A model generated the notes under the pieces. The model was not told the origin of the DNA and did not search any database. It saw nothing but the letters and a program-made list of their open reading frames with translations. Positions 1 to 64,000 of a stretch of 64,000 nt of DNA are shown here, one piece after another. Positions within the stretch are counted from its first letter, which is position 1. Every line of letters starts with the position of its first letter. A program made the position numbers and the translations under genes. The stretch is from Chitinophagales bacterium (GTDB lineage Bacteria > Bacteroidota > Bacteroidia > Chitinophagales > JADIYW01). Location of the stretch: assembly GCA_017984135.1 (NCBI GenBank), contig JAGNZZ010000003.1, positions 74,660 through 138,659 of the forward strand, written 5' to 3'.

Positions 1-74
1 AGCTTAGTAATTATTGCCAATTTTTGTAATTGTGGTGGTATTGGCTTTCCCGCTATATTATTAATTTCGGACAT
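1..74 (-). CDS. 5' end of an unidentified CDS that runs off the left edge of the window
   Basis: The minus-strand ATG at 74-72 overlaps the TAA stop of the upstream ORF by 1 nt (TAATG). The frame stays open to position 1 and translates MSEINNIAGKPIPPQLQKLAIITK. It is too short to assign a family. Confidence 0.3.
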   Translation of the reverse strand, partial: MSEINNIAGKPIPPQLQKLAIITK

Positions 75-562
75 TAATCTTCTATATTAATCATCGCTAG
101 GTCGAGCAAATGTTCTTCTTCGTAAGACACATTCAACATTCCTAAAAAACCACCAGAAGCACCTGCCACTTCACGTGCTAAGCTCTTCCAAGATTTCAAT
201 AATGCCTTGGCATAAAGTCCATCTACTAAAGCTAATACTTCATTTAGTTTCTCTATTTCTTCTACCAAAATTTTAGTTCGTGCATCTGCTTGTAGATGTT
301 CATACTTTGAAACCAATGTATCTAGTTCGATATTAAAACTTTCAGCAACCCACATATAATAATCGAACAACAAAGGCTCACCTACTGTTTTACGTAAGTT
401 GACCGTATATTTTGCTATCTCCATTTCTTTCTCATCAAAATTATTATCAGCGCCTCCAATTAAATAGGAAACAAATGCTGGAGCTTGAATTAAAACGTTT
501 TTCTGTTCCTCGTTTAAGTTATTAAAATGTACAATAGTCATCTCTATAAAATTTATGTGCAA
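74..562 (-). CDS. Hypothetical cytoplasmic protein, 162 aa, no family recognised
   Basis: Uninterrupted 162-codon ORF with no signal peptide and helical, charged composition. An alternative start at Met8 (541) is possible. It is translationally coupled to the next minus-strand ORF. Confidence 0.55.
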   Translation of the reverse strand: MHINFIEMTIVHFNNLNEEQKNVLIQAPAFVSYLIGGADNNFDEKEMEIAKYTVNLRKTVGEPLLFDYYMWVAESFNIELDTLVSKYEHLQADARTKILVEEIEKLNEVLALVDGLYAKALLKSWKSLAREVAGASGGFLGMLNVSYEEEHLLDLAMINIED

Positions 563-707
563 ACGTACGTATTTTTTTTATAAGTTGAAACAATCTAAAC
601 AGCTTGTATGTTCCTGCGTTCTTATAAAATTAGGGTTTGATTTAAAAATGTATTGATTTATTAATATTTATGTACTATATTGAATATTATTAACCAAAAA
701 TGAAATT

Positions 708-917
708 ATGAAAAAGAAAAATTTGTTTACCGTATTAGGACTAATGATTACCATTAGTTTATCTTCTTGCGTAAAAGATTGGAAATGTGAATGTACTGAT
801 GGCGTACATACTGAGGTTATGGCAATTTATCCTGATTCGAAAATGAAAGATGCTAAAAAATCATGTGATGATGTGGATGCGGCATTGGGTTCAGGTGTAA
901 GTTGTAAATTAAAATGA
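708..917 (+). CDS. Small Cys-rich lipoprotein, 69 aa
   Basis: Signal peptide ending in the lipobox-like LSSC. The mature part has four further Cys. A strong hairpin terminator follows directly. Confidence 0.55.
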   Translation: MKKKNLFTVLGLMITISLSSCVKDWKCECTDGVHTEVMAIYPDSKMKDAKKSCDDVDAALGSGVSCKLK

Positions 918-931
918 TGATTCATTTGTTT

Positions 932-967
932 AAAAAAATCCGAAACATTTATTTCGGATTTTTTTTT
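932..967. terminator. Bidirectional rho-independent terminator between convergent genes
   Basis: Stem ATCCGAAA (938-945) pairs with TTTCGGAT (952-959). An A-run lies upstream and a T-run downstream, so it reads as hairpin plus U-tract on both strands. Confidence 0.7.
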
Positions 968-2447
968 AATATGCTCTTGCAAATAATACACGTTCTTTGC
1001 TAGGTTTGCCTGTCAAGACGCACTTGCCATCTTCCAAAGGATTGTCTAGTGGAATACAACGAATCGTGGCTTTTGTCAGTTCTTTTATTTTCTCTTCGGT
1101 TTCTGCGGTTCCATCCCAATGGGCTAAAACAAAACCAGATTTTTCATCCAATACTTTTTGGAATGTTTCAAAATCTTCCACTTTCGTAATCTTGGAATCA
1201 CGGAACGACTTTGCCTTGTTGAACATATTTAGTTGGATGTCTTCTAACAAATTAGCAATTGTATCACTTAGGTTTTCTACAGGAATTTGAGATTTTTCTT
1301 TTGTATCTCTTCGAGCCATTTCTACCATTCCATTTGCTAAATCACGTGGTCCGATAACAATACGCAACGGAACACCTTTTAATTCATATTCTGCAAATTT
1401 AAATCCAGGTCGTTTCGTTTCATCACTATCCACCATGGCACGTATGCCCATTTTTGCCAAATCAGCCTTTAATTCATTGGCTTTGCCAATCATGCTATTG
1501 GTTTCTTCCATATTTTTAGATAAAAACGGAATTATAACTACTTGGTAAGGTGCAATTCGTGGTGGAAGCACCAAGCCATCATCATCGGCATGAGCCATAA
1601 TTAAAGCACCAATCAAACGAGTGGAAACACCCCAAGAAGTAGCCCAAACATATTCTTCTTCATTTTCTTTATTTTTAAAAGTAACTTCAAACGCCTTTGC
1701 AAAATTTTGTCCTAGAAAATGAGACGTGCCGGACTGCAATGCTTTTCCATCTTGCATCATAGCTTCAATGGTATAGGTATCTTCGGCTCCAGCAAAACGT
1801 TCGCTTTCAGATTTTACGCCTTTTATAACTGGCAATGCCATATAATTTTCTGCAAAATCAGCATATACATTAATCATTTGAATCGTTTCTGAAATGGCTT
1901 CTTGTTTAGTGGCATGTGCTGTATGACCTTCTTGCCATAAAAATTCAGCTGTTCGCAAAAATAAACGAGTACGCATTTCCCAGCGAACTACATTTGCCCA
2001 TTGGTTGACCAAAATGGGTAAATCTCTATAGGATTGAATCCATTTCTTGTAGGTATTCCAAATAATTGCTTCAGAAGTTGGACGAACGACAAGCTCTTCT
2101 TCTAATTTTGCTTCCGGATCGACCATTAACTTGCCTGGCTCAGCTGGATTGGCTTTTAATCTATAATGTGTCACTACGGCACATTCTTTAGCAAAACCTT
2201 CCGCGTTTTTTTCTTCCGCTTCAAATAAACTTTTAGGTACAAACAATGGAAAATACGCATTTAAATGTCCGGTTTCTTTAAATTTTTTATCTAATACGTC
2301 GCGCATATTTTCCCAAAGGCTGAAACCATAAGGTTTAATGACCATACAACCACGTACTGCTGAATAATCTGCCAATCCACTTTTTAAGACTAAATCATTG
2401 TACCATTCCGAATAATTCTCACTTCTACTTGTTATTTCTTTGCTCAT
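966..2447 (-). CDS. proS: Prolyl-tRNA synthetase (archaeal/eukaryote-like class II type, as in Bacteroidota)
   Basis: 493 aa. The N-terminal block [38 protein letters not shown] and the C-terminal ...RVLFARAY are characteristic of this ProRS subtype. Confidence 0.95.
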
Positions 2448-2506
2448 CGTTGTTTTGCTTATTGAATTCTATAAATTTTAACGTTTTTTGGTATGTTTTT
2501 TGAAAC

Positions 2507-2514
2507 TAAATTTG
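2507..2514 (+). promoter_or_regulatory. Candidate Bacteroidota -7 promoter box (TAnnTTTG)
   Basis: TAAATTTG lies 60 nt upstream of the ATG at 2575. This is a motif match only. Confidence 0.3.
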
Positions 2515-2574
2515 TATAATTTTAGTTTATCAAATGTAAGGCATTTTATTTTGTCACAAAATTAAACATCTATC

Positions 2575-3594
2575 ATGAAAAATTTAGCGTTACTTCCGTT
2601 TATATTTTTTAGCTTATTTATAAGCAATACTGTCATAGCCAATGATGATGTGTATGACAAACCTATGCAAAAAAAAGAAAAAGTAAAAAATACCTATCGA
2701 GAAACAACACCAACCAATTCGGCACCTGCGGAAGTAGAGAAAACAGTTCCATATCAAGAAGTAGAAACTACTAATACAAATAGAACCTACAACGACAACG
2801 ATGATTATAGCAATTCGAATGAGTATTACAGCAATGATTACAGCTCAGATTTTGGATATTCCAATAGAATAAGGAGATTTCACAATCCATCTATCCGATT
2901 TAATTATAGTTATGGATGGAATAATTATTACGATCCTTACAGTTCATACAACCAATTATTTGGATGGAATGACTGGAATTCTTATGTATTTACACCTAGT
3001 TGGATGCATAATTATTCTAACTTCTACAATCCATTTTGGAGCTCAGCTACAATAATTTTCATTCAACCAGGATTTAATAGCTGGTATAATTCTGGTTATT
3101 ATTCACCATGGAATTCTTGGAACAATTGGAACTACAATTACGGATTTTCACCATATTGTAATAATATTATTTACAATAATTATTACAATGGACATCCTCA
3201 GCAGCATCATTATGGAAATTATGGCGACAATAATTATTCCAATAAAAATATTGTAAACACACCACGAACGGGAACTTATTCAAATACACCCAGTAACAAT
3301 AACAACAATAACTCAACTAATTCGAACAACAACAATGGTGGTTGGAATGTGAATAACAATTCTAATTCCAACAATACTACAACAACTAAATCCAACAAAT
3401 GGACAGATAAAAAAGATACAGATACGCCAAAAAATAATGGAAATAATGGCTGGAGTAATCCGTATAAAAATAACAATACGAACAGCAATAATGGAAACGA
3501 AAATTATTCCAAACCTTCTAATAATAATGGAAATTGGAACAACAATAACTCAAACAATAATAGTGGAATAAAAATTGGTTCGCGTCCAAAATAA
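2575..3594 (+). CDS. Secreted low-complexity Asn/Tyr/Trp/Ser-rich protein, 339 aa
   Basis: N-terminal signal peptide (LLPFIFFSLFISNTVIA). A central aromatic/Asn region (WNNYYDPYSSYNQLFGWNDWNSY...) is followed by a C-terminal poly-Asn/Ser/Thr/Gly tract. By hand count about 85 of 339 residues are Asn. Confidence 0.75.
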   Translation: MKNLALLPFIFFSLFISNTVIANDDVYDKPMQKKEKVKNTYRETTPTNSAPAEVEKTVPYQEVETTNTNRTYNDNDDYSNSNEYYSNDYSSDFGYSNRIRRFHNPSIRFNYSYGWNNYYDPYSSYNQLFGWNDWNSYVFTPSWMHNYSNFYNPFWSSATIIFIQPGFNSWYNSGYYSPWNSWNNWNYNYGFSPYCNNIIYNNYYNGHPQQHHYGNYGDNNYSNKNIVNTPRTGTYSNTPSNNNNNNSTNSNNNNGGWNVNNNSNSNNTTTTKSNKWTDKKDTDTPKNNGNNGWSNPYKNNNTNSNNGNENYSKPSNNNGNWNNNNSNNNSGIKIGSRPK

Positions 3595-3613
3595 TCATTA
3601 CACATTTTACAAC

Positions 3614-5110
3614 ATGCGCAAACAAGTACTTTTATATAGCTTGCTATTTATTCTTGTATCAACATTACAAGCACAAACCGATATTGATGCCTTACGATAT
3701 GCCACGCCCAATGTGCAAGGAACCGCACGCAATGCGTCTGTTGGAAATACGATGGGAACGATAGGTGCTGAAATCAGTGCGCTTTCTACCAATCCTGCAG
3801 GCATAGGCAAGTTCAGTTCTACTGAATTTTCAATCACACCAGCTATTTCAATTAATAATACATCAGCAGATTACTTAAACCAATCACAAAAAACGTCAAA
3901 AGTAAATTTTCAGCTAAATAACTTAGGTGTTGTTATTTCGAGCAGATATGCAAATACATCTGCCGCAAAAAAATGGAATGGGCTTAAATTTGGTTTTGCT
4001 ATTAATAGACTGGCAAATTTTAATGAAAAATATTATTTCGGTGGATTAAACAGTCAAAATAGTCTTTTAACCTCTTATGGTGATTTACTAAAAGATAGAT
4101 CGATTATACAATCAGAAGAGGATGCAAAAACAAAATATCCATTTGGAGCAAGCATTGCCTATCAATTAGGATTAATCACATCAGATTCCGTTGGAAATAT
4201 TTATGTTGCAACCGATAGTGCCACGATGCAACAAGATTTTACAATAAGCAGAACTGGAGGAATTAATGAATTAGCCATTGGTGTTGCGAGTGTATATAAT
4301 GATAAAATTATGTTGGGTGCTTCCATCGGAATCCCTTTTTTAAATTATACAGAACGCATTCTTTTACAAGAGACAGATGCCTTACACACGATTGATGATT
4401 TAAATAATTTTTCAAACTTAAATTACTTAAAAACGCGTGGTGTTGGCTTTAATGTAAAAGTGGGAATTATAGGAATGCCTATACAAAATCTAAGACTATC
4501 TTTATCCTTGCAAACACCTGGAATTTTATTTATGCGTGATGCCTATTTAACCAGTATGGAAGTAGATTATGCTAGCTTAAGCGAAATTCTTACGGGCGAT
4601 TCACCAGATGGAAATTCAAGATATAAATATGTACAACCTTGGAAATTAAATGCCGGTGTTGGATATATACACAAATTTGGATTTTTAGCAGTAGAATATG
4701 AATTAAGCGATGCAGGAAATTCAAAGTTTAAATTCAACTTAGACGATATCTCCACTAAAATGTATGAAAATAGTGTAAATACTAGCATTAAAGGCAAATA
4801 TGGATTATTTCACACCATAAAATCCGGTGTTGAATTCAAATATAAATCGGTGCGATTTAGAGGTGGCGTACAATATAGAACCTCGCCATTTAAAAGTGCC
4901 GCAGCACCTACCAATATTACTACATCGAGTTTAACTTATTCTGCAGGAATAGGCTATAGAGGCACACGATTTTTTATAGATTTTGCTTATCTTCAAACGC
5001 ATAACAAAGAAATTTTTGTTCCTTACACAACGAATGCAGGAAATGTTCCATCAGCAGTTTTAAGCGTAAAAAAACCAGCTATTTTGTTAACTGTAGGATA
5101 TAAATTATAA
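3614..5110 (+). CDS. FadL/OmpP1-like outer-membrane beta-barrel protein
   Basis: Start moved to Met14 (MRKQVLLYSLLFILVSTLQAQ signal peptide). The N-terminal plug-like motif is DALRYATPNVQGTARNASVGNTMGTIGAEISALSTNPAGIG. Alternating beta-strand pattern throughout, ending ...LLTVGYKL. Confidence 0.65.
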   Translation: MRKQVLLYSLLFILVSTLQAQTDIDALRYATPNVQGTARNASVGNTMGTIGAEISALSTNPAGIGKFSSTEFSITPAISINNTSADYLNQSQKTSKVNFQLNNLGVVISSRYANTSAAKKWNGLKFGFAINRLANFNEKYYFGGLNSQNSLLTSYGDLLKDRSIIQSEEDAKTKYPFGASIAYQLGLITSDSVGNIYVATDSATMQQDFTISRTGGINELAIGVASVYNDKIMLGASIGIPFLNYTERILLQETDALHTIDDLNNFSNLNYLKTRGVGFNVKVGIIGMPIQNLRLSLSLQTPGILFMRDAYLTSMEVDYASLSEILTGDSPDGNSRYKYVQPWKLNAGVGYIHKFGFLAVEYELSDAGNSKFKFNLDDISTKMYENSVNTSIKGKYGLFHTIKSGVEFKYKSVRFRGGVQYRTSPFKSAAAPTNITTSSLTYSAGIGYRGTRFFIDFAYLQTHNKEIFVPYTTNAGNVPSAVLSVKKPAILLTVGYKL

Positions 5111-5132
5111 GTATCTTAGCAAGAAAATATCC

Positions 5133-5783
5133 TTGCAAACAACCACTACTTGGAAATGGAAATTAGCTCAAACCTTAGAATATAAATGGTGGGAGAATTA
5201 TTTAAAAAACAAAAATACACAAGAATATTTAGATTGGAAATTAACATATTGGGATAAGCTAATATTTTCCATCACACCATATTTTGAATTTCCTGAAAAC
5301 AAAAGAATACTCGATGCAGGTTGTGGTCCTGCTGGCATTTTCATGGCATTAAAAGGAAACCAAGTGGATGCGTTAGATCCATTAATAGAAAAATACAAAT
5401 CTCTTCCTCATTTTCTGCCACATGCTTTTTCATGGACGCAATTTAATGCCATTGCCTTAGAAGACTTGCAAGCTGAAAACACATACGATTATATATTTTG
5501 TATGAATGCCATTAATCATGTCAATGATATCAATAAATGTTACGACAATTTAGTACGAGCATTAAAACCGAATGGAATACTAGTGATTTCTACTGATGCA
5601 CATAAACATTCTTTTCTAAAAAAGATTTTCCAATTGATTCCTGGAGATGTTTTACATCCTATTCAACATAATTTACAAGAATACAACCAGTATTTAACCG
5701 AAAGAAATTTGAGCATCCTAAAAGATATTTTATATAAAGAAGAATTGATTTTTGATTATTATATTACGATAGCTAAAAAATAA
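5133..5783 (+). CDS. Class I SAM-dependent methyltransferase
   Basis: Motif I ILDAGCGPAG, with downstream DYIFCMNAINHV and LKPNGILVIS blocks. The ORF as given starts on TTG, and no in-frame ATG lies near the 5' end. Confidence 0.8.
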   Translation: MQTTTTWKWKLAQTLEYKWWENYLKNKNTQEYLDWKLTYWDKLIFSITPYFEFPENKRILDAGCGPAGIFMALKGNQVDALDPLIEKYKSLPHFLPHAFSWTQFNAIALEDLQAENTYDYIFCMNAINHVNDINKCYDNLVRALKPNGILVISTDAHKHSFLKKIFQLIPGDVLHPIQHNLQEYNQYLTERNLSILKDILYKEELIFDYYITIAKK

Positions 5784-5789
5784 AATTGG

Positions 5790-6698
5790 ATGGAAACATA
5801 CTTAAAAAGTTATGAGTTACACTCTAAAACTTATAAAGATATAGATAAAAATAAAGCTCAAAAATGGGTAAATGAAGACACTGTCGATTATTGGAGACAT
5901 AATCGGATGTATAATACATTGTTGCCTATTCTAAATAACTATCCAAACGCTAATTGGCTAACTATTGGCGATGGAAGGTATGGAACAGAAGCTCATTATC
6001 TATTAAAATACACTTCTAATGTATTAGCTACAGATATAGCAGAAGATTGTTTAAAAGCGGCAAAAGAAGAAGGTTTTATAACTAATTATAAAATTGAAAA
6101 TGCTGAAAATTTAACTTTCGAAAATAATACTTTTGATTTTACTCTTGTTAAGGAAGCCTATCATCATTTTCCAAGACCAATTATTGCTTTATACGAAATG
6201 CTACGTGTATCTAAAAAGGGTATAATCTTGATTGAACCTAATGACCAAAATTGCACTTCTCCTCAAAAGTTTAGTATAAATGAATCTCTATTTTGGTTAA
6301 AAAACAGCATAAAAAGTAGGATAAAAAATTTATTAGGTAGAGAGCGTTATTATGAACAAGGTAATTATGAGCCTTCCGGCAATTATGTTTACACAATTTC
6401 TGTAAGAGAAATTGAAAAAATTGCCTTAGGTTTAAATTACGATTTGATAGCTTTTAAAGGATTAAACGATCATTACATTAACGGAGTCGAATTTGAATTA
6501 TGCTCTGATAATGGCCCTTTATTCAAAGAAGTAAAAAAAGTTATAAAAGAACAAGATCGCGATGTAGAAAAAGGCAAACGTGTATGTGGTTTATTAACAG
6601 CTTTTATTTTCAAAGAAATGCCTAATAATGCATGCATTCAACAAATGGAAAAAGATGGTTTTAAGATAATTAAATTAAACAAAAATCCATATTTATAA
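5790..6698 (+). CDS. Class I SAM-dependent methyltransferase (second, different subfamily)
   Basis: Blocks WLTIGDGRYG, ATDIAEDCL, FDFTLVKEAYHHF and SKKGIILIEP fit the methyltransferase type 11/12 layout. It starts 6 nt after the previous gene. Confidence 0.75.
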   Translation: METYLKSYELHSKTYKDIDKNKAQKWVNEDTVDYWRHNRMYNTLLPILNNYPNANWLTIGDGRYGTEAHYLLKYTSNVLATDIAEDCLKAAKEEGFITNYKIENAENLTFENNTFDFTLVKEAYHHFPRPIIALYEMLRVSKKGIILIEPNDQNCTSPQKFSINESLFWLKNSIKSRIKNLLGRERYYEQGNYEPSGNYVYTISVREIEKIALGLNYDLIAFKGLNDHYINGVEFELCSDNGPLFKEVKKVIKEQDRDVEKGKRVCGLLTAFIFKEMPNNACIQQMEKDGFKIIKLNKNPYL

Positions 6699-6699
6699 T

Positions 6700-7983
6700 T
6701 TACTCCACTATAACCAAACTATAATCTTTCTTACCTTTTTTCACAACGATATACTTTCCATTAATTAAGTTATCTGAATTGATTATTCCGTTTACATCTG
6801 TATATTTATCTAAATTAATGGCGATTCCATTGGCACTTACTAATTTACGAGCTTCGCCTTTAGATGCAATTATTTGTGTTTCTTGTGCCAGCAAATCCAA
6901 GACATTTACGCCGCCAGAAATTTTATCCTTTTCTATTTTAAAAATGGGCACGCCTTCAAAAATATCTATAATTTGAGCATCGTTTAATTGTGCTAAATTT
7001 TCTTTTGTGGCTTTTCCAAATAATATTTCTGAAGCTTTTTGAGCTTGTTCTAAATCTGTTGCACTATGCACACGTATGGTAATTTCTTCCGCTAAAGCTT
7101 TCTGTAATATACGCAAATGCGGTGCTTCATTTTGTTGTGATTCCAAGGCTTCAATTTCAGTTTTATTTTTCATAGAAAACACGCGAATCCAATTTTTTAC
7201 ATCTTCATCGGCAGCATTTAACCAAAATTGATAAAATTTATATGGTGATGTTTTGGCTGCATCTAACCAAATATTGCCGGCTTCACTTTTTCCAAATTTA
7301 GTTCCATCTGCTTTTTTTATAAGTTGAGTAGTTAAAGCATACGCTTCGCCTTCGCCATTTGTTTTTCGGCGAATTAATTCTGTTCCGGTCACAATATTTC
7401 CCCATTGGTCACTGCCACCTAATTGTAATTTCACGCCATTGTTTTTCCATAAATGGTAAAAATCGTATCCTTGAATTAATTGGTAACAAAATTCAGTAAA
7501 CGACATGCCATTTTCCAATCGGTTTTTTACTGAATCTTTGCTCATCATGTAATTTACGGTAATATGTTTTCCTGTATCGCTGATAAAATCTAAGAAAGAA
7601 AAATTCTTAAACCAATCGTAATTATTTACTATTTCGGCCGCATTTGCGCCACAATTAAAATCCAAAAACTTTTCTAATTGTTTTTTTTGGCAAGATAAAT
7701 TATGTTGCAATAAATCTTCAGTCAACATATTTCGTTCCGTGCTTCTTCCACTTGGATCGCCTACAATTCCGGTTGCGCCACCTACTAAAGCAATCGGTTT
7801 GTGACCACAACGTTGAAAATGCAATAAGGTCATTACTTGTACCATGTTTCCAATTCCTAAGGAATCTGCCGTAGGATCGAAACCGATATATCCTTTTACA
7901 CTTTCTTTGTTTAATAAATCTTCCGTTCCAGGCATAATATCATGCAACATGCCGCGCCATTTTAATTCCTCAACAAAATTCAT
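6700..7983 (-). CDS. tyrS: Tyrosyl-tRNA synthetase, with a non-canonical HIGH motif
   Basis: 427 aa with [15 protein letters not shown]..., [18 protein letters not shown] (the KMSKS equivalent) and a C-terminal S4-like domain. The HIGH position reads GIGN. Confidence 0.93.
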
Positions 7984-8000
7984 TTCTAATTATTTTGGTG

Positions 8001-8008
8001 CAAAAATA
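8001..8008 (-). promoter_or_regulatory. Candidate -7 promoter box for tyrS
   Basis: Plus-strand CAAAAATA equals TATTTTTG on the minus strand, about 18 nt upstream of the tyrS ATG. Confidence 0.35.
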
Positions 8009-8176
8009 CAAAATTGTAAAATGGTTTAAATGGTGTATTTGCCTATTTTTTCTATATTTATTGAAGATGCAACGAAAATTGTCAATACATTATCTATATA
8101 TTAAGAGAAAAATGGATAAATTTACGTAGTGTATTGTATGGAACAATGCGCATTAAAACTGAACCGTTTATATTGC

Positions 8177-9376
8177 ATGATAAATTTACAAAAGTCTAAG
8201 TTTTTAATCTTTACTCTATTTTGTTTCACAATAAGTTTTCCTTTTGCGAAGCCACCAAAATACAGTAATGATTTTATGTACATTGGAGTAGGTGCACATA
8301 ATTTTGGCATGGGCAATGCGGTGGTCGCCACTACGAACGATATCACTGCCGGATATTGGAATCCAGCTGGCTTAGTGCGTATTCCAACTAATTTACAATT
8401 TAGTTTCATGCATAATGAATATTTTGCTGGATTAGCCAAATATGATTATGCTGGTATTGCCTTTCCATTAGACAGCAATAAACACGCCATTGGTATTAAT
8501 TTTATGCGTTTCGGTGTAGATGATATTCCATATACGTTGGATCTAATAGAACCTGACGGAAGCGTAAATTATGATAATGTTAGAAATTTTTCTGTAGGTA
8601 ATTATGGTATTTTATTATCCTATGCATATCAAATTATTCCCAATTTATCGGTTGGAGCAACTACAAAAATCGTACATAATAAAGCAGGAAGTTTTGCTAA
8701 ATCTTGGGGTTTTGGTATTGACATTGGTGCGATGTATAAGATTAAAGATTGGCAAATCGGTATCACCGTGAAAGATATTACAACTACATTTAATGCTTGG
8801 TCCTATAATTTTACAGATAAAGAAAAAGCAATATTAGCCGACACGAGCAATGTGATTCCCAAAAACTCAACAGAAATTACCTTACCTAGAATTCAATTTG
8901 GTGTAGCCTATACTAAAACATTTAAAGATAAAATTGAATTAAAAGCTGAATTAGATTGGGAAATTACAACAGATGGTCCACGCAACACGCTTATTTCTAC
9001 AAAAAAAGTTAGCATGGATCCAAGAATTGGAATCGAGTTAGGCTTGTGGAAGATATTCTATATTCGTGGTGGAGTAAGCAATTTTCAAAAAATGTTAAAC
9101 TCCGATGGCAAGAAAACTTTTACCGTACAACCAAATCTTGGAGCTGGTTTCCGTTTTAAAAATATAGTATTTGTAGATTATGCCTACACTGATATTGGCA
9201 AAGCATCTGAAAGTCAATTTTCACATGTCGTATCTTTAAAACTTGGCATCAATAAACGAAAAAGAAAAGAAGCCGCACAGCTAATTAATGCTACAGAGCC
9301 AACTATAGAAAGTGCACCAACTACAATACCTTCTGATGTTCCGGTTGATACACCTTCTGAACCCATTCAAAAATAA
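8177..9376 (+). CDS. PorV/PorQ-family (FadL-like) outer-membrane barrel with a C-terminal Pro/Thr-rich tail
   Basis: Start moved to Met17 (signal-like FLIFTLFCFTISFPFA). Diagnostic N-terminal motif YIGVGAHNFGMGNAVVATTNDITAGYWNPAGLVRI. Beta-strand periodicity throughout, and the gene sits immediately upstream of a C25 peptidase gene. Confidence 0.6.
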   Translation: MINLQKSKFLIFTLFCFTISFPFAKPPKYSNDFMYIGVGAHNFGMGNAVVATTNDITAGYWNPAGLVRIPTNLQFSFMHNEYFAGLAKYDYAGIAFPLDSNKHAIGINFMRFGVDDIPYTLDLIEPDGSVNYDNVRNFSVGNYGILLSYAYQIIPNLSVGATTKIVHNKAGSFAKSWGFGIDIGAMYKIKDWQIGITVKDITTTFNAWSYNFTDKEKAILADTSNVIPKNSTEITLPRIQFGVAYTKTFKDKIELKAELDWEITTDGPRNTLISTKKVSMDPRIGIELGLWKIFYIRGGVSNFQKMLNSDGKKTFTVQPNLGAGFRFKNIVFVDYAYTDIGKASESQFSHVVSLKLGINKRKRKEAAQLINATEPTIESAPTTIPSDVPVDTPSEPIQK

Positions 9377-9382
9377 TTGACA

Positions 9383-12300
9383 ATGAAAAAATTTTTACAT
9401 ATTATCTGTTTAATGGGATTTTTTTCCATCTGTCATGCACAGCAATACGGCAATGAATGGATAGATTATTCAAAAACATATTACAAGTTCAAATTAGGAA
9501 AAACAAGCCTTTATCGAATCACTTATTCATCTTTAATCAATTTAGGCATTCCTAATAATCAATTACGTGGTACCAATTTTAAATTAATTCGCAACGGAAA
9601 AGAAGTTCCGTTATATGTAACCACGAATGGTCCATTCGGAGCTGCGGATTTTATTGAATTTTATGGAGAAAAAAATGATGGTAAACCGGATTCATTATTA
9701 TATAAAAATCCCGAAGACCAACCTCATAATAAGATAAGTTTATTTACTGACACGGCAGTTTGTTTTTTAACCATTGATCCATTTAGCATTAATGCTCGTG
9801 TCACCCAACAAACCAATGATTTAAGTTCTATTCCTATACCGGAAAAATTCTGTTACTATTCCATTTATTTTACTGGAACAGGTTTATATAGAGGTTTACC
9901 TATTTCATCAAATTTTAGTCAATTATACAATTCTGATTTTGACAAAGGCGAAGGACATAGCTTAGGCGTCATTGCGCCAGGCACACAAACTTTTGTTGGA
10001 TTTAATACCCATTTTGTCTATAAAGAACCGTCGGTGAATGCGTATTATTATGCCAATTATGTATTACCAGAAGGCAGCCAAAACATTAGAGTTACCTATA
10101 ATGCATTTGATACCACTGATATTAATTTTGGGCCGATGGTGAAAAAATCGGTTTATACCGTAAACAGTATGAATCTAAGTGAAGGTGGATGGGCAAGATT
10201 CTATTTCGATGCACCGAGAATTATTCCAAGGCTGAATCCATTTTTAGCCGGTGTTGAACTTCAATATCCAAGGCTCTTTAATTTTAATGGACAATCAACT
10301 ATTAATTTTAGTTTTAGAAAAACAGATGATCTCTATTTTGAAATTAAAAATTTTGATGCACAATCTACTGCACCAATTTTATACGATTTAAATAATAATC
10401 AACGTTATGAAGGTATTACAGATACGGCTCTTAAATTTCATTTATTTGCAACTGCGTTAGAAAAAGATAAATTATATCTATCTTCTCAATCTTCAACCGA
10501 CATTCCAACTATATCATCTTTTACACCTACCAATTTTACAAATTTTTTAAGTGCATCGCCAGGTTCTGGCGATTACATTATTATTTCTAATAAAAAATTA
10601 AAAGCAAGTTTATCAGGAACTGATTTTGTAGAAGAATATAGGAAATATCGATCCTCCACTGCTGGTGGAAATTTTACTGCCAGAACATATTTCATCGATG
10701 AATTATACGATCAATTTGGTTTTGGAATTATAGAAAATCCGTTAGCTATTCGAAATTTTGTAAATTTTGCTTTGGATAATTTTACTATTAAACCAAAAAT
10801 GGTTTTTGTTATCGGAAAAGGATTGGATTATTCTAAAATGTACAGAAATCAAGGATTAATCAACAAAAGCCTTGTGCCTACTTTTGGGGAACCGGCATCG
10901 GATAATCTATTAACGGCAAGAAGTAGCAGTTTAAATTATCCTCAAATCGGTATCGGAAGATTGTCCGTAAAAAATGGAGATGAAATTAAAGCATATTTAG
11001 ATAAAGTAAAAGATTATGAAGCAATTTTGAATGACACTATAAATGCATCATTAACTCCATACAACAAATCATGGATGAAAAACATATTACATTTGGGTGG
11101 TGGAAACAATAATTTTGAACAACAAATAATACGGAACTATTTAGATAATTATAAAACTACAATTGAGGCGCCAAAATATGGTGGTTCTGTGAGTAGCTTA
11201 TTTAAAAACACAACTGATCCTATTCAAATTGCTCAAAATATATTTTTAGATTCCTTAATCAATTCAGGCGTTTCTTTAATCACCTTCTTTGGGCATTCTG
11301 CCACCACCACCACCGATTTTAATTTGGAGCCGGAACGAATGTCTAACTATAGAAAATATCATCTGATGCTATCAAATGGTTGCTTTATTGGTAGTGTTTT
11401 TGAAGATGCTTCTAATTTATTGAGTGAGCGATTTGTACTATTACCCAACAAAGCAGCAATCGGCTATATTGCTCCAGTTACTTACGCAGTCATCTCAAAT
11501 TTAAATTCTTACTCTTCTTCTTTTTATAATTATTTCTCCAATACTTTATACAATGATGCTATAGGAACCATATTACAAAGAACCTCAAAAGATGTGATTC
11601 TTAGTGGTATCGACATCAATCCATCCATTGGACATCAAATGATTTTTCATGGCGATCCTGGATTGAGAATAAACACACATTTTAAACCCGATTTTTACAT
11701 TGATGAAAGTAGTGTGTCCTTTGAACCACAGAATATCAATGCCGCCGCCGATTCGTTTTTAATAAAATTAATAGTACGCAATTTAGGTGCAGCAGTACCA
11801 GATAATTATATTATTAATGTAGATCGAATTTTTCCAAATGGACAAATTCAAGCAACTAGCGTAAATGTACCAAGCGCCCGTAATATAGATACTGTTCTAA
11901 TATGGATAAAATCAGATCGAATTAATGGCCCTGGATTAAATTCCTTTAAAATAAAAGTGGACTACGCAAATGCTATTGCAGAATATTCGGAATTGAATAA
12001 TGAAATAAACGTCACAAAACTCATTTTGGCGGATGATATTATTCCCATTTTCCCTTATGAATTTTGTATCGTCAACGACGCAAACCATGAGCTTGTATTT
12101 TCGACGGCCAATCCTTTCGCAACACCAAAATCATATATTTTTCAAATTGATACTACTGAAAACTTTAACAGTCCATTATTAACACAATTAAAAACTACAG
12201 CACCTGGTGCCACCATTAAATGGAACCCAACTATTCCTTTAATAGAAAATAAAGTATATTACTGGCGAGGTACATTAGATACAACGGTAGGCAATCCGGC

Positions 12301-14374
12301 AAATTGGAAAAAAAGTTCATTTTTATACAATACATCGCTTTCTACTGGATGGAATCAATCGCATTATTTTCAATATTTACGAAATTCATACAGCACGCTA
12401 AATTTAAAAACAGATCGAGATTTTCATTATCCTAATACGGTAAGAACTTTGCAAATCAGAAATGGAATTATCTATGATCAATTAATTGAAGCATTTTGGG
12501 ATGGCTATCTAATTGCCAGAAATGCATGGGCTCGAAAAGGATTTATTTTCTTTGTGTATGATGCTAATACTGGACAAAATTGGCAAACCTTTCAAATTGG
12601 CAACACATGTCGTGGACCATGGAATGACATCACCTGTAATCGATATCCAATAAATGTCATTGAGTTTATAACCAATGATTTCGCAAATGGAAAAACATAC
12701 CGACAAGATGTTGCCAACTTTATCAATTCTATTCCTTGCAATGCGTATGTAATGGGTTATAGTTTTTATAATGCTGGTTATTCTCAATGGCTCGTTGATA
12801 GTTTAAATGTGGGTGATGCTAATTTATATCAAGCATTTGAAAATTTAGGAGTAACAAAAATTCGCCAACAGCAAGAAAATGCTCCTTTTGTTTTCTTCTT
12901 GCAAAAATGCAATAATAGTTTAGCCCCTATTCAAATACAACGATTTAGTCCGGATATCATCGATACAACTTTTACGTTTAGTGGCTCCTGGAATAAGGGC
13001 AGTATGGAAACGCCTATTATTGGTCCTGCAAGTAGCTGGACAGACTTCCACATGGATTGGCACTCTAAAGAAACACCAACCTCTTTTGATGAAGGTACTG
13101 TAAATTTATACGGCTATGGAATTAATGGCACACGAACTTTATTGAGAACTGATTTGCTTAAAAACAATGTCACTCCGGTAAGTATAGACGCACAACAGTT
13201 TCCATTTTTACAAATGCAATGGCTGACGAAAGACGACTCCATGAGCACGCCTCCACAAATGGATTTTTGGCGATTGTATTATGCAAAAGCTCCTGAAGCC
13301 GTTGTCAATCCTAGCATATATTTTTCAAAAACAAGAGACAGCATTATTTCTGGTGAAAACTTTAATATGTCTGTCGCCGTAGAAAATGTTTCACCAATAA
13401 ACATGGATAGTTTATTGGTGAAATTTATTATTAAAGATGCTTCCGGAAATATTACATCGTTTTATCAACGCTTTGCTCCATTACCCGGAAAATCACATAT
13501 AAATATCGACTTTAATTACACCTTTTCCGGATTTAATTTCTTTGGATTAAATTATGTAACAGTTGAAGTCAATCCGGATGACGACCAAATTGAACAATTT
13601 CATTTCAATAATTTTGCTGAATTTACAGTTTTCATAGAACGCGATAAAATCAATCCACTTCTAGATATTACTTTTGATGGCAGACATATTATTGATGGAG
13701 AATATGTATCTGCAAATCCAGAAATTTTATTCCGTTTAAAAGATGAAAATAAATATTTGGCACTGAATGATACTTCCGGATTTTTAATCTATTTATACTA
13801 TCCCAACAACCCTGAACCTGTTCAGGTTTCTGCCAACAGACCGGACGTAACGTTTATGCCTGCAACCAATTTAAATCTTGGAAAAAATAATGAAGCTCGA
13901 TTGATTTTCAAACCAACATTAGCCGATGGAACGTATGAAATACGCGCTCAAGGAATTGACCGCAGTAAAAATGATGCTGGAAAATATGATTACAGAATAC
14001 AGTTCAAAGTGGATTCTAAACCTTCTATCACGAATGTCTTAAATTATCCAAATCCATTTTCATCTACTACACAATTTGTTTTCACATTAACAGGTGCAAG
14101 CATTCCTGATCAATTAATTATCCAAATATTTAGTGCCTCCGGAAAAGTAGTTAAAGAAATAACACGTGCTGATTTGGGAAATTTACATATCGGTGTAAAC
14201 GTTACGGATTACAAATGGGATGGCACTGATAATTTTGGTGATCGATTGGCAAATGGTGTTTATTTTTATCGTGTAATGACTAAAAATATCGATGGTACAT
14301 CTACTGAAATCAAAGAAAGTTCAATAGATAAATACTTCAAAAAAGGATATGGAAAATTGTATATTTTCCGCTAG
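9383..14374 (+). CDS. Very large secreted C25-family (gingipain/PorU-like) cysteine peptidase, 1,663 aa
   Basis: The ATG at 9383 gives the signal peptide MKKFLHIICLMGFFSICHAQQ. C25 blocks are VIGKGLDYS, VPTFGEPASDNLL, HLGGGNN, catalytic-type His in FFGHS (11294-11296) and Cys in LSNGCFIG (11381-11383). There are CARDB-like modules (NLGAAVPDNYIINV..., FNMSVAVENVSPINMDSL...). The C-terminus is FlgD-Ig/T9SS-CTD-like: NYPNPFSS...YKWDGTDNFGDRLANGVYFYRV. Confidence 0.8.
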   Translation: MKKFLHIICLMGFFSICHAQQYGNEWIDYSKTYYKFKLGKTSLYRITYSSLINLGIPNNQLRGTNFKLIRNGKEVPLYVTTNGPFGAADFIEFYGEKNDGKPDSLLYKNPEDQPHNKISLFTDTAVCFLTIDPFSINARVTQQTNDLSSIPIPEKFCYYSIYFTGTGLYRGLPISSNFSQLYNSDFDKGEGHSLGVIAPGTQTFVGFNTHFVYKEPSVNAYYYANYVLPEGSQNIRVTYNAFDTTDINFGPMVKKSVYTVNSMNLSEGGWARFYFDAPRIIPRLNPFLAGVELQYPRLFNFNGQSTINFSFRKTDDLYFEIKNFDAQSTAPILYDLNNNQRYEGITDTALKFHLFATALEKDKLYLSSQSSTDIPTISSFTPTNFTNFLSASPGSGDYIIISNKKLKASLSGTDFVEEYRKYRSSTAGGNFTARTYFIDELYDQFGFGIIENPLAIRNFVNFALDNFTIKPKMVFVIGKGLDYSKMYRNQGLINKSLVPTFGEPASDNLLTARSSSLNYPQIGIGRLSVKNGDEIKAYLDKVKDYEAILNDTINASLTPYNKSWMKNILHLGGGNNNFEQQIIRNYLDNYKTTIEAPKYGGSVSSLFKNTTDPIQIAQNIFLDSLINSGVSLITFFGHSATTTTDFNLEPERMSNYRKYHLMLSNGCFIGSVFEDASNLLSERFVLLPNKAAIGYIAPVTYAVISNLNSYSSSFYNYFSNTLYNDAIGTILQRTSKDVILSGIDINPSIGHQMIFHGDPGLRINTHFKPDFYIDESSVSFEPQNINAAADSFLIKLIVRNLGAAVPDNYIINVDRIFPNGQIQATSVNVPSARNIDTVLIWIKSDRINGPGLNSFKIKVDYANAIAEYSELNNEINVTKLILADDIIPIFPYEFCIVNDANHELVFSTANPFATPKSYIFQIDTTENFNSPLLTQLKTTAPGATIKWNPTIPLIENKVYYWRGTLDTTVGNPANWKKSSFLYNTSLSTGWNQSHYFQYLRNSYSTLNLKTDRDFHYPNTVRTLQIRNGIIYDQLIEAFWDGYLIARNAWARKGFIFFVYDANTGQNWQTFQIGNTCRGPWNDITCNRYPINVIEFITNDFANGKTYRQDVANFINSIPCNAYVMGYSFYNAGYSQWLVDSLNVGDANLYQAFENLGVTKIRQQQENAPFVFFLQKCNNSLAPIQIQRFSPDIIDTTFTFSGSWNKGSMETPIIGPASSWTDFHMDWHSKETPTSFDEGTVNLYGYGINGTRTLLRTDLLKNNVTPVSIDAQQFPFLQMQWLTKDDSMSTPPQMDFWRLYYAKAPEAVVNPSIYFSKTRDSIISGENFNMSVAVENVSPINMDSLLVKFIIKDASGNITSFYQRFAPLPGKSHINIDFNYTFSGFNFFGLNYVTVEVNPDDDQIEQFHFNNFAEFTVFIERDKINPLLDITFDGRHIIDGEYVSANPEILFRLKDENKYLALNDTSGFLIYLYYPNNPEPVQVSANRPDVTFMPATNLNLGKNNEARLIFKPTLADGTYEIRAQGIDRSKNDAGKYDYRIQFKVDSKPSITNVLNYPNPFSSTTQFVFTLTGASIPDQLIIQIFSASGKVVKEITRADLGNLHIGVNVTDYKWDGTDNFGDRLANGVYFYRVMTKNIDGTSTEIKESSIDKYFKKGYGKLYIFR

Positions 14375-14396
14375 AAAATCAACATAAAAAAGTAGA

Positions 14397-14426
14397 AAAT
14401 GGGACAATAAAATGTTCCATTTTTTT
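14397..14426. terminator. Rho-independent terminator shared by convergent genes
   Basis: AAATGGGACA (14397-14406) pairs with TGTTCCATTT (14413-14422) with one G-U pair. A T-run follows and overlaps the lpdA stop codon. Confidence 0.6.
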
Positions 14427-15816
14427 ATAAATGAATGACTTCACCATAAGCAACCGCAGTAGCTTCCATAATGGCTTCACTCATGGTTGGATGTGGATGT
14501 ACTGATTTTAAGATTTGCAGGCCAGTAGTTTCTAATTTCCTGGCAACTATTATTTCAGCAATTAATTCTGTTACATTTTCTCCTACTAAATGAGCACCTA
14601 ATAATTCTCCATATTTTTTATCAAAAATAAGCTTTACAAAACCATCTGATTTTCCGGCAGCTTTGGCTTTTCCACTTGCCGAAAATGGAAATTTGCCAAT
14701 TAAAACATCCAATTTTTTTCCTCTCGCTTGCTGTTCCGTTAAACCCACGCTTGCCACTTCAGGTGAGCAATATGTACAACTTGGAATATTTCCATAATCC
14801 AAAGGTTGAGGATGATGTCCAGCCATGTGTTCCACCGCAATGATTCCTTCTGCACTAGCTACATGTGCCAATGCTTGTCCTTTTACTATATCACCGATGG
14901 CATAAACACCTTCAATATTTGTTTGATAATATGAATTTACTTTTACCTTATCGTGTTCCGTTTGAATTCCACATATATCCAAGCCAATATTTTCTATATT
15001 AGCTGAAACGCCTGCAGCACTTAGTACAAAATCTGTTTCAAAGAGTTGCTCACCATCTTTTGAATTTACCAATAATTGCACTTTGTCGCCTATTATTTTT
15101 GAGGATAAAACGCGTGAAGAAGTTAAAATATTCATGCCTTTTTTAGAAAAAAGTTTCTCTAATGTCTTGCTGATTTCTTTGTCTTCAATCGGCAAAATAG
15201 AATCCATAAATTCGATTAATGTTACTTCGCATCCCATAGTTTGGTAGAAATAAGCAAACTCTACGCCTATTGCGCCGGCACCAACAATCACCATATTTTT
15301 AGGTAGTTTTTGTAACACCATGGCTTTTCTATAATCAATAATTTTATTGCCATCAATAGGTAGAGATAAAAGTTGTTTAGCACGACCACCTGTGGCCAAT
15401 AAAATAAAATTTGATTTTAAAATTTTAATGCCACCTTCATTTAATGTAATTTCTACACGTTTGCCTGGTAATACTTTTCCATATCCATAAATGACTTCAA
15501 TATTATTTTTTTTCATCAAAAACTGAATACCTTTGCTCATGCCATCTGCTACGCTTCTACTCCTACTGATTACTGCATTGAAGTTTAAATCGGCTGATTT
15601 TATATCAATTCCATATTCGCTTGCATGATTGATGTAATCAAAAACCTGAGCAGATTTTAATAATGCCTTTGTTGGAATACAACCCCAATTTAAGCAAATA
15701 CCTCCTAAATTTTCTTTTTCTATAATTGCCACTTTTAGTCCCAATTGTGCTGCTCGAATTGCAGCAACATAACCGCCTGGTCCAGAGCCAATCACAATTA
15801 AATCGAAATTAGTCAT
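14425..15816 (-). CDS. lpdA: Dihydrolipoyl dehydrogenase (E3)
   Basis: FAD motif VIGSGPGGY, redox-active disulfide GGICLNWGCIPTK, NAD motif VGAGAIGVEF, and C-terminal HPHPTMSE interface motif. Confidence 0.93.
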   Translation of the reverse strand: MTNFDLIVIGSGPGGYVAAIRAAQLGLKVAIIEKENLGGICLNWGCIPTKALLKSAQVFDYINHASEYGIDIKSADLNFNAVISRSRSVADGMSKGIQFLMKKNNIEVIYGYGKVLPGKRVEITLNEGGIKILKSNFILLATGGRAKQLLSLPIDGNKIIDYRKAMVLQKLPKNMVIVGAGAIGVEFAYFYQTMGCEVTLIEFMDSILPIEDKEISKTLEKLFSKKGMNILTSSRVLSSKIIGDKVQLLVNSKDGEQLFETDFVLSAAGVSANIENIGLDICGIQTEHDKVKVNSYYQTNIEGVYAIGDIVKGQALAHVASAEGIIAVEHMAGHHPQPLDYGNIPSCTYCSPEVASVGLTEQQARGKKLDVLIGKFPFSASGKAKAAGKSDGFVKLIFDKKYGELLGAHLVGENVTELIAEIIVARKLETTGLQILKSVHPHPTMSEAIMEATAVAYGEVIHL

Positions 15817-15914
15817 AGTATAAGTTTATGTTGATTTATGAAAATGTAGAAAGTATTCACTTGAAATTCATTAATTTTAATTTCTATTACTTTACAATAC
15901 GAATTTACGGAAAT

Positions 15915-17102
15915 ATGGAATTAAAAGATAGCATAAAAAAATTAGCTGATACTTATGGTGAAGAACTAATCAATATACGAAGACATTTGCATGCACATCC
16001 TGAATTAAGTTTTGAGGAAGTGGAAACGGCGAATTATATATCTTCGGTTTTAACATCTTATGGAATTGAACACCAAACTAATATTGGTGGACATGGAATT
16101 GTAGGTCTAATAAAGGGAATAAATCCGACTAAAAAAACAATTGCGTTACGAGCTGATATAGATGCATTGCCAATAGAAGAAAAAAATAATTGTACATATA
16201 TTTCTCAAAATAAAGGTGTCATGCATGCATGCGGGCATGATGTACATACTACCTGTTTATTGGGTGCATTAAAAATAGTAAATGAGCTTAAAAATAATTT
16301 TGAAGGAACCTTAAAATTTATTTTTCAGCCAGCTGAAGAAAAATTACCAGGTGGTGCTTCAATAATGATAAAAGAAGGTGTACTTAAAAATCCAGATGTT
16401 GAACTTATTGTTGGGCAACATGTATTACCACAATTAGAGATCGGTAAAGTCGCATTTAAGCCAGGAATTGCAATGGCAAGTTGTGATGAGATATATGTAA
16501 CCGTGAAAGGGAAAGGTGGACATGGTGCTGTGCCTAATTTAGCAATCGATTCTGTTTTAATTGCTTCTCAAATTGTTGTGGCACTTCAAAGTGTGGTGAG
16601 TAGAAATGCGAATCCTATATTGCCAAGTGTTTTAACTATAGGAAAATTTATTGCTAATGGTGCAACCAATATAATTCCAGAAGAAGTAAAATTAGAAGGA
16701 ACATTTAGGACGTTTGATGAAAAATGGCGTTTGGAAGCACATGAAAAAATAAAATTAATTTGTCAATCTATAGCTGAAAGCTTTGGAGGTACTTGTGAAA
16801 TTTTTATCGATAAAGGATATCCATTCTTAAAAAATGACGAAACTATTACCAAGCAATCATTTATATTAGCTCAAGAATATTTAGGCAGAGAAAATGTAGA
16901 AGAAATGCCAGCACGCATGACAGCAGAAGATTTTTCTTATTATTCACAAGTTGTACCAGCTTGCTTTTATCGATTAGGAACTGGCAATGCCACTAAAGGA
17001 ATTACATCATCCATACACACACCTACTTTTGATGTGGACGAACAATGTTTGTCAATAGGTGCTGGATTAATGGCATGGATGGCTATCCATCATTTAAAAT
17101 AA
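15915..17102 (+). CDS. M20D-family amidohydrolase (N-acyl-L-amino-acid amidohydrolase / hippuricase-like)
   Basis: Start moved to Met30 (MELKDSIKKL...). Motifs LHAHPELSFEE, ALRADIDALP and MHACGHDVHT. Confidence 0.85.
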   Translation: MELKDSIKKLADTYGEELINIRRHLHAHPELSFEEVETANYISSVLTSYGIEHQTNIGGHGIVGLIKGINPTKKTIALRADIDALPIEEKNNCTYISQNKGVMHACGHDVHTTCLLGALKIVNELKNNFEGTLKFIFQPAEEKLPGGASIMIKEGVLKNPDVELIVGQHVLPQLEIGKVAFKPGIAMASCDEIYVTVKGKGGHGAVPNLAIDSVLIASQIVVALQSVVSRNANPILPSVLTIGKFIANGATNIIPEEVKLEGTFRTFDEKWRLEAHEKIKLICQSIAESFGGTCEIFIDKGYPFLKNDETITKQSFILAQEYLGRENVEEMPARMTAEDFSYYSQVVPACFYRLGTGNATKGITSSIHTPTFDVDEQCLSIGAGLMAWMAIHHLK

Positions 17103-17125
17103 AAAACGCTTCAATACATTGAAGC
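17101..17125 (-). terminator. Probable terminator of the YceI-like gene
   Basis: Stem CGCTTCA (17106-17112) pairs with TGAAGCG (17119-17125). The A-run at 17101-17105 becomes a U-tract on the minus-strand transcript. Confidence 0.45.
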
Positions 17126-17149
17126 GCTATCTACATATTTTACTTGTTC

Positions 17150-17806
17150 TTATCTCTTTGCTTTTACATCTAATGCAATATTTACTTCCGGTGAAATAAA
17201 TTTATCTTTCAAAGATTTATCATTACCATACGACATATTCCATTGCGTTCTGTCAATATTAAAGTTTGCTTTTGCTGTAATTTCTGTTTCTGATATGGTA
17301 ATATTTGCAGGAAAAGTAACATTCTTTATGGCATCTTTTAAAGTCAAATTTCCACTTACTAAAGCATTTGCACCTTCTACTACTGATTTATCGGTTCCAT
17401 TTGAAGTATAACTTGTTACTTTAGTAATTTCAAACTTGGCCGTTGGATATTTTTGTACATCAAAAAAATCAGGACTTAATAAATGCCCTTTTAATTTAGT
17501 TTGAATCATTTCTCCTTCTTCTTTCAAAATCATCGATGGAATATTGATTATAAATGAACCTGCATGCACACTTCCCTCGTGAACGGATATTTTTCCGTCA
17601 GAAATTTTAAACAATCCTGGATGATTTTTTCCAACGCCATTGCCTGTAAATTCTATTGAAGATGTAGAATCTACATTATAAACTAATTCAGTCGCTTCAG
17701 CAATGGATTGAGATTCTGAAGTGTTGGCGTTGTCTCCTTTTGGAATAGTATTGCATGCACATAAAAAAAATAAAGCAAGCGTTCCTGTTAAAATTTGCGT
17801 TCTCAT
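17150..17806 (-). CDS. YceI-like lipid/polyisoprenoid-binding lipoprotein
   Basis: Lipobox LFFLCAC. YceI blocks LKGHLLSPDFFDVQKYPTAKFEI and VSGNLTLKDAIKNVTFPA. Confidence 0.8.
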   Translation of the reverse strand: MRTQILTGTLALFFLCACNTIPKGDNANTSESQSIAEATELVYNVDSTSSIEFTGNGVGKNHPGLFKISDGKISVHEGSVHAGSFIINIPSMILKEEGEMIQTKLKGHLLSPDFFDVQKYPTAKFEITKVTSYTSNGTDKSVVEGANALVSGNLTLKDAIKNVTFPANITISETEITAKANFNIDRTQWNMSYGNDKSLKDKFISPEVNIALDVKAKR

Positions 17807-17915
17807 TTTGTATTTTTATTAATTGCAAATATAACTATTGTATATACAAATGTTTGTGTAAGTTTTGTTAAATTTTGTTTTAAAGGATAAAATTTAACAA
17901 TAAAATGGGAAAGTG

Positions 17916-17999
17916 TGCCCAAAACAGGACTCGAACCTGCACAACCTTACGGTCACTACCACCTCAAAGTAGCTTGTCTACCAATTTCAACATTTGGGC
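17916..17999 (-). tRNA. tRNA-Leu (anticodon GAG), class II with long variable arm
   Basis: The reverse complement folds into a cloverleaf. Acceptor stem GCCCAAA/TTTGGGC plus discriminator A. A 3-bp D stem with a GG loop. Anticodon stem CTACT/GGTAG with loop TTGAGGT. Variable arm GACC-GTAA-GGTT. T arm GCAGG-TTCGAGT-CCTGT. CCA is not encoded. Confidence 0.9.
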
Positions 18000-18069
18000 A
18001 ATTTAAAGAAAAGGAAGAGCAAATATAATTGAATAAATGAAATAAAAATGAACTTCTATAAAATAAAAT

Positions 18070-18095
18070 AGCTCGAGTAAACACCTACTCGAGCT
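18070..18095 (-). terminator. Rho-independent terminator downstream of the porin gene
   Basis: Perfect 10-bp stem AGCTCGAGTA/TACTCGAGCT with a 6-nt loop, followed on the minus strand by a T-rich run (complement of AAATAAAAT). Confidence 0.6.
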
Positions 18096-18116
18096 AAGAA
18101 AAGTAATTTGTAGAAA

Positions 18117-19367
18117 TTAGAATGTATATACTGCAGCTAAGCTGAGTGTATTTTGGATTTTAGAACCATTACCTTTTCTATCTAAGAATACATTATTTGA
18201 ACCGAAGTCAATTCTATATTCAGGAATAAATTTCAAACCACCCACTACATTGATTTGAGATGTCAATGTAAAATCAAAGAAATGCTTCGCTGGTCCAGCT
18301 ACATAAGCAGCGGCAGCATCTGGATTATACAAATAACCTATACGCGCTCCAATACTTGCAATATCTTTAATGTCATATTGACCATATAAATACGTTAAAA
18401 AGTATTTATTACGAGTTACTTTATCTGCTTTTAATTCTTTGTATCTATATTGATGATAAGCAACATTCACCCCTAATTTTCCTTTTTTGTTTTTTCCTAA
18501 TTTAATAGAACCGGTTAAATCATACGAGTTTTTATAGTTTTTATACACCATCGCTTCCGTAGAATCATTCACCATATAAGTAGTGGATTCATTTCCGCCT
18601 ACAAAATTCAAGTAAACACCACCATTATCACCTGTATAGCCTACTTGAGCACCTACATATTTATTTCTATCATTATCCGATTTTGTATCTGTGTCATTAA
18701 AGAAGCCAGCTAAAATATTCCATTTTTTAATGGTAAAATTAGCCTTTAAACCAGTATGATAGAATGGTCCATTTTGAAATGCCAATGAGGTAGAATAGTT
18801 AAAGTTATTTTGAGGTTCAATAAGCTCATAACCAAAAAACGTACTAAAATTTCCCAAGGTAAACTCCACCCAATCCGCTGGTGCATAACTAACATATAAT
18901 TGTTTAATTGCGATGATAGAATTGGCATATAATGTATTATTGGCAGTTTCAGCTCTTGGACCAAAGCCCAAATCCGCACAAAAGCCAACTTTTTTAATTT
19001 TCTTTTTCATCGTAATATTAACCATACCTAATTCAAACGAATTTGCTTTTGTAGCAAAGGCTCGATTTAAGACTGCATTTGTTTGTTTTCCATTAAAATT
19101 AGTCTGAACATACACATCAACTGAACCAGACAAATCAAATGGAATTTTTGATTTTACTTTTTCAATTTTAGCATCATACTTTTCTTTAAACGTAAGTTTT
19201 TGCTCTTCCGGTTGCTCTAAAGTATCCACTTTATCCAATCCTAATTGCTTGGTTAATAGTTCAACTTTTTCTTCTAAAGATTTAATTCTTGTGTCATCTT
19301 CATGTGCATAAATGGGCAACACTGATGAGATAATAAAGGACATAAGGAATAAAAGGGATTTTCTCAT
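18117..19367 (-). CDS. Outer-membrane beta-barrel porin with an N-terminal coiled-coil segment
   Basis: Signal peptide, coiled-coil IKSLEEKVELLTKQLG, long alternating beta-strand region and terminal ...LSLAAVYTF (aromatic C-terminus). Divergent from gltBD. The exact porin family is not resolved by eye. Confidence 0.6.
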   Translation of the reverse strand: MRKSLLFLMSFIISSVLPIYAHEDDTRIKSLEEKVELLTKQLGLDKVDTLEQPEEQKLTFKEKYDAKIEKVKSKIPFDLSGSVDVYVQTNFNGKQTNAVLNRAFATKANSFELGMVNITMKKKIKKVGFCADLGFGPRAETANNTLYANSIIAIKQLYVSYAPADWVEFTLGNFSTFFGYELIEPQNNFNYSTSLAFQNGPFYHTGLKANFTIKKWNILAGFFNDTDTKSDNDRNKYVGAQVGYTGDNGGVYLNFVGGNESTTYMVNDSTEAMVYKNYKNSYDLTGSIKLGKNKKGKLGVNVAYHQYRYKELKADKVTRNKYFLTYLYGQYDIKDIASIGARIGYLYNPDAAAAYVAGPAKHFFDFTLTSQINVVGGLKFIPEYRIDFGSNNVFLDRKGNGSKIQNTLSLAAVYTF

Positions 19368-19440
19368 AACAAAATATTTAATTGTGAATAAATTTACTTT
19401 TGCAATTATAAAGATGATTTTTCATAAGATTATTCAAATA

Positions 19441-19462
19441 TTTTTTGATAATTTTTTGATAA
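19441..19462. repeat. Perfect 11-bp tandem duplication in the porin/gltB divergent control region
   Basis: TTTTTTGATAA occurs at 19441-19451 and again at 19452-19462, followed by a partial third copy (TTTTA). Confidence 0.6.
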
Positions 19463-19698
19463 TTTTATTTTTACAAAGACAATTCTGTAAAATAGTTCAC
19501 ATTTTTAATTTTATAATATTAATTGAATTGACACAAACAAAGAGCTTATCACTAAATTGTTAAGTAGTATTCCAATCTTTAAAATTTTCTTAAACGCCTA
19601 AAGGCTAAATAAGAAAAACTTTTTAGCTAATATTATAAATTGGTCTGAAGCATAGTTTTTGGCCTAATTCAGTTTCAATTTAATTTTTAGTAATTTAT

Positions 19699-22600
19699 AT
19701 GAGCGTTACAAACGAATATCAAGGATTATACCTACCACAAACCGAACATGATGCATGCGGAATTGGATTTGTTGCACACTTAAGAGGTGAAAAATCTCAC
19801 AGAATTGTGCAAGATGCATTAACCATGCTTGAAAACATGGAACATCGTGGTGCATGTGGTTGTGAAGAAAACACAGGTGATGGAGCCGGTATTTTAATGC
19901 AAATTCCACATGAATTTTATAAAAAAGAAGCTACATTATTAAAAATTGAATTACCCGATTTAGGAAAATATGGAACTGGTTTTATCTTCTTCCCTCAGAA
20001 TGACGAAGACCGAAAAAAATGCAAAGATTTTATTGCTGATACTGCAAAAAAATTAAACTTCACCGTTTTAGGCTACCGACCTATTACCACCAATAATACA
20101 CCCATAGGACCAACTGCTCAATCGACAGAACCAATCATTGAACAGTTATTTATTAAACCTGAATTTGACTTTAAAGAAGACATAGAATTAGAACGTAAAT
20201 TATATGTATTACGTGCACATACAGTACGTGAAATAAATTATTTATTGGGCGGAAAAGATCATTTCTATTATACCAATCTTTCATGTCACACGGTAATTTA
20301 CAAAGGACAATTAACTACATTTCAGGTTAGACAATATTATCCCGAATTAAGTGATAAAAGCGTTGAATCAGCTTTAGCTATTGTACACTCTCGTTTTTCT
20401 ACTAATACATTTCCACGCTGGCGACTAGCACAACCCTTTCGTTACATTGCGCACAATGGGGAAATCAACACCTTGCAAGGAAATTTAAATTGGATGCGTA
20501 CACGTGAGCATTTATTAGAATGTGATGTGTTTACGAATGAAGAAATAGATCTATTCATGCCCATTTGCTATCGCGACCAATCAGATTCCGCATCCTTAGA
20601 CAATGTCATTGAACTATTATATCTAGCAGGACGTTCGTTACCTCATGCTATCATGATGCTCATTCCGGAAGCATGGCAAGATAACGACCAAATGGAAGAT
20701 TGGAAAAAAGCATTTTATGAATACCATGATTGTCTAATGGAACCATGGGATGGTCCAGCTTCAATCTGCTTCACGGATGGAAAAATAATTGGTGCTACAT
20801 TAGATAGAAATGGACTAAGACCATCACGTTTTGTGGTATATAATGATGGACGTGTTGTTATGTCTTCTGAAGCAGGTGCATTGCCAACAGAAGAAGAAAA
20901 AGTACTTCAAAAAGGAAGATTACAACCCGGAAAAATGTTCATCATCAATATGGAAGAAGGACGCATTATTTCTGATGATGAATTAAAAAAGAAAATATGC
21001 ACCGAACACCCATATAGAGAATGGTTAAATAAACATAAAATCACATTCTCTGATTTACCTAAATCCACCATTAAGGAAGAATTACTTTCTAATGATGAAT
21101 TATTACGCCAACAATTAGCATTTGGATATACTTCTGAAGACATCAAAACAATAATTACACCCATGGCAGAAACAGCCAATGAGCCAATAGGCTCAATGGG
21201 AACCGATACACCATTAGCTGTTTTGTCAGATCAATCACAAAATTTATCCAATTACTTCAAACAATTATTTGCTCAAGTAACCAATCCTCCAATTGACCCA
21301 ATTCGTGAACGCATGGTCATGAGTACATTTGCAACATTAGGTGGAGCTAGTAGTATATTAACAACCACTGAAAATCATTGCAAACAAATTTCAGTAAAAC
21401 AACCTATTCTCTCAAATGTTGATATTGCCAAATTAAGATATATCAATCATCCTGATTTTAAAGTAATCACTATCCAAACTTTATTTAATGCAAATGGAAA
21501 AAAAGGTGCACTAGAAAGAGGAATTGATAGAATTTGTAAAGAAGCAGAAATAGCAGTTGCCAATGGAAATAATATTATTATCATTTCTGACAAAGGAGTA
21601 AATAAAGATTTTGCACCAATTCCATCTTTATTAGCAACAGGTGCTATTCACCATCATTTAGTACGCACTAAAACACGTATCGACTGTTCAATAATTGTTG
21701 AAAGTGGTGACATTCGTGAAGTACATCAAATTGCTACACATATTGGTTATGGTGCAACTGCCATTAATCCATATTTAGCATTCCAAACAATATATGACTT
21801 AAATAAAGATAAGCTAAAACACTTAGGAAAATCCAATGATAAATTAGTTGAAAATTTTACCAAAGCTGCCAGTAAGGGTTTATTAAAAGTATTCTCTAAA
21901 ATGGGAATCTCCACACATCAATCTTACCATGGATCACAAATTTTTGAGATTGTTGGCTTAGGTAAAAATGTAGTTGATAAATGTTTTGCAGGTTCCATTT
22001 CACGTTTAGATGGAATTGGATTTGATGAAATCGCTCAAGAAGTATTAATTAGACATATATTAGCATTTCCGGAATCGGAATACAATACGCAACGATTAGA
22101 AGTTGGAGGACAATACCAATGGAAACGACGTGGAGAAACGCACATGTTTAATCCAGATACGATTCATTTATTACAACATTCTACAAAGAAAAATGATTAT
22201 AACATCTATAAACAATATGCCGAAAAAATTAATAATCAAGCTCAAAAAGCTATTACCTTACGAGGTTTATTAGAATTTGATTTTTCAAATGTAACACCAA
22301 TTAACATTGATGAAGTTGAACCTGCAGAAAATATATTAAAACGATTTGCAACTGGAGCAATGTCTTTCGGATCTATTTCACATGAGGCACATTCAACTTT
22401 GGCTATTGCCATGAATAGAATAGGTGGAAAATCCAATTCGGGAGAAGGTGGTGAAGATGAATTACGTTTTGAGAAAAAAGAAAATGGCGATTGGGAACGA
22501 TCCGCTATAAAACAAGTAGCATCCGGTCGATTTGGTGTAACTTCATATTATTTAGCCAATGCCGATGAATTACAAATAAAATTAGCTCAAGGAGCAAAAC

Positions 22601-24231
22601 CTGGCGAAGGCGGACAATTACCAGGACACAAAGTAGATGAATGGATTGGACGTGTACGTCATTCTACTCCAGGTGTTGGATTAATATCACCTCCACCTCA
22701 TCATGATATTTACTCAATCGAAGATTTAGCTCAATTAATTTTTGATTTAAAAAATGCAAATCCTAATGCTCGCATAAATACGAAATTGGTAGCAGAAGCC
22801 GGTGTTGGAACCGTAGCTGCCGGTGTTGCTAAAGCAAAATCGGATGTAATTCTTATTTCAGGTTATGATGGTGGAACAGGTGCATCTCCAATCTCATCAA
22901 TCAAACACGCAGGTTTACCTTGGGAATTAGGATTAGCAGAAGCACATCAAACTTTGGTAAAAAATAATTTACGAAGCAGAGTAATTTTACAAACAGATGG
23001 CATGCTACGTACCGGAAAAGACATCGCGGTAGCTACTTTATTGGGTGCAGAAGAATGGGGAATTGCAACGGCCGCGTTGGTAGTAGAAGGTTGTATCATG
23101 ATGCGTAAATGCCATTTAAATACTTGTCCTGTAGGTATCGCTACTCAAGATCCTATCTTGCGCTCACGTTTTACAGGCGACCCTCAACATGTCATTAACT
23201 TCTTCCATTTTATAGTGCAAGATTTAAGAGAAATAATGGCACAATTAGGTTTTAGAACAATAAACGAAATGGTCGGTCAAACACAAATCTTAAAACGCAG
23301 AAATAATATTGACCACTGGAAATATAAACACTTAGACTTATCTCCAATCATCTTTAAAGAAGCTGCAAAAGCAGAGGTTGGTTTATATAAACAAATGCGT
23401 CAGGCTCACCCAACCGATGATTCTATTCTAGACAAAAAATTAGTTGAATCGGCTAAATCCTCTCTGGAGAACATGTCAATAACAAACGCTCAATTTAATA
23501 TTATCAATACAGACAGAACCGTTGGCGCATTATTGAGTTATGAAATTTCATCAAAATACAAAAAAGAAGGTTTGCCGGAAGATACGATTCAAATTAAATT
23601 CATAGGAAGCGCCGGACAAAGTTTTGGTGCATTTGGCGCTAATGGGATTAAATTTGAATTAGAAGGCGAAGCCAATGATTATTTTGGGAAAGGGCTTTCT
23701 GGCGGAAAATTAATCGTGTATCCATCACAACATGCCACCTTTAAACCAAGTGAAAATATCATTATTGGTAACGTGGCATTTTACGGAGCAACTAGTGGTG
23801 AATCTTACATAAATGGAATGGCAGGTGAACGTTTCTGTGTACGAAATTCTGGCGCAAAAACAGTGGTCGAAGGCGTGGGTGACCATGGATGCGAATACAT
23901 GACTGGTGGATTAGCCATTATCTTAGGCAAAACCGGCAGAAACTTTGCTGCTGGAATGAGCGGTGGAATTGCGTATGTGTATGATACCGATAAAACATTT
24001 GCAAAAAATGTAAATATGGAAATGGTAGAATTTGAGCAATTAGAAAATGAAGATTTAGAAACGCTTAAATTCTATATCGAAAGACATTATAATTATACCA
24101 ATAGCAACGTAGCAAAAAACATATTAGAAAATTGGGAGGAAACAATTCATTGCTTTGTAAAAGTAATGCCATCCGATTACAAAAATGTTTTAATGTCAAA
24201 AAAAGCAGATGCTGAAAGTATCAATGCTTAG
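19699..24231 (+). CDS. gltB: Glutamate synthase (GOGAT) large subunit
   Basis: 1,510 aa. Ntn-amidotransferase Cys in HDACGIGFVAHL, an FMN/Fe-S central domain (GEGGEDE..., ISPPPHHDIYSIEDL), and the C-terminal GXGXG beta-helix domain. Confidence 0.97.
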   Translation: MSVTNEYQGLYLPQTEHDACGIGFVAHLRGEKSHRIVQDALTMLENMEHRGACGCEENTGDGAGILMQIPHEFYKKEATLLKIELPDLGKYGTGFIFFPQNDEDRKKCKDFIADTAKKLNFTVLGYRPITTNNTPIGPTAQSTEPIIEQLFIKPEFDFKEDIELERKLYVLRAHTVREINYLLGGKDHFYYTNLSCHTVIYKGQLTTFQVRQYYPELSDKSVESALAIVHSRFSTNTFPRWRLAQPFRYIAHNGEINTLQGNLNWMRTREHLLECDVFTNEEIDLFMPICYRDQSDSASLDNVIELLYLAGRSLPHAIMMLIPEAWQDNDQMEDWKKAFYEYHDCLMEPWDGPASICFTDGKIIGATLDRNGLRPSRFVVYNDGRVVMSSEAGALPTEEEKVLQKGRLQPGKMFIINMEEGRIISDDELKKKICTEHPYREWLNKHKITFSDLPKSTIKEELLSNDELLRQQLAFGYTSEDIKTIITPMAETANEPIGSMGTDTPLAVLSDQSQNLSNYFKQLFAQVTNPPIDPIRERMVMSTFATLGGASSILTTTENHCKQISVKQPILSNVDIAKLRYINHPDFKVITIQTLFNANGKKGALERGIDRICKEAEIAVANGNNIIIISDKGVNKDFAPIPSLLATGAIHHHLVRTKTRIDCSIIVESGDIREVHQIATHIGYGATAINPYLAFQTIYDLNKDKLKHLGKSNDKLVENFTKAASKGLLKVFSKMGISTHQSYHGSQIFEIVGLGKNVVDKCFAGSISRLDGIGFDEIAQEVLIRHILAFPESEYNTQRLEVGGQYQWKRRGETHMFNPDTIHLLQHSTKKNDYNIYKQYAEKINNQAQKAITLRGLLEFDFSNVTPINIDEVEPAENILKRFATGAMSFGSISHEAHSTLAIAMNRIGGKSNSGEGGEDELRFEKKENGDWERSAIKQVASGRFGVTSYYLANADELQIKLAQGAKPGEGGQLPGHKVDEWIGRVRHSTPGVGLISPPPHHDIYSIEDLAQLIFDLKNANPNARINTKLVAEAGVGTVAAGVAKAKSDVILISGYDGGTGASPISSIKHAGLPWELGLAEAHQTLVKNNLRSRVILQTDGMLRTGKDIAVATLLGAEEWGIATAALVVEGCIMMRKCHLNTCPVGIATQDPILRSRFTGDPQHVINFFHFIVQDLREIMAQLGFRTINEMVGQTQILKRRNNIDHWKYKHLDLSPIIFKEAAKAEVGLYKQMRQAHPTDDSILDKKLVESAKSSLENMSITNAQFNIINTDRTVGALLSYEISSKYKKEGLPEDTIQIKFIGSAGQSFGAFGANGIKFELEGEANDYFGKGLSGGKLIVYPSQHATFKPSENIIIGNVAFYGATSGESYINGMAGERFCVRNSGAKTVVEGVGDHGCEYMTGGLAIILGKTGRNFAAGMSGGIAYVYDTDKTFAKNVNMEMVEFEQLENEDLETLKFYIERHYNYTNSNVAKNILENWEETIHCFVKVMPSDYKNVLMSKKADAESINA

Positions 24232-24269
24232 CAAAAAAAAATTAATGTATTAAAATTGACAAAAAATAA

Positions 24270-25757
24270 ATGGGAAAAATAACAGGATTTTTAGAGTTTA
24301 CAAGAGAATTACCAAAATACAGAAGCGTAGAAGAGCGACTGAAAGATTATAAAGAAATTCCTACTGTATTCGCAGAAGAAAAAACAAATAATCAAGCCGC
24401 TCGATGCATGGATTGTGGTGTTCCTTTTTGTCATAATGGCTGTCCATTAGGAAATATAATTCCGGAATTTAATGATGCTGTATATAATAATGACTGGAAA
24501 TTAGCAGCAGAGATATTATTGTCAACTAATAATTTCCCTGAATACACGGGTAGAATTTGCCCTGCACCTTGTGAAACGGCTTGTGTTTTAGGCATTAATC
24601 AACCACCAGTTGCTATAGAACATATTGAAAAAACAATTATTGAAAAAGCATTTGAATTAAATTTAATTCAACCGATAAAACCAAATCTTAGAAGTGGTAA
24701 AAACGTAGCCGTTGTTGGCTCAGGACCAGCAGGAATGGCCGCAGCCGCTCAATTAAACAAAGCTGGACATACCGTGACCGTCTTTGAACGTGCCGATAGA
24801 ATTGGTGGACTATTACGGTATGGAATTCCCGATTTTAAATTAGAAAAAACAGTAATTGATCGTCGTATAAGTTTGATGAAGGAAGAAGGTATCATCTTCA
24901 AAACCAATACAAACGTAGGCATTGACATAAAAATAGAGGAATTAAGAAATAATTTTGATGCTATAATTTTGACTGGCGGTTCTACTGTTCCAAGAGATTT
25001 ACCAATTAAAGGAAGAAACTTAAACGGTATTTATCCTGCAATGGAATTTTTATCTCAACAAAACAAGCGCGTTTCAGAAATTGCTACGGAAGTAGATCAT
25101 CGTGGTGTAAAATATGAAAATGGCGACATATTGGCTACAGATAAAAATGTTTTAGTAATTGGTGGCGGCGATACTGGTTCTGACTGCGTAGGCACATCAA
25201 ATCGTCATCAAGCCAAATCTATTACACAAATTGAATTGCTAGGAAAACCTCCTTTAGAAAGAGCTGAAAGTACTCCTTGGCCTAATTGGCCAATGATGTT
25301 ACGCACCTCAAGTTCTCACGAAGAAGGTTGCGAACGACAATGGTCAATTTTAACCAAAGAATTTATTGGCAATGAAAAGGAGGAACTAATCGGTTTAAAA
25401 ATTGTTGAAATTGAATGGAAAACTATTGATGGAAAAGCTCAAATGGTAGAAGTAGAAGGTTCTGAACGTGTATTGCCTTGCGAATTAGTATTATTAGCAA
25501 TGGGATTTGTACATCCACAACATGATGGATTATTAAAAGAATTAAACGTAGAATTAGACGAGCGTGGAAACGTAAAAGCCAACAATTACAAAACAAACGT
25601 AGATAAAGTATTCACGGCAGGTGATATAAGAAGAGGGCAAAGTTTAGTAGTTTGGGCAATATCTGAAGGAAGAGAATGCGCCAGAGAAGTAGATACCTTT
25701 TTAATGGGCGAAAGCCAATTAGAAGCAAAAGACAAAGGTGTTTTACAAGTGAATTAA
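24270..25757 (+). CDS. gltD: Glutamate synthase small subunit (NADPH-dependent)
   Basis: Fe-S Cys clusters (CMDCGVPFCHNGCP, CPAPCETAC), dinucleotide motifs VVGSGPAGMAAA and VIGGGDTGSDC. It starts 38 nt after gltB. Confidence 0.95.
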   Translation: MGKITGFLEFTRELPKYRSVEERLKDYKEIPTVFAEEKTNNQAARCMDCGVPFCHNGCPLGNIIPEFNDAVYNNDWKLAAEILLSTNNFPEYTGRICPAPCETACVLGINQPPVAIEHIEKTIIEKAFELNLIQPIKPNLRSGKNVAVVGSGPAGMAAAAQLNKAGHTVTVFERADRIGGLLRYGIPDFKLEKTVIDRRISLMKEEGIIFKTNTNVGIDIKIEELRNNFDAIILTGGSTVPRDLPIKGRNLNGIYPAMEFLSQQNKRVSEIATEVDHRGVKYENGDILATDKNVLVIGGGDTGSDCVGTSNRHQAKSITQIELLGKPPLERAESTPWPNWPMMLRTSSSHEEGCERQWSILTKEFIGNEKEELIGLKIVEIEWKTIDGKAQMVEVEGSERVLPCELVLLAMGFVHPQHDGLLKELNVELDERGNVKANNYKTNVDKVFTAGDIRRGQSLVVWAISEGRECAREVDTFLMGESQLEAKDKGVLQVN

Positions 25758-25850
25758 CATAGTTTCATAAGCTATAAAACAAAAAAAATCTTATCTTAGC
25801 ACATATATTATAACTGCTATTTTTGCGCTTGCTGTTTTGCATATAGTAGT

Positions 25851-25885
25851 ATTCCCGAACCAATTGGTTCGGGAATTTTTATTTT
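25851..25885 (+). terminator. Rho-independent terminator of gltBD
   Basis: Perfect 26-nt palindrome ATTCCCGAACCAATTGGTTCGGGAAT (25851-25876) followed by TTTTATTTT. Confidence 0.8.
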
Positions 25886-25992
25886 AAAAACACCAATATC
25901 TTGATTCTTGTCAAAAATTTAATTTTTAACAAGCTTAGTATTGACAATTTGCAAAAAATAACTTAATATTGAAGTAACATAATTACCCTTTT

Positions 25993-26589
25993 ATGAAAAC
26001 CTTACTTAACATTGCAATACTATTGCTGTGTGTCACACAAAGTAGTTATTCTCAAAATATCAGTATTTCTGACTTTCTATCTCTTAGAATTAATAACAAT
26101 ATTGCTATCGAAACACTGTTAACTAAACAAGATTTTAGTTTATACGATGAGTTTGAATTAGGAAATGGAAGAACACACATCACTTACCAAAGTAACCATC
26201 CGAATACTTCCGATTTGCAATGGATAGATTTTGTCTACGAAGCAAATGGTCAATGGAATAATCGAGTATCATTTCAAACACAAGAAATTGAACAAGTAAA
26301 AAATTACCTTACTGAATTAAAAAAATTAGGATTTTATTTCAACAATAAAAAAATTGTAGATAGACAAATTTTTGAAGTTTATACCAATGGCATCAATACG
26401 GTGGAATTAATTACATCACAAAGTAAAAATGCCTACCAGTATGATAATACAATGTATTTTAATTTCGCAATTTATAATGCATCTGAATATAGTTATTCAT
26501 TTGCTAATGAAAATAAAAAATACAGTGTGCCTCAGGTTGAAATAACAGATTTATATGCCAGCTTAGTAAATTTACCTATCGGGAAATAA
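25993..26589 (+). CDS. Hypothetical secreted protein, 198 aa
   Basis: Signal peptide (LLCVTQSSYSQ) and a clean ORF. No family recognised. Confidence 0.5.
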   Translation: MKTLLNIAILLLCVTQSSYSQNISISDFLSLRINNNIAIETLLTKQDFSLYDEFELGNGRTHITYQSNHPNTSDLQWIDFVYEANGQWNNRVSFQTQEIEQVKNYLTELKKLGFYFNNKKIVDRQIFEVYTNGINTVELITSQSKNAYQYDNTMYFNFAIYNASEYSYSFANENKKYSVPQVEITDLYASLVNLPIGK

Positions 26590-26687
26590 TTGCTACGATT
26601 AGAAAGTTAAGTACTATAAAAAGTAGCTTCATTTTGGTATAATTAATTTTATCTTTACCTACCTTTTAGCAATAAATCTGCTACAGC

Positions 26688-28274
26688 ATGATAAAGAATA
26701 TATCTCTCGAACTTCCACCAGAAGTAGCTTTTGATGAAATTACATTTCATCTTTATATTCAACAATATTTACAACTTAATAATGTACAATCTTTCCATGT
26801 CCAACTATTAAAACGAAGTATTGATGCACGTTCTCGCACAATAAAAGTAAATATTCAAGCAACTATTTATATAGATGAACTACCTCAGAATATATTTGAA
26901 TTTAATCCCATTTATAAAAATGTTTCCCATGCACAACAGGTAATTATAGTAGGTGCTGGACCAGCTGGATTATTTGCTGCATTGAGATTAATTGAACTAG
27001 GCTTAAAACCAATTATTCTTGAAAGAGGAAAGGACGTTCAAGAACGCAGAAGAGATTTAGCAAATATCAATAAAAAAAACATAGTCAATGAAAACTCTAA
27101 TTATTGCTTTGGTGAAGGTGGAGCTGGAACTTACAGTGACGGAAAACTATATACTCGTTCTAAAAAAAGAGGTGACATAAAACGCATACTCGAAATTATG
27201 GTGCAGCACGGTGCACCAGAAAATATATTATTTGAAGCACACCCACATATTGGCACCAATAAACTACCTAAACTTATTCAAGCCATCAGAAATACCATAA
27301 TTAAATATGGTGGCGAAATTCATTTCAATACTAAAGTCATTGATTTTATCCATCAAAAAAATGAAACAAAAGGCGTTGTAAGTATTGCAACGGAAGACGT
27401 TACACAAAAAATAAAAGAGCATTTAGGAATTTCCGTTTTACTCGCCACCGGTCATTCTGCTCGTGATATTTTTAGTTTATTACAATCAAAAAATATTCAA
27501 ATTGAAAATAAGCCGTTTGCTTTAGGAGTTCGAGTAGAACATCCACAACAATTCATTAATTCAATACAATACCATAACAATGCCTCTCATTTATTGCCGA
27601 GTGCAGCATATAATTTAGTCGCACAAATAGCACTAAAAACAGAGCAAAAAGCTATTTTTTCATTTTGTATGTGTCCAGGTGGCTTTATCGTTCCGGCAGC
27701 CACTTCGCAAAATGAAATAGTAGTCAATGGTATGTCACCATCAAAAAGAGATTCCCTTTATGCCAATTCTGGCATCGTTGTTGCAGTTGATGAAAATGAT
27801 TGGAAACCTCATAAAGAATATGGCAATTTAGCTGCTCTAGAATTTCAGAAAAACATTGAACATCAAGCCTGGCAACAAGCAGGAAAAACACAAGCAGCAC
27901 CCGCACAACGTTTATTGGATTTTGTGAAAGACAAAGCATCTTTCGAATTAAATGAAACATCCTACCAACCAGGATTAGTGGCAACTGACATGAACACATT
28001 ATTTCCAGATAATATTGCTTATACACTCAAAGAAGGCTTTAAAATATTTGGAAATAAAATGAAAAATTATGTAAGTAATAACGCTCAAATTTTAGGCATT
28101 GAAAGCAGAACTTCCTCACCCGTTAAGATTCCAAGAGACAAAGAAACACTAGAACATATTACAATGAAACGGTTATTTCCATGTGCAGAAGGAGCTGGAT
28201 ATGCCGGTGGCATTATGAGTGCAGCTATAGATGGAGAACGATGTGCTGAAGCAATTGCCAAAAAATACGCTTAA
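26688..28274 (+). CDS. FAD-dependent oxidoreductase (COG2509-type NAD(FAD)-utilising dehydrogenase)
   Basis: Motifs VIIVGAGPAGLFAAL and GEGGAGTYSDGKLYTRSKKRG, with C-terminal CAEGAGYAGGIMSAAIDG. Confidence 0.8.
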   Translation: MIKNISLELPPEVAFDEITFHLYIQQYLQLNNVQSFHVQLLKRSIDARSRTIKVNIQATIYIDELPQNIFEFNPIYKNVSHAQQVIIVGAGPAGLFAALRLIELGLKPIILERGKDVQERRRDLANINKKNIVNENSNYCFGEGGAGTYSDGKLYTRSKKRGDIKRILEIMVQHGAPENILFEAHPHIGTNKLPKLIQAIRNTIIKYGGEIHFNTKVIDFIHQKNETKGVVSIATEDVTQKIKEHLGISVLLATGHSARDIFSLLQSKNIQIENKPFALGVRVEHPQQFINSIQYHNNASHLLPSAAYNLVAQIALKTEQKAIFSFCMCPGGFIVPAATSQNEIVVNGMSPSKRDSLYANSGIVVAVDENDWKPHKEYGNLAALEFQKNIEHQAWQQAGKTQAAPAQRLLDFVKDKASFELNETSYQPGLVATDMNTLFPDNIAYTLKEGFKIFGNKMKNYVSNNAQILGIESRTSSPVKIPRDKETLEHITMKRLFPCAEGAGYAGGIMSAAIDGERCAEAIAKKYA

Positions 28275-28363
28275 TTGTTAATTTTAAAAAATAATTATTA
28301 AAAACACTAAATTATTTGATATTTAGCAAATACCAATAAATGGTGAATCATTATATTAGCAAA

Positions 28364-29785
28364 ATGAAAAAGCATTTTTTAATCTTGTTAATATCTGTAG
28401 TAATTTTTTCTTGTAAAAAGGAAAACGAAAGAACAAGTTACACTTATCAAGAAGATCCATCAATTATACAAGATCAATACGGAAGACAACTTATCTTTCA
28501 TGGTTTAAATACTGCAAGTATATCAAAATCTGATTCATTAAGAAATCCTTGGATTATTGAAAGTGACGTAGAACGCGAAGCAACCGATTTTGGTTTTAAT
28601 TTTGTTCGATATTTAATTTTTTGGGATGCCATTGAACCACAAAAAGACGTATTTGATCCTGTATATTTAGATAGAGTAGAAGAACGCGTAAACTGGTACA
28701 CATCTCGTGGCATGTATGTTATGCTAGATATGCATCAAGATTTATATTCATTAGTTTTTGGTGGAGATGGTGCACCTGCATGGGCAATTCGAAGCAATGG
28801 CTCAGCTCCTATTAATTTACCTGGAGGAACACCATGGTGGCTTAAAAACATAGATCCAGCTGTTGTAAATAGTTGGATTAATTTCTGGTCATACACTGCG
28901 CATAAAGATTTACAAGATCATTATATTTTAGCATGGAAATATGTAATGGAACGATTTAAAAACAATCCTTATGTAATTGGCTACGATTTAATGAACGAAC
29001 CATGGGGTGGAGATTTAGTAAAAGTATTTATCACCGGTGAATTTGAGAAACAACAATTGACAGCTTTTTACAATAAACTAATTCCCGCATTAAGAGCAGT
29101 TGAGTCAAATAAATATTTCTTCTTTGAGCCAACACCTGCACCTGTAACATTCGGTGCACCTTCTAAATTATCTAAAATTACAGATACGAGAAGTACCTCT
29201 AAGTTGGTTTATGCACCGCATTGCTATCCATTTGATACACACGAAGGAGTTGGATATACAGCAACAGCCAAACAACAATTGAAAGACTGGGAACGTGAAC
29301 GTAAAAAAGATGTTCAACTACACAACAATGTTCCATTATTAGTGGGCGAATTTGGACTTTCTCCAAGCCAAGCAGGTTTTGATCAAAATTTAAAAGATTT
29401 TAATGCCATGGCAGATAGAAACCAATGGCATTGGGCCTATTGGAGTAATGACCAAGGCGGATGGAGTCCAATAAATGCCGACCGAACAGAAACACCTATT
29501 CTACAATATTTAATAAGAACCTATCCAAAGGCTACTGCCGGAAAAATCAAAACATTTGAATACAATCCAGATTCAAAAATATTTACGATGTCTTTTACTT
29601 CAAATTCATCTATCCCTGAACCTACTGAGATATTTATTCCAAATAGATTTTATCCAAGTGGATGGGATTTATCCGTAACTGGAACAACAAATTACACTCA
29701 AAATTTTGATGCAGTAAAACAAATATTAGATTTCAATACAACAGAAAATAATAAAGATATTACGATAACGATAACTCCAAAGTAA
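28364..29785 (+). CDS. Glycoside hydrolase family 5, endoglycoceramidase-like lipoprotein
   Basis: Start moved to Met9 (lipobox VVIFSC). Blocks FHGLNTAS, FNFVRYLIFWDAIEP, YVMLDMHQDLYS, acid/base LMNEPWGG and nucleophile LLVGEFG match my recollection of Rhodococcus endoglycoceramidase II. Confidence 0.75.
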   Translation: MKKHFLILLISVVIFSCKKENERTSYTYQEDPSIIQDQYGRQLIFHGLNTASISKSDSLRNPWIIESDVEREATDFGFNFVRYLIFWDAIEPQKDVFDPVYLDRVEERVNWYTSRGMYVMLDMHQDLYSLVFGGDGAPAWAIRSNGSAPINLPGGTPWWLKNIDPAVVNSWINFWSYTAHKDLQDHYILAWKYVMERFKNNPYVIGYDLMNEPWGGDLVKVFITGEFEKQQLTAFYNKLIPALRAVESNKYFFFEPTPAPVTFGAPSKLSKITDTRSTSKLVYAPHCYPFDTHEGVGYTATAKQQLKDWERERKKDVQLHNNVPLLVGEFGLSPSQAGFDQNLKDFNAMADRNQWHWAYWSNDQGGWSPINADRTETPILQYLIRTYPKATAGKIKTFEYNPDSKIFTMSFTSNSSIPEPTEIFIPNRFYPSGWDLSVTGTTNYTQNFDAVKQILDFNTTENNKDITITITPK

Positions 29786-29896
29786 AAAGAGAATAGTTTT
29801 TTGTTAAAAAATAGTGAAAGAACAGAATATTATCGTTTAAATAAGTATAATATTTACGCATAATATTATTTTAGCGTTATAAAAATATTCGCTTTA

Positions 29897-30586
29897 ATGA
29901 TTTTTTCCTATTTCAAAAACTTTTATACCAATTGGTCTGAATCTTTACGTCAAAAGAATTTCAGGTTGCATTTTATTTTTACAGCACTTTCCTATTTTTT
30001 TTTATTTAAATATTGTCGAATTGTCATGACTATTTTAGAAAATAGAAAAGGCACTCAAATTGCAGATAAATTTTTAGCACTCATTCCACCAATTGATTTC
30101 TCCACGAGTATTTTTATTCTTACATACTCAGTGCTAACTATTTTTATTTTAGCCAACATTTCCAATCCCGAACGATTTTTAAAAGCCATGCAAGCCTATT
30201 GCTTATTAATGGCAATGCGAACTATTACTATTTATTTAGTTCCACTAGAACCTCCAGTCGGTTTAATCTTATTGAAAGATCCTGTTTCCAATTTCTTTAT
30301 GAGTGGCCACCACGGAAGTTATATCGTAAAAGATTTATTTTTTTCTGGACATGTTTCCACTGCTATGCTCTTTTTCATTATCTCTGAAAATAGAAAAACA
30401 AAATACTTACTATTAGGATTATCATTTTCCATTGCAACATTGATTTTATTCCAGCATGTGCATTATTTAATTGATGTAATTGCCGCACCTTTCTTTTCTT
30501 TATTAGCATTCACTATCATCCGATTTGCACACAAAGAAATTCAGCTTCCAGCATTTTCAAGAAAATATTCCAACAATAATCGATAA
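29897..30586 (+). CDS. Polytopic membrane protein with a PAP2_C / sphingomyelin-synthase-like motif pair
   Basis: About six predicted TM segments. FFSGHVSTAMLF (the S-G-H block) and HVHYLIDVIAAPFF (the H-Y-x-x-D-V block) resemble the D3/D4 motifs of sphingomyelin/IPC synthase-type phosphotransferases. Confidence 0.55.
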   Translation: MIFSYFKNFYTNWSESLRQKNFRLHFIFTALSYFFLFKYCRIVMTILENRKGTQIADKFLALIPPIDFSTSIFILTYSVLTIFILANISNPERFLKAMQAYCLLMAMRTITIYLVPLEPPVGLILLKDPVSNFFMSGHHGSYIVKDLFFSGHVSTAMLFFIISENRKTKYLLLGLSFSIATLILFQHVHYLIDVIAAPFFSLLAFTIIRFAHKEIQLPAFSRKYSNNNR

Positions 30587-30637
30587 GATTTACATTTTAT
30601 AAATACTGTTTTTACACGGAAAATGTATCTTTATAGA

Positions 30638-32716
30638 ATGTCATCTCCTCAATTTGATATTACATTCGACCAATTAGTAAAGAAAGAAAAATCTACTTCA
30701 AAATCTATTCCTTTCTCTCATCAAAAATATGTGGCTGGTATCACCCCTTTTTTGCGTGGTCCATATTCATCCATGTACGTCAATCAACCTTGGACGATAC
30801 GACAATATGCAGGATTTTCTACTGCTGAAGCATCAAATGCTTTTTACAAACGTAACTTAGCACAAGGTCAAAAAGGATTATCTGTTGCTTTCGACTTAGC
30901 GACACATCGAGGCTATGATTCTGACCATGAACGCGTATTCGGCGATGTAGGCAAAGCTGGAGTTGCTATTGATTCTGTAGAAGACATGAAAATATTATTT
31001 AATGAAATTCCTTTAGATAAAATTTCCGTCTCAATGACTATGAATGGCGCAGTATTGCCTATTCTTGCATTTTATATCGTGGCAGCGGAAGAACAAGGTG
31101 TTGACAAAAAATTGTTAAGCGGAACCATTCAAAATGATATTCTAAAAGAATTTATGGTGCGCAATACGTATATCTATCCACCTCAATCATCCATGAAAGT
31201 CATCTCGGATATTTTTGAATATACGAGTCAATTTATGCCTAAATTTAATTCTATTTCTATCAGTGGTTATCACATGCAAGAAGCCGGTGCAACACCTGAA
31301 ATTGAATTAGCATACACTTTAGCCGACGGATTAGAATACATCCGAACGGGCATTAATGCCGGTTTAAAAATTGATGATTTTGCACCTCGTCTATCATTCT
31401 TCTGGGCAATAGGCATGCAACATTTTAAAGAGATTGCAAAAATGCGTGCGGCACGTTTGTTATGGACAAAAATCGTTTCTCAATTTAATCCCATTTCAGA
31501 AAAAAGTTTAGCCTTGAGAACGCATTGCCAAACTAGTGGTTGGAGTTTAACAGAACAAGATGCATTTAACAATGTAACACGAACCTGCATCGAAGCCTTA
31601 GCCGCTGTTTTAGGTGGAACACAATCTTTACATACCAATGCCTTAGATGAGGCTATTGCTTTACCTACCGATTTCTCTGCAAAAATTGCACGCGACACGC
31701 AACTATATCTACAAAAAGAAACAGAAATTTGTCGCACTGTAGATCCTTGGGCTGGCTCTGAATATGTGGAGCAATTAACCGATGAATTAGCACGAAAAGC
31801 ATGGATATTAATCGAAGAAGTAGAAAGTTATGGCGGCATGACAAAAGCCATTGAAGCCGGAATTCCAAAAATGAGAATTGAAGAAGCCGCCGCTTTAAAA
31901 CAAGCTAGAATTGACAACGGAACAGATGCCATTATTGGTGTTAATTTATACACGACTGATGACGAGCAAGAAATTGAAATATTAGACATTGATAATGCCG
32001 AAGTGCGCGACAAACAAATTGCTCGACTTAAATCGATTAAAGAAAAACGCGACAATAATGCCGTACAACAATGTTTAGTTGACTTAACAGATGCCGCCAA
32101 AAATGGTACTGAAAACTTATTGGCTTTAACCATTAAAGCCGCACGACAAAGAGCCACTTTGGGTGAAATTTCATCGGCAATGGAATCAATCTTTGGAAGA
32201 TATAAAGCCAATATAAAAAGTATTTCAGGTATCTACTCATCCGAAATTAAAATGAATGAAGATTTTATTTTAGCCAGAACTTTATCTGATCAATTTGCAG
32301 AACAAGATGGTCGTCGACCACGAATTTTAGTAGCCAAAATGGGACAAGATGGACATGATCGTGGCGCAAAAGTAATTGCAACTGCTTTTGCTGACATTGG
32401 CTTTGATGTTGATATTGGGCCACTCTTCCAAACACCCAAAGAAGCAGCCATGCAAGCAGCAGAAAATGACGTTCATGTTATAGGCGTTTCATCCTTAGCC
32501 GCTGGACACAAAACATTAATTCCTCAATTGATTGATGAATTAAAAAAAATAAATCGAAGCGATATTATGGTAGTGTGTGGTGGTGTTATTCCTAAACAAG
32601 ATTATGAATTCTTATTTCAAACTGGCGTATCCTTTGTATTTGGGCCAGGAACGGTCATAGCAAAATCCGCAATTGATATTTTAAAAAAATTAAGTAAAAA
32701 CAATACGAATATTTAA
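30638..32716 (+). CDS. Methylmalonyl-CoA mutase, single-chain form with fused B12-binding domain
   Basis: Motifs [52 protein letters not shown] (the Tyr/Arg pattern of MCM rather than ICM), and C-terminal cobalamin motif [11 protein letters not shown]. The start could be 30623 or 30638. Confidence 0.9.
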
Positions 32717-32800
32717 TTTTTATGCATAAGAAATTGATTTTAGAATGAAAATCAAATTAACTACTATTTTTTCGTTATTTTGCATTCAGATTTTTGGTGA

Positions 32801-33466
32801 ATGAAAAAACAAACTCAATTTCTATTCTTGTTTTTTATGTTGACTTCCCTTGTGTCATTTGCGCAAGCAGATAAATACAAAGACATAATAAAACCAGAAG
32901 GCATAAAAAATAAAAAATATTTAGTTACTCTTTCAGGCATTGCAGATGTGGAGTTATTTAAACCTATAAACATTAATTTAGGTATGTCTGCAAGTGGAAG
33001 TATTCGTTTATTATACAAACCTAAATTAAATAAGAGTAAAAGTGTTTACAATCCACAAGTTATAGAGCGAGAAATTTACTTAAAACCTACTTTTGGCTTT
33101 GTATATCGAAAACGTTTTAATACATCGCTCTATTTTATTCCTGAAATTGCCTATCGACATACTTTATCAAAAGGTTTTTTTGTAGAAATAAACTTTGATG
33201 CCGGTTATTTATATACCAAACTCAATGCACCTACTTATGAACAACAACATGATGGTACTTTCAAAAAAGTAAACTTTGGCTTTCACAATGTTTTATTGGG
33301 TGGAAAATTTTCAACCGGTTATGATTTTTCAAAAAAATTAAAAACACCTATTGCTTTAAATTTCGGCACCGGAATTTATTTTAGATATCCAAGTAATCAA
33401 CATTGGGTACGACACGTTTACGTAGAAGCAGGCATTTCGTATGTATTTAGAAAAGAAAAAGAATAA
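32801..33466 (+). CDS. Hypothetical outer-membrane/secreted beta-rich protein, 221 aa
   Basis: Signal peptide (LTSLVSFAQA) and alternating hydrophobic beta-strand pattern. No family recognised. Confidence 0.45.
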   Translation: MKKQTQFLFLFFMLTSLVSFAQADKYKDIIKPEGIKNKKYLVTLSGIADVELFKPININLGMSASGSIRLLYKPKLNKSKSVYNPQVIEREIYLKPTFGFVYRKRFNTSLYFIPEIAYRHTLSKGFFVEINFDAGYLYTKLNAPTYEQQHDGTFKKVNFGFHNVLLGGKFSTGYDFSKKLKTPIALNFGTGIYFRYPSNQHWVRHVYVEAGISYVFRKEKE

Positions 33467-33467
33467 C

Positions 33468-34517
33468 ATGAACATTCGATTCTATAAAATAATATTTTGT
33501 TTAATTATACTTTTAGGGATAATGAGTTGCACACGCGACCCAAAGCCTGCGGACGACCAATTGGATAATTATTATTTTGTAAAAGTAGATGATGTTGCTT
33601 TGCCCGTGCGTGTGTGTGGCAATATCAATTCAGACATTGCCATTGTTTTTATTCATGGTGGACCTGGCGGAACGGCACAAGGCGAACGTGCCAATGTGTA
33701 TTGGAAAGAAATGGAAAAATATTACAAAGTAATCTACTATGATCAACGTGGCTCCGGAATTACACAAGGCAACGCAAAGCCCGAAGACATGAGTATCGAA
33801 CAATTTAGCGAAGATCTTGATGTTGTTGTAAATTTCACTAAACAAATTGCCAAAGCAAGTAAAGTATTTATACATGGTGCCAGTTGGGGTGGCGGTTTAG
33901 CTTCTTACTATTTATTAGATACTGCACATCAAAACAAATTGAACGGTGCCATTATCGAATGTCCAGCGTATGATATTGTGAATGGCACACAACTTTCTAT
34001 ACAATGGCTTACGCACAAAGCAGACTCATTGATTGCACTAGGAAAAGATGTTGCCTATTGGAATAATTGCAAACAATTTTATGCATTACATGTTACGCCA
34101 TCTGCAGCAGATTTTAAACAACATCAATCCTATTTAAATCAAGTAAATGGTATCGTTTCAAATGTGTTAAACATACAAGTACAAGGAATCAGCACACCAA
34201 AATATGAACTCGCATTAATGTTCAACAATGCTGAATTTGCACCTAAAACCTTAACCTATCAAGGTCAATCTATTTTTTCACACTTAGATTTAACGAATCA
34301 ATTAAACCAAATAAAACTACCTTTATTATTAGTTTGGGGTGAACTAGATGGCATTTTACCAAAAAATAATTTAGCTCAAAAATACTTGACAAATGTAGGT
34401 TCAAGCGATGTTACATACGATGCTAATAAATATTTACTTTCTGCCCATTTACCACATTTTGAAGAATGGCAACAATTTAATTTAGATGCCAAAACGTTTA
34501 TTGAAGCACATAAATAA
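33468..34517 (+). CDS. Alpha/beta hydrolase, proline iminopeptidase-like (S33) lipoprotein
   Basis: Start moved to Met10 (lipobox LGIMSC), 1 nt after the previous stop. Motifs VFIHGGPGG and YDQRGSG, with nucleophile elbow HGASWGG. Confidence 0.8.
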   Translation: MNIRFYKIIFCLIILLGIMSCTRDPKPADDQLDNYYFVKVDDVALPVRVCGNINSDIAIVFIHGGPGGTAQGERANVYWKEMEKYYKVIYYDQRGSGITQGNAKPEDMSIEQFSEDLDVVVNFTKQIAKASKVFIHGASWGGGLASYYLLDTAHQNKLNGAIIECPAYDIVNGTQLSIQWLTHKADSLIALGKDVAYWNNCKQFYALHVTPSAADFKQHQSYLNQVNGIVSNVLNIQVQGISTPKYELALMFNNAEFAPKTLTYQGQSIFSHLDLTNQLNQIKLPLLLVWGELDGILPKNNLAQKYLTNVGSSDVTYDANKYLLSAHLPHFEEWQQFNLDAKTFIEAHK

Positions 34518-34527
34518 ACGACTTTTC

Positions 34528-34535
34528 TAGTTTTG
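34528..34535 (+). promoter_or_regulatory. Candidate -7 promoter box (TAnnTTTG)
   Basis: TAGTTTTG lies 43 nt upstream of the ATG at 34578. Confidence 0.35.
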
Positions 34536-34577
34536 GTATAAATATTGCAATTTTATTTTTTAATAGCATAATAAATC

Positions 34578-36083
34578 ATGAAAAGATATACTACCTATTT
34601 TATTGTATGTACTATTTCCATTTTTGGACTGACATCTTGCTCTGTAAATCCAGTGACAGGAAAAAAACAATTAAGCTTCATGTCAGAATCACAAGAAATT
34701 TCTATCGGCAAAGAAAGTGATCCTGCTGTAATTGCTCAATTTGGAGTGTATCCAGATTCCAACATGCAACGATTCATTAAAGAAAAAGGAAATTTAATGG
34801 TTGCACAGTCACATCGACCTAGTTTACCTTTTGAGTTTCGAATTTTAGATTCTGATGTCATCAATGCATTCGCAGTTCCGGGCGGTTATGTCTATTTCAC
34901 AAGAGGTATTATGGCTCACTTTAACGATGAAGCACAATTTGCTGGTGTTTTAGGTCATGAGATTGGACATATTACTGCACGTCATTCTTCCCAACAATAT
35001 ACGAAACAGATGCTCACTCAAATAGCATTTATGGGCGGTATGCTATTGTCGGAAAAATTTAGAAACATGTCTGAACAAGCCATGCAAGGCATGCAATTAT
35101 TATTTTTGAAATTTTCTAGAGATGACGAAACAGAATCCGATGTATTAGGCGTAAAATATGCTTCAGCCATTGGCTACGACGCTAAAGAAATGGCAGATTT
35201 TTTTCAAACCTTACAACGAGTTACACAAAAAGATGGTGCTCGTATTCCTGAGTTTTTATCTACACATCCGGATCCTGGAAACAGATATAATACGGTTAAA
35301 AAATTAGCTACTGAATATCAAGCCACCAATAACTTAAGCAATTTAAAAATAAACAGAGATAGTTATTTACGTATGATTGATGGCATTGTGTATGGCGAAG
35401 ATCCACGTCAAGGGTATTTAGATAAAAATAATTATGTTTTCTATCAGCCAGAAATGAAATTTGAATATCCAATTCCACATCAATGGCAATATCAAAATTC
35501 ACCGCAAGCCGTACAAGCAGCTAATAAAGAAGGTACTGCAGCCATCATTCTAACGCTTTCTCAAAAGAAAGATTTTTCGACAGCAGCAACAGAAATATTA
35601 GAATCCTATAAAGTAAAAAATATCAACAATCCATTTCAAACAAAAATAAATGGCATTAATGCATATACTTTTGAAGCGGAAGAAATAACTCAAAATGACC
35701 CATCACAACCACAAATGACCGAACAAGAGAAAACGCAAGCAGCTGCTGAAAAATTAAAAATACTCTTTACACTTTATCAATACAATGGCGCTATTTATGT
35801 TTTACAAGGCATGTGTGCAAAGAAAGATTTTACAGCTCAAAAAAACAATTTTATGTATGCCATGAATGGCTTCAAAGCACTCACCGATCCTAAACGCATT
35901 AATGTAGTTCCGGAAAGAATAAAAGTTGTTACCATTGCAAATGATATGACATTAAAAGATGTGATGATTGCCAACAAAATTGCCTCTGACAGACACGAAG
36001 AAGTAGCCATTTTAAATGGTATGCAACAAAATACCATTGTAAAAAAAGGCATGTTAGTAAAAATGATAGAAAAGCGTTTGTAG
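34578..36083 (+). CDS. M48-family zinc metalloprotease lipoprotein with a C-terminal extension
   Basis: Lipobox GLTSC. Zinc motif GVLGHEIGHITARH with downstream ETESD. About 230 aa of extra C-terminal domain. Confidence 0.85.
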   Translation: MKRYTTYFIVCTISIFGLTSCSVNPVTGKKQLSFMSESQEISIGKESDPAVIAQFGVYPDSNMQRFIKEKGNLMVAQSHRPSLPFEFRILDSDVINAFAVPGGYVYFTRGIMAHFNDEAQFAGVLGHEIGHITARHSSQQYTKQMLTQIAFMGGMLLSEKFRNMSEQAMQGMQLLFLKFSRDDETESDVLGVKYASAIGYDAKEMADFFQTLQRVTQKDGARIPEFLSTHPDPGNRYNTVKKLATEYQATNNLSNLKINRDSYLRMIDGIVYGEDPRQGYLDKNNYVFYQPEMKFEYPIPHQWQYQNSPQAVQAANKEGTAAIILTLSQKKDFSTAATEILESYKVKNINNPFQTKINGINAYTFEAEEITQNDPSQPQMTEQEKTQAAAEKLKILFTLYQYNGAIYVLQGMCAKKDFTAQKNNFMYAMNGFKALTDPKRINVVPERIKVVTIANDMTLKDVMIANKIASDRHEEVAILNGMQQNTIVKKGMLVKMIEKRL

Positions 36084-36209
36084 TAAAAACAAGCATTTTT
36101 ATTTGTTGCATGCATGTTCATTAGAGTATAAACTATTTCGTCGCTCACTACAAAAAATGTTGCAATGTTGTATTGAGAATAAATTATATTTTCTTCCGTT
36201 TTATTCTAT

Positions 36210-36217
36210 TAATTTTG
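36210..36217 (+). promoter_or_regulatory. Candidate -7 promoter box very close to the start codon
   Basis: TAATTTTG ends 7 nt before the ATG at 36225, which implies a leaderless or near-leaderless mRNA. Confidence 0.35.
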
Positions 36218-36224
36218 CACTATT

Positions 36225-38039
36225 ATGGCACACAACACGCTACAAGATTGCATCGATGATTTAGAAAAAAATGGTCAACTTATCCGCATTAAAGAAGAAG
36301 TAGATCCTTACTTAGAAATGGCTGCTATTCATTTGCGCATCCATGAAGCGAAAGGAAAAGCCATCTTGTTTGAAAAAATAAAAGGCACTAATTATCAAGC
36401 AGTATCTAATTTATTTGGCACTACGCAAAGAAGCCATTTTATTTTTAGAGATACCATTGATAATGTAAAAAAAATGATTGCATTAAAGACCAATCCGATG
36501 CAAGCATTAAAACATCCTTTACAATATTTACGTGTAGCATTTGCCGCCATAAAAGCCATACCAAAAAAAGTTTCATCACATGCATTTGAAAAAATAAAAA
36601 TTTCCGATTTGCCACTCATTCAATGTTGGGAAAAAGATGGCGGTGCGTTTGTCACCTTACCAATAGTCTATTCAGAAGATGCCGACCAACCTGGCGTGAT
36701 GCAATCCAATTTAGGTATGTATCGCATTCAACTTAGTGGGAATGATTATATCCAAGATAAAGAAATAGGCTTGCATTATCAATTACATCGTGGAATTGGT
36801 GTGCATCAAACTAAGTGGAATGCTTTAGGCAAACCCATGAAAGTATCTGTATTTATTGGAGGTCCGCCGTCGCACAGCTTTGCAGCTGTCATGCCATTAC
36901 CCGAAGGTTTATCAGAATTGACTTTCGCCGGCGCTTTAGGTGGAAGACGATTTAGATATATGTACGATGAAGATGGCTTTTGTTTAAGCACAGATGCCGA
37001 TTTTGTCATTACCGGCGAAGTGTATCCCAATGAAAACAAACCCGAAGGTCCTTTTGGCGATCATTTAGGTTACTATTCTTTAAAACACGATTTCCCTTTG
37101 ATGCGTGTAAAAAATGTGTATGCCAAGAAAAATGCTATTTGGAGTTTTACGGTTGTTGGTCGTCCTCCACAAGAAGATACTGCCTTTGGCAACATGATTC
37201 ATGAAATGACAGGTGCAGCCATTAGTAAAGAAATTCCGGGTGTACACGAAGTACATGCCGTAGATGCTGCTGGTGTACATCCATTGTTATTGGCAATTGG
37301 TAGCGAACGTTATACGCCATATTTAAAAGAAAAAAGACCACAAGAATTATTGACCATTGCTAATCATATTTTAGGAACCGGTCAACTTTCTTTAGCAAAA
37401 TATTTGTTCATCGCCAATAAAAGTGATAATGAAAAATTATCTACTCATCATGAACAAGAATTCTTTCATCATATTTTAGAGCGCATTGATTTATCGCGTG
37501 ACATACATTTCCAAACTAAAACATCTATCGATACATTAGATTATAGTGGCGATGGATTAAACACCGGAAGCAAAGTAATTATTGCTGCTTGTGGCGATAA
37601 GCAAAGAGATTTATTAGAACAATTACCCATTGATTTTTCACTGCCATCCACATTTAAAAATCCTAGAATAGTAACTAAAGGCATTTTAGCGGTGGAAATA
37701 AATGCGGAGAATAAAAATGCTATCAACGAAAATATCAAATCAATAATCCAAGAGTTGTGGACAATGAACCGTGAACAGTGGACGAACTTACCATTAATCG
37801 TTTTATGTGATGATGCTGATTTTATAGCCAAAGATTTTAATAATTTTCTTTGGATTACTTTTACGCGCAGCAATCCATCACACGATATTTATGGCATCAA
37901 TGAGCGATTTGAAAACAAACATTGGTGTTGCGATACATTAATCATAGATGCGCGTATCAAACTACATCATGCGCCAGTTTTAGAAAAAAATAGCATGGTA
38001 GAAAAACGTGTAGATGAAATTTTAAGTAGGCTATCTTAA
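36225..38039 (+). CDS. UbiD-family (prenylated-FMN-dependent) decarboxylase, menaquinone/ubiquinone-type
   Basis: 604 aa. Blocks ILFEKIKG, GGAFVTLPIVYSED, SNLGMYRIQL, and EGPFGDHLGYY. Confidence 0.88.
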   Translation: MAHNTLQDCIDDLEKNGQLIRIKEEVDPYLEMAAIHLRIHEAKGKAILFEKIKGTNYQAVSNLFGTTQRSHFIFRDTIDNVKKMIALKTNPMQALKHPLQYLRVAFAAIKAIPKKVSSHAFEKIKISDLPLIQCWEKDGGAFVTLPIVYSEDADQPGVMQSNLGMYRIQLSGNDYIQDKEIGLHYQLHRGIGVHQTKWNALGKPMKVSVFIGGPPSHSFAAVMPLPEGLSELTFAGALGGRRFRYMYDEDGFCLSTDADFVITGEVYPNENKPEGPFGDHLGYYSLKHDFPLMRVKNVYAKKNAIWSFTVVGRPPQEDTAFGNMIHEMTGAAISKEIPGVHEVHAVDAAGVHPLLLAIGSERYTPYLKEKRPQELLTIANHILGTGQLSLAKYLFIANKSDNEKLSTHHEQEFFHHILERIDLSRDIHFQTKTSIDTLDYSGDGLNTGSKVIIAACGDKQRDLLEQLPIDFSLPSTFKNPRIVTKGILAVEINAENKNAINENIKSIIQELWTMNREQWTNLPLIVLCDDADFIAKDFNNFLWITFTRSNPSHDIYGINERFENKHWCCDTLIIDARIKLHHAPVLEKNSMVEKRVDEILSRLS

Positions 38040-38041
38040 TC

Positions 38042-39682
38042 TCATTTTATTTTGATTAATTTTTGGCTTACCACATCATCATTTTGTTTAATAGAAATTA
38101 CATATTCACCACTTGGTAAATCTTGCAAATGTTGAATTTCAATTTTATTATTTCCCATATTGCTTTTGCCATTCCATAAAGTTTCCACCATTAATTGTCC
38201 AATTAAATTTTGAATGGTAATGGATGTTGGTTTCATTTCTTTGGCATCAAATTCTACCACAATAGCATTGCTAAATGGATTGGGATATACTTTTAGTTCT
38301 TGAATATTCGAATTATGTTTTATTCCAGATAGCACGATGGAATCTTGTTTAATGATTCTAAATTTATCAAACACATCGCCATTGTCTTTGTAAAAAATTC
38401 CAGTAATTTGCTGATTGTCGATTTCTAAAATCATACTTCCCACTGCATCATTTCCCATATATTTTTTATGCATCACTGGATGCATTTTTCCATTTTCATC
38501 ATCCGATTTGCTGCTGTTTCCAACCACACCATAAACAGTACCTTTGTTTTTATTTGGGCCATAAGTATATTTAATGTAGGTTCTATTGCTATCTGGATTT
38601 CCAGAAGAACTATCGACCATCATGGTTGCTTTATTGAAGGAAGAGGATGCGCCATAATGTTTGTTGATTAAATAGGAACGTTCATATACATGACTGTGTC
38701 CGCATAAAATTAAATCGACACCATATTGTTCCAAAATGGGCACTACTCGTTCACGCATGCTTGCTGAAAAAACTTCCCAAAAATCGTCGGTATCATGTGT
38801 ACCTTTGGAGTAAGGTGCTTGATGCCAATAGGCTACTTTAAATTTTTTATTAGAAGATTGTAAATCATTAATCAACCAATTTTTAAACGTAGTTCCAAAT
38901 AAATCCCAAAGCACCAATACACGATACATTTCTGAATTGAGTGCTAAAAAATGGGTATTGCCATAATCATAAGAATAATAAGCTTCCATGCCTGAAGGAA
39001 CGCCACCCATTTCAGCATTTTTAAATACATCAACTATATCATAATATGGACCACGATGTGTTTGTGGTTCATCGGCACCATTTACACTATTATAATCATG
39101 GTTTCCCGGAATGGGATAAAATGGTAGAAACCTAAAAATGGAATCATAACCATACACCTTATCAAAAACTTTTGTTTGATATTCATAATCGGTTCCGTTG
39201 GTGTAGGCATTGTCGCCCATCCAAAGCCATGCATTAACTTCATTCGATTGTATGTAATTTTGAAACCATTTACGCACTTTTATTTGATTGGTATTTCCAC
39301 TGCCAAAATCGCCGGTTACCCAAAAACGGAAAGGTGTAGTATCGCCCGGATTGATAGCCGTTTTAAAATGATGATGCGCGTCATTTCCTGCCAGCACAAC
39401 GGTATCAAATCCTACACAATAATAGTATGTTGAATTTGAATTTAATCCTGAAATTTGTACTGTGTGGTTTTTAGTCAAAACAGTGTCCACAATAGTATTT
39501 ATTAATGAGGTAGGCGAATGACCATATTTTACTTTACCTATAGTAGAATCGCTGGTACGCCACATAATTTTCACACTTTTGTTCGTCATACTTTGTAAAT
39601 ATGGACCACGCACTAATGTTTGTGCGTGACAAAATTGTATTAAAATAAATAGGATTAAAAATGGGAATAAATACTTCTTCAT
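38042..39682 (-). CDS. Purple-acid-phosphatase-like metallophosphoesterase with a T9SS C-terminal sorting domain
   Basis: Signal peptide and an N-terminal FN3-like PAP domain (LVRGPYLQSMT...IMWRT). Metallophosphoesterase motifs GDFG, GDNAY, GNHD and GHSHVYER. CTD: VYPNPFSNAIVVEF...GEYVISI. Confidence 0.8.
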   Translation of the reverse strand: MKKYLFPFLILFILIQFCHAQTLVRGPYLQSMTNKSVKIMWRTSDSTIGKVKYGHSPTSLINTIVDTVLTKNHTVQISGLNSNSTYYYCVGFDTVVLAGNDAHHHFKTAINPGDTTPFRFWVTGDFGSGNTNQIKVRKWFQNYIQSNEVNAWLWMGDNAYTNGTDYEYQTKVFDKVYGYDSIFRFLPFYPIPGNHDYNSVNGADEPQTHRGPYYDIVDVFKNAEMGGVPSGMEAYYSYDYGNTHFLALNSEMYRVLVLWDLFGTTFKNWLINDLQSSNKKFKVAYWHQAPYSKGTHDTDDFWEVFSASMRERVVPILEQYGVDLILCGHSHVYERSYLINKHYGASSSFNKATMMVDSSSGNPDSNRTYIKYTYGPNKNKGTVYGVVGNSSKSDDENGKMHPVMHKKYMGNDAVGSMILEIDNQQITGIFYKDNGDVFDKFRIIKQDSIVLSGIKHNSNIQELKVYPNPFSNAIVVEFDAKEMKPTSITIQNLIGQLMVETLWNGKSNMGNNKIEIQHLQDLPSGEYVISIKQNDDVVSQKLIKIK

Positions 39683-39743
39683 ACCGAAAGGTTTGTATAA
39701 AGATAGTAAAATCTAATAAAAATATTCTTGAAAAATGGGTGTA

Positions 39744-40208
39744 TTATTTTTGTTTTTTATCGATCAATATGCCGATATCAGATATGCCGTTAAGTGGATC
39801 TTTGCGCATGAGTTGGATAATAGAAATTTGATATTTACCTTTTTTATACAAAGGTAAATTCGTTTTTAATGGAACTGTTTGCGTGCAGATACTGCCTGAG
39901 TTTTTACCAAAAGGTTTTCCATCGTTTTTAAACAAAGGAATTTCATATCGAAAGGAAGTATCGATTCCATTTCCTATTACCAATACCTTCAACCATAAAT
40001 TACTGAATTCAAAATCGTTAGAATGGCGTACACTTATCGCATATTCATAGTTGGAATTTTCATCTTCGATAACAAAAGGAAATTGAACCGTGTCTGTAGA
40101 TTTCCATGCATTATTATCTACCGAATGATATTGATTATATATATGTTTTTGGTTACATGCGGTTAATACCACAAAACTGATAATAAAAGATGAAATTAAA
40201 TTTTTCAT
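39744..40208 (-). CDS. gldH: Gliding-motility lipoprotein GldH
   Basis: 154 aa with lipobox VLTAC. Its size and blocks (YHSVDNNAW, NLWLKVLV, FKNDGKPFGKNSGS, GKYQISIIQLMR, GISDIGILIDKK) parallel my recollection of Flavobacterium GldH. Confidence 0.7.
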   Translation of the reverse strand: MKNLISSFIISFVVLTACNQKHIYNQYHSVDNNAWKSTDTVQFPFVIEDENSNYEYAISVRHSNDFEFSNLWLKVLVIGNGIDTSFRYEIPLFKNDGKPFGKNSGSICTQTVPLKTNLPLYKKGKYQISIIQLMRKDPLNGISDIGILIDKKQK

Positions 40209-40246
40209 TTGGTAAAATTATTATACATTACTGAACAATCATAATA

Positions 40247-42385
40247 TTATTCAATCATTTTCAAAAATGTTTCTTCATCAATAATATTTATGCTTGGAAT
40301 TTTTTGCGCTTTGGCTAATTTTCCACCTGCTTTTTCACCTGCAATTAAATAATTTAAATTAGAGCTTACAGCACTTAAATTTTTACCTCCATTTTTTTCA
40401 ATCATCAGCTTAATGTCATCTCTAGAATAACGAGGAAATGTGCCTGTACATAAGAATGTTTTTCCGTTTAATGTATTGGAGTTTAATTGAATTTCTTTTT
40501 GTGCAATATTGACACCTAATTCTTCTAAATTTTCAATTAATGCTATACTTTCTTTGTCGGAAAAATATTGGAATAAGGATTGAGCAACTTTAGGTCCAAC
40601 ATCTTCTAACTCTAAAAATTGTGCTTCATTCCAAAGTTGAAAATCGGTGAGTTTGTTTACTTTCTTAGCCAACATTTTTGCAGTAGTATTTCCTACATGT
40701 CGAATACTCAAACCTACAATCAAACGATGTAATTCATTTTGTTTTGACGCTTCAATTCCATCTTTTAAATTTTGAATCGATTTATCTTTCCAACCTTCTA
40801 ATTGTCGAACTTTATCATAGTCTATTTCATAAATTGAATGGATATTATGAATTATTCCATGTCGTAAAAATGTACGCACATTTTCTTCACCAAACCCAAA
40901 AATATCCATTGCTTGTTTGGATACAAAATGTATCAAATGCTCTTCTAATTGCGCCGGACAATTCGTGTTGATGCAACGCCATACACTTTCATCCATTGGT
41001 TTAACTAACTGATGTTCACAAGAAGGACAATGTGTAGGAAATTTTATTTTAAGTTCATTTCCACTTCGTTTTTCCGGAATACTACCCACGATATATGGAA
41101 TCACATCGCCGGCACGTTCAACAATCACCGTATCGTTCAACATAATATTTTTATCCAAAATAAAATCTTCATTATGCAAGGATATTGAAGCTATTTCAAC
41201 ACCCATTAATTGAACTGGTTCAATTTTAGCAACTGGCGTAATCGCACCAGTTCTGCCCACTTGAAAATCAACTTGCAGCAATACAGAAGTTGCTTGTTTG
41301 GCTTTAAATTTATAAGCTACTGCCCATTTTGGGTGATGAGATGTTTTACCAATTAGTTGTTGTTGATGGATGTCATTGACTTTTACCACCATTCCATCGA
41401 TATCAAAATGATAGCTATCTCTTTTGGTTTCCCAAAGTTTACAAAATGCTTCTACTTCTAAAATGGAACTAAAAATGCCTTTTTCTTGAAATGGTGTTTT
41501 AAAACCCAACTGTGTTAATACTTCTAAATTATGATTATGTGTTTTAAAGATATTTGTAATGTCATTTCCTTGTTTATCTTCAGCATATCCAATTTGATAA
41601 ATGGTCGCATCTAATTTACGTGCGGCCACTTCTGCACTGTCTTTTAATCGCAAACTACCTGCTGCGGTATTGCGCGCATTTTTATAGAGTTCTAATTCTT
41701 TTTTGTTATCAGCACGTAATATTTCATTTTGTTTTCTCCGTTCAATGTTTAACTTTTCCAGCATGACTAATTCCAATAAAACTTCGCCACGAACCTCAAT
41801 TTTATGAATACCAAATTGGGAGAAATTGGCATTTAATGGAATGGATTTAATAGCTTTTGCGTTGGGTGTAATGTCATCACCTTCCAAGCCGTTGCCACGC
41901 GTGGCAGCACGAACTAAAATATCGTTTTCATATACTAATGCGATACTGCTACCATCAAATTTAGGCTCTGCAATGTAATGTACAATGGTATGTTGCGGCA
42001 ATGCTTTTTTTACTTGTGTATTAAACTCTTCTAAATCAGAGATATTATATGAATTATTTAAGGACATCATTGGTACCAGATGCGTCACAGTAGAAAATTC
42101 TTTGTTTAAACCTTTGGCTACTCGTTGTGTGGGTGAATCAGCGGTAATTAAATTGGGATTCTCTTCTTCAATTTGTTTTAATTTTTTAAACAATCTATCA
42201 TAATCAAAATCTGTTATTACTGAATTTGATTGCACATAATATAATTGGTCATGGAAATTAATAACGGCTTTTAAATCGTTGCTAAACCATTCAAGTTCGT
42301 TTTCAGGAATAAAATCATCGAGCTTACGCAACAAATTTTCTGTTTGAGCTATAGAAAGTTGATGTTGGTTTGAAAATAAATCCAT
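40247..42385 (-). CDS. ligA: NAD-dependent DNA ligase
   Basis: Adenylation motif AEPKFDGSSIAL, an OB fold, a Zn finger (CPSCEH...CINTNCPAQ), HhH repeats and a C-terminal BRCT domain (FLCTGTF...). Confidence 0.95.
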   Translation of the reverse strand: MDLFSNQHQLSIAQTENLLRKLDDFIPENELEWFSNDLKAVINFHDQLYYVQSNSVITDFDYDRLFKKLKQIEEENPNLITADSPTQRVAKGLNKEFSTVTHLVPMMSLNNSYNISDLEEFNTQVKKALPQHTIVHYIAEPKFDGSSIALVYENDILVRAATRGNGLEGDDITPNAKAIKSIPLNANFSQFGIHKIEVRGEVLLELVMLEKLNIERRKQNEILRADNKKELELYKNARNTAAGSLRLKDSAEVAARKLDATIYQIGYAEDKQGNDITNIFKTHNHNLEVLTQLGFKTPFQEKGIFSSILEVEAFCKLWETKRDSYHFDIDGMVVKVNDIHQQQLIGKTSHHPKWAVAYKFKAKQATSVLLQVDFQVGRTGAITPVAKIEPVQLMGVEIASISLHNEDFILDKNIMLNDTVIVERAGDVIPYIVGSIPEKRSGNELKIKFPTHCPSCEHQLVKPMDESVWRCINTNCPAQLEEHLIHFVSKQAMDIFGFGEENVRTFLRHGIIHNIHSIYEIDYDKVRQLEGWKDKSIQNLKDGIEASKQNELHRLIVGLSIRHVGNTTAKMLAKKVNKLTDFQLWNEAQFLELEDVGPKVAQSLFQYFSDKESIALIENLEELGVNIAQKEIQLNSNTLNGKTFLCTGTFPRYSRDDIKLMIEKNGGKNLSAVSSNLNYLIAGEKAGGKLAKAQKIPSINIIDEETFLKMIE

Positions 42386-42472
42386 GAAACAAAGATAGAT
42401 GAAGGATTGAAATTATGAAAGAACAAATGTAGGCTCGAAGTTCGTTTTATTACAATAAACACTTCACTAAAA

Positions 42473-42709
42473 TTATATCTTTAATTCATCAATTGATTTT
42501 GATAATAAAATATCTTTTTCAGTAATAGAATTGTCTGCGTCATGAGTTTGCAAGGAAAGTATAACTTTATTATATACATTGTAAATCTCCGGATGATGAT
42601 TTTGTTTTTCGGCAAGCAGGGCAACTTGAGTGATAAACGAAAATGCTTCTATAAAATCTTTAAATACAAAACATTTTGTAAGTTTATTATCTTTTGTAAT
42701 CCAACTCAT
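42473..42709 (-). CDS. phhB: Pterin-4-alpha-carbinolamine dehydratase
   Basis: 78 aa with FKDFIEAFSFITQVALLAEKQNHHPEIYNVYNKV (the HHP catalytic block). Confidence 0.85.
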   Translation of the reverse strand: MSWITKDNKLTKCFVFKDFIEAFSFITQVALLAEKQNHHPEIYNVYNKVILSLQTHDADNSITEKDILLSKSIDELKI

Positions 42710-42747
42710 ACTCTATTTTATTTATCTTGTATAAAATTAATAAAAAA

Positions 42748-43671
42748 ATGAATTGGAAACTTCGCTCCTTGCTTTGGTTCGTTAATAATGTTCAACCCAT
42801 ACGCTCCATAGAAAATAAAGAGATTGAAAACGAGCGAAAACGACTGGTGCGTGTTTCGGGTTTGGGTAAATTTTTATTCGATAAAAAAATACCTATTCGA
42901 GCTATTAAAAATTTCAAAATTGAAGGCATTCCGGTACGTCTTTACAATCAATCCGAACATGAAAACAAGAAAGTTATATTTTTTATTCATGGTGGTGGAT
43001 TTGTTTTTTACAATATAGATTCGCATGATTATGTGTGCCGTCGATTATGTGACATGAATGACTGTGTGGTGATTTCCATTGATTACCGATTAGCTCCTGA
43101 GCATTCATTTCCGGCAGCACATGATGATGTGTTTCAGGTGATAGAATATGTTGCAAAAAATGCAGCTAAATTAGGCATTGATGCACAAAAAATAATCGTT
43201 GCCGGAGATAGTGCCGGTGGCAATATTGCAGCTTGTGCATCACATCATTTTAGAAATCATACACAATTAAAAATTGCCGCTCAAGTGTTAATCTATCCTT
43301 GGATAGACGGCAAATTACAATCCAATTCTATAGAGAAATATAGCCAAGGATACTTACTTACTAAAGAAGCCATGATTTGGTTTCAGCAACAATATATACC
43401 CAATGTAGAAGATCGTTTAAATCCGTTGGTATCGCCTATTTATCATAAAGAATTTAACCAATTAGCGCCGGCTTTTATTCTAACTGCTGAGTACGATCCA
43501 CTAAAAGAGGATGGCATTGTGTATGCCGAAAAATTAAAGCAACATGGAAATGTGGTGCTCTATAAAGATTATCCTAAATTAATTCATGGCTTTTTTAATA
43601 TTCCAAAAATTGCTACCGAAAGCATGCAAGCATATTATGATATACAAGCATTTTTGAAGAAAGTGGTATAA
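42748..43671 (+). CDS. Alpha/beta hydrolase, hormone-sensitive-lipase-type esterase
   Basis: Oxyanion motif HGGGF, nucleophile GDSAGG, and late D...H (EYDPLKED, LIHGF). Start moved to the first ATG (Met8). Confidence 0.85.
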   Translation: MNWKLRSLLWFVNNVQPIRSIENKEIENERKRLVRVSGLGKFLFDKKIPIRAIKNFKIEGIPVRLYNQSEHENKKVIFFIHGGGFVFYNIDSHDYVCRRLCDMNDCVVISIDYRLAPEHSFPAAHDDVFQVIEYVAKNAAKLGIDAQKIIVAGDSAGGNIAACASHHFRNHTQLKIAAQVLIYPWIDGKLQSNSIEKYSQGYLLTKEAMIWFQQQYIPNVEDRLNPLVSPIYHKEFNQLAPAFILTAEYDPLKEDGIVYAEKLKQHGNVVLYKDYPKLIHGFFNIPKIATESMQAYYDIQAFLKKVV

Positions 43672-43680
43672 AGAGATTTA

Positions 43681-44076
43681 TTATTGCTTGGTGGTACTTA
43701 ATACCATTTTCAATTTTAGCTTAGCACCTAACGACATGACATCTACCAAATCTTGTACGGTTAAATTATCGGCAACACGCAATACCACTGTTGGGTCTGG
43801 ATTGTTCGCCATCGCCGTAGTAAGTGCATTTTCTAAACCATCCAAAGGGATTTCGGTGGTATTGATATAATACCGTTTGTCTTCGGTAACAGAAAGTGTT
43901 ACTGGTTGTTTTGCCAATTGCTCAGTAGTGTTGGCTTTAGGCAACATCAATTTTATAACATTGGGATTCGCAATGGTAGAAATAATCAAGAAAAACAACA
44001 TTAAAAAGAACATAATATCATTCATGGATGCCATGGCATCTTCATCGTGAAACGGTCTTCTTCGTTTAATATTCAT
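43681..44076 (-). CDS. exbD: ExbD/TolR-family biopolymer transport protein
   Basis: 131 aa with a single TM (IMFFLMLFFLIIST), a conserved Asp in SMNDIMF, and a periplasmic domain. Confidence 0.85.
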   Translation of the reverse strand: MNIKRRRPFHDEDAMASMNDIMFFLMLFFLIISTIANPNVIKLMLPKANTTEQLAKQPVTLSVTEDKRYYINTTEIPLDGLENALTTAMANNPDPTVVLRVADNLTVQDLVDVMSLGAKLKLKMVLSTTKQ

Positions 44077-44102
44077 AATGAATGTTTATTGTTCTAAAAA
44101 AA

Positions 44103-44804
44103 TTATTTTACTGGTTTTTGTATGCCTCTTACAAACTCAAAAATTTGTTTTTGTAATTTCATAGAATAATTATCAATGAGCGTTAAGAGAAAATGATAAC
44201 CCATGAATGCAATAACACCAACTACCAAACCGGCTGCCGACGTAATCATTTTTTGATATAAACCTGCAGAAATAGTACCAATAGAAATATCAGCAGTTTG
44301 AGATATTTTAAAGAAAATTAAAATTACACCTAAGATCGTTCCGATGAAACCTAAACGTGGCGCCACACCAGAAATAATACTAATCCAACTGGTGCGTTTT
44401 TCCATTTCATTTATTTCGATATTCGATTGAATTTCCAATGCTTTTTCGATATGGTCAATAGGTTTACCTAATTGAGAAATTCCGGCTTGTAATACATTTC
44501 CTAAAGCGGTTTTATCGGAAGTACATAATGCATCAGCTCCTTGTAAATTTCCGGAATACAATTTATCTAACACTTCACGCACTAAACTGTCGTTAATTTT
44601 AGAACGTTGGTTAAAAAACAACCATCTTTCTACAATAAAAAATATAGAAACGGCAAAAAGAAGGATAAGTGGAATCATAATTACACCACCTTTCATTAAC
44701 AGTCCCATGACGGATAGTTCTTCAATTGGAGCTGGCGATGCCGGCATAATTGCGTTGCTTGTGTCAACGACTGCAGTAGTTACAGCTTGCAAAAATATTC
44801 CCAT
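44103..44804 (-). CDS. exbB: MotA/TolQ/ExbB-family proton channel
   Basis: 233 aa with three TM segments. C-terminal block APRLGFIGTILGVI ... ISAGLYQKMITSAAGLVVGV. It sits directly upstream of exbD. Confidence 0.85.
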   Translation of the reverse strand: MGIFLQAVTTAVVDTSNAIMPASPAPIEELSVMGLLMKGGVIMIPLILLFAVSIFFIVERWLFFNQRSKINDSLVREVLDKLYSGNLQGADALCTSDKTALGNVLQAGISQLGKPIDHIEKALEIQSNIEINEMEKRTSWISIISGVAPRLGFIGTILGVILIFFKISQTADISIGTISAGLYQKMITSAAGLVVGVIAFMGYHFLLTLIDNYSMKLQKQIFEFVRGIQKPVK

Positions 44805-45037
44805 TAATTTTTATTTATTGGACAAAATTAAGATTTTAACTGTAACGTACAAATGGAATCTGCTATTGCATTGTGGATAACCTTTTTTTTTACTGATTTA
44901 ACATTTTTTGACAAGCAGCGCCAACTAAATTCCATTTTCCTACTTAATGGATAGCGGTAAATAATTTTTTATATTTTTAAGTATATTCATACACTTATTT
45001 AATAATATATTTATATTTACATAGAAATATATTATTT

Positions 45038-47917
45038 ATGAAATCCACTATCTTTGCTTTTTTGCTTGTCATTCAATTTACCGGTTTTGCACAACGATTA
45101 CTCAATGAAGTTTGCATAGGCAATGAACAAGATGAGCAACACATATATACACATAGAAACAACGACTCAAGCATTAGTTATTTAATTAAAAAAGTTGACC
45201 TGAATGCTAATTATTCCAATCTTTATTCTCTTCGTCTCATTAAACTAAATGGCCAAAAAGAAGTAATAGTGAATAGATTGGTAGATTCTGTTTTTGGTTT
45301 TTTCTCAGAAAAAAGTATCTATTTTGAAGAGGATGGCAGTTTTATAATTCAATTTTCTCAACAAGATACCATTAATTATAATGAACAAATCAAAATCTGT
45401 AAATTGGATAAAAGTGGCCATTTTATTTGGATGTATGATTCGCTGATATTAAACAGTTTGGATTTTGTAGATGCCAATCTTGTTATCAATAAAGCGAATA
45501 ATGGAGACTATCTAATCAATAATAAATATAGTTTTGGTAATATTTATAAGTTGCTATGTATTGAAAACAATGGAAATCATAAATGGTTAAAGGATATCGA
45601 CTTAACCTATTTTGATGGTTCATTCAACACAAATAACTCAGCTACTATTATTCCAATGGCAAATAACAACTTTATCATTTATTACAATATTATGCATTTA
45701 AATTGGTCAGGTATAGATGGTTTAAGTAGAGTTATTTATTTGGTGGATGACACTGGAAATACCATTAAAAGTGATACGATTTATAAAAATACTAATTATT
45801 TAAATGCTCCTTTTTATGCACTTTTAGATTATAGCCATGTTAATTATTTTTTTGATATTAATCACACAATCGATAGCACAAACGATATTGTACGTGTTAA
45901 GTACAGTGGCATAGATTTATCAATTCTACAAGCGGACACACTTAAAAATAATATTGAAAAAGATGGTTTCTTTAACTACTATGACCCATCTTATGGCTAT
46001 GCGAATTATGATTTAATCGATAAATTACCCATAACAGATACTACAAACTTTTTTATATTTCCTGACCAATCTGTTAATAATGATAGCTTAGTGTATTGCA
46101 AAACCATCAACAATCAATTACTATGGTCTTGTCCATATAATGATACAATAAAATTGGATGGAACAATAAAAAGGATTAATAATCATTCCATATTAATCAA
46201 CAAAACACTCCTTAGAAACGGAGGAATCGTTTGGAGAAGCAATGTGGATTTAAGTGATACCATTTATTACAATGGAAACACATGCAGTATTGCCAGCAAA
46301 AGAATACAAAAGTTTGGAAATGATTATTATTATACTTCTTTATATACCTACAATATATTCAATGGTATCTATAAAATACAATTAATAGATATGAACACCG
46401 GATTAGTGAAAGAAAGCAGTGTAATAGAAATAAAATCTAATGCATTTAATTCAGAATATTTCGGCAATAGAAAATCGTATGTAATTGGTAATTCTAACTC
46501 CATTTGTCATTTTGGAAACAACGATACACATATTGCATATTACGAAAATAATGCAAATACCATAACCGGCATTGCATATATTGATTATAACAACAACAAT
46601 GCGAAAGAAAATAATGAACCTTTATATCCTTACGGATACGTGACTACTGAAAGTAATAGCGATACGCAAACACAACATCTTAGTGGAACCTTACCATTTC
46701 TTTTTAATACAGATACCGGAAAATACACCACACGTTTAGCATTGTATAATAACTATTACAGCTCTACACCGGCAAACTTTATTAGCAATCATTCTACTTA
46801 TCAAAATGCAGATACTATTCTTTTTGCATTACATCCAATTGGAAATAAAAATGATGTAAGTATTCAATTCATCAATAATTGGATGACGAGGTTAGGGCAA
46901 AATAATGCTTACACCATAAGTATTGAAAACAAAGGCACGACAACAGCCAATGGAAAATTAAAATTAAGAATGGATTCCAGGCTTAAAAATGTTACCACAT
47001 CGCCTAATTATGCATACCAAAATGGCGATACTTTAGTATGGAATATTGGCAATTTATTACCTATTCAAAAAGGAGAATCCGTCATTTCATTTACCGCAGA
47101 AACACCTACTACTTTAAATGCCAATGATACTTTAAATTCAATAGCTTGGTACGAAAGTGATTCTATTGATATTACGCCTATTAATAACTTTACTGAATTA
47201 AAAGAAGTAGTTCGTACGTCTTATGATCCCAACGAAAAAGCCATCAGTTACGGTGAAACACTTTCAACTCAACAAATAAACAATGGAACATACATTTCCT
47301 ACATCATTCATTTTCAAAACAAAGGAAACGATACCGCATTTAAAGTGATTGTATTAGATACCTTGAGCGAAAATGTAGATATTCATTCGCTCGAAATTGT
47401 CCATGCTTCGCATTCATATACGTTAGAAATAATTGGAAGAAAAATTTTAAAATTTACCTTTGAAAATATTAAGCTTTCTTCTGACACATTAAACATTAGC
47501 AGCACCGGATACATTGCTTATAAAATAAAACCAATATCCACTTTAGGTGCTGGAAGTTCTATTTATAATTCTGCGCACATTTACTTTGATTACAATGCAC
47601 CTATCAAAACCAACACGGTACAAACAAAAATTCTTTTAGTATCAAATGTATATCATTCAAAAAATGCGAATGGGAAAATGAACATTTTTCCCAATCCAAA
47701 CAATGGCAATTTTACTATAAAATTTGAAAGCAAAGGCCTTGCAGATGTACAATTACAACTCTTTGATGTAAGTGGCAAAATTATACTTTCAAAAAACATA
47801 GTACATCAACAAGAAACTATCCTAGAACTAAATGAAACTGATTTGGCAAAAGGAATTTATTGGATAAAATTATCCGATGGATCAGCTGAATACACTAGCT
47901 CTATTATAGTGCAATAG
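45038..47917 (+). CDS. Large T9SS-secreted surface protein (959 aa) with DUF11-like repeat and CTD
   Basis: Signal peptide. The ~600-aa N-terminal region has no recognisable domain. A conserved-repeat block follows (SYDPNEKAI...YIIHFQNKGNDTAFKVIVLDTL). The type A sorting domain is IFPNPNNGNFTIKF...GIYWIKL. Confidence 0.7.
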   Translation: MKSTIFAFLLVIQFTGFAQRLLNEVCIGNEQDEQHIYTHRNNDSSISYLIKKVDLNANYSNLYSLRLIKLNGQKEVIVNRLVDSVFGFFSEKSIYFEEDGSFIIQFSQQDTINYNEQIKICKLDKSGHFIWMYDSLILNSLDFVDANLVINKANNGDYLINNKYSFGNIYKLLCIENNGNHKWLKDIDLTYFDGSFNTNNSATIIPMANNNFIIYYNIMHLNWSGIDGLSRVIYLVDDTGNTIKSDTIYKNTNYLNAPFYALLDYSHVNYFFDINHTIDSTNDIVRVKYSGIDLSILQADTLKNNIEKDGFFNYYDPSYGYANYDLIDKLPITDTTNFFIFPDQSVNNDSLVYCKTINNQLLWSCPYNDTIKLDGTIKRINNHSILINKTLLRNGGIVWRSNVDLSDTIYYNGNTCSIASKRIQKFGNDYYYTSLYTYNIFNGIYKIQLIDMNTGLVKESSVIEIKSNAFNSEYFGNRKSYVIGNSNSICHFGNNDTHIAYYENNANTITGIAYIDYNNNNAKENNEPLYPYGYVTTESNSDTQTQHLSGTLPFLFNTDTGKYTTRLALYNNYYSSTPANFISNHSTYQNADTILFALHPIGNKNDVSIQFINNWMTRLGQNNAYTISIENKGTTTANGKLKLRMDSRLKNVTTSPNYAYQNGDTLVWNIGNLLPIQKGESVISFTAETPTTLNANDTLNSIAWYESDSIDITPINNFTELKEVVRTSYDPNEKAISYGETLSTQQINNGTYISYIIHFQNKGNDTAFKVIVLDTLSENVDIHSLEIVHASHSYTLEIIGRKILKFTFENIKLSSDTLNISSTGYIAYKIKPISTLGAGSSIYNSAHIYFDYNAPIKTNTVQTKILLVSNVYHSKNANGKMNIFPNPNNGNFTIKFESKGLADVQLQLFDVSGKIILSKNIVHQQETILELNETDLAKGIYWIKLSDGSAEYTSSIIVQ

Positions 47918-48080
47918 TATGTTACATTGAAAATAAACATTCGTAACCTTGTTGTAAACCAAACATACTTATGTTAGTTGTTACTTCCAATAAGTTTATT
48001 TGGAAGTAGATAAATGGATTTGGTTCATTCATTTAAAAAATATTTAGTTATTTTTATCTATCTAAACCATCCAAAACCGA

Positions 48081-49373
48081 ATGCAAATCCGATACTATCT
48101 ATTTTTAATTTTAAGTTTATTTTTTTGTGCGAATACATCTGCATTGAACCTAAAAAAAAATAAAAAAAATGAGCTTAAAACGAGCAGTCATAGATTTCCT
48201 CCACCATACATTATTGTTAAAGACACGAGTATAGTAAATAACACACTCGACATACATGATGATACTATTTTTACGACACAATATGAATTAAAGAAAGTAG
48301 CAATATCGAATGAATTAGTTCCAGATACGATTTGGCAAAACCCAAATGTCATTTCCATTCATTATGATACAATTAAACACTACGATTATACATCGAAGGA
48401 TCCGGCATACACCTATACTGGAAAAATGAAATTAGCAAAACCATTTTCCTTTTTTAGAAATTCTGAAACATTAAACAAGCCTCGTGTTGGTTTAGTAACT
48501 GGTATGGTTGGAGGATTATATGCGGCTGCCAATGCGTGGTGGAGCGCCGCTTGGTATTCACAATCTGAGCGTGAAAAATTTCATTTATTTAATGATTGGG
48601 GCGAATGGAATCAGATGGATAAATTGGGTCATGCATACAGTTGTTATTTCGAATCAAAATGGCACTATGACTTGTATAAATGGGCTGGCGTGAAAGAGAA
48701 AAATGCCATTTGGATGGGAATGCTATTGGGCAATTTGTGGCAATTATCCATAGAAATAAATGATGGATTTCAAAAAAAATGGGGATTTTCTTGGGGCGAT
48801 ATCGTGATGAATGTAGGTGGAAGTTTACTGTTTGGAGTGCAACAATATTTATGGCACGATCAAAAAATAAATATGAAAATGTCCGTTTTCCCAGTAAATT
48901 ACAACAAGTACAATGACCCAATGGTGAAAGCACGTGCTGAAAAACTATATGGCACCTCTTTTACTGAGACACTTTTAAAAGATTACAATGGCATTACTTT
49001 TTGGTGGAGTGTAAGTCCAGGCGCATTTATTAAAAATCCAAAATCAAAATTTCCAAAATGCTTACAGGTTTCCTTTGGCTATGGAACTTCAGGCATGCTA
49101 GGCGGTTACAAAAATATTTGGGATAAAAATAATCTAAGCAGTGATGATTTAGAAAATGTAGATCCAGCGGATATTGTAGATAGAAGCGATATTCAACGTA
49201 TGCATCGTTTTTATTTTTCATTTGATATCGACTGGACAAAATTGCCGGTAAAAAAACATTGGGCAAAAGGCTTGATGAAAGTATTAAACATTATAAAACT
49301 TCCGGCTCCAGCCATCGAATTTAATAATAACAAAAACGGCAGTAAAGTGGCTTGGCATTGGCTAAAATTTTAA
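48081..49373 (+). CDS. Hypothetical envelope protein, possibly DUF2279-like
   Basis: Signal peptide (SLFFCANTSA). The block FNDWGEWNQMDKLGHAYSCYFES resembles the DK..H core of DUF2279/YfiM proteins. This is a weak assignment. Confidence 0.4.
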   Translation: MQIRYYLFLILSLFFCANTSALNLKKNKKNELKTSSHRFPPPYIIVKDTSIVNNTLDIHDDTIFTTQYELKKVAISNELVPDTIWQNPNVISIHYDTIKHYDYTSKDPAYTYTGKMKLAKPFSFFRNSETLNKPRVGLVTGMVGGLYAAANAWWSAAWYSQSEREKFHLFNDWGEWNQMDKLGHAYSCYFESKWHYDLYKWAGVKEKNAIWMGMLLGNLWQLSIEINDGFQKKWGFSWGDIVMNVGGSLLFGVQQYLWHDQKINMKMSVFPVNYNKYNDPMVKARAEKLYGTSFTETLLKDYNGITFWWSVSPGAFIKNPKSKFPKCLQVSFGYGTSGMLGGYKNIWDKNNLSSDDLENVDPADIVDRSDIQRMHRFYFSFDIDWTKLPVKKHWAKGLMKVLNIIKLPAPAIEFNNNKNGSKVAWHWLKF

Positions 49374-49447
49374 ATTCATCGGCGAACATTGTGTAGATAA
49401 TTTTGTTTTATAGTTACTTATTTTCTCAAAATTTAAAATTCAATTTT

Positions 49448-49894
49448 ATGTTAAAACAACCATTAATTGCCATTTTTGAACGCGATTTAAACAAATTAAT
49501 TGAAGAAATAAATGCCTATAATCAGGAGCAAAACTTATGGAAAACAGAAGCATCTATTACTAATTCTGCCGGAAATTTATGTCTGCATTTAATAGGAAAT
49601 TTAAATCACTTTATTGGTGCAGTACTTGGAAATTCAGGTTATGTACGAGAACGTAATAAAGAATTTTCAGAGAAAAATGTTCCACGAGAAAAAATAATTG
49701 CCCATATTCACGAAGTCAATATGCTTGTAAAAAAAGTGCTGAGTGATGCTACTGAAGAAACATTAAGCGCACCATTTCCAGAAAAGAAACAAGGTCAAGA
49801 TTATCCTACTAATTTCATTTTAATACATCTCTTAGCGCACTTAGAATATCATCTTGGGCAAATCAATTATCACCGACGTTTATTGGATAAATAA
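49448..49894 (+). CDS. DinB-superfamily (DUF1572-like) protein
   Basis: Start moved to the first ATG (Met16). Blocks NLCLHLIGNLNHFIGAVLGNSGYVRERNKEF and C-terminal HLAHLEYHLGQI (a His-rich metal triad pattern). Confidence 0.7.
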   Translation: MLKQPLIAIFERDLNKLIEEINAYNQEQNLWKTEASITNSAGNLCLHLIGNLNHFIGAVLGNSGYVRERNKEFSEKNVPREKIIAHIHEVNMLVKKVLSDATEETLSAPFPEKKQGQDYPTNFILIHLLAHLEYHLGQINYHRRLLDK

Positions 49895-49930
49895 AAAAAA
49901 CCGGCAGACGAAGATCGCCTGCCGATTTTA
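49893..49930. terminator. Bidirectional terminator between the DinB-like gene and the PiT gene
   Basis: An A8 run, an imperfect GC-rich hairpin GGCAGACG...CGCCTGCC (49903-49924), then a T-run. Confidence 0.55.
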
Positions 49931-49950
49931 AAATATAATTCATTCAACTT

Positions 49951-51618
49951 TTATTTCGCAAAAAACTGAACGACGAAATACGTTATTGCTGCCAATAAGG
50001 CACTGATAGGAATGGTTAAAATCCATGCCCACAATAAATTAATGGTTACGCCCCAACGTACTGCACTTAATCTTTTTGTTGCTCCAACTCCAATAATAGC
50101 ACCTGTTATGGTATGCGTAGTAGAAACCGGAATCCCCATTTGTTCTGTTAAAAATAAAGTAGTTGCACCTGCCGTTTCTGCACACACACCTTCTAACGGA
50201 GTTACTTTGGTTATTTTTGTACCCATTGTTTTTACAATCTTCCAGCCTCCACTTAAAGTACCTAAACTGATGGCCACATAGCACGATAACGGCACCCAAT
50301 CCGGCATGGCTTTTAAGTCCACGATATTTCCATTTGCCATTAAAGCGGCAGCTATAATTCCCATTACTTTTTGGGCATCATTACCACCATGCCCCACGCT
50401 GAATGCCGCAGATGAGAGTAATTGCATTTTCTTAAAATTATTGGCTGTGCGTTGAGCACTTGGCTCTCTAATTATTTCTGTATAAACAAAGGAGCCAATC
50501 AAAATCAACAACATTATAATCAAACTATAACGAATTACTTTATTGTCACCTTTTTCAATTTCTTTTTTCAAATCTTTTTTAATGTCCACACGTACTACTT
50601 GGTCAAATTCTGCTATTTTACTAGGTTGTACGGGCACTTTGGCAAGCATTACCTGCACCAAGCTATCATATCCTAATGTTTTATGTTGCTTGATAATTGG
50701 CTTTAAAGAATCGATAGCTGCTTTGGCAATATAGTATGCTTGTTTGTGTTTATTATCTTTTTTAGATAAAACTTCTAGCTGTTTAACTTTATAAAATAGC
50801 TTGATATTATCTTCAATTCGAGAAGCCGTAACTGCTTCCATATCTGTATTGTTTACAATTTCATTAGCCACAAATTCGGATCCTTTGGCTTCATAAAATT
50901 TTACATATTTAAACGCATCGTGTGATTTTTTATAGGCATCTGCATATTTCTTTTCATTCTCAGATTTTTCTGCTACTTTATCTAAATTATCAATTGCTTT
51001 TTCATACGTCATTACCTTAAAAAACTTTTCTAAATTTTTGTCTATCTTTTTTTCTTGAAAATGGATAAAGGTAAACCAAATAATAATACACGTAAACAAG
51101 AGCACCGTACATTTCAGCCATGTGGTGCGTTGCATCATAATTAAAGTATAAAAAGTGGAAATAAACATTCCTATTATGGGCGCCAGGAAAATGAACATAA
51201 TAATTTTCAGGACACTTGCACTGTCAATAATTAAATGCAATGGAATGATGCCTTTTTGCATAAACGCGTGCGTGACTGCCGCGCCGGCAAAGCCTCCAAT
51301 TAAAGTATGCGAAGAAGATGATGGAATACCATACCACCACGTTAATAAGTTCCAAATTATAGCAGCAATTAAGCCTGAAAAAATAACAGGAAGCGTAATG
51401 AAATTTTCGTTTACGGTTTTTCCAATGGTATTCGCTACAGCATGATCTTTAAAAATTAAAAATGCAATGAAATTAAAAAATGCTGCCCACACAACAGCTT
51501 GGAAAGGCGTTAGCACTTTTGTGGAAACAATGGTAGCAATGGAGTTTGCTGCATCGTGAAAACCATTGATATAATCGAATACTAATGCTAGTATGATGAT
51601 AATAATTACAAATTCCAT
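49951..51618 (-). CDS. pit: PiT-family inorganic phosphate transporter with a large central soluble insertion
   Basis: Both PiT signature halves are present (GFHDAANSIAT near the N-terminus, GHGGNDAQKVMG in the C-terminal half). About 175 charged, helical residues lie between them. Confidence 0.88.
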   Translation of the reverse strand: MEFVIIIIILALVFDYINGFHDAANSIATIVSTKVLTPFQAVVWAAFFNFIAFLIFKDHAVANTIGKTVNENFITLPVIFSGLIAAIIWNLLTWWYGIPSSSSHTLIGGFAGAAVTHAFMQKGIIPLHLIIDSASVLKIIMFIFLAPIIGMFISTFYTLIMMQRTTWLKCTVLLFTCIIIWFTFIHFQEKKIDKNLEKFFKVMTYEKAIDNLDKVAEKSENEKKYADAYKKSHDAFKYVKFYEAKGSEFVANEIVNNTDMEAVTASRIEDNIKLFYKVKQLEVLSKKDNKHKQAYYIAKAAIDSLKPIIKQHKTLGYDSLVQVMLAKVPVQPSKIAEFDQVVRVDIKKDLKKEIEKGDNKVIRYSLIIMLLILIGSFVYTEIIREPSAQRTANNFKKMQLLSSAAFSVGHGGNDAQKVMGIIAAALMANGNIVDLKAMPDWVPLSCYVAISLGTLSGGWKIVKTMGTKITKVTPLEGVCAETAGATTLFLTEQMGIPVSTTHTITGAIIGVGATKRLSAVRWGVTINLLWAWILTIPISALLAAITYFVVQFFAK

Positions 51619-51702
51619 TTGATTAATTTATTGTTGTTTGTTATTCGTAAAAAGATAAGTTGTACTTCAATAAGCGTTAAAATACAGGCTCATTTTTACG
51701 GT

Positions 51703-52347
51703 TTAAGAATATTTAATCACTATCGATTCAATGACGTTTGATACATCTTGGCATTTGTCGGAAATTAATTCTAATTCTTCGTACAAATCTTTCATCACAA
51801 TAATGCGCACCGGATTATCTCTATTATTTCTAATTAATTCGCCCATTGCTTGGTTGTAAATTAAATCGACTTTAGATTCGTATCCATGCACTTTTATGCA
51901 AGCATCATTTACTTTGCTTAAATCTTTCATGTTGCGCAATTCGTAAATGGCAATTTTTAATTCTTTTACAGATTCGTTGTTTAATTCTGCAACTTTCAAA
52001 ATATAATCGTTAAACTCATAGAAATCATAATTTTTCATTTTGTTTCCTACTTCATCAATATAATCGACCACATCATCCATGGCAGCTGCTAATGCTAAAA
52101 TATCTTCTCTATCAAATGGCGTGATGAAATTTTTATTTAACTCCAAATAAATATTGTGCACAATATCATCGGCTTCATGCTCCAAACTACCAGTTTGTGC
52201 TAGCATTTCCATACGTTTTACGTCGGAAGTTTTCATGGCTTCTAAAAAGACTTCGCTAATTTTTACTGAGATATCAGCACATCTTTCAAATAAATTATGA
52301 AAAACTTTGTCTTTAGGTTGAAAAAATTTTAATAATGGAATAGACAT
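51703..52347 (-). CDS. DUF47-family (PhoU-like, TIGR00153-type) phosphate transport regulator
   Basis: 214 aa, all-helical, with blocks FDREDILALAAAMDDVVD and LISDKCQDV. It occupies the canonical position upstream of pit. Confidence 0.85.
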   Translation of the reverse strand: MSIPLLKFFQPKDKVFHNLFERCADISVKISEVFLEAMKTSDVKRMEMLAQTGSLEHEADDIVHNIYLELNKNFITPFDREDILALAAAMDDVVDYIDEVGNKMKNYDFYEFNDYILKVAELNNESVKELKIAIYELRNMKDLSKVNDACIKVHGYESKVDLIYNQAMGELIRNNRDNPVRIIVMKDLYEELELISDKCQDVSNVIESIVIKYS

Positions 52348-52381
52348 AATGTTTATTTTTTATTGTTATGTATTATTTTTT

Positions 52382-53644
52382 TTAAATGATGATTTGGACT
52401 TGTAGCCGCCACAAGCCACTTTTTATTTTTGTTGATTTATTGTCTGAAAACGTATAATCCGTTTGGATTTTTAAATTATGTTCAAAAAAGTATTTTGTAA
52501 AGGCAAATGTATAATCATTAATTTTATCAATATTTCCTGTTTTGCCTGTAAATGAATGATTGTATCGGAACCCAATTTCATAGTGTTTTTTAAATGTATA
52601 GCCAATGGATGTAAATAAAGAATGCCCTTTTCGATACAAATTAAGTGTATCATTTTTTACAGTTCTGAAAATATAATCCGTATTAATATTCACACCTTTC
52701 CATTTAAAATTTAAATCCGCAAACACAGAATGAATATTTTGTTGCAACGAATCTGCAATGCTATTTCCTCCTAATTGTCCATTTTGAAAAATAGCTTTGT
52801 TATTAAAATCATACGCCACACCAATTGCCAATTTAGGTTGGTCAATTTGTTTAAAGTCAACATAGTTATAGCTATTAAAATCACCTAATGGCAACCATTC
52901 TATGCGTGTCATATAATCAAAATGCTGAAAGCTGGCATTGGTATAACTTCTACCTTCACCAGTAGCAACCGAAAACATGGGTTTTACCAGCATTTTTTTC
53001 CCAAAATGACCATGCACTTGAATACCAAAATCTTTGTCGGAGCGAAAGAGTGAACTGGTTGGACTTCTTTCTATAAATTGTTGATTTTGTGCAGATGTTA
53101 AAGACTCACGATTGCCGGGCAAATTTGCTTGACCTATTTGCAAGGATACATATTTTACCGGTGTATATCTAATGTATGCATCCGTTAGCACTCGACCTTT
53201 TACCACTTCACGTGGCTCAAATGCCAATTGCAAATAAAAGAGTAATTTCTGATGAAAAAAAGTGGCTCTAGTTCTTAATCTTAATCGTTGTATTTGCGCA
53301 GATACGATTGGTTTACTTTTTTTTATAAATGTTTTGTTTACTTCAATTCTATCTTGATTAACAAAACCTAAATAAAAAGACATCGAAGAATCCGCATCCG
53401 TAACGGTTAAGCCATTGCCTAATTTAAAAGCTATGTTGGGTTTATTACTCCATCCGTTTTTATAGGTGAAACATAGCACTACACTCAGAAATAAGAGTTT
53501 AATAGATGATGTGTTTATATCAAATGGAAAAACGTTTGAGATGAATACGAACATGTGTTTTAAAATTGGCTTTAAGTTAGATATTTTATCTTCTAAAAGC
53601 AATTCACATAACTCGATGTAAGTTGTGTATAGCGCAAAATTCAT
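52382..53644 (-). CDS. Outer-membrane porin, probably phosphate-selective porin O/P-like
   Basis: Beta-strand periodicity, first gene of the porin-DUF47-PiT operon. The N-terminus is uncertain, because neither Met1 (53644) nor Met31 (53554) gives a clean signal peptide. Confidence 0.5.
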   Translation of the reverse strand: MNFALYTTYIELCELLLEDKISNLKPILKHMFVFISNVFPFDINTSSIKLLFLSVVLCFTYKNGWSNKPNIAFKLGNGLTVTDADSSMSFYLGFVNQDRIEVNKTFIKKSKPIVSAQIQRLRLRTRATFFHQKLLFYLQLAFEPREVVKGRVLTDAYIRYTPVKYVSLQIGQANLPGNRESLTSAQNQQFIERSPTSSLFRSDKDFGIQVHGHFGKKMLVKPMFSVATGEGRSYTNASFQHFDYMTRIEWLPLGDFNSYNYVDFKQIDQPKLAIGVAYDFNNKAIFQNGQLGGNSIADSLQQNIHSVFADLNFKWKGVNINTDYIFRTVKNDTLNLYRKGHSLFTSIGYTFKKHYEIGFRYNHSFTGKTGNIDKINDYTFAFTKYFFEHNLKIQTDYTFSDNKSTKIKSGLWRLQVQIII

Positions 53645-53814
53645 CCATGCAAAGTTCTATAAAATTGTGTGAGTTTCCACCATTCATCCTATTTTATAAT
53701 TACGCACATATAGGCATAAAATTATCATTATTGATGTTAACATTTTGAAAATCAAATATATACATATTATTTTCTGTACATTTAAGCATGAATATTCATA
53801 TAATATCAAAAATG

Positions 53815-53830
53815 TTCACTAAAAATTCAC
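53815..53830. promoter_or_regulatory. Direct TTCAC repeat with 11-bp phasing (candidate OmpR/PhoB-type site)
   Basis: TTCAC at 53815-53819 and again at 53826-53830, in the 298-bp divergent region between the phosphate operon and a secreted phosphoesterase gene. Confidence 0.25.
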
Positions 53831-53942
53831 ATAAATAAAATAAAAAATGCAAGAATATACAGGACTAAACCTGACTAAATTCAAATAAAAATCAATAGAA
53901 ATCACGAAAAATATATTTCTATCTTTATTTCGTAAAAAAAAC

Positions 53943-55244
53943 ATGATGCAACGTCGGGTTATTTATTTATTCTTCTTATATGCTGTTTCATGTGCAGTGG
54001 CTATTGCGCAGCAAACAAACATTCAAGAATTTAATTTGAACAAAAACGAAGCAGGATCTACATATAAATTTTCATTTGTACACATTTCTGATATTCATAT
54101 TGGAGAAGGTTTTAGCGACTATGGCACAACTGGTTATTATAATGATACTATGCCGACGATTGACACCAGCAAACCAGCCAAACGATTACAGTATGCCATT
54201 GAGTGGATCAATGCAAATGCTGTTGCTAAGAATATTAAATTCGTGGTAATATCAGGTGATTTAACCGGAAGTGCAGAAAAATCAGAATTTGAAAAATGCA
54301 AACAACTTTTAGATGAGTTGCAAGTGCCTTATGTGCCCATTATAGGCAATCATGATATTTGGTCCTATGTTCGCTACCAAGACGAAGCACCTTATGCCAA
54401 TGCCGATTCCGTTTGGAATGAAGTTTTTGAAAGCACCTATCAATTTAACAGTTCATTTTTTACAAATTGGAACAATGGAACAAGATTACAAAGAACCTAC
54501 AATCCAGAAACAGGCATTGAACATTATTTTCAAAATTTTTCGTTTGAATACGATGATTTTTTATTTTATGGGTTGGATTTTAATCCACGATACCATGTAA
54601 ATAAAGCTGAACCAGGCATTGGACCCGAAGCTCAATTAATGGATTGGAATGGTGGCACTTTTCGTTGGTTAAAAAATGAATTGGCAATTAATCCAAATAA
54701 GAAAAATAAAAATGTACTTTTCATCTCACATCATCCAGCAACGGACAATCTTTTATTTATTCTTTCTGGATTTGTTTTTGATTTTGAAGAATTTGGAAAA
54801 CTCATAAATATGCTAATGCCTTACAAACAAAACTTATCACTATGGCTTACTGGACATATTCATATTGATTATGATTATTGGCTTACCAATAGTGTGATGC
54901 AAGTGCGTGGCATGGCAGCAAATAAAGACAGCGATTCCGCTCATTTAGAAATTATTCATGTGTACGAAGTGCCTACTACGACTGACATAGAAACTAAAAA
55001 GCAAAAACAAACATTTACAATTTTTCCCAATCCAAGTAATGGAAAAATTATGATTTCAACTGCTGGTACGCCATTCAAAACGAGCTTAAATGTGTATGAT
55101 ATGGTAGGAAACAAAGTATATGCATCCAACATCCATCTTTCTACATCAAATGAAATAGACATTTCATTTTTACCAAAAGGTACTTATTTAATTCAATTTA
55201 TCAATCAAGAAGATAGCAAAACCATTCCAATTACCATACAATAA
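53943..55244 (+). CDS. Calcineurin-like metallophosphoesterase with a T9SS C-terminal sorting domain
   Basis: Signal peptide. Motifs SDIHIGEG, SGDLTG, GNHD, SHHP and GHIH. CTD: IFPNPSNGKIMIS...GTYLIQF. Confidence 0.8.
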   Translation: MMQRRVIYLFFLYAVSCAVAIAQQTNIQEFNLNKNEAGSTYKFSFVHISDIHIGEGFSDYGTTGYYNDTMPTIDTSKPAKRLQYAIEWINANAVAKNIKFVVISGDLTGSAEKSEFEKCKQLLDELQVPYVPIIGNHDIWSYVRYQDEAPYANADSVWNEVFESTYQFNSSFFTNWNNGTRLQRTYNPETGIEHYFQNFSFEYDDFLFYGLDFNPRYHVNKAEPGIGPEAQLMDWNGGTFRWLKNELAINPNKKNKNVLFISHHPATDNLLFILSGFVFDFEEFGKLINMLMPYKQNLSLWLTGHIHIDYDYWLTNSVMQVRGMAANKDSDSAHLEIIHVYEVPTTTDIETKKQKQTFTIFPNPSNGKIMISTAGTPFKTSLNVYDMVGNKVYASNIHLSTSNEIDISFLPKGTYLIQFINQEDSKTIPITIQ

Positions 55245-56177
55245 TTATTGCTTCAACCATTGCTCCATTGTTGCTTGTTCTACCAAAACACCATTAATTT
55301 TTTTCTCAACAATTCCATTATTTACAAAAAGAATAATGGGCAATTGAATTCCAGCAACCTGCATCCAATCATTTGGTCCTAAAAATAGATTATGTGGTAT
55401 AGTTTGTATTTGTGTTTCATTTACAAAATCAGCTTCTAATTGCTTATTACCATTTAAGGCAACATATATTGGTAGGCTTGGATTTTTTTTATTTATTACA
55501 TGTAACTTTTTTGCAGCTATACGACAATGCGAACAGGTTAAGCTTAAAAATGCGATAATGTGTTTCCCTTTATTCAAATCTATTTTTGGAGTTTCTTTTT
55601 GTTTGGAACTATACATTAATTCCAATGGCACTTTATAATTAACTGCTGATGTATCTATGGATGAATGTCGATTTGCATAAATAGGATTCACTAAAAAGCC
55701 GATTAGCATGCTTACAATGATCAATATTGGAAATAAATATTGTTTTAATTTTACAGACCAATATTCTCTTTCAAGTGCAAAATAAATCGTCCAACAAGAG
55801 ATAAACAATATCCCATTTTTTATAATGCCTTGCAATGGATTCATTTTAAATATTTCGCCGAAGCAGCCACAATTTCCGGTGTTACCATCTTGTGCTATTT
55901 TCACCATTAAATAGCTGGTAAATACACTTAAAATAAACGTTGCAAATTTTATTGTAAATTTTTTTAATGATATTTGGAATACGAAAAGCATGCCGATAAA
56001 AAATTCCATTCCAATCAACAAACGCGCCCAAATGGGTGCCATTTTCCATGATACCCAACCAACATCCACTAATTGATATTCGAATGGTTCGATTGGAAAT
56101 AATTTGGAGAAAGCAGAAATAATGAAAATGATTCCAATGGAAATACTTAATAAGATGGCAATCAGTTGTTTCATCAT
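55245..56177 (-). CDS. MauE/DoxX-like membrane domain fused to a thioredoxin-fold (CxxC) domain
   Basis: N-terminal 4-5 TM segments (FIISAFSKLFPIEPFEYQL..., CGCFGE). The C-terminal domain has LTCSHCRIAAKK and a Trx-like layout. Confidence 0.55.
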   Translation of the reverse strand: MMKQLIAILLSISIGIIFIISAFSKLFPIEPFEYQLVDVGWVSWKMAPIWARLLIGMEFFIGMLFVFQISLKKFTIKFATFILSVFTSYLMVKIAQDGNTGNCGCFGEIFKMNPLQGIIKNGILFISCWTIYFALEREYWSVKLKQYLFPILIIVSMLIGFLVNPIYANRHSSIDTSAVNYKVPLELMYSSKQKETPKIDLNKGKHIIAFLSLTCSHCRIAAKKLHVINKKNPSLPIYVALNGNKQLEADFVNETQIQTIPHNLFLGPNDWMQVAGIQLPIILFVNNGIVEKKINGVLVEQATMEQWLKQ

Positions 56178-56241
56178 TTAATTATGAAAAGTTATCGCAA
56201 AAGCCGGAATGAGATGAATACTTTTTGCTATTTGCAAAATA

Positions 56242-58467
56242 TCAATATTCTGAATCCAAATTTTCTTCATCCACTTGACCCCAATTTCCGGTATCACCTC
56301 CACTTATCAAGGTTTCATTTTCGGTCTCACATAAATCTTTCACCAATGAAGAATCTGATGGTCGGAAAAATTTAGCATTTTTATTTAATGCCAATTTAGG
56401 ATCACTATATGCTTTTTGCATAAACATACCAAAAACTGGCATTGCTGCACGTCCACCTTGTCCGGTTCCGGTGTATAAAAATCGAATCATTGGGTCATCG
56501 CATCCTACCCAAACGCCACACAATAATTCCGGAGTATAACCAATAAACCAAGCATCTGTATTTTTATTGGTGGTACCTGTTTTACCTGCCATTTCTACTG
56601 GATAATTAAAGTACCCACGCAAGCCTGCTGCTGTGCCGCCTGGACCAACAGGACCTTTCATCACTTGACACATTTTATAGGCGATATTATCGTTAAATAC
56701 TTCTTTCATTTTAGTAGCAAAATTTTGAACAACATTTCCATCTTTATCTTCAATTCTTAATATATATTGAGGTTTGGTGCAAATACCAGCACTTGGAAAT
56801 ACGCTATAGGCCGCCATCATTTCTTCCAGTGAAATATCGGAAGCTCCTAAACAAATTGGTGCGTAAGGTGGCAAATCGGAAGAGATAAACAATCGACGTG
56901 ATAAGTCGATAATTGGATTCACTCCGAATTGCTTCGTAATATATGCTGCCATCTGGTTATTTGAGGTTTTTAATGCCTGAATTAAAGTTTGTGGACCACC
57001 ACTTCCACCACGTGGTGCCCAATTGCCAATGCGAACTTGTCCTGGTGCAATCACCATGCATGGCGACCAGCCATTGTCCACGGCTAAGGCATACACAATA
57101 GGTTTGAAAGTAGAACCTACTTGACGTTTTGTATTAATATTACAATGGTCGTATTTAAAATACTCAAAATTAGGACCACCTACCCAAGCACGAACATAAC
57201 CTGTGTAAGGTTCAACGGCCATTACACCTACCTGTAAAAATGATTTATAATATTTAACGGAATCGTAAGGCGTTAAAGTAGTATCTTTTAATCCACTGTA
57301 TGTAAACACTTTCATACGATGTTTATCCGACTTAAAATTTTTAAGTATATCATCTTTACTTAAACCTTGCTCTTTTAAAGCATACCATCTATCGGTGTAT
57401 TTACAAGCAGTTTCTAAAATTCGTTTTCCATCTTTAGTTTCCCATGGATTCCAACCGCTTTTAAATTGCGCATCCATATATTTTTGATAACGTGCTAAGT
57501 GCTGAGTAGCGGCTTCTTCTGCATATTTTTGCATGCGCGTATTAATAGTGGTATATATTTTTAGACCATCGGTATAAATATTATACTCAGTGCCATCGGT
57601 TTTTTTGTTTTCTTTAGCCCATTTTTTTAATTGTTCAGCAACAATCATTCTAAAATAAGGTGCTAAACCATCGTTGGCTGTTTCCGGATGGAAATTTAAT
57701 TCGATTGGATTATCTTTTAATGTTTCAAATTGAGTATTAGTAATATCGCCGCGCTCCATTAATTTACGTAAAACGGTAGCACGACGTTCTAAAGTTCTTT
57801 GTCCAAATCTACGTGGATTGTAATACGATGGATTTTGCAACATACCTACAAACATGGCCGCTTCTTCTATGGAAAGTTCTTTAGGTTTTTTATTAAAATA
57901 AATGCGTGATGCACTTTCAATACCTACTGCATTGTTTACAAAATCAAATGTATTAAAATACATAGCGATAATTTCTTCTTTGGTATATCGTCTTTCCAAC
58001 ATAACGGAAATCACGTATTCTTTGGCTTTTTGCATAATACGTTGCACGATGTTTCGTGCTCTATTATGAAACATATTCTTTGCCAATTGCTGGGTGATGG
58101 TACTTCCACCACCACCTTTTCCAAGTTTTACCACTGCGCGTAATGTACCTAACAAATCAATTCCAGAATGGTCGTAAAAACGTTCATCTTCATTGGCCAC
58201 TAATGCTTTCACCAAAAAAGGTGGCAAATCTTCGTAGGCAACATTACTTCTATTATCTACAAAATATTTTCCAATCAAAACGGAATCCGCGGAATAAACT
58301 TCAGTGGCTAAATTAGAGTTTGGATTTTCAATTTCTTCAAAGCTTGGCAATTTACCAAATGCACCTATTCTAACAAGTGTGAAGAATACGATTATACTTA
58401 GTATAAACATGCCGAATAGTTTCCATAAGTTAATAGGTTGTTTCAACCATGTGGTTATTCTATTCAT
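56242..58467 (-). CDS. mrcA: Bifunctional class A penicillin-binding protein (PBP1A: glycosyltransferase plus transpeptidase)
   Basis: GT51 motifs EDERFYDHSGID and GGSTITQQLAKN. Transpeptidase motifs STFKP (SxxK), SNN and KTGTT. Confidence 0.93.
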   Translation of the reverse strand: MNRITTWLKQPINLWKLFGMFILSIIVFFTLVRIGAFGKLPSFEEIENPNSNLATEVYSADSVLIGKYFVDNRSNVAYEDLPPFLVKALVANEDERFYDHSGIDLLGTLRAVVKLGKGGGGSTITQQLAKNMFHNRARNIVQRIMQKAKEYVISVMLERRYTKEEIIAMYFNTFDFVNNAVGIESASRIYFNKKPKELSIEEAAMFVGMLQNPSYYNPRRFGQRTLERRATVLRKLMERGDITNTQFETLKDNPIELNFHPETANDGLAPYFRMIVAEQLKKWAKENKKTDGTEYNIYTDGLKIYTTINTRMQKYAEEAATQHLARYQKYMDAQFKSGWNPWETKDGKRILETACKYTDRWYALKEQGLSKDDILKNFKSDKHRMKVFTYSGLKDTTLTPYDSVKYYKSFLQVGVMAVEPYTGYVRAWVGGPNFEYFKYDHCNINTKRQVGSTFKPIVYALAVDNGWSPCMVIAPGQVRIGNWAPRGGSGGPQTLIQALKTSNNQMAAYITKQFGVNPIIDLSRRLFISSDLPPYAPICLGASDISLEEMMAAYSVFPSAGICTKPQYILRIEDKDGNVVQNFATKMKEVFNDNIAYKMCQVMKGPVGPGGTAAGLRGYFNYPVEMAGKTGTTNKNTDAWFIGYTPELLCGVWVGCDDPMIRFLYTGTGQGGRAAMPVFGMFMQKAYSDPKLALNKNAKFFRPSDSSLVKDLCETENETLISGGDTGNWGQVDEENLDSEY

Positions 58468-61400
58468 TATTTTGGATAATTGGTATTAAAATAGCGTTCA
58501 TAAATGTCAAAATCTGTCGCTTGTTTTATGAGCTTAAAATTTGACGAGGTAATAATATAATAACTGACTTTCTGTTCATTATACTTGCCAAAAATGGAAG
58601 TTGTATTGGCTGTCATTTTATCAAGATATTTTTTTGCTTCCGTAATTCCTTCAAATTTTTTGATTTGCATGATGGCAAACGATTCTAAAAAAATGGGATT
58701 CACTTTCAATTTAAAATCGTTAAAATGTTTCTTATTGAAGGTGTTTATTTGGTCTTTTACTTCTAATACTTTCATGTATTTATCTTTCAAACGAACCATT
58801 ACCCAAAGTGTATTAGTATCTACTGTAAATTTAGCACTTAAAGTATCCAATGGCAATGTGTCTTTTTTAGCATGGATAGCGAATTGCGCTGTATCTTTTA
58901 ATTTATTTTCAAATTGAATATAAGAAATCAAATATTCTTGTGCTTTTTGTTTAATAGCAACATCTTTTTCTTTTACAATGATATCAGACAATGCTCGTTT
59001 ATAATTATCAAATTGCTTTAATTTACCAAATGAAACTGCTTCTAAAAAGTTAAACTGTGCCGTTTTTTTAGACGATGGATATTTGGTTTGTGCAATAAAT
59101 TTATTTTTTATGACTTGATCATAATTCCCTGATAAAAAATCTTGATATGTGGAAGCATATAGCTTTTCATCCGCACTGATTAATGATTCGGCAGGAATAT
59201 TTTGTTGTGATTTTTGAAGTACTTCGGCCACATCACTCAGTGGATAGTTTTCCAGAATATAATTTTTTTCTTTATCTGCTAAGCCGGAAAGATTTTTTTC
59301 TGAGTACATCAAATATTGATAATAATGTGCTTTAGCATCGTATTCACTGTTTGGAAAACGTTGTGTTAATTCATCAAATGCTTGTTTGGCTTTTGGTAAA
59401 TTATTTAATTTATTTTTAAAAATTTCTCCTTTTACAAAAAACGCATCGGCAATTTTTTTATCCGATTTAATAAAATCTTCCGGTGTTTTTGGAATTTTTA
59501 GGGAATCGGTACTTTTTGTATTGGCGATTTTTGTTTTAGATTTCTGTTTATTACTTTGAGTCGTATCAGTACTTGTGTTTGAAATACTTGAATTTATTAT
59601 GTCATCAAATGAAACTGATTTATCGCTTCTACGCCAATTTGGTTCTAACTTTCTATCACCCCAAATGCTAATAAAATCATTATATCCTTTGCTTTTTGCT
59701 TCAGGATTATAAAAATACCATAATCCATTGGATATGCCGGATTCTGGTACAAAATTGGAAGATGAAGAAGCATTTCCATTGCCGATATCCGAACTAAATC
59801 TTGATTTTTTCTTAGCTAATTTTTCTTTTTCTGCTTGAATTTTTGCAAGATATTTTTCCAAATCAGCAGGTTTCATTTTGCCTAATGTTTGCAAACTATC
59901 TTCTATTTGAATTATTTTCACATTCGCGGCTAATTCATTAAGTATTGTTTTTCTTTGCGTAATTTTGTCAATATCGGTAAATGTTTTAGGCAAATAAACA
60001 ATGGCACTGTCATAAAAAATAGCAGCATCTGCATACGCTTCTTTATCAAAATAAATTTCACCTAATCTCAAAAATGATTTTCCTTTTTGTTCATCATCGG
60101 AAAATGATTTATGAATCGATTTATGAAAAAAAGCAATTGCACTTGCAGTGTCTTTTAAATGATAATGATAGTTCGCTAAAGTGTACAAAACTTCATCGGC
60201 ATGTTCTTTATTTTTTCCCAGTTTGATTAGCTTGGTTAACATTTTTACCACATCTTCATCTGCCAAATCGGGATGATTGCTATAAATATTGGCTAATTGA
60301 ATTTTGGAAAACAATAACATGTCTTCTGTTTTGGTATGCTTTCCAGCTTTCACAAAATAATCTACTGCATCAGCCGGTTGATTATTTTTTTGATACAACT
60401 GCGCTAAAAGATATTCGTAATAAGCTTTATCTTTTTTCTTTTTAAAATACAATAAAGCATTTTCTAATTCTTCAATCGCTGGCGAATAATCGTTTCTTCT
60501 AATGTTGTAATAAGCATCAATTAAATAAAAATCTCTACGTTGTGTTTTGGTCAATTTTCGCAATGCTTTTCCATAAGAAATCATACTTTTTGCATCCGCA
60601 AAATTATTCATTTCAATTAATGATTTTGACATCCAAACTAGCGCTTCTGGGCGTGATATCTTATGTTTTATTTTCTCCCAAAAAGTGAGTTTATCTAATT
60701 TTGCTTCTTTCTTGGGATCCAATTGTTTCAATGGGTTTTGATTGTTGCGATTTCCACTTGAATCCACATAATATGGGTTTTCAACATATTGATCGCCGAG
60801 AAGTATGTATGGTTTATCCTTACTAAAATCTAGTTTTTGTTGTTTTTTTGCAGTGGTGTTTGCATTCAAAGTAGAAGAATCAATTTTAGTAGATTTTCCT
60901 TTAGCTTTCGCAATCAATTCTGGTGGAATTTTCTTGCCTTTTTTTTGCAATTCTAAAATTTTCTTTTTTGCCTTAATGATTTCTTCTAATTCTTTTTTCT
61001 TTTTTGAAATGGCATCTTTTTGTTTTTCGCGAGCATCTTCGGCTTTCTGTTCTGCTTGCTCTTGCGCCAACTTATATTGAAATTCGATTATTTTTTTCTT
61101 TTGACCCGATTTTTTTGCTAATTCTTTTTCCCTTTGTTTAAGATATTTCAATCTGTCTTTATTGCTAAATTCCAGCTTCATGTTTAATTTCCCAGGTTTC
61201 ATTGTAGTTACAATGTATTGGAATGTAATTAATGAAGTATCGTATTGTTTTCTTAAAAACTGCGATTTCCCTAACAATAAAAAAGCATTGTCGCGCCAAC
61301 GACTGTAATCATGCAATTGCAATACTATGCCTGTTTTTTTGGCTATTAATTCTAATTCAGCAGCATTGGACGAAAAATCAGCCTGATCATGATAATAAAA

Positions 61401-61646
61401 TGGCAGTAGCTTGTTATAATCTACTTCTCTTTTAAATAAATGCGTTTTGACAATTTCTTTATACAATTCATTGGCATTAAAATAATAGTTATTGCGTGTA
61501 GTTAAATCACCCCAAGCACGTTTTATTATATTTGGACGTTGGTATTGGGAACTTGTCTTCTTTTTCTTATCTGCAAAGCATATTGTAGATAAAAGAAAAA
61601 AGCATCCAATGAATAAAAACAGTTTTTTACCTGTAAAAATGTGCAT
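58467..61646 (-). CDS. Large TPR-repeat envelope protein (1,059 aa), possibly the T9SS component PorW/SprE
   Basis: N-terminal signal/anchor with Cys. Conserved-looking LTTRNNYYFNAN block. Multiple TPR-like segments (AYYEYLLAQLYQKNNQPADAVDYF..., AKAHYYQYLMY...). Lys/Glu-rich coiled-coil insert at residues ~161-254. The PorW/SprE identity is inferred from size and architecture only. Confidence 0.45.
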   Translation of the reverse strand: MHIFTGKKLFLFIGCFFLLSTICFADKKKKTSSQYQRPNIIKRAWGDLTTRNNYYFNANELYKEIVKTHLFKREVDYNKLLPFYYHDQADFSSNAAELELIAKKTGIVLQLHDYSRWRDNAFLLLGKSQFLRKQYDTSLITFQYIVTTMKPGKLNMKLEFSNKDRLKYLKQREKELAKKSGQKKKIIEFQYKLAQEQAEQKAEDAREKQKDAISKKKKELEEIIKAKKKILELQKKGKKIPPELIAKAKGKSTKIDSSTLNANTTAKKQQKLDFSKDKPYILLGDQYVENPYYVDSSGNRNNQNPLKQLDPKKEAKLDKLTFWEKIKHKISRPEALVWMSKSLIEMNNFADAKSMISYGKALRKLTKTQRRDFYLIDAYYNIRRNDYSPAIEELENALLYFKKKKDKAYYEYLLAQLYQKNNQPADAVDYFVKAGKHTKTEDMLLFSKIQLANIYSNHPDLADEDVVKMLTKLIKLGKNKEHADEVLYTLANYHYHLKDTASAIAFFHKSIHKSFSDDEQKGKSFLRLGEIYFDKEAYADAAIFYDSAIVYLPKTFTDIDKITQRKTILNELAANVKIIQIEDSLQTLGKMKPADLEKYLAKIQAEKEKLAKKKSRFSSDIGNGNASSSSNFVPESGISNGLWYFYNPEAKSKGYNDFISIWGDRKLEPNWRRSDKSVSFDDIINSSISNTSTDTTQSNKQKSKTKIANTKSTDSLKIPKTPEDFIKSDKKIADAFFVKGEIFKNKLNNLPKAKQAFDELTQRFPNSEYDAKAHYYQYLMYSEKNLSGLADKEKNYILENYPLSDVAEVLQKSQQNIPAESLISADEKLYASTYQDFLSGNYDQVIKNKFIAQTKYPSSKKTAQFNFLEAVSFGKLKQFDNYKRALSDIIVKEKDVAIKQKAQEYLISYIQFENKLKDTAQFAIHAKKDTLPLDTLSAKFTVDTNTLWVMVRLKDKYMKVLEVKDQINTFNKKHFNDFKLKVNPIFLESFAIMQIKKFEGITEAKKYLDKMTANTTSIFGKYNEQKVSYYIITSSNFKLIKQATDFDIYERYFNTNYPK

Positions 61647-61727
61647 ACTCGTATTAATTGCCTAATTTTAACGCAATTTCTTAAATTTATTTTACTTATT
61701 TGAGTGAATTTTATTTAAATACATTAA

Positions 61728-62579
61728 ATGACGCTAAAAATATCTAAATGGAAGGAATGGCGCGCGAAACTAAAAAACGTTTATCGCTTCCAAATTGTAG
61801 ATGAAAAAAGCTATGATGTAAAGCTCGTTATTGAACTCAATCGATTAAATGTCCTTATTGGCGCAGGTTTATTATTGGCGATTTTCACTTTATTAAATTT
61901 TATTTTAGTGGCTTACACGCCTTTAAAACAATACATTCCAGGCTATGGAGCTTCCGACAGAAAAGATGTACTTAAGGTTCGCATACGTACGGATGAATTG
62001 GAAGAGAAAGTAAAATCACAAGAAAGATACATTACAAATATTCAAAATATATTAAATGATAAGATTGTGGTGGATGCTGTTAAATCCAATCTGAAAAATA
62101 AAAAAATGGACACTGGCATTCTTAATATAAAATCTCCAGATGTATCTAAATTTGTGAAAGAAGTAGAAAAAGGATTAAAAAATGCAGAATTAATGGATGT
62201 TGTGTATGATGACAAAACCAGTATTTTAAATAATTTAGAACTACTTATTCCTTTAAAAGGAAATATCTCGTCTAAATTTAGCGAAACCAGTCCAATTACC
62301 GTCTTTCAATCAGATGCAGATAAAGAAGTGAAAGCAATCGTTGCTGGAAAAGTAATATTAATAGACAACACATTAAACCATGCATTTATAGCCATACAAA
62401 CTGAAAATCAATTGGTTTATATATTAAAGAATAACCAACAAGTATTAAAAAAAATAGGTAATTTTGTGCAAGAAGGAGAAACCATTGCACTTGCCGGAAA
62501 GTCAAAGAATAAATTTAGTACCACTTTAGAACTTTGGTATAGAGGTCAATCCATTAATGCCGCAAAATTTTTAAAATAA
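61728..62579 (+). CDS. Membrane-anchored coiled-coil protein with a degenerate LytM/M23 domain
   Basis: One TM segment (VLIGAGLLLAIFTLLNFILVAY). The C-terminal region has the M23 layout (PLKGNISSKF...AIVAGKVILID...VQEGETIALAG...LELWYRGQSINAAKFL), but the HxxxD and HxH metal ligands are absent. Confidence 0.5.
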   Translation: MTLKISKWKEWRAKLKNVYRFQIVDEKSYDVKLVIELNRLNVLIGAGLLLAIFTLLNFILVAYTPLKQYIPGYGASDRKDVLKVRIRTDELEEKVKSQERYITNIQNILNDKIVVDAVKSNLKNKKMDTGILNIKSPDVSKFVKEVEKGLKNAELMDVVYDDKTSILNNLELLIPLKGNISSKFSETSPITVFQSDADKEVKAIVAGKVILIDNTLNHAFIAIQTENQLVYILKNNQQVLKKIGNFVQEGETIALAGKSKNKFSTTLELWYRGQSINAAKFLK

Positions 62580-62584
62580 TTTTT

Positions 62585-63010
62585 ATGTTTTCAAAACTCA
62601 CCACAAAGAATAATATTGAAATGATGGTTGCTAACAAGATAAATGAAGGAACTACAATAAACGGAAATGTTTCAACCGCAACAGATATACGAATTGATGG
62701 AACCATCACTGGAAATATTATTTCTGCATCCAAAGTAGTACTTGGCGCCAATGCTAATATCATTGGTAATATAAAATGCAAAGAGTTAACAATTGAAGGT
62801 AAACTAAAAGGCAATATTGAAGTAGAAGAAAACTTATTTTTTAGAACAACGGCTCGTTTTGAAGGCGATGTAAAATATAAAAAATTAATTGTGGAAGAAG
62901 GTGCACAAATCAGTGGTTCCTTAGTTAATACATCGGTTACGCAGAAACCAATGCCAAATCCTACAGCAAACGGACAATCTTCAGAAAATAAGATTCAACT
63001 TCTTGGCTAA
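62585..63010 (+). CDS. Bactofilin (polymer-forming cytoskeletal protein, DUF583)
   Basis: Repetitive beta-helix pattern: INGNVSTATDIRIDGTITGNIISASKVVLGANANIIGNIKCKELTIEGKLKGNIEV...FEGDVKYKKLIVEEGAQISGSL. Confidence 0.85.
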   Translation: MFSKLTTKNNIEMMVANKINEGTTINGNVSTATDIRIDGTITGNIISASKVVLGANANIIGNIKCKELTIEGKLKGNIEVEENLFFRTTARFEGDVKYKKLIVEEGAQISGSLVNTSVTQKPMPNPTANGQSSENKIQLLG

Positions 63011-63203
63011 TCAAACAAAAAACTGGTTAATCTATTCCGGAATGGCAATAGAAATGTTCGCTATTATCGGTGTATTTTCTTTTGCAGGCGTTCAAATAGA
63101 TCAGCGAACTCATACTTCGCCACTTTTTACACTTATTTTGATTTTATTTGGATTAGCACTTGCTTTTTATCTCATTTTTAAACAACTCAATCAACTCAAA
63201 TGA
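63003..63203 (+). CDS. AtpZ/AtpI-like small membrane protein
   Basis: 66 aa with two TM segments and YSGMAIEMFAIIGVFSFAGVQIDQRT, typical of the family. TTG start overlapping the bactofilin stop. Confidence 0.55.
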   Translation: MANQTKNWLIYSGMAIEMFAIIGVFSFAGVQIDQRTHTSPLFTLILILFGLALAFYLIFKQLNQLK

Positions 63204-63547
63204 AATGGATAATTAGTCTAATCCTATTAACATTTATTTTCATTATCACTAGTTTTTTTATTCCAAACTACTTGCTTTTTCCGTTTAGATGGATGACAGT
63301 AGGCATGGCATTCAACTCCTTCATTTTTTATTTTATGGTCAATAAAAGTAAAGCAAACAATGCCTATTCCAGTTTAGCAGCCATTGTAGTAAAATTTATT
63401 TTATCAGGAGCTATAGTTATTATTTACTTCATCATAACTGAATCAAAAAATAAGATTGATTATTATTTTTTCTTCTTGGCATATCTCTTGTTTTCCATTA
63501 TTAGCTATACCGGTGCCTATTATCTAAATAAAAATCAGGTAAAATAA
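63200..63547 (+). CDS. Hypothetical polytopic membrane protein, 115 aa
   Basis: Four hydrophobic segments. ATGA overlap with the previous gene. Confidence 0.5.
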   Translation: MKWIISLILLTFIFIITSFFIPNYLLFPFRWMTVGMAFNSFIFYFMVNKSKANNAYSSLAAIVVKFILSGAIVIIYFIITESKNKIDYYFFFLAYLLFSIISYTGAYYLNKNQVK

Positions 63548-63600
63548 AAAACAGTTGAACTTATATAAATTATAGCGTAATTTTAAGGAAGCAAATAATT

Positions 63601-64000
63601 ATGAAAAACAGTACTTTTTGGATATTAATGTTATGCCTATTCATTAGCTTTGGGTTTAAACCTCCAAAAAACAAGTCACCCAAAGAAGATATTTTATATA
63701 CTAAATATGGAGGAAATATAGATTCCATGTTAGCAGGCGAACGCAAGCGCGATTCCTTAGAACGACCCTATTTATACCAATCTTTTGAAGATTTAGAAGA
63801 AATAAAAACAAATGCAATAGATGATGAAAGCATTATTTATGAAAAAGTGGAAAAAATGCCTGTTTTTGAAAATGGCAACCAAGGTTTAACAGAATATTTA
63901 AAAACAGCAACCACTTTCATTGCAGACACACTTGTGGGCAAAAATGCAAATGTAATTGTAAAATTTTATATCAATACCTTTGGCGATGCAAAGAATCCAA
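63601..64000 (+). CDS. TonB C-terminal-domain-like protein, partial (runs off the right edge)
   Basis: My own translation from the ATG at 63601 reads MKNSTFWILMLCLFISFGF...EKVEKMPVFENGNQGLTEYLKTATTF... The xMPxFxxGxxxLxxYL block is the usual start of the TonB_C/energy-transducer domain. The frame is open to the window end. Confidence 0.5.
   Translation, partial: MKNSTFWILMLCLFISFGFKPPKNKSPKEDILYTKYGGNIDSMLAGERKRDSLERPYLYQSFEDLEEIKTNAIDDESIIYEKVEKMPVFENGNQGLTEYLKTATTFIADTLVGKNANVIVKFYINTFGDAKNP

Follow-up and report, generated by a model that had tools for sequence, protein, structure and literature searches.

[quoted passage not shown] All 61 sampled loci containing both genes have the order porU then porV, and the sampled PorU proteins are ~1,120-1,300 aa, much as the first-pass annotation of the locus studied here had stated. 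Specific CTD proteins can also be held by cognate PorV-like barrels, the same concept being found in PorQ-PorZ, where the CTD of the held protein is uncleaved (PMC10202324). PorP/SprF-like barrels are reported to be dedicated outer membrane partners encoded beside the type-B CTD protein that they anchor (PMC9143113). The gingipains RgpB and Kgp (C25, MEROPS clan CD) are T9SS cargo with a type-A CTD.

The present locus, from a Chitinophagales bacterium, likewise consists of an adjacent barrel and C25 peptidase, except that their order is reversed and the peptidase is longer (1,663 aa). It lies in a 64-kb window, which is the whole stretch of DNA that was analysed, and we consider it, with a probability of roughly 55%, to be a porV2-porU2 operon constituting a second T9SS sortase-barrel module alongside canonical porU-porV.

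8177..9376, + strand: porV2, 399-aa outer membrane barrel of the PorV/PorQ family (ORF list and NCBIfam)
9377..9382, + strand: 6-nt spacer (ttgaca) separating the porU2 ATG from the end of porV2
9383..14374, + strand: porU2, 1,663-aa secreted multidomain C25 cysteine peptidase

The porV2 ORF opens at 8129, with a likely ATG at 8177 (MINLQKSKF...) and a TAA stop at 9374-9376, while porU2 extends from its ATG at 9383 to the ORF end at 14374. ORF reading therefore agrees with the first-pass annotation, which had placed the barrel stop at 9376, six nucleotides ahead of a 1,663-aa secreted protein. The short spacer implies co-transcription. Signal peptides are predicted for both proteins, MINLQKSKFLIFTLFCFTISFPFA at the N-terminus of PorV2 and MKKFLHIICLMGFFSICHA, followed by QQYGNEW, in PorU2.

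Judged by their sequences, both proteins are members of the NCBIfam PorV2/PorU2 family. In the equivalog search, PorU2 scored 716 bits over residues 5-873 on NF052324 ("putative type IX secretion system sortase PorU2"; cut-off 450) and PorV2 scored 460.3 bits on NF052325 ("putative type IX sorting system protein PorV2"; cut-off 325). Thus, the PorU2/PorV2 labels mentioned in the first-pass annotation are real. With the family already named by NCBI, the idea of a second pair brings nothing new at the level of annotation, although a literature search found no paper describing or naming the pair. Against the NCBIfam models of the canonical pair (NF033707 and NF033710) and PorQ, the proteins stayed below the cut-offs: 145.7 bits vs 420 for PorU (NF033707), 31.6 vs 250 for PorV, and 65.2 vs 220 for PorQ, the barrel thus scoring higher on PorQ than on PorV. 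Conversely, canonical Chitinophagales PorU proteins reach 1,199-1,425 bits on the PorU model vs 163-196 on the PorU2 model, and canonical PorV proteins about 476 bits on the PorV model vs 25-33 on the PorV2 model. The canonical PorU motif [YF]NEFSSG..D..A.R is also absent from all 75 PorU2 sequences.

The window pair does not differ essentially from the rest of its family in length, gene order, or domain content, apart from a barrel tail described below. A PorV2 homologue was found directly upstream of porU2 on the same strand in 69 of the 70 related loci with upstream DNA (PorU2 identities of 32 to 87%), the lone exception being a relative (L079) with no PorV2 gene immediately upstream. The adjacency is thus not due to chance. 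The gap between the two same-strand genes has a median of ~26 nt, and tyrS is the sole conserved neighbour of the pair in the related loci; no PorZ/PorQ-like partner, glycan-synthesis, or LPS genes are conserved beside it. Full-length PorU2 relatives are 1,650-1,730 aa. Over hundreds of 50%-identity clusters, mainly in Chitinophagales, family members are single-copy and strictly paired, and their length is highly conserved. Hence, the reversed order and longer peptidase highlighted by the first-pass annotation are both present, but they are traits of the whole family rather than oddities of this locus, the ~1,660-aa size included.

The domains of PorU2 on either side of a family-specific insertion are as follows:

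9470..11725, + strand: residues 30-781, homologous to canonical PorU and made up of a PorU-type N-terminal domain and the C25 catalytic domain
10574-11668, + strand: Peptidase_C25 (residues 398-762; Pfam 163.6 bits, gathering score 23, E 1.1e-47)
11294..11296, + strand: catalytic His638 (FFGHS), aligned to the PorU/RgpB His
11381..11383, + strand: catalytic Cys667 (LSNGCFIG), aligned to the PorU/RgpB Cys
11687..12007, + strand: CARDB-like beta-sandwich 1 (residues 769-875; Pfam 23.3 bits, gathering score 22.7; beta-sandwich in the AF2 model)
13334..13615, + strand: CARDB-like beta-sandwich 2 (residues ~1318-1411; sub-threshold; beta-sandwich in the AF2 model)
13640..14371, + strand: C-terminal module resembling that of PorU (residues ~1420-1663), with a penultimate beta-sandwich and a type-A T9SS CTD
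14045-14287, + strand: type-A T9SS CTD (TIGR04183, residues 1555-1635, 29.3 bits, cut-off 23)

By hhalign, the PorU2 profile matched a Chitinophagales PorU profile with a probability of 100 (E 5.8e-42, 18% identity), pairing residues 30-781 with PorU columns 170-921 and ending at residue 781. At the other end of the protein, phmmer aligned residues 1507-1641 to residues 1014-1145 of PorU 6za2, and the last ~220 aa of a PorU2 fragment from a relative (L078, 66% identical) matched PorU model positions 875-1086 at 79 bits. Since the homology to PorU reaches the N-terminal domain, C25, the C-terminal domain, and the CTD, it goes beyond a shared C25 fold. The proposed catalytic dyad is invariant in all 75 full-length relatives. 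In a profile search of the PDB, His638 aligned with the His of PorU YAGHGG and RgpB YTGHGSE, the latter being what we take to be His211 in the literature numbering, while Cys667 aligned with the Cys of PorU TATCDF and RgpB VACVNGD, presumably Cys244. The top PDB match was PorU (E 2.5e-14), with gingipain R behind at E 6e-6; despite sharing the C25 fold, aligned dyad, and type-A CTD, gingipains differ from PorU2 in lacking the PorU-type N-terminal domain and in not being encoded beside a PorV-like barrel. PorZ differs in having no C25 catalytic domain, and PorZ models gave no match to the full-length window PorU2. The only PorZ match of the L078 fragment (29 bits) falls at residues 449-544, where the type-A CTD model also matches. 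The FlgD-Ig/CTD-like terminus previously noted was borne out by Pfam FlgD_ig (residues 1561-1634, 30.1 bits, gathering score 27) as well as TIGR04183, whereas of the two proposed CARDB-like modules only the first passes its threshold, the second reaching 17.4 bits (E 0.005, gathering score 22.7).

The extra length of PorU2, ~500 residues, is inserted after the catalytic domain, outside the segment that aligns to canonical PorU, which has no such insertion.

12008..13312, + strand: PorU2-specific insertion (residues 876-1310), beta-sandwich, alpha/beta domain, beta-sandwich
12311..12973, + strand: FAM3/ILEI-like alpha/beta domain (residues 977-1197; confident from ~1020), POMGnT1-stem fold

A search of 1.84 billion representatives with the insertion yielded 1,430 matches, and the best 150 of these were mostly proteins of ~1,650-1,720 aa carrying it at the same position (~870-1320); the shorter proteins among these 150 are probably partial gene calls. 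The AF2 model of the insertion has a pLDDT of 75 and that of the alpha/beta domain a pLDDT of 72 and pTM of 0.69. Each of the best 20 Foldseek PDB matches of this domain was either FAM3A/B/C or the stem/N-terminal domain of POMGnT1 (probability 1.0, E 1e-4 to 1e-2, target-normalised TM 0.52-0.66 for domain-sized chains). Pfam ILEI matched at E 0.005, FAM3B by profile at E 0.15, and an ILEI annotation is precomputed for many PorU2 homologues. Thus, the insertion is predicted from these models to hold a FAM3/ILEI-like fold.

PorV2 contains the motif GVGAHNFGMGNAVVATTNDITAGYWNPAGL and, like canonical PorV, belongs to the PorV/PorQ subfamily, scoring 112.1 bits on the PorV_fam model (cut-off 90). 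F. johnsoniae PorV (6h3i_F) is a weak match spanning the N-terminal motif G-x-G...AT..D.....WNPA, which the two barrels have in common. PorV2/PorU2 also resembles the PorP/SprF-like systems in having a dedicated barrel encoded next to a CTD protein, but PorV2 is of the PorV/PorQ family and the PorU2 CTD is type-A (TIGR04183) rather than type-B.

9251..9373, + strand: PorV2 C-terminal tail of 41 aa, NKRKRKEAAQLINA then a Pro/Thr/Glu-rich stretch, past the end of the barrel model

The first-pass annotation had also remarked upon an extra tail. When 70 PorV2 sequences were aligned, such a Pro/Thr/Glu-rich tail, of 24-47 aa, was confined to the clade of the window (L001-L023, L073, L075). Other PorV2 proteins mostly end in a short Lys-rich stub, and the median tail over all 70 is 9.5 aa.

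The remainder of the window encodes further T9SS genes, a context in keeping with a second sortase-barrel module, and these bear out the at least three CTD cargos, gldH, and PorW-like protein reported earlier:

38045-39682, - strand: type-A CTD protein
39744-40208, - strand: GldH (104.7 bits, cut-off 78.7)
45038-47914, + strand: type-A CTD protein
53943-55241, + strand: type-A CTD protein
58470-61646, - strand: PorW/SprE (442.9 bits, cut-off 250)

As a second sortase-barrel module, PorV2 and PorU2 would both be exported by Sec via their signal peptides, with PorV2 placed in the outer membrane as a PorV/PorQ-type barrel and PorU2 presumably carried across that membrane by the T9SS on account of its type-A CTD. 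The strict synteny, together with the analogies of PorU with PorV and PorZ with PorQ, suggests that PorU2 would keep its CTD and be held at the cell surface by its cognate PorV2. There, His638/Cys667 may cleave the CTDs of some T9SS cargo, which would then be released or transferred to a surface acceptor. More speculatively, the ~500-residue insertion, with its predicted FAM3/ILEI-like domain, could position or recognise either a glycan acceptor or some class of cargo. That the pair would serve a cargo subset is something we purely infer; neither a distinct class of cargo nor a distinct CTD subtype came to light.

A tentative alternative is that PorU2 is not a sortase but itself T9SS cargo, a surface-anchored, gingipain-like effector protease or adhesin, with PorV2 acting only as its dedicated anchor in the manner of PorQ for PorZ or PorP/SprF-like barrels for type-B cargo. 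In that case C25 would digest external proteins, and the ligand of the Ig-like and FAM3/ILEI-like domains would be a host glycan or an environmental polymer. Such a role is compatible with the normal type-A CTD, with the lack of conserved PorZ/PorQ-type or LPS genes beside the pair, and with the holding of specific CTD proteins by cognate PorV-like barrels (PMC10202324); the long string of beta-sandwiches with a lectin-like fold is of a kind typical for adhesins and surface enzymes, and an effector role would suit a large surface protease that has Ig-like and lectin-like domains just as well. However, the homology to PorU includes the N-terminal domain (residues 30-397), penultimate domain, and CTD, and PorU outranks gingipain R among the PDB matches. 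The single copy, strict pairing, and conserved length also make PorU2 look more like machinery than a fast-evolving effector.

It is improbable that the pair is instead the divergent sole PorU/PorV of its lineage, an orthologous replacement without any second module. Canonical porU/porV are indeed absent within the 64-kb window, outside which the canonical pair of its own genome would lie, and a genome scan for the PorV motif WNPAK gave 120 loci, none from Chitinophagales, but that scan is blind to this order because PorV there reads YWNVAK. Canonical PorU/PorV score far above cut-off in Chitinophagaceae, Saprospiraceae, and Lewinellaceae genomes. Furthermore, the isolate Taibaiella soli R1-15 (GCA_003236175.1) has both pairs on different contigs, PorV2 (449.8 bits) and PorU2 (665.7 bits) on QKTW01000018.1 and PorU (1,250 bits) and PorV (442 bits) on QKTW01000023.1, while AMR_MDS_0630, a MAG from the clade of the window, carries the L078 PorU2 fragment as well as canonical PorU (1,248 bits) and PorV (277 bits) on L377. 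This co-occurrence in relatives largely refutes a sole divergent copy and argues for the second pair proposed originally. We regard as remoter still that the barrel is a FadL-type uptake channel for nutrients or hydrophobic compounds whose adjacency to the peptidase is incidental. The faint matches to Pfam Toluene_X/FadL (18.4 bits, gathering score 29.7) and TraF_2 (21.7 bits, under its gathering score) are sub-threshold, and this reading is refuted by the PorV2 and PorV/PorQ subfamily scores, with the motif common to F. johnsoniae PorV and the conserved adjacency also against it. The refutation tests named in the first-pass annotation, once run, all favoured its reading.

The window pair represents a family that is catalogued but uncharacterised, still "putative" in NCBIfam, and that stands beside the normal T9SS sortase pair in Chitinophagales.

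A first-pass annotation made from the sequence alone had proposed that a barrel gene is followed, after a 6-base gap, by a 1,663-aa peptidase gene encoding a C25 domain and a FlgD-type terminus, and ORF calls together with Pfam searches bear this out. The two genes form an operon with a spacer of 6 nt (ttgaca), and the features of the pair and its nearest divergent neighbor are as follows.

6700-7983, - strand: tyrS, 427 aa, upstream of porV2 and divergent from it; named by sequence similarity
8177-9376, + strand: porV2, ORF of 399 aa with a Gly-rich/WNPAG motif; likely ATG at 8177, stop codon at 9374-9376
9383-14374, + strand: porU2, ORF of 1,663 aa, ATG at 9383
PorU2 residues 398-762: Peptidase_C25 (PF01364, clan CD), Pfam, 163.6 bits vs a gathering score of 23, E 1e-47
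PorU2 residues 769-875: CARDB, Pfam
PorU2 residues 1561-1634: FlgD_ig-type terminus, Pfam

Two CARDB-like modules had been proposed for PorU2; the one at residues 769-875 stands, while the second is found by Pfam only below threshold. PorU2 also carries a type-A CTD (TIGR04183, 29.3 bits vs a cut-off of 23), and its N-terminal 400 residues have no Pfam match. At 8122-8439 (- strand), a TTG-start ORF of 105 aa overlaps the beginning of porV2 in antisense; just 2 related loci have a homologue, and the ORF is almost certainly not a real gene. The database cluster representative P0001 was reported as '100% identical' to 9383-14371, even though a few residues differ (e.g. L/Q in IDTVLIWIK, S/I in RFSPDII, and S/T in ENVSPIN); thus, the window closely resembles the deposited ENA contig without being identical to it.

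We compared both products with profile models and found that NCBIfam release 20 includes equivalog models for PorU2 (NF052324) and PorV2 (NF052325), so that the labels mentioned in the first-pass annotation are real. PorU2 scores 716 bits on its model vs a cut-off of 450, with residues 5-873 covering model positions 4-879 of 879, and the porV2 product scores 460.3 bits vs a cut-off of 325, with residues 17-358 covering positions 13-353 of 354. On these scores, the pair is a member of the catalogued PorU2/PorV2 family. As had been suspected, neither protein is a canonical PorU, PorV, or PorQ: PorU2 reaches just 145.7 bits on the PorU model (NF033707, cut-off 420), and PorV2 reaches 31.6 bits on the PorV model (NF033710, cut-off 250) and 65.2 bits on the PorQ model (NF033711, cut-off 220), whereas genuine Chitinophagales proteins score 1,199-1,425 bits on the PorU model and, when full length, 442-477 bits on the PorV model. 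PorV2 does exceed the cut-off of the broader PorV/PorQ subfamily (NF033709, 112.1 bits vs 90), in keeping with the assignment of the barrel to this subfamily rather than to FadL. The FadL/OMPP1 transporter family (PF03349) was rejected, as the match is limited to one short stretch at 18.4 bits, below the gathering score of 29.7. Relatives in older public records are named simply 'hypothetical protein' or 'C25 family cysteine peptidase', and a literature search for PorU2/PorV2 and for a PorU paralogue, homologue, or 'PorU-like' protein returned no relevant paper naming or describing the pair in the library searched; the two apparent T9SS matches to 'PorV2' and 'PorU2' were superscript reference numbers.

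The proposed catalytic dyad of PorU2 corresponds to His638 (within FFGHS) and Cys667 (within NGC). Neither the FFGHS Gly-His nor the NGC Cys varies across 75 aligned full-length relatives, which share 32-87% identity with the PorU2 of the window. With single sequences as queries, the PDB gave matches only to the PorU CTD region and the PorV N-terminal motif; the dyad could be aligned only with a profile built from 20 sequences. This profile matched P. gingivalis PorU (6za2, E 2.5e-14) and gingipain R (1cvr and 4ief, E ~1e-5), placing 'ffGHsatt' against YAGHGG of PorU and YTGHGSE of RgpB, and 'angCfvgn' against TATCDF of PorU and VACVNGD of RgpB. We take the aligned RgpB residues to be the catalytic His211/Cys244 and the aligned PorU residue to be the catalytic Cys690. 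The dyad therefore aligns as claimed, and with the Pfam match above its gathering score it places PorU2 in peptidase family C25.

It was less clear whether the pair is an additional module or the lineage's only, divergent version of PorU and PorV. The 64-kb window contains no canonical porU-porV pair, and a tblastn search of the flanks of 79 PorU2 loci with P. gingivalis PorU and F. johnsoniae PorV fragments matched PorV2 alone. A scan with the F. johnsoniae-type PorV motif (AT..D.....WNPAK) yielded 120 loci, 118 of them with a canonical PorV; in the 61 loci that also have a PorU-type ORF, this ORF directly precedes PorV in the same orientation and, when near-complete, spans about 1,120-1,300 aa, which agrees with the gene order (porU then porV) and PorU size given for the canonical pair in the first-pass annotation. 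None of the 120 loci came from Chitinophagales. However, this absence is explained by the motif, because Chitinophagales PorV reads YWNVAK (as in Chitinophagaceae bacterium IBVUCB1, locus L240, 970-2163, - strand), so that a WNPAK scan misses the whole order; PorV of three other Chitinophagales loci (L200, L210, and L224) also lacks WNP. A second scan with a canonical-PorU motif ([YF]NEFSSG..D..A.R), which is absent from all 75 PorU2 sequences, recovered loci from Chitinophagaceae, Saprospiraceae, and Lewinellaceae in which a PorU of 1,240-1,300 aa is followed by a PorV of ~400 aa. These proteins score 1,199-1,425 bits (PorU) and about 476 bits (PorV) on the canonical models, vs 163-196 bits on the PorU2 model and 25-33 bits on the PorV2 model. 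The MAG AMR_MDS_0630, from the window's clade, has one contig (L078) with a PorU2 fragment 66% identical to that of the window and another (L377) on which a canonical PorU (1,248 bits) precedes an incomplete PorV (277 bits), and the two contigs are similar in GC content and coverage. The cultured isolate Taibaiella soli R1-15 (GCA_003236175.1) encodes PorV2 (449.8 bits) and PorU2 (665.7 bits) on QKTW01000018.1 and, after an FGE-sulfatase-family gene on QKTW01000023.1, a PorU (1,250 bits) and then a PorV (442 bits). From the presence of both pairs in this isolate and the AMR_MDS_0630 evidence, we can conclude that PorU2/PorV2 is a paralogous second module in these genomes, and since the canonical pair co-occurs there, replacement in the lineage is very unlikely. 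For the window's own genome, of which 64 kb were seen, the same conclusion is an extrapolation.

The canonical Taibaiella soli locus (L381, QKTW01000023.1, 2218-11777) comprises the GldJ/GldK-like FGE-sulfatase-family gene on the opposite strand, PorU, PorV, and a 1,091-aa Reprolysin-type metalloprotease with a Por_Secre_tail, i.e. a T9SS cargo gene directly after the canonical pair. A different kind of duplication from PorU2 was seen as tandem canonical-type PorU in loci labelled Bacteroidales (L204), Muribaculaceae (L257), or unclassified Bacteroidota MAGs (L238 and L251), each with two motif matches, and in L277, which has two PorU-type ORFs (827-4621 and 4710-8000).

Across the family, gene order is highly consistent. 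A scan of one genome per GTDB species identified 224 relatives, from which 79 PorU2 loci were kept, almost all from Chitinophagales; the carriers are Chitinophagaceae (including Flavisolibacter, Taibaiella, Pinibacter, Paraflavisolibacter, and Chitinophaga) and MAGs labelled Saprospirales or Chitinophagales. In 69 of the 70 loci with upstream DNA, PorU2 is directly preceded by a PorV2 homologue in the same orientation, an arrangement that the window pair shares. The lone exception is the MAG Bacteroidetes bacterium GWA2_32_17 (L079, 10001-14971), whose 1,656-aa PorU2-type gene has no PorV2 immediately upstream; a 298-aa opposite-strand ORF sits in its place. The only other widely kept neighbor is the divergent tyrS, whose arrangement with porV2 is shared by 47 related loci, with TyrS identities as low as 56%, and represents long-range synteny without an obvious functional link to the pair. 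Among the neighbors of the related loci, no PorZ, PorQ, or glycan genes were found to travel with the pair. The records of several MAGs with PorU2 (L004, L006, L030, L041, L051, and L069) give other labels, namely Sphingobacteriales, Verrucomicrobia, Bacteroidales, or Flavobacteriaceae; as the TyrS proteins of the two 'Sphingobacteriales' MAGs, L004 and L006, are 78-81% identical to that of the window, at least these two labels are unreliable. Farther upstream in the window, two overlapping genes (2575-3594 and 3575-5110, both + strand) encode proteins of 339 and 511 aa that lack Pfam matches, the latter with a signal peptide and a weak BamG-family beta-barrel match (43 bits vs a cut-off of 250). 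Both genes occupy the same place in 16 related loci from the window's clade and may constitute another uncharacterized outer-membrane pair. The remaining T9SS context was as first described, with three type-A CTD proteins, GldH, and PorW/SprE; the rest of the window consists of housekeeping genes, genes for further enzymes, and ORFs without an assignment.

PorU2 had also been singled out as oversized and its gene order as reversed, both of which are true, but as traits of the family rather than oddities of this locus. By profile-profile comparison, PorU2 residues 30-781, spanning the PorU-type N-terminal domain and the C25 domain, align with Chitinophagales PorU (probability 100, 18% identity), and its C-terminal ~220 residues correspond to the final ~220 positions of the PorU model as well as to residues 1014-1145 of PorU 6za2. 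Since both ends match PorU, the ~500 surplus residues are an insertion between the catalytic and C-terminal modules. A search with the insertion found 1,430 representative clusters, 443 of them at E <= 1e-30, and most of the 150 top matches are proteins of about 1,650-1,720 aa with the insertion at the same position, the shorter ones probably being partial gene calls. Thus, the large size is the family norm, and the window protein shares the family architecture: a length of ~1,650-1,730 aa, an insertion after the catalytic domain, and a type-A CTD. The extra tail noted on the barrel is present and clade-specific: 24-47 Pro/Thr/Glu-rich residues follow NKRKRKE..ELINA in the window's clade only, and most other PorV2 members finish in a short Lys-rich stub.

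An AF2 model of PorU2 residues 766-1663 (898 residues, pLDDT 75) predicts a string of beta-sandwiches with one alpha/beta domain, and Foldseek matched the whole model to just generic beta-sandwich strings (complement C3/C5 and alpha-2-macroglobulin, TM about 0.1-0.2). When the central domain was modelled alone (residues 977-1197, pLDDT 72, pTM 0.69), its PDB matches were exclusively FAM3/ILEI/PANDER proteins and the POMGnT1 stem domain, the top 20 all having a probability of 1.0 and target-normalised TM of 0.52-0.66 for domain-sized chains. Weak sequence matches to Pfam ILEI and FAM3B agree with this fold, and ILEI is precomputed on many homologues. The insertion is therefore predicted to contain a FAM3/ILEI-like domain with the POMGnT1-stem fold. 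The POMGnT1 stem domain binds carbohydrate, and by analogy a glycan-binding role for the PorU2 domain is offered purely as a hypothesis.

In the canonical system, cargo leaving the translocon is carried by PorV to an attachment complex of PorQ, PorU, and PorZ. There, the Cys/His peptidase PorU cuts off the CTD and passes the cargo on to anionic LPS; PorU and PorZ themselves retain their CTDs, which tether them to PorV and PorQ (PMC10202324). By analogy with PorU-PorV and PorZ-PorQ, and given the synteny of the pair, PorU2 would be exported through the T9SS by its type-A CTD, would retain that CTD, and would be held at the surface in a complex with PorV2 as its cognate barrel, where it may cleave the CTDs of some of the cargo, as a peptidase or transpeptidase, and might serve a cargo subset or an acceptor of its own. 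We give this sortase-module reading a probability of roughly 0.55. In the main rival reading, which we regard as less likely, PorU2 would be an effector at the cell surface, either a protease or an adhesin, and PorV2 its private anchor. The sortase-module reading also has a more elaborate form, in which PorV2-PorU2 would be a self-contained attachment machine of two proteins vs the four of PorV-PorU and PorQ-PorZ; the FAM3/ILEI-like domain would take the PorZ role by presenting a glycan or lipopolysaccharide acceptor, and the hybrid PorV/PorQ-like barrel would fill both barrel roles. This form we consider improbable. If it were true, a subset of type-A CTD cargo could be ligated to a surface glycan differing from that of the canonical sortase.

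The interpretation of the locus as a second sorting/attachment module is thus supported, but it is not new: NCBI already curates both families under these names and assigns them this putative function. The locus is an ordinary member, so that its interest is less that of a discovery than of drawing attention to an unstudied system. Beyond the database label, our analysis demonstrates the coexistence of both pairs in a cultured strain, establishes the strict porV2-then-porU2 synteny, maps the size difference to a single insertion, and predicts a FAM3/ILEI-like fold within that insertion. Widespread across Chitinophagales and found beside the canonical pair in Taibaiella soli R1-15, PorU2/PorV2 is a clean genetic target, with two genes and one catalytic cysteine. 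Being conserved, sortase-like, and paired with a barrel of its own, this second enzyme is an obvious candidate for the partitioning of T9SS cargo, i.e. which proteins are released, which are anchored, and to what.
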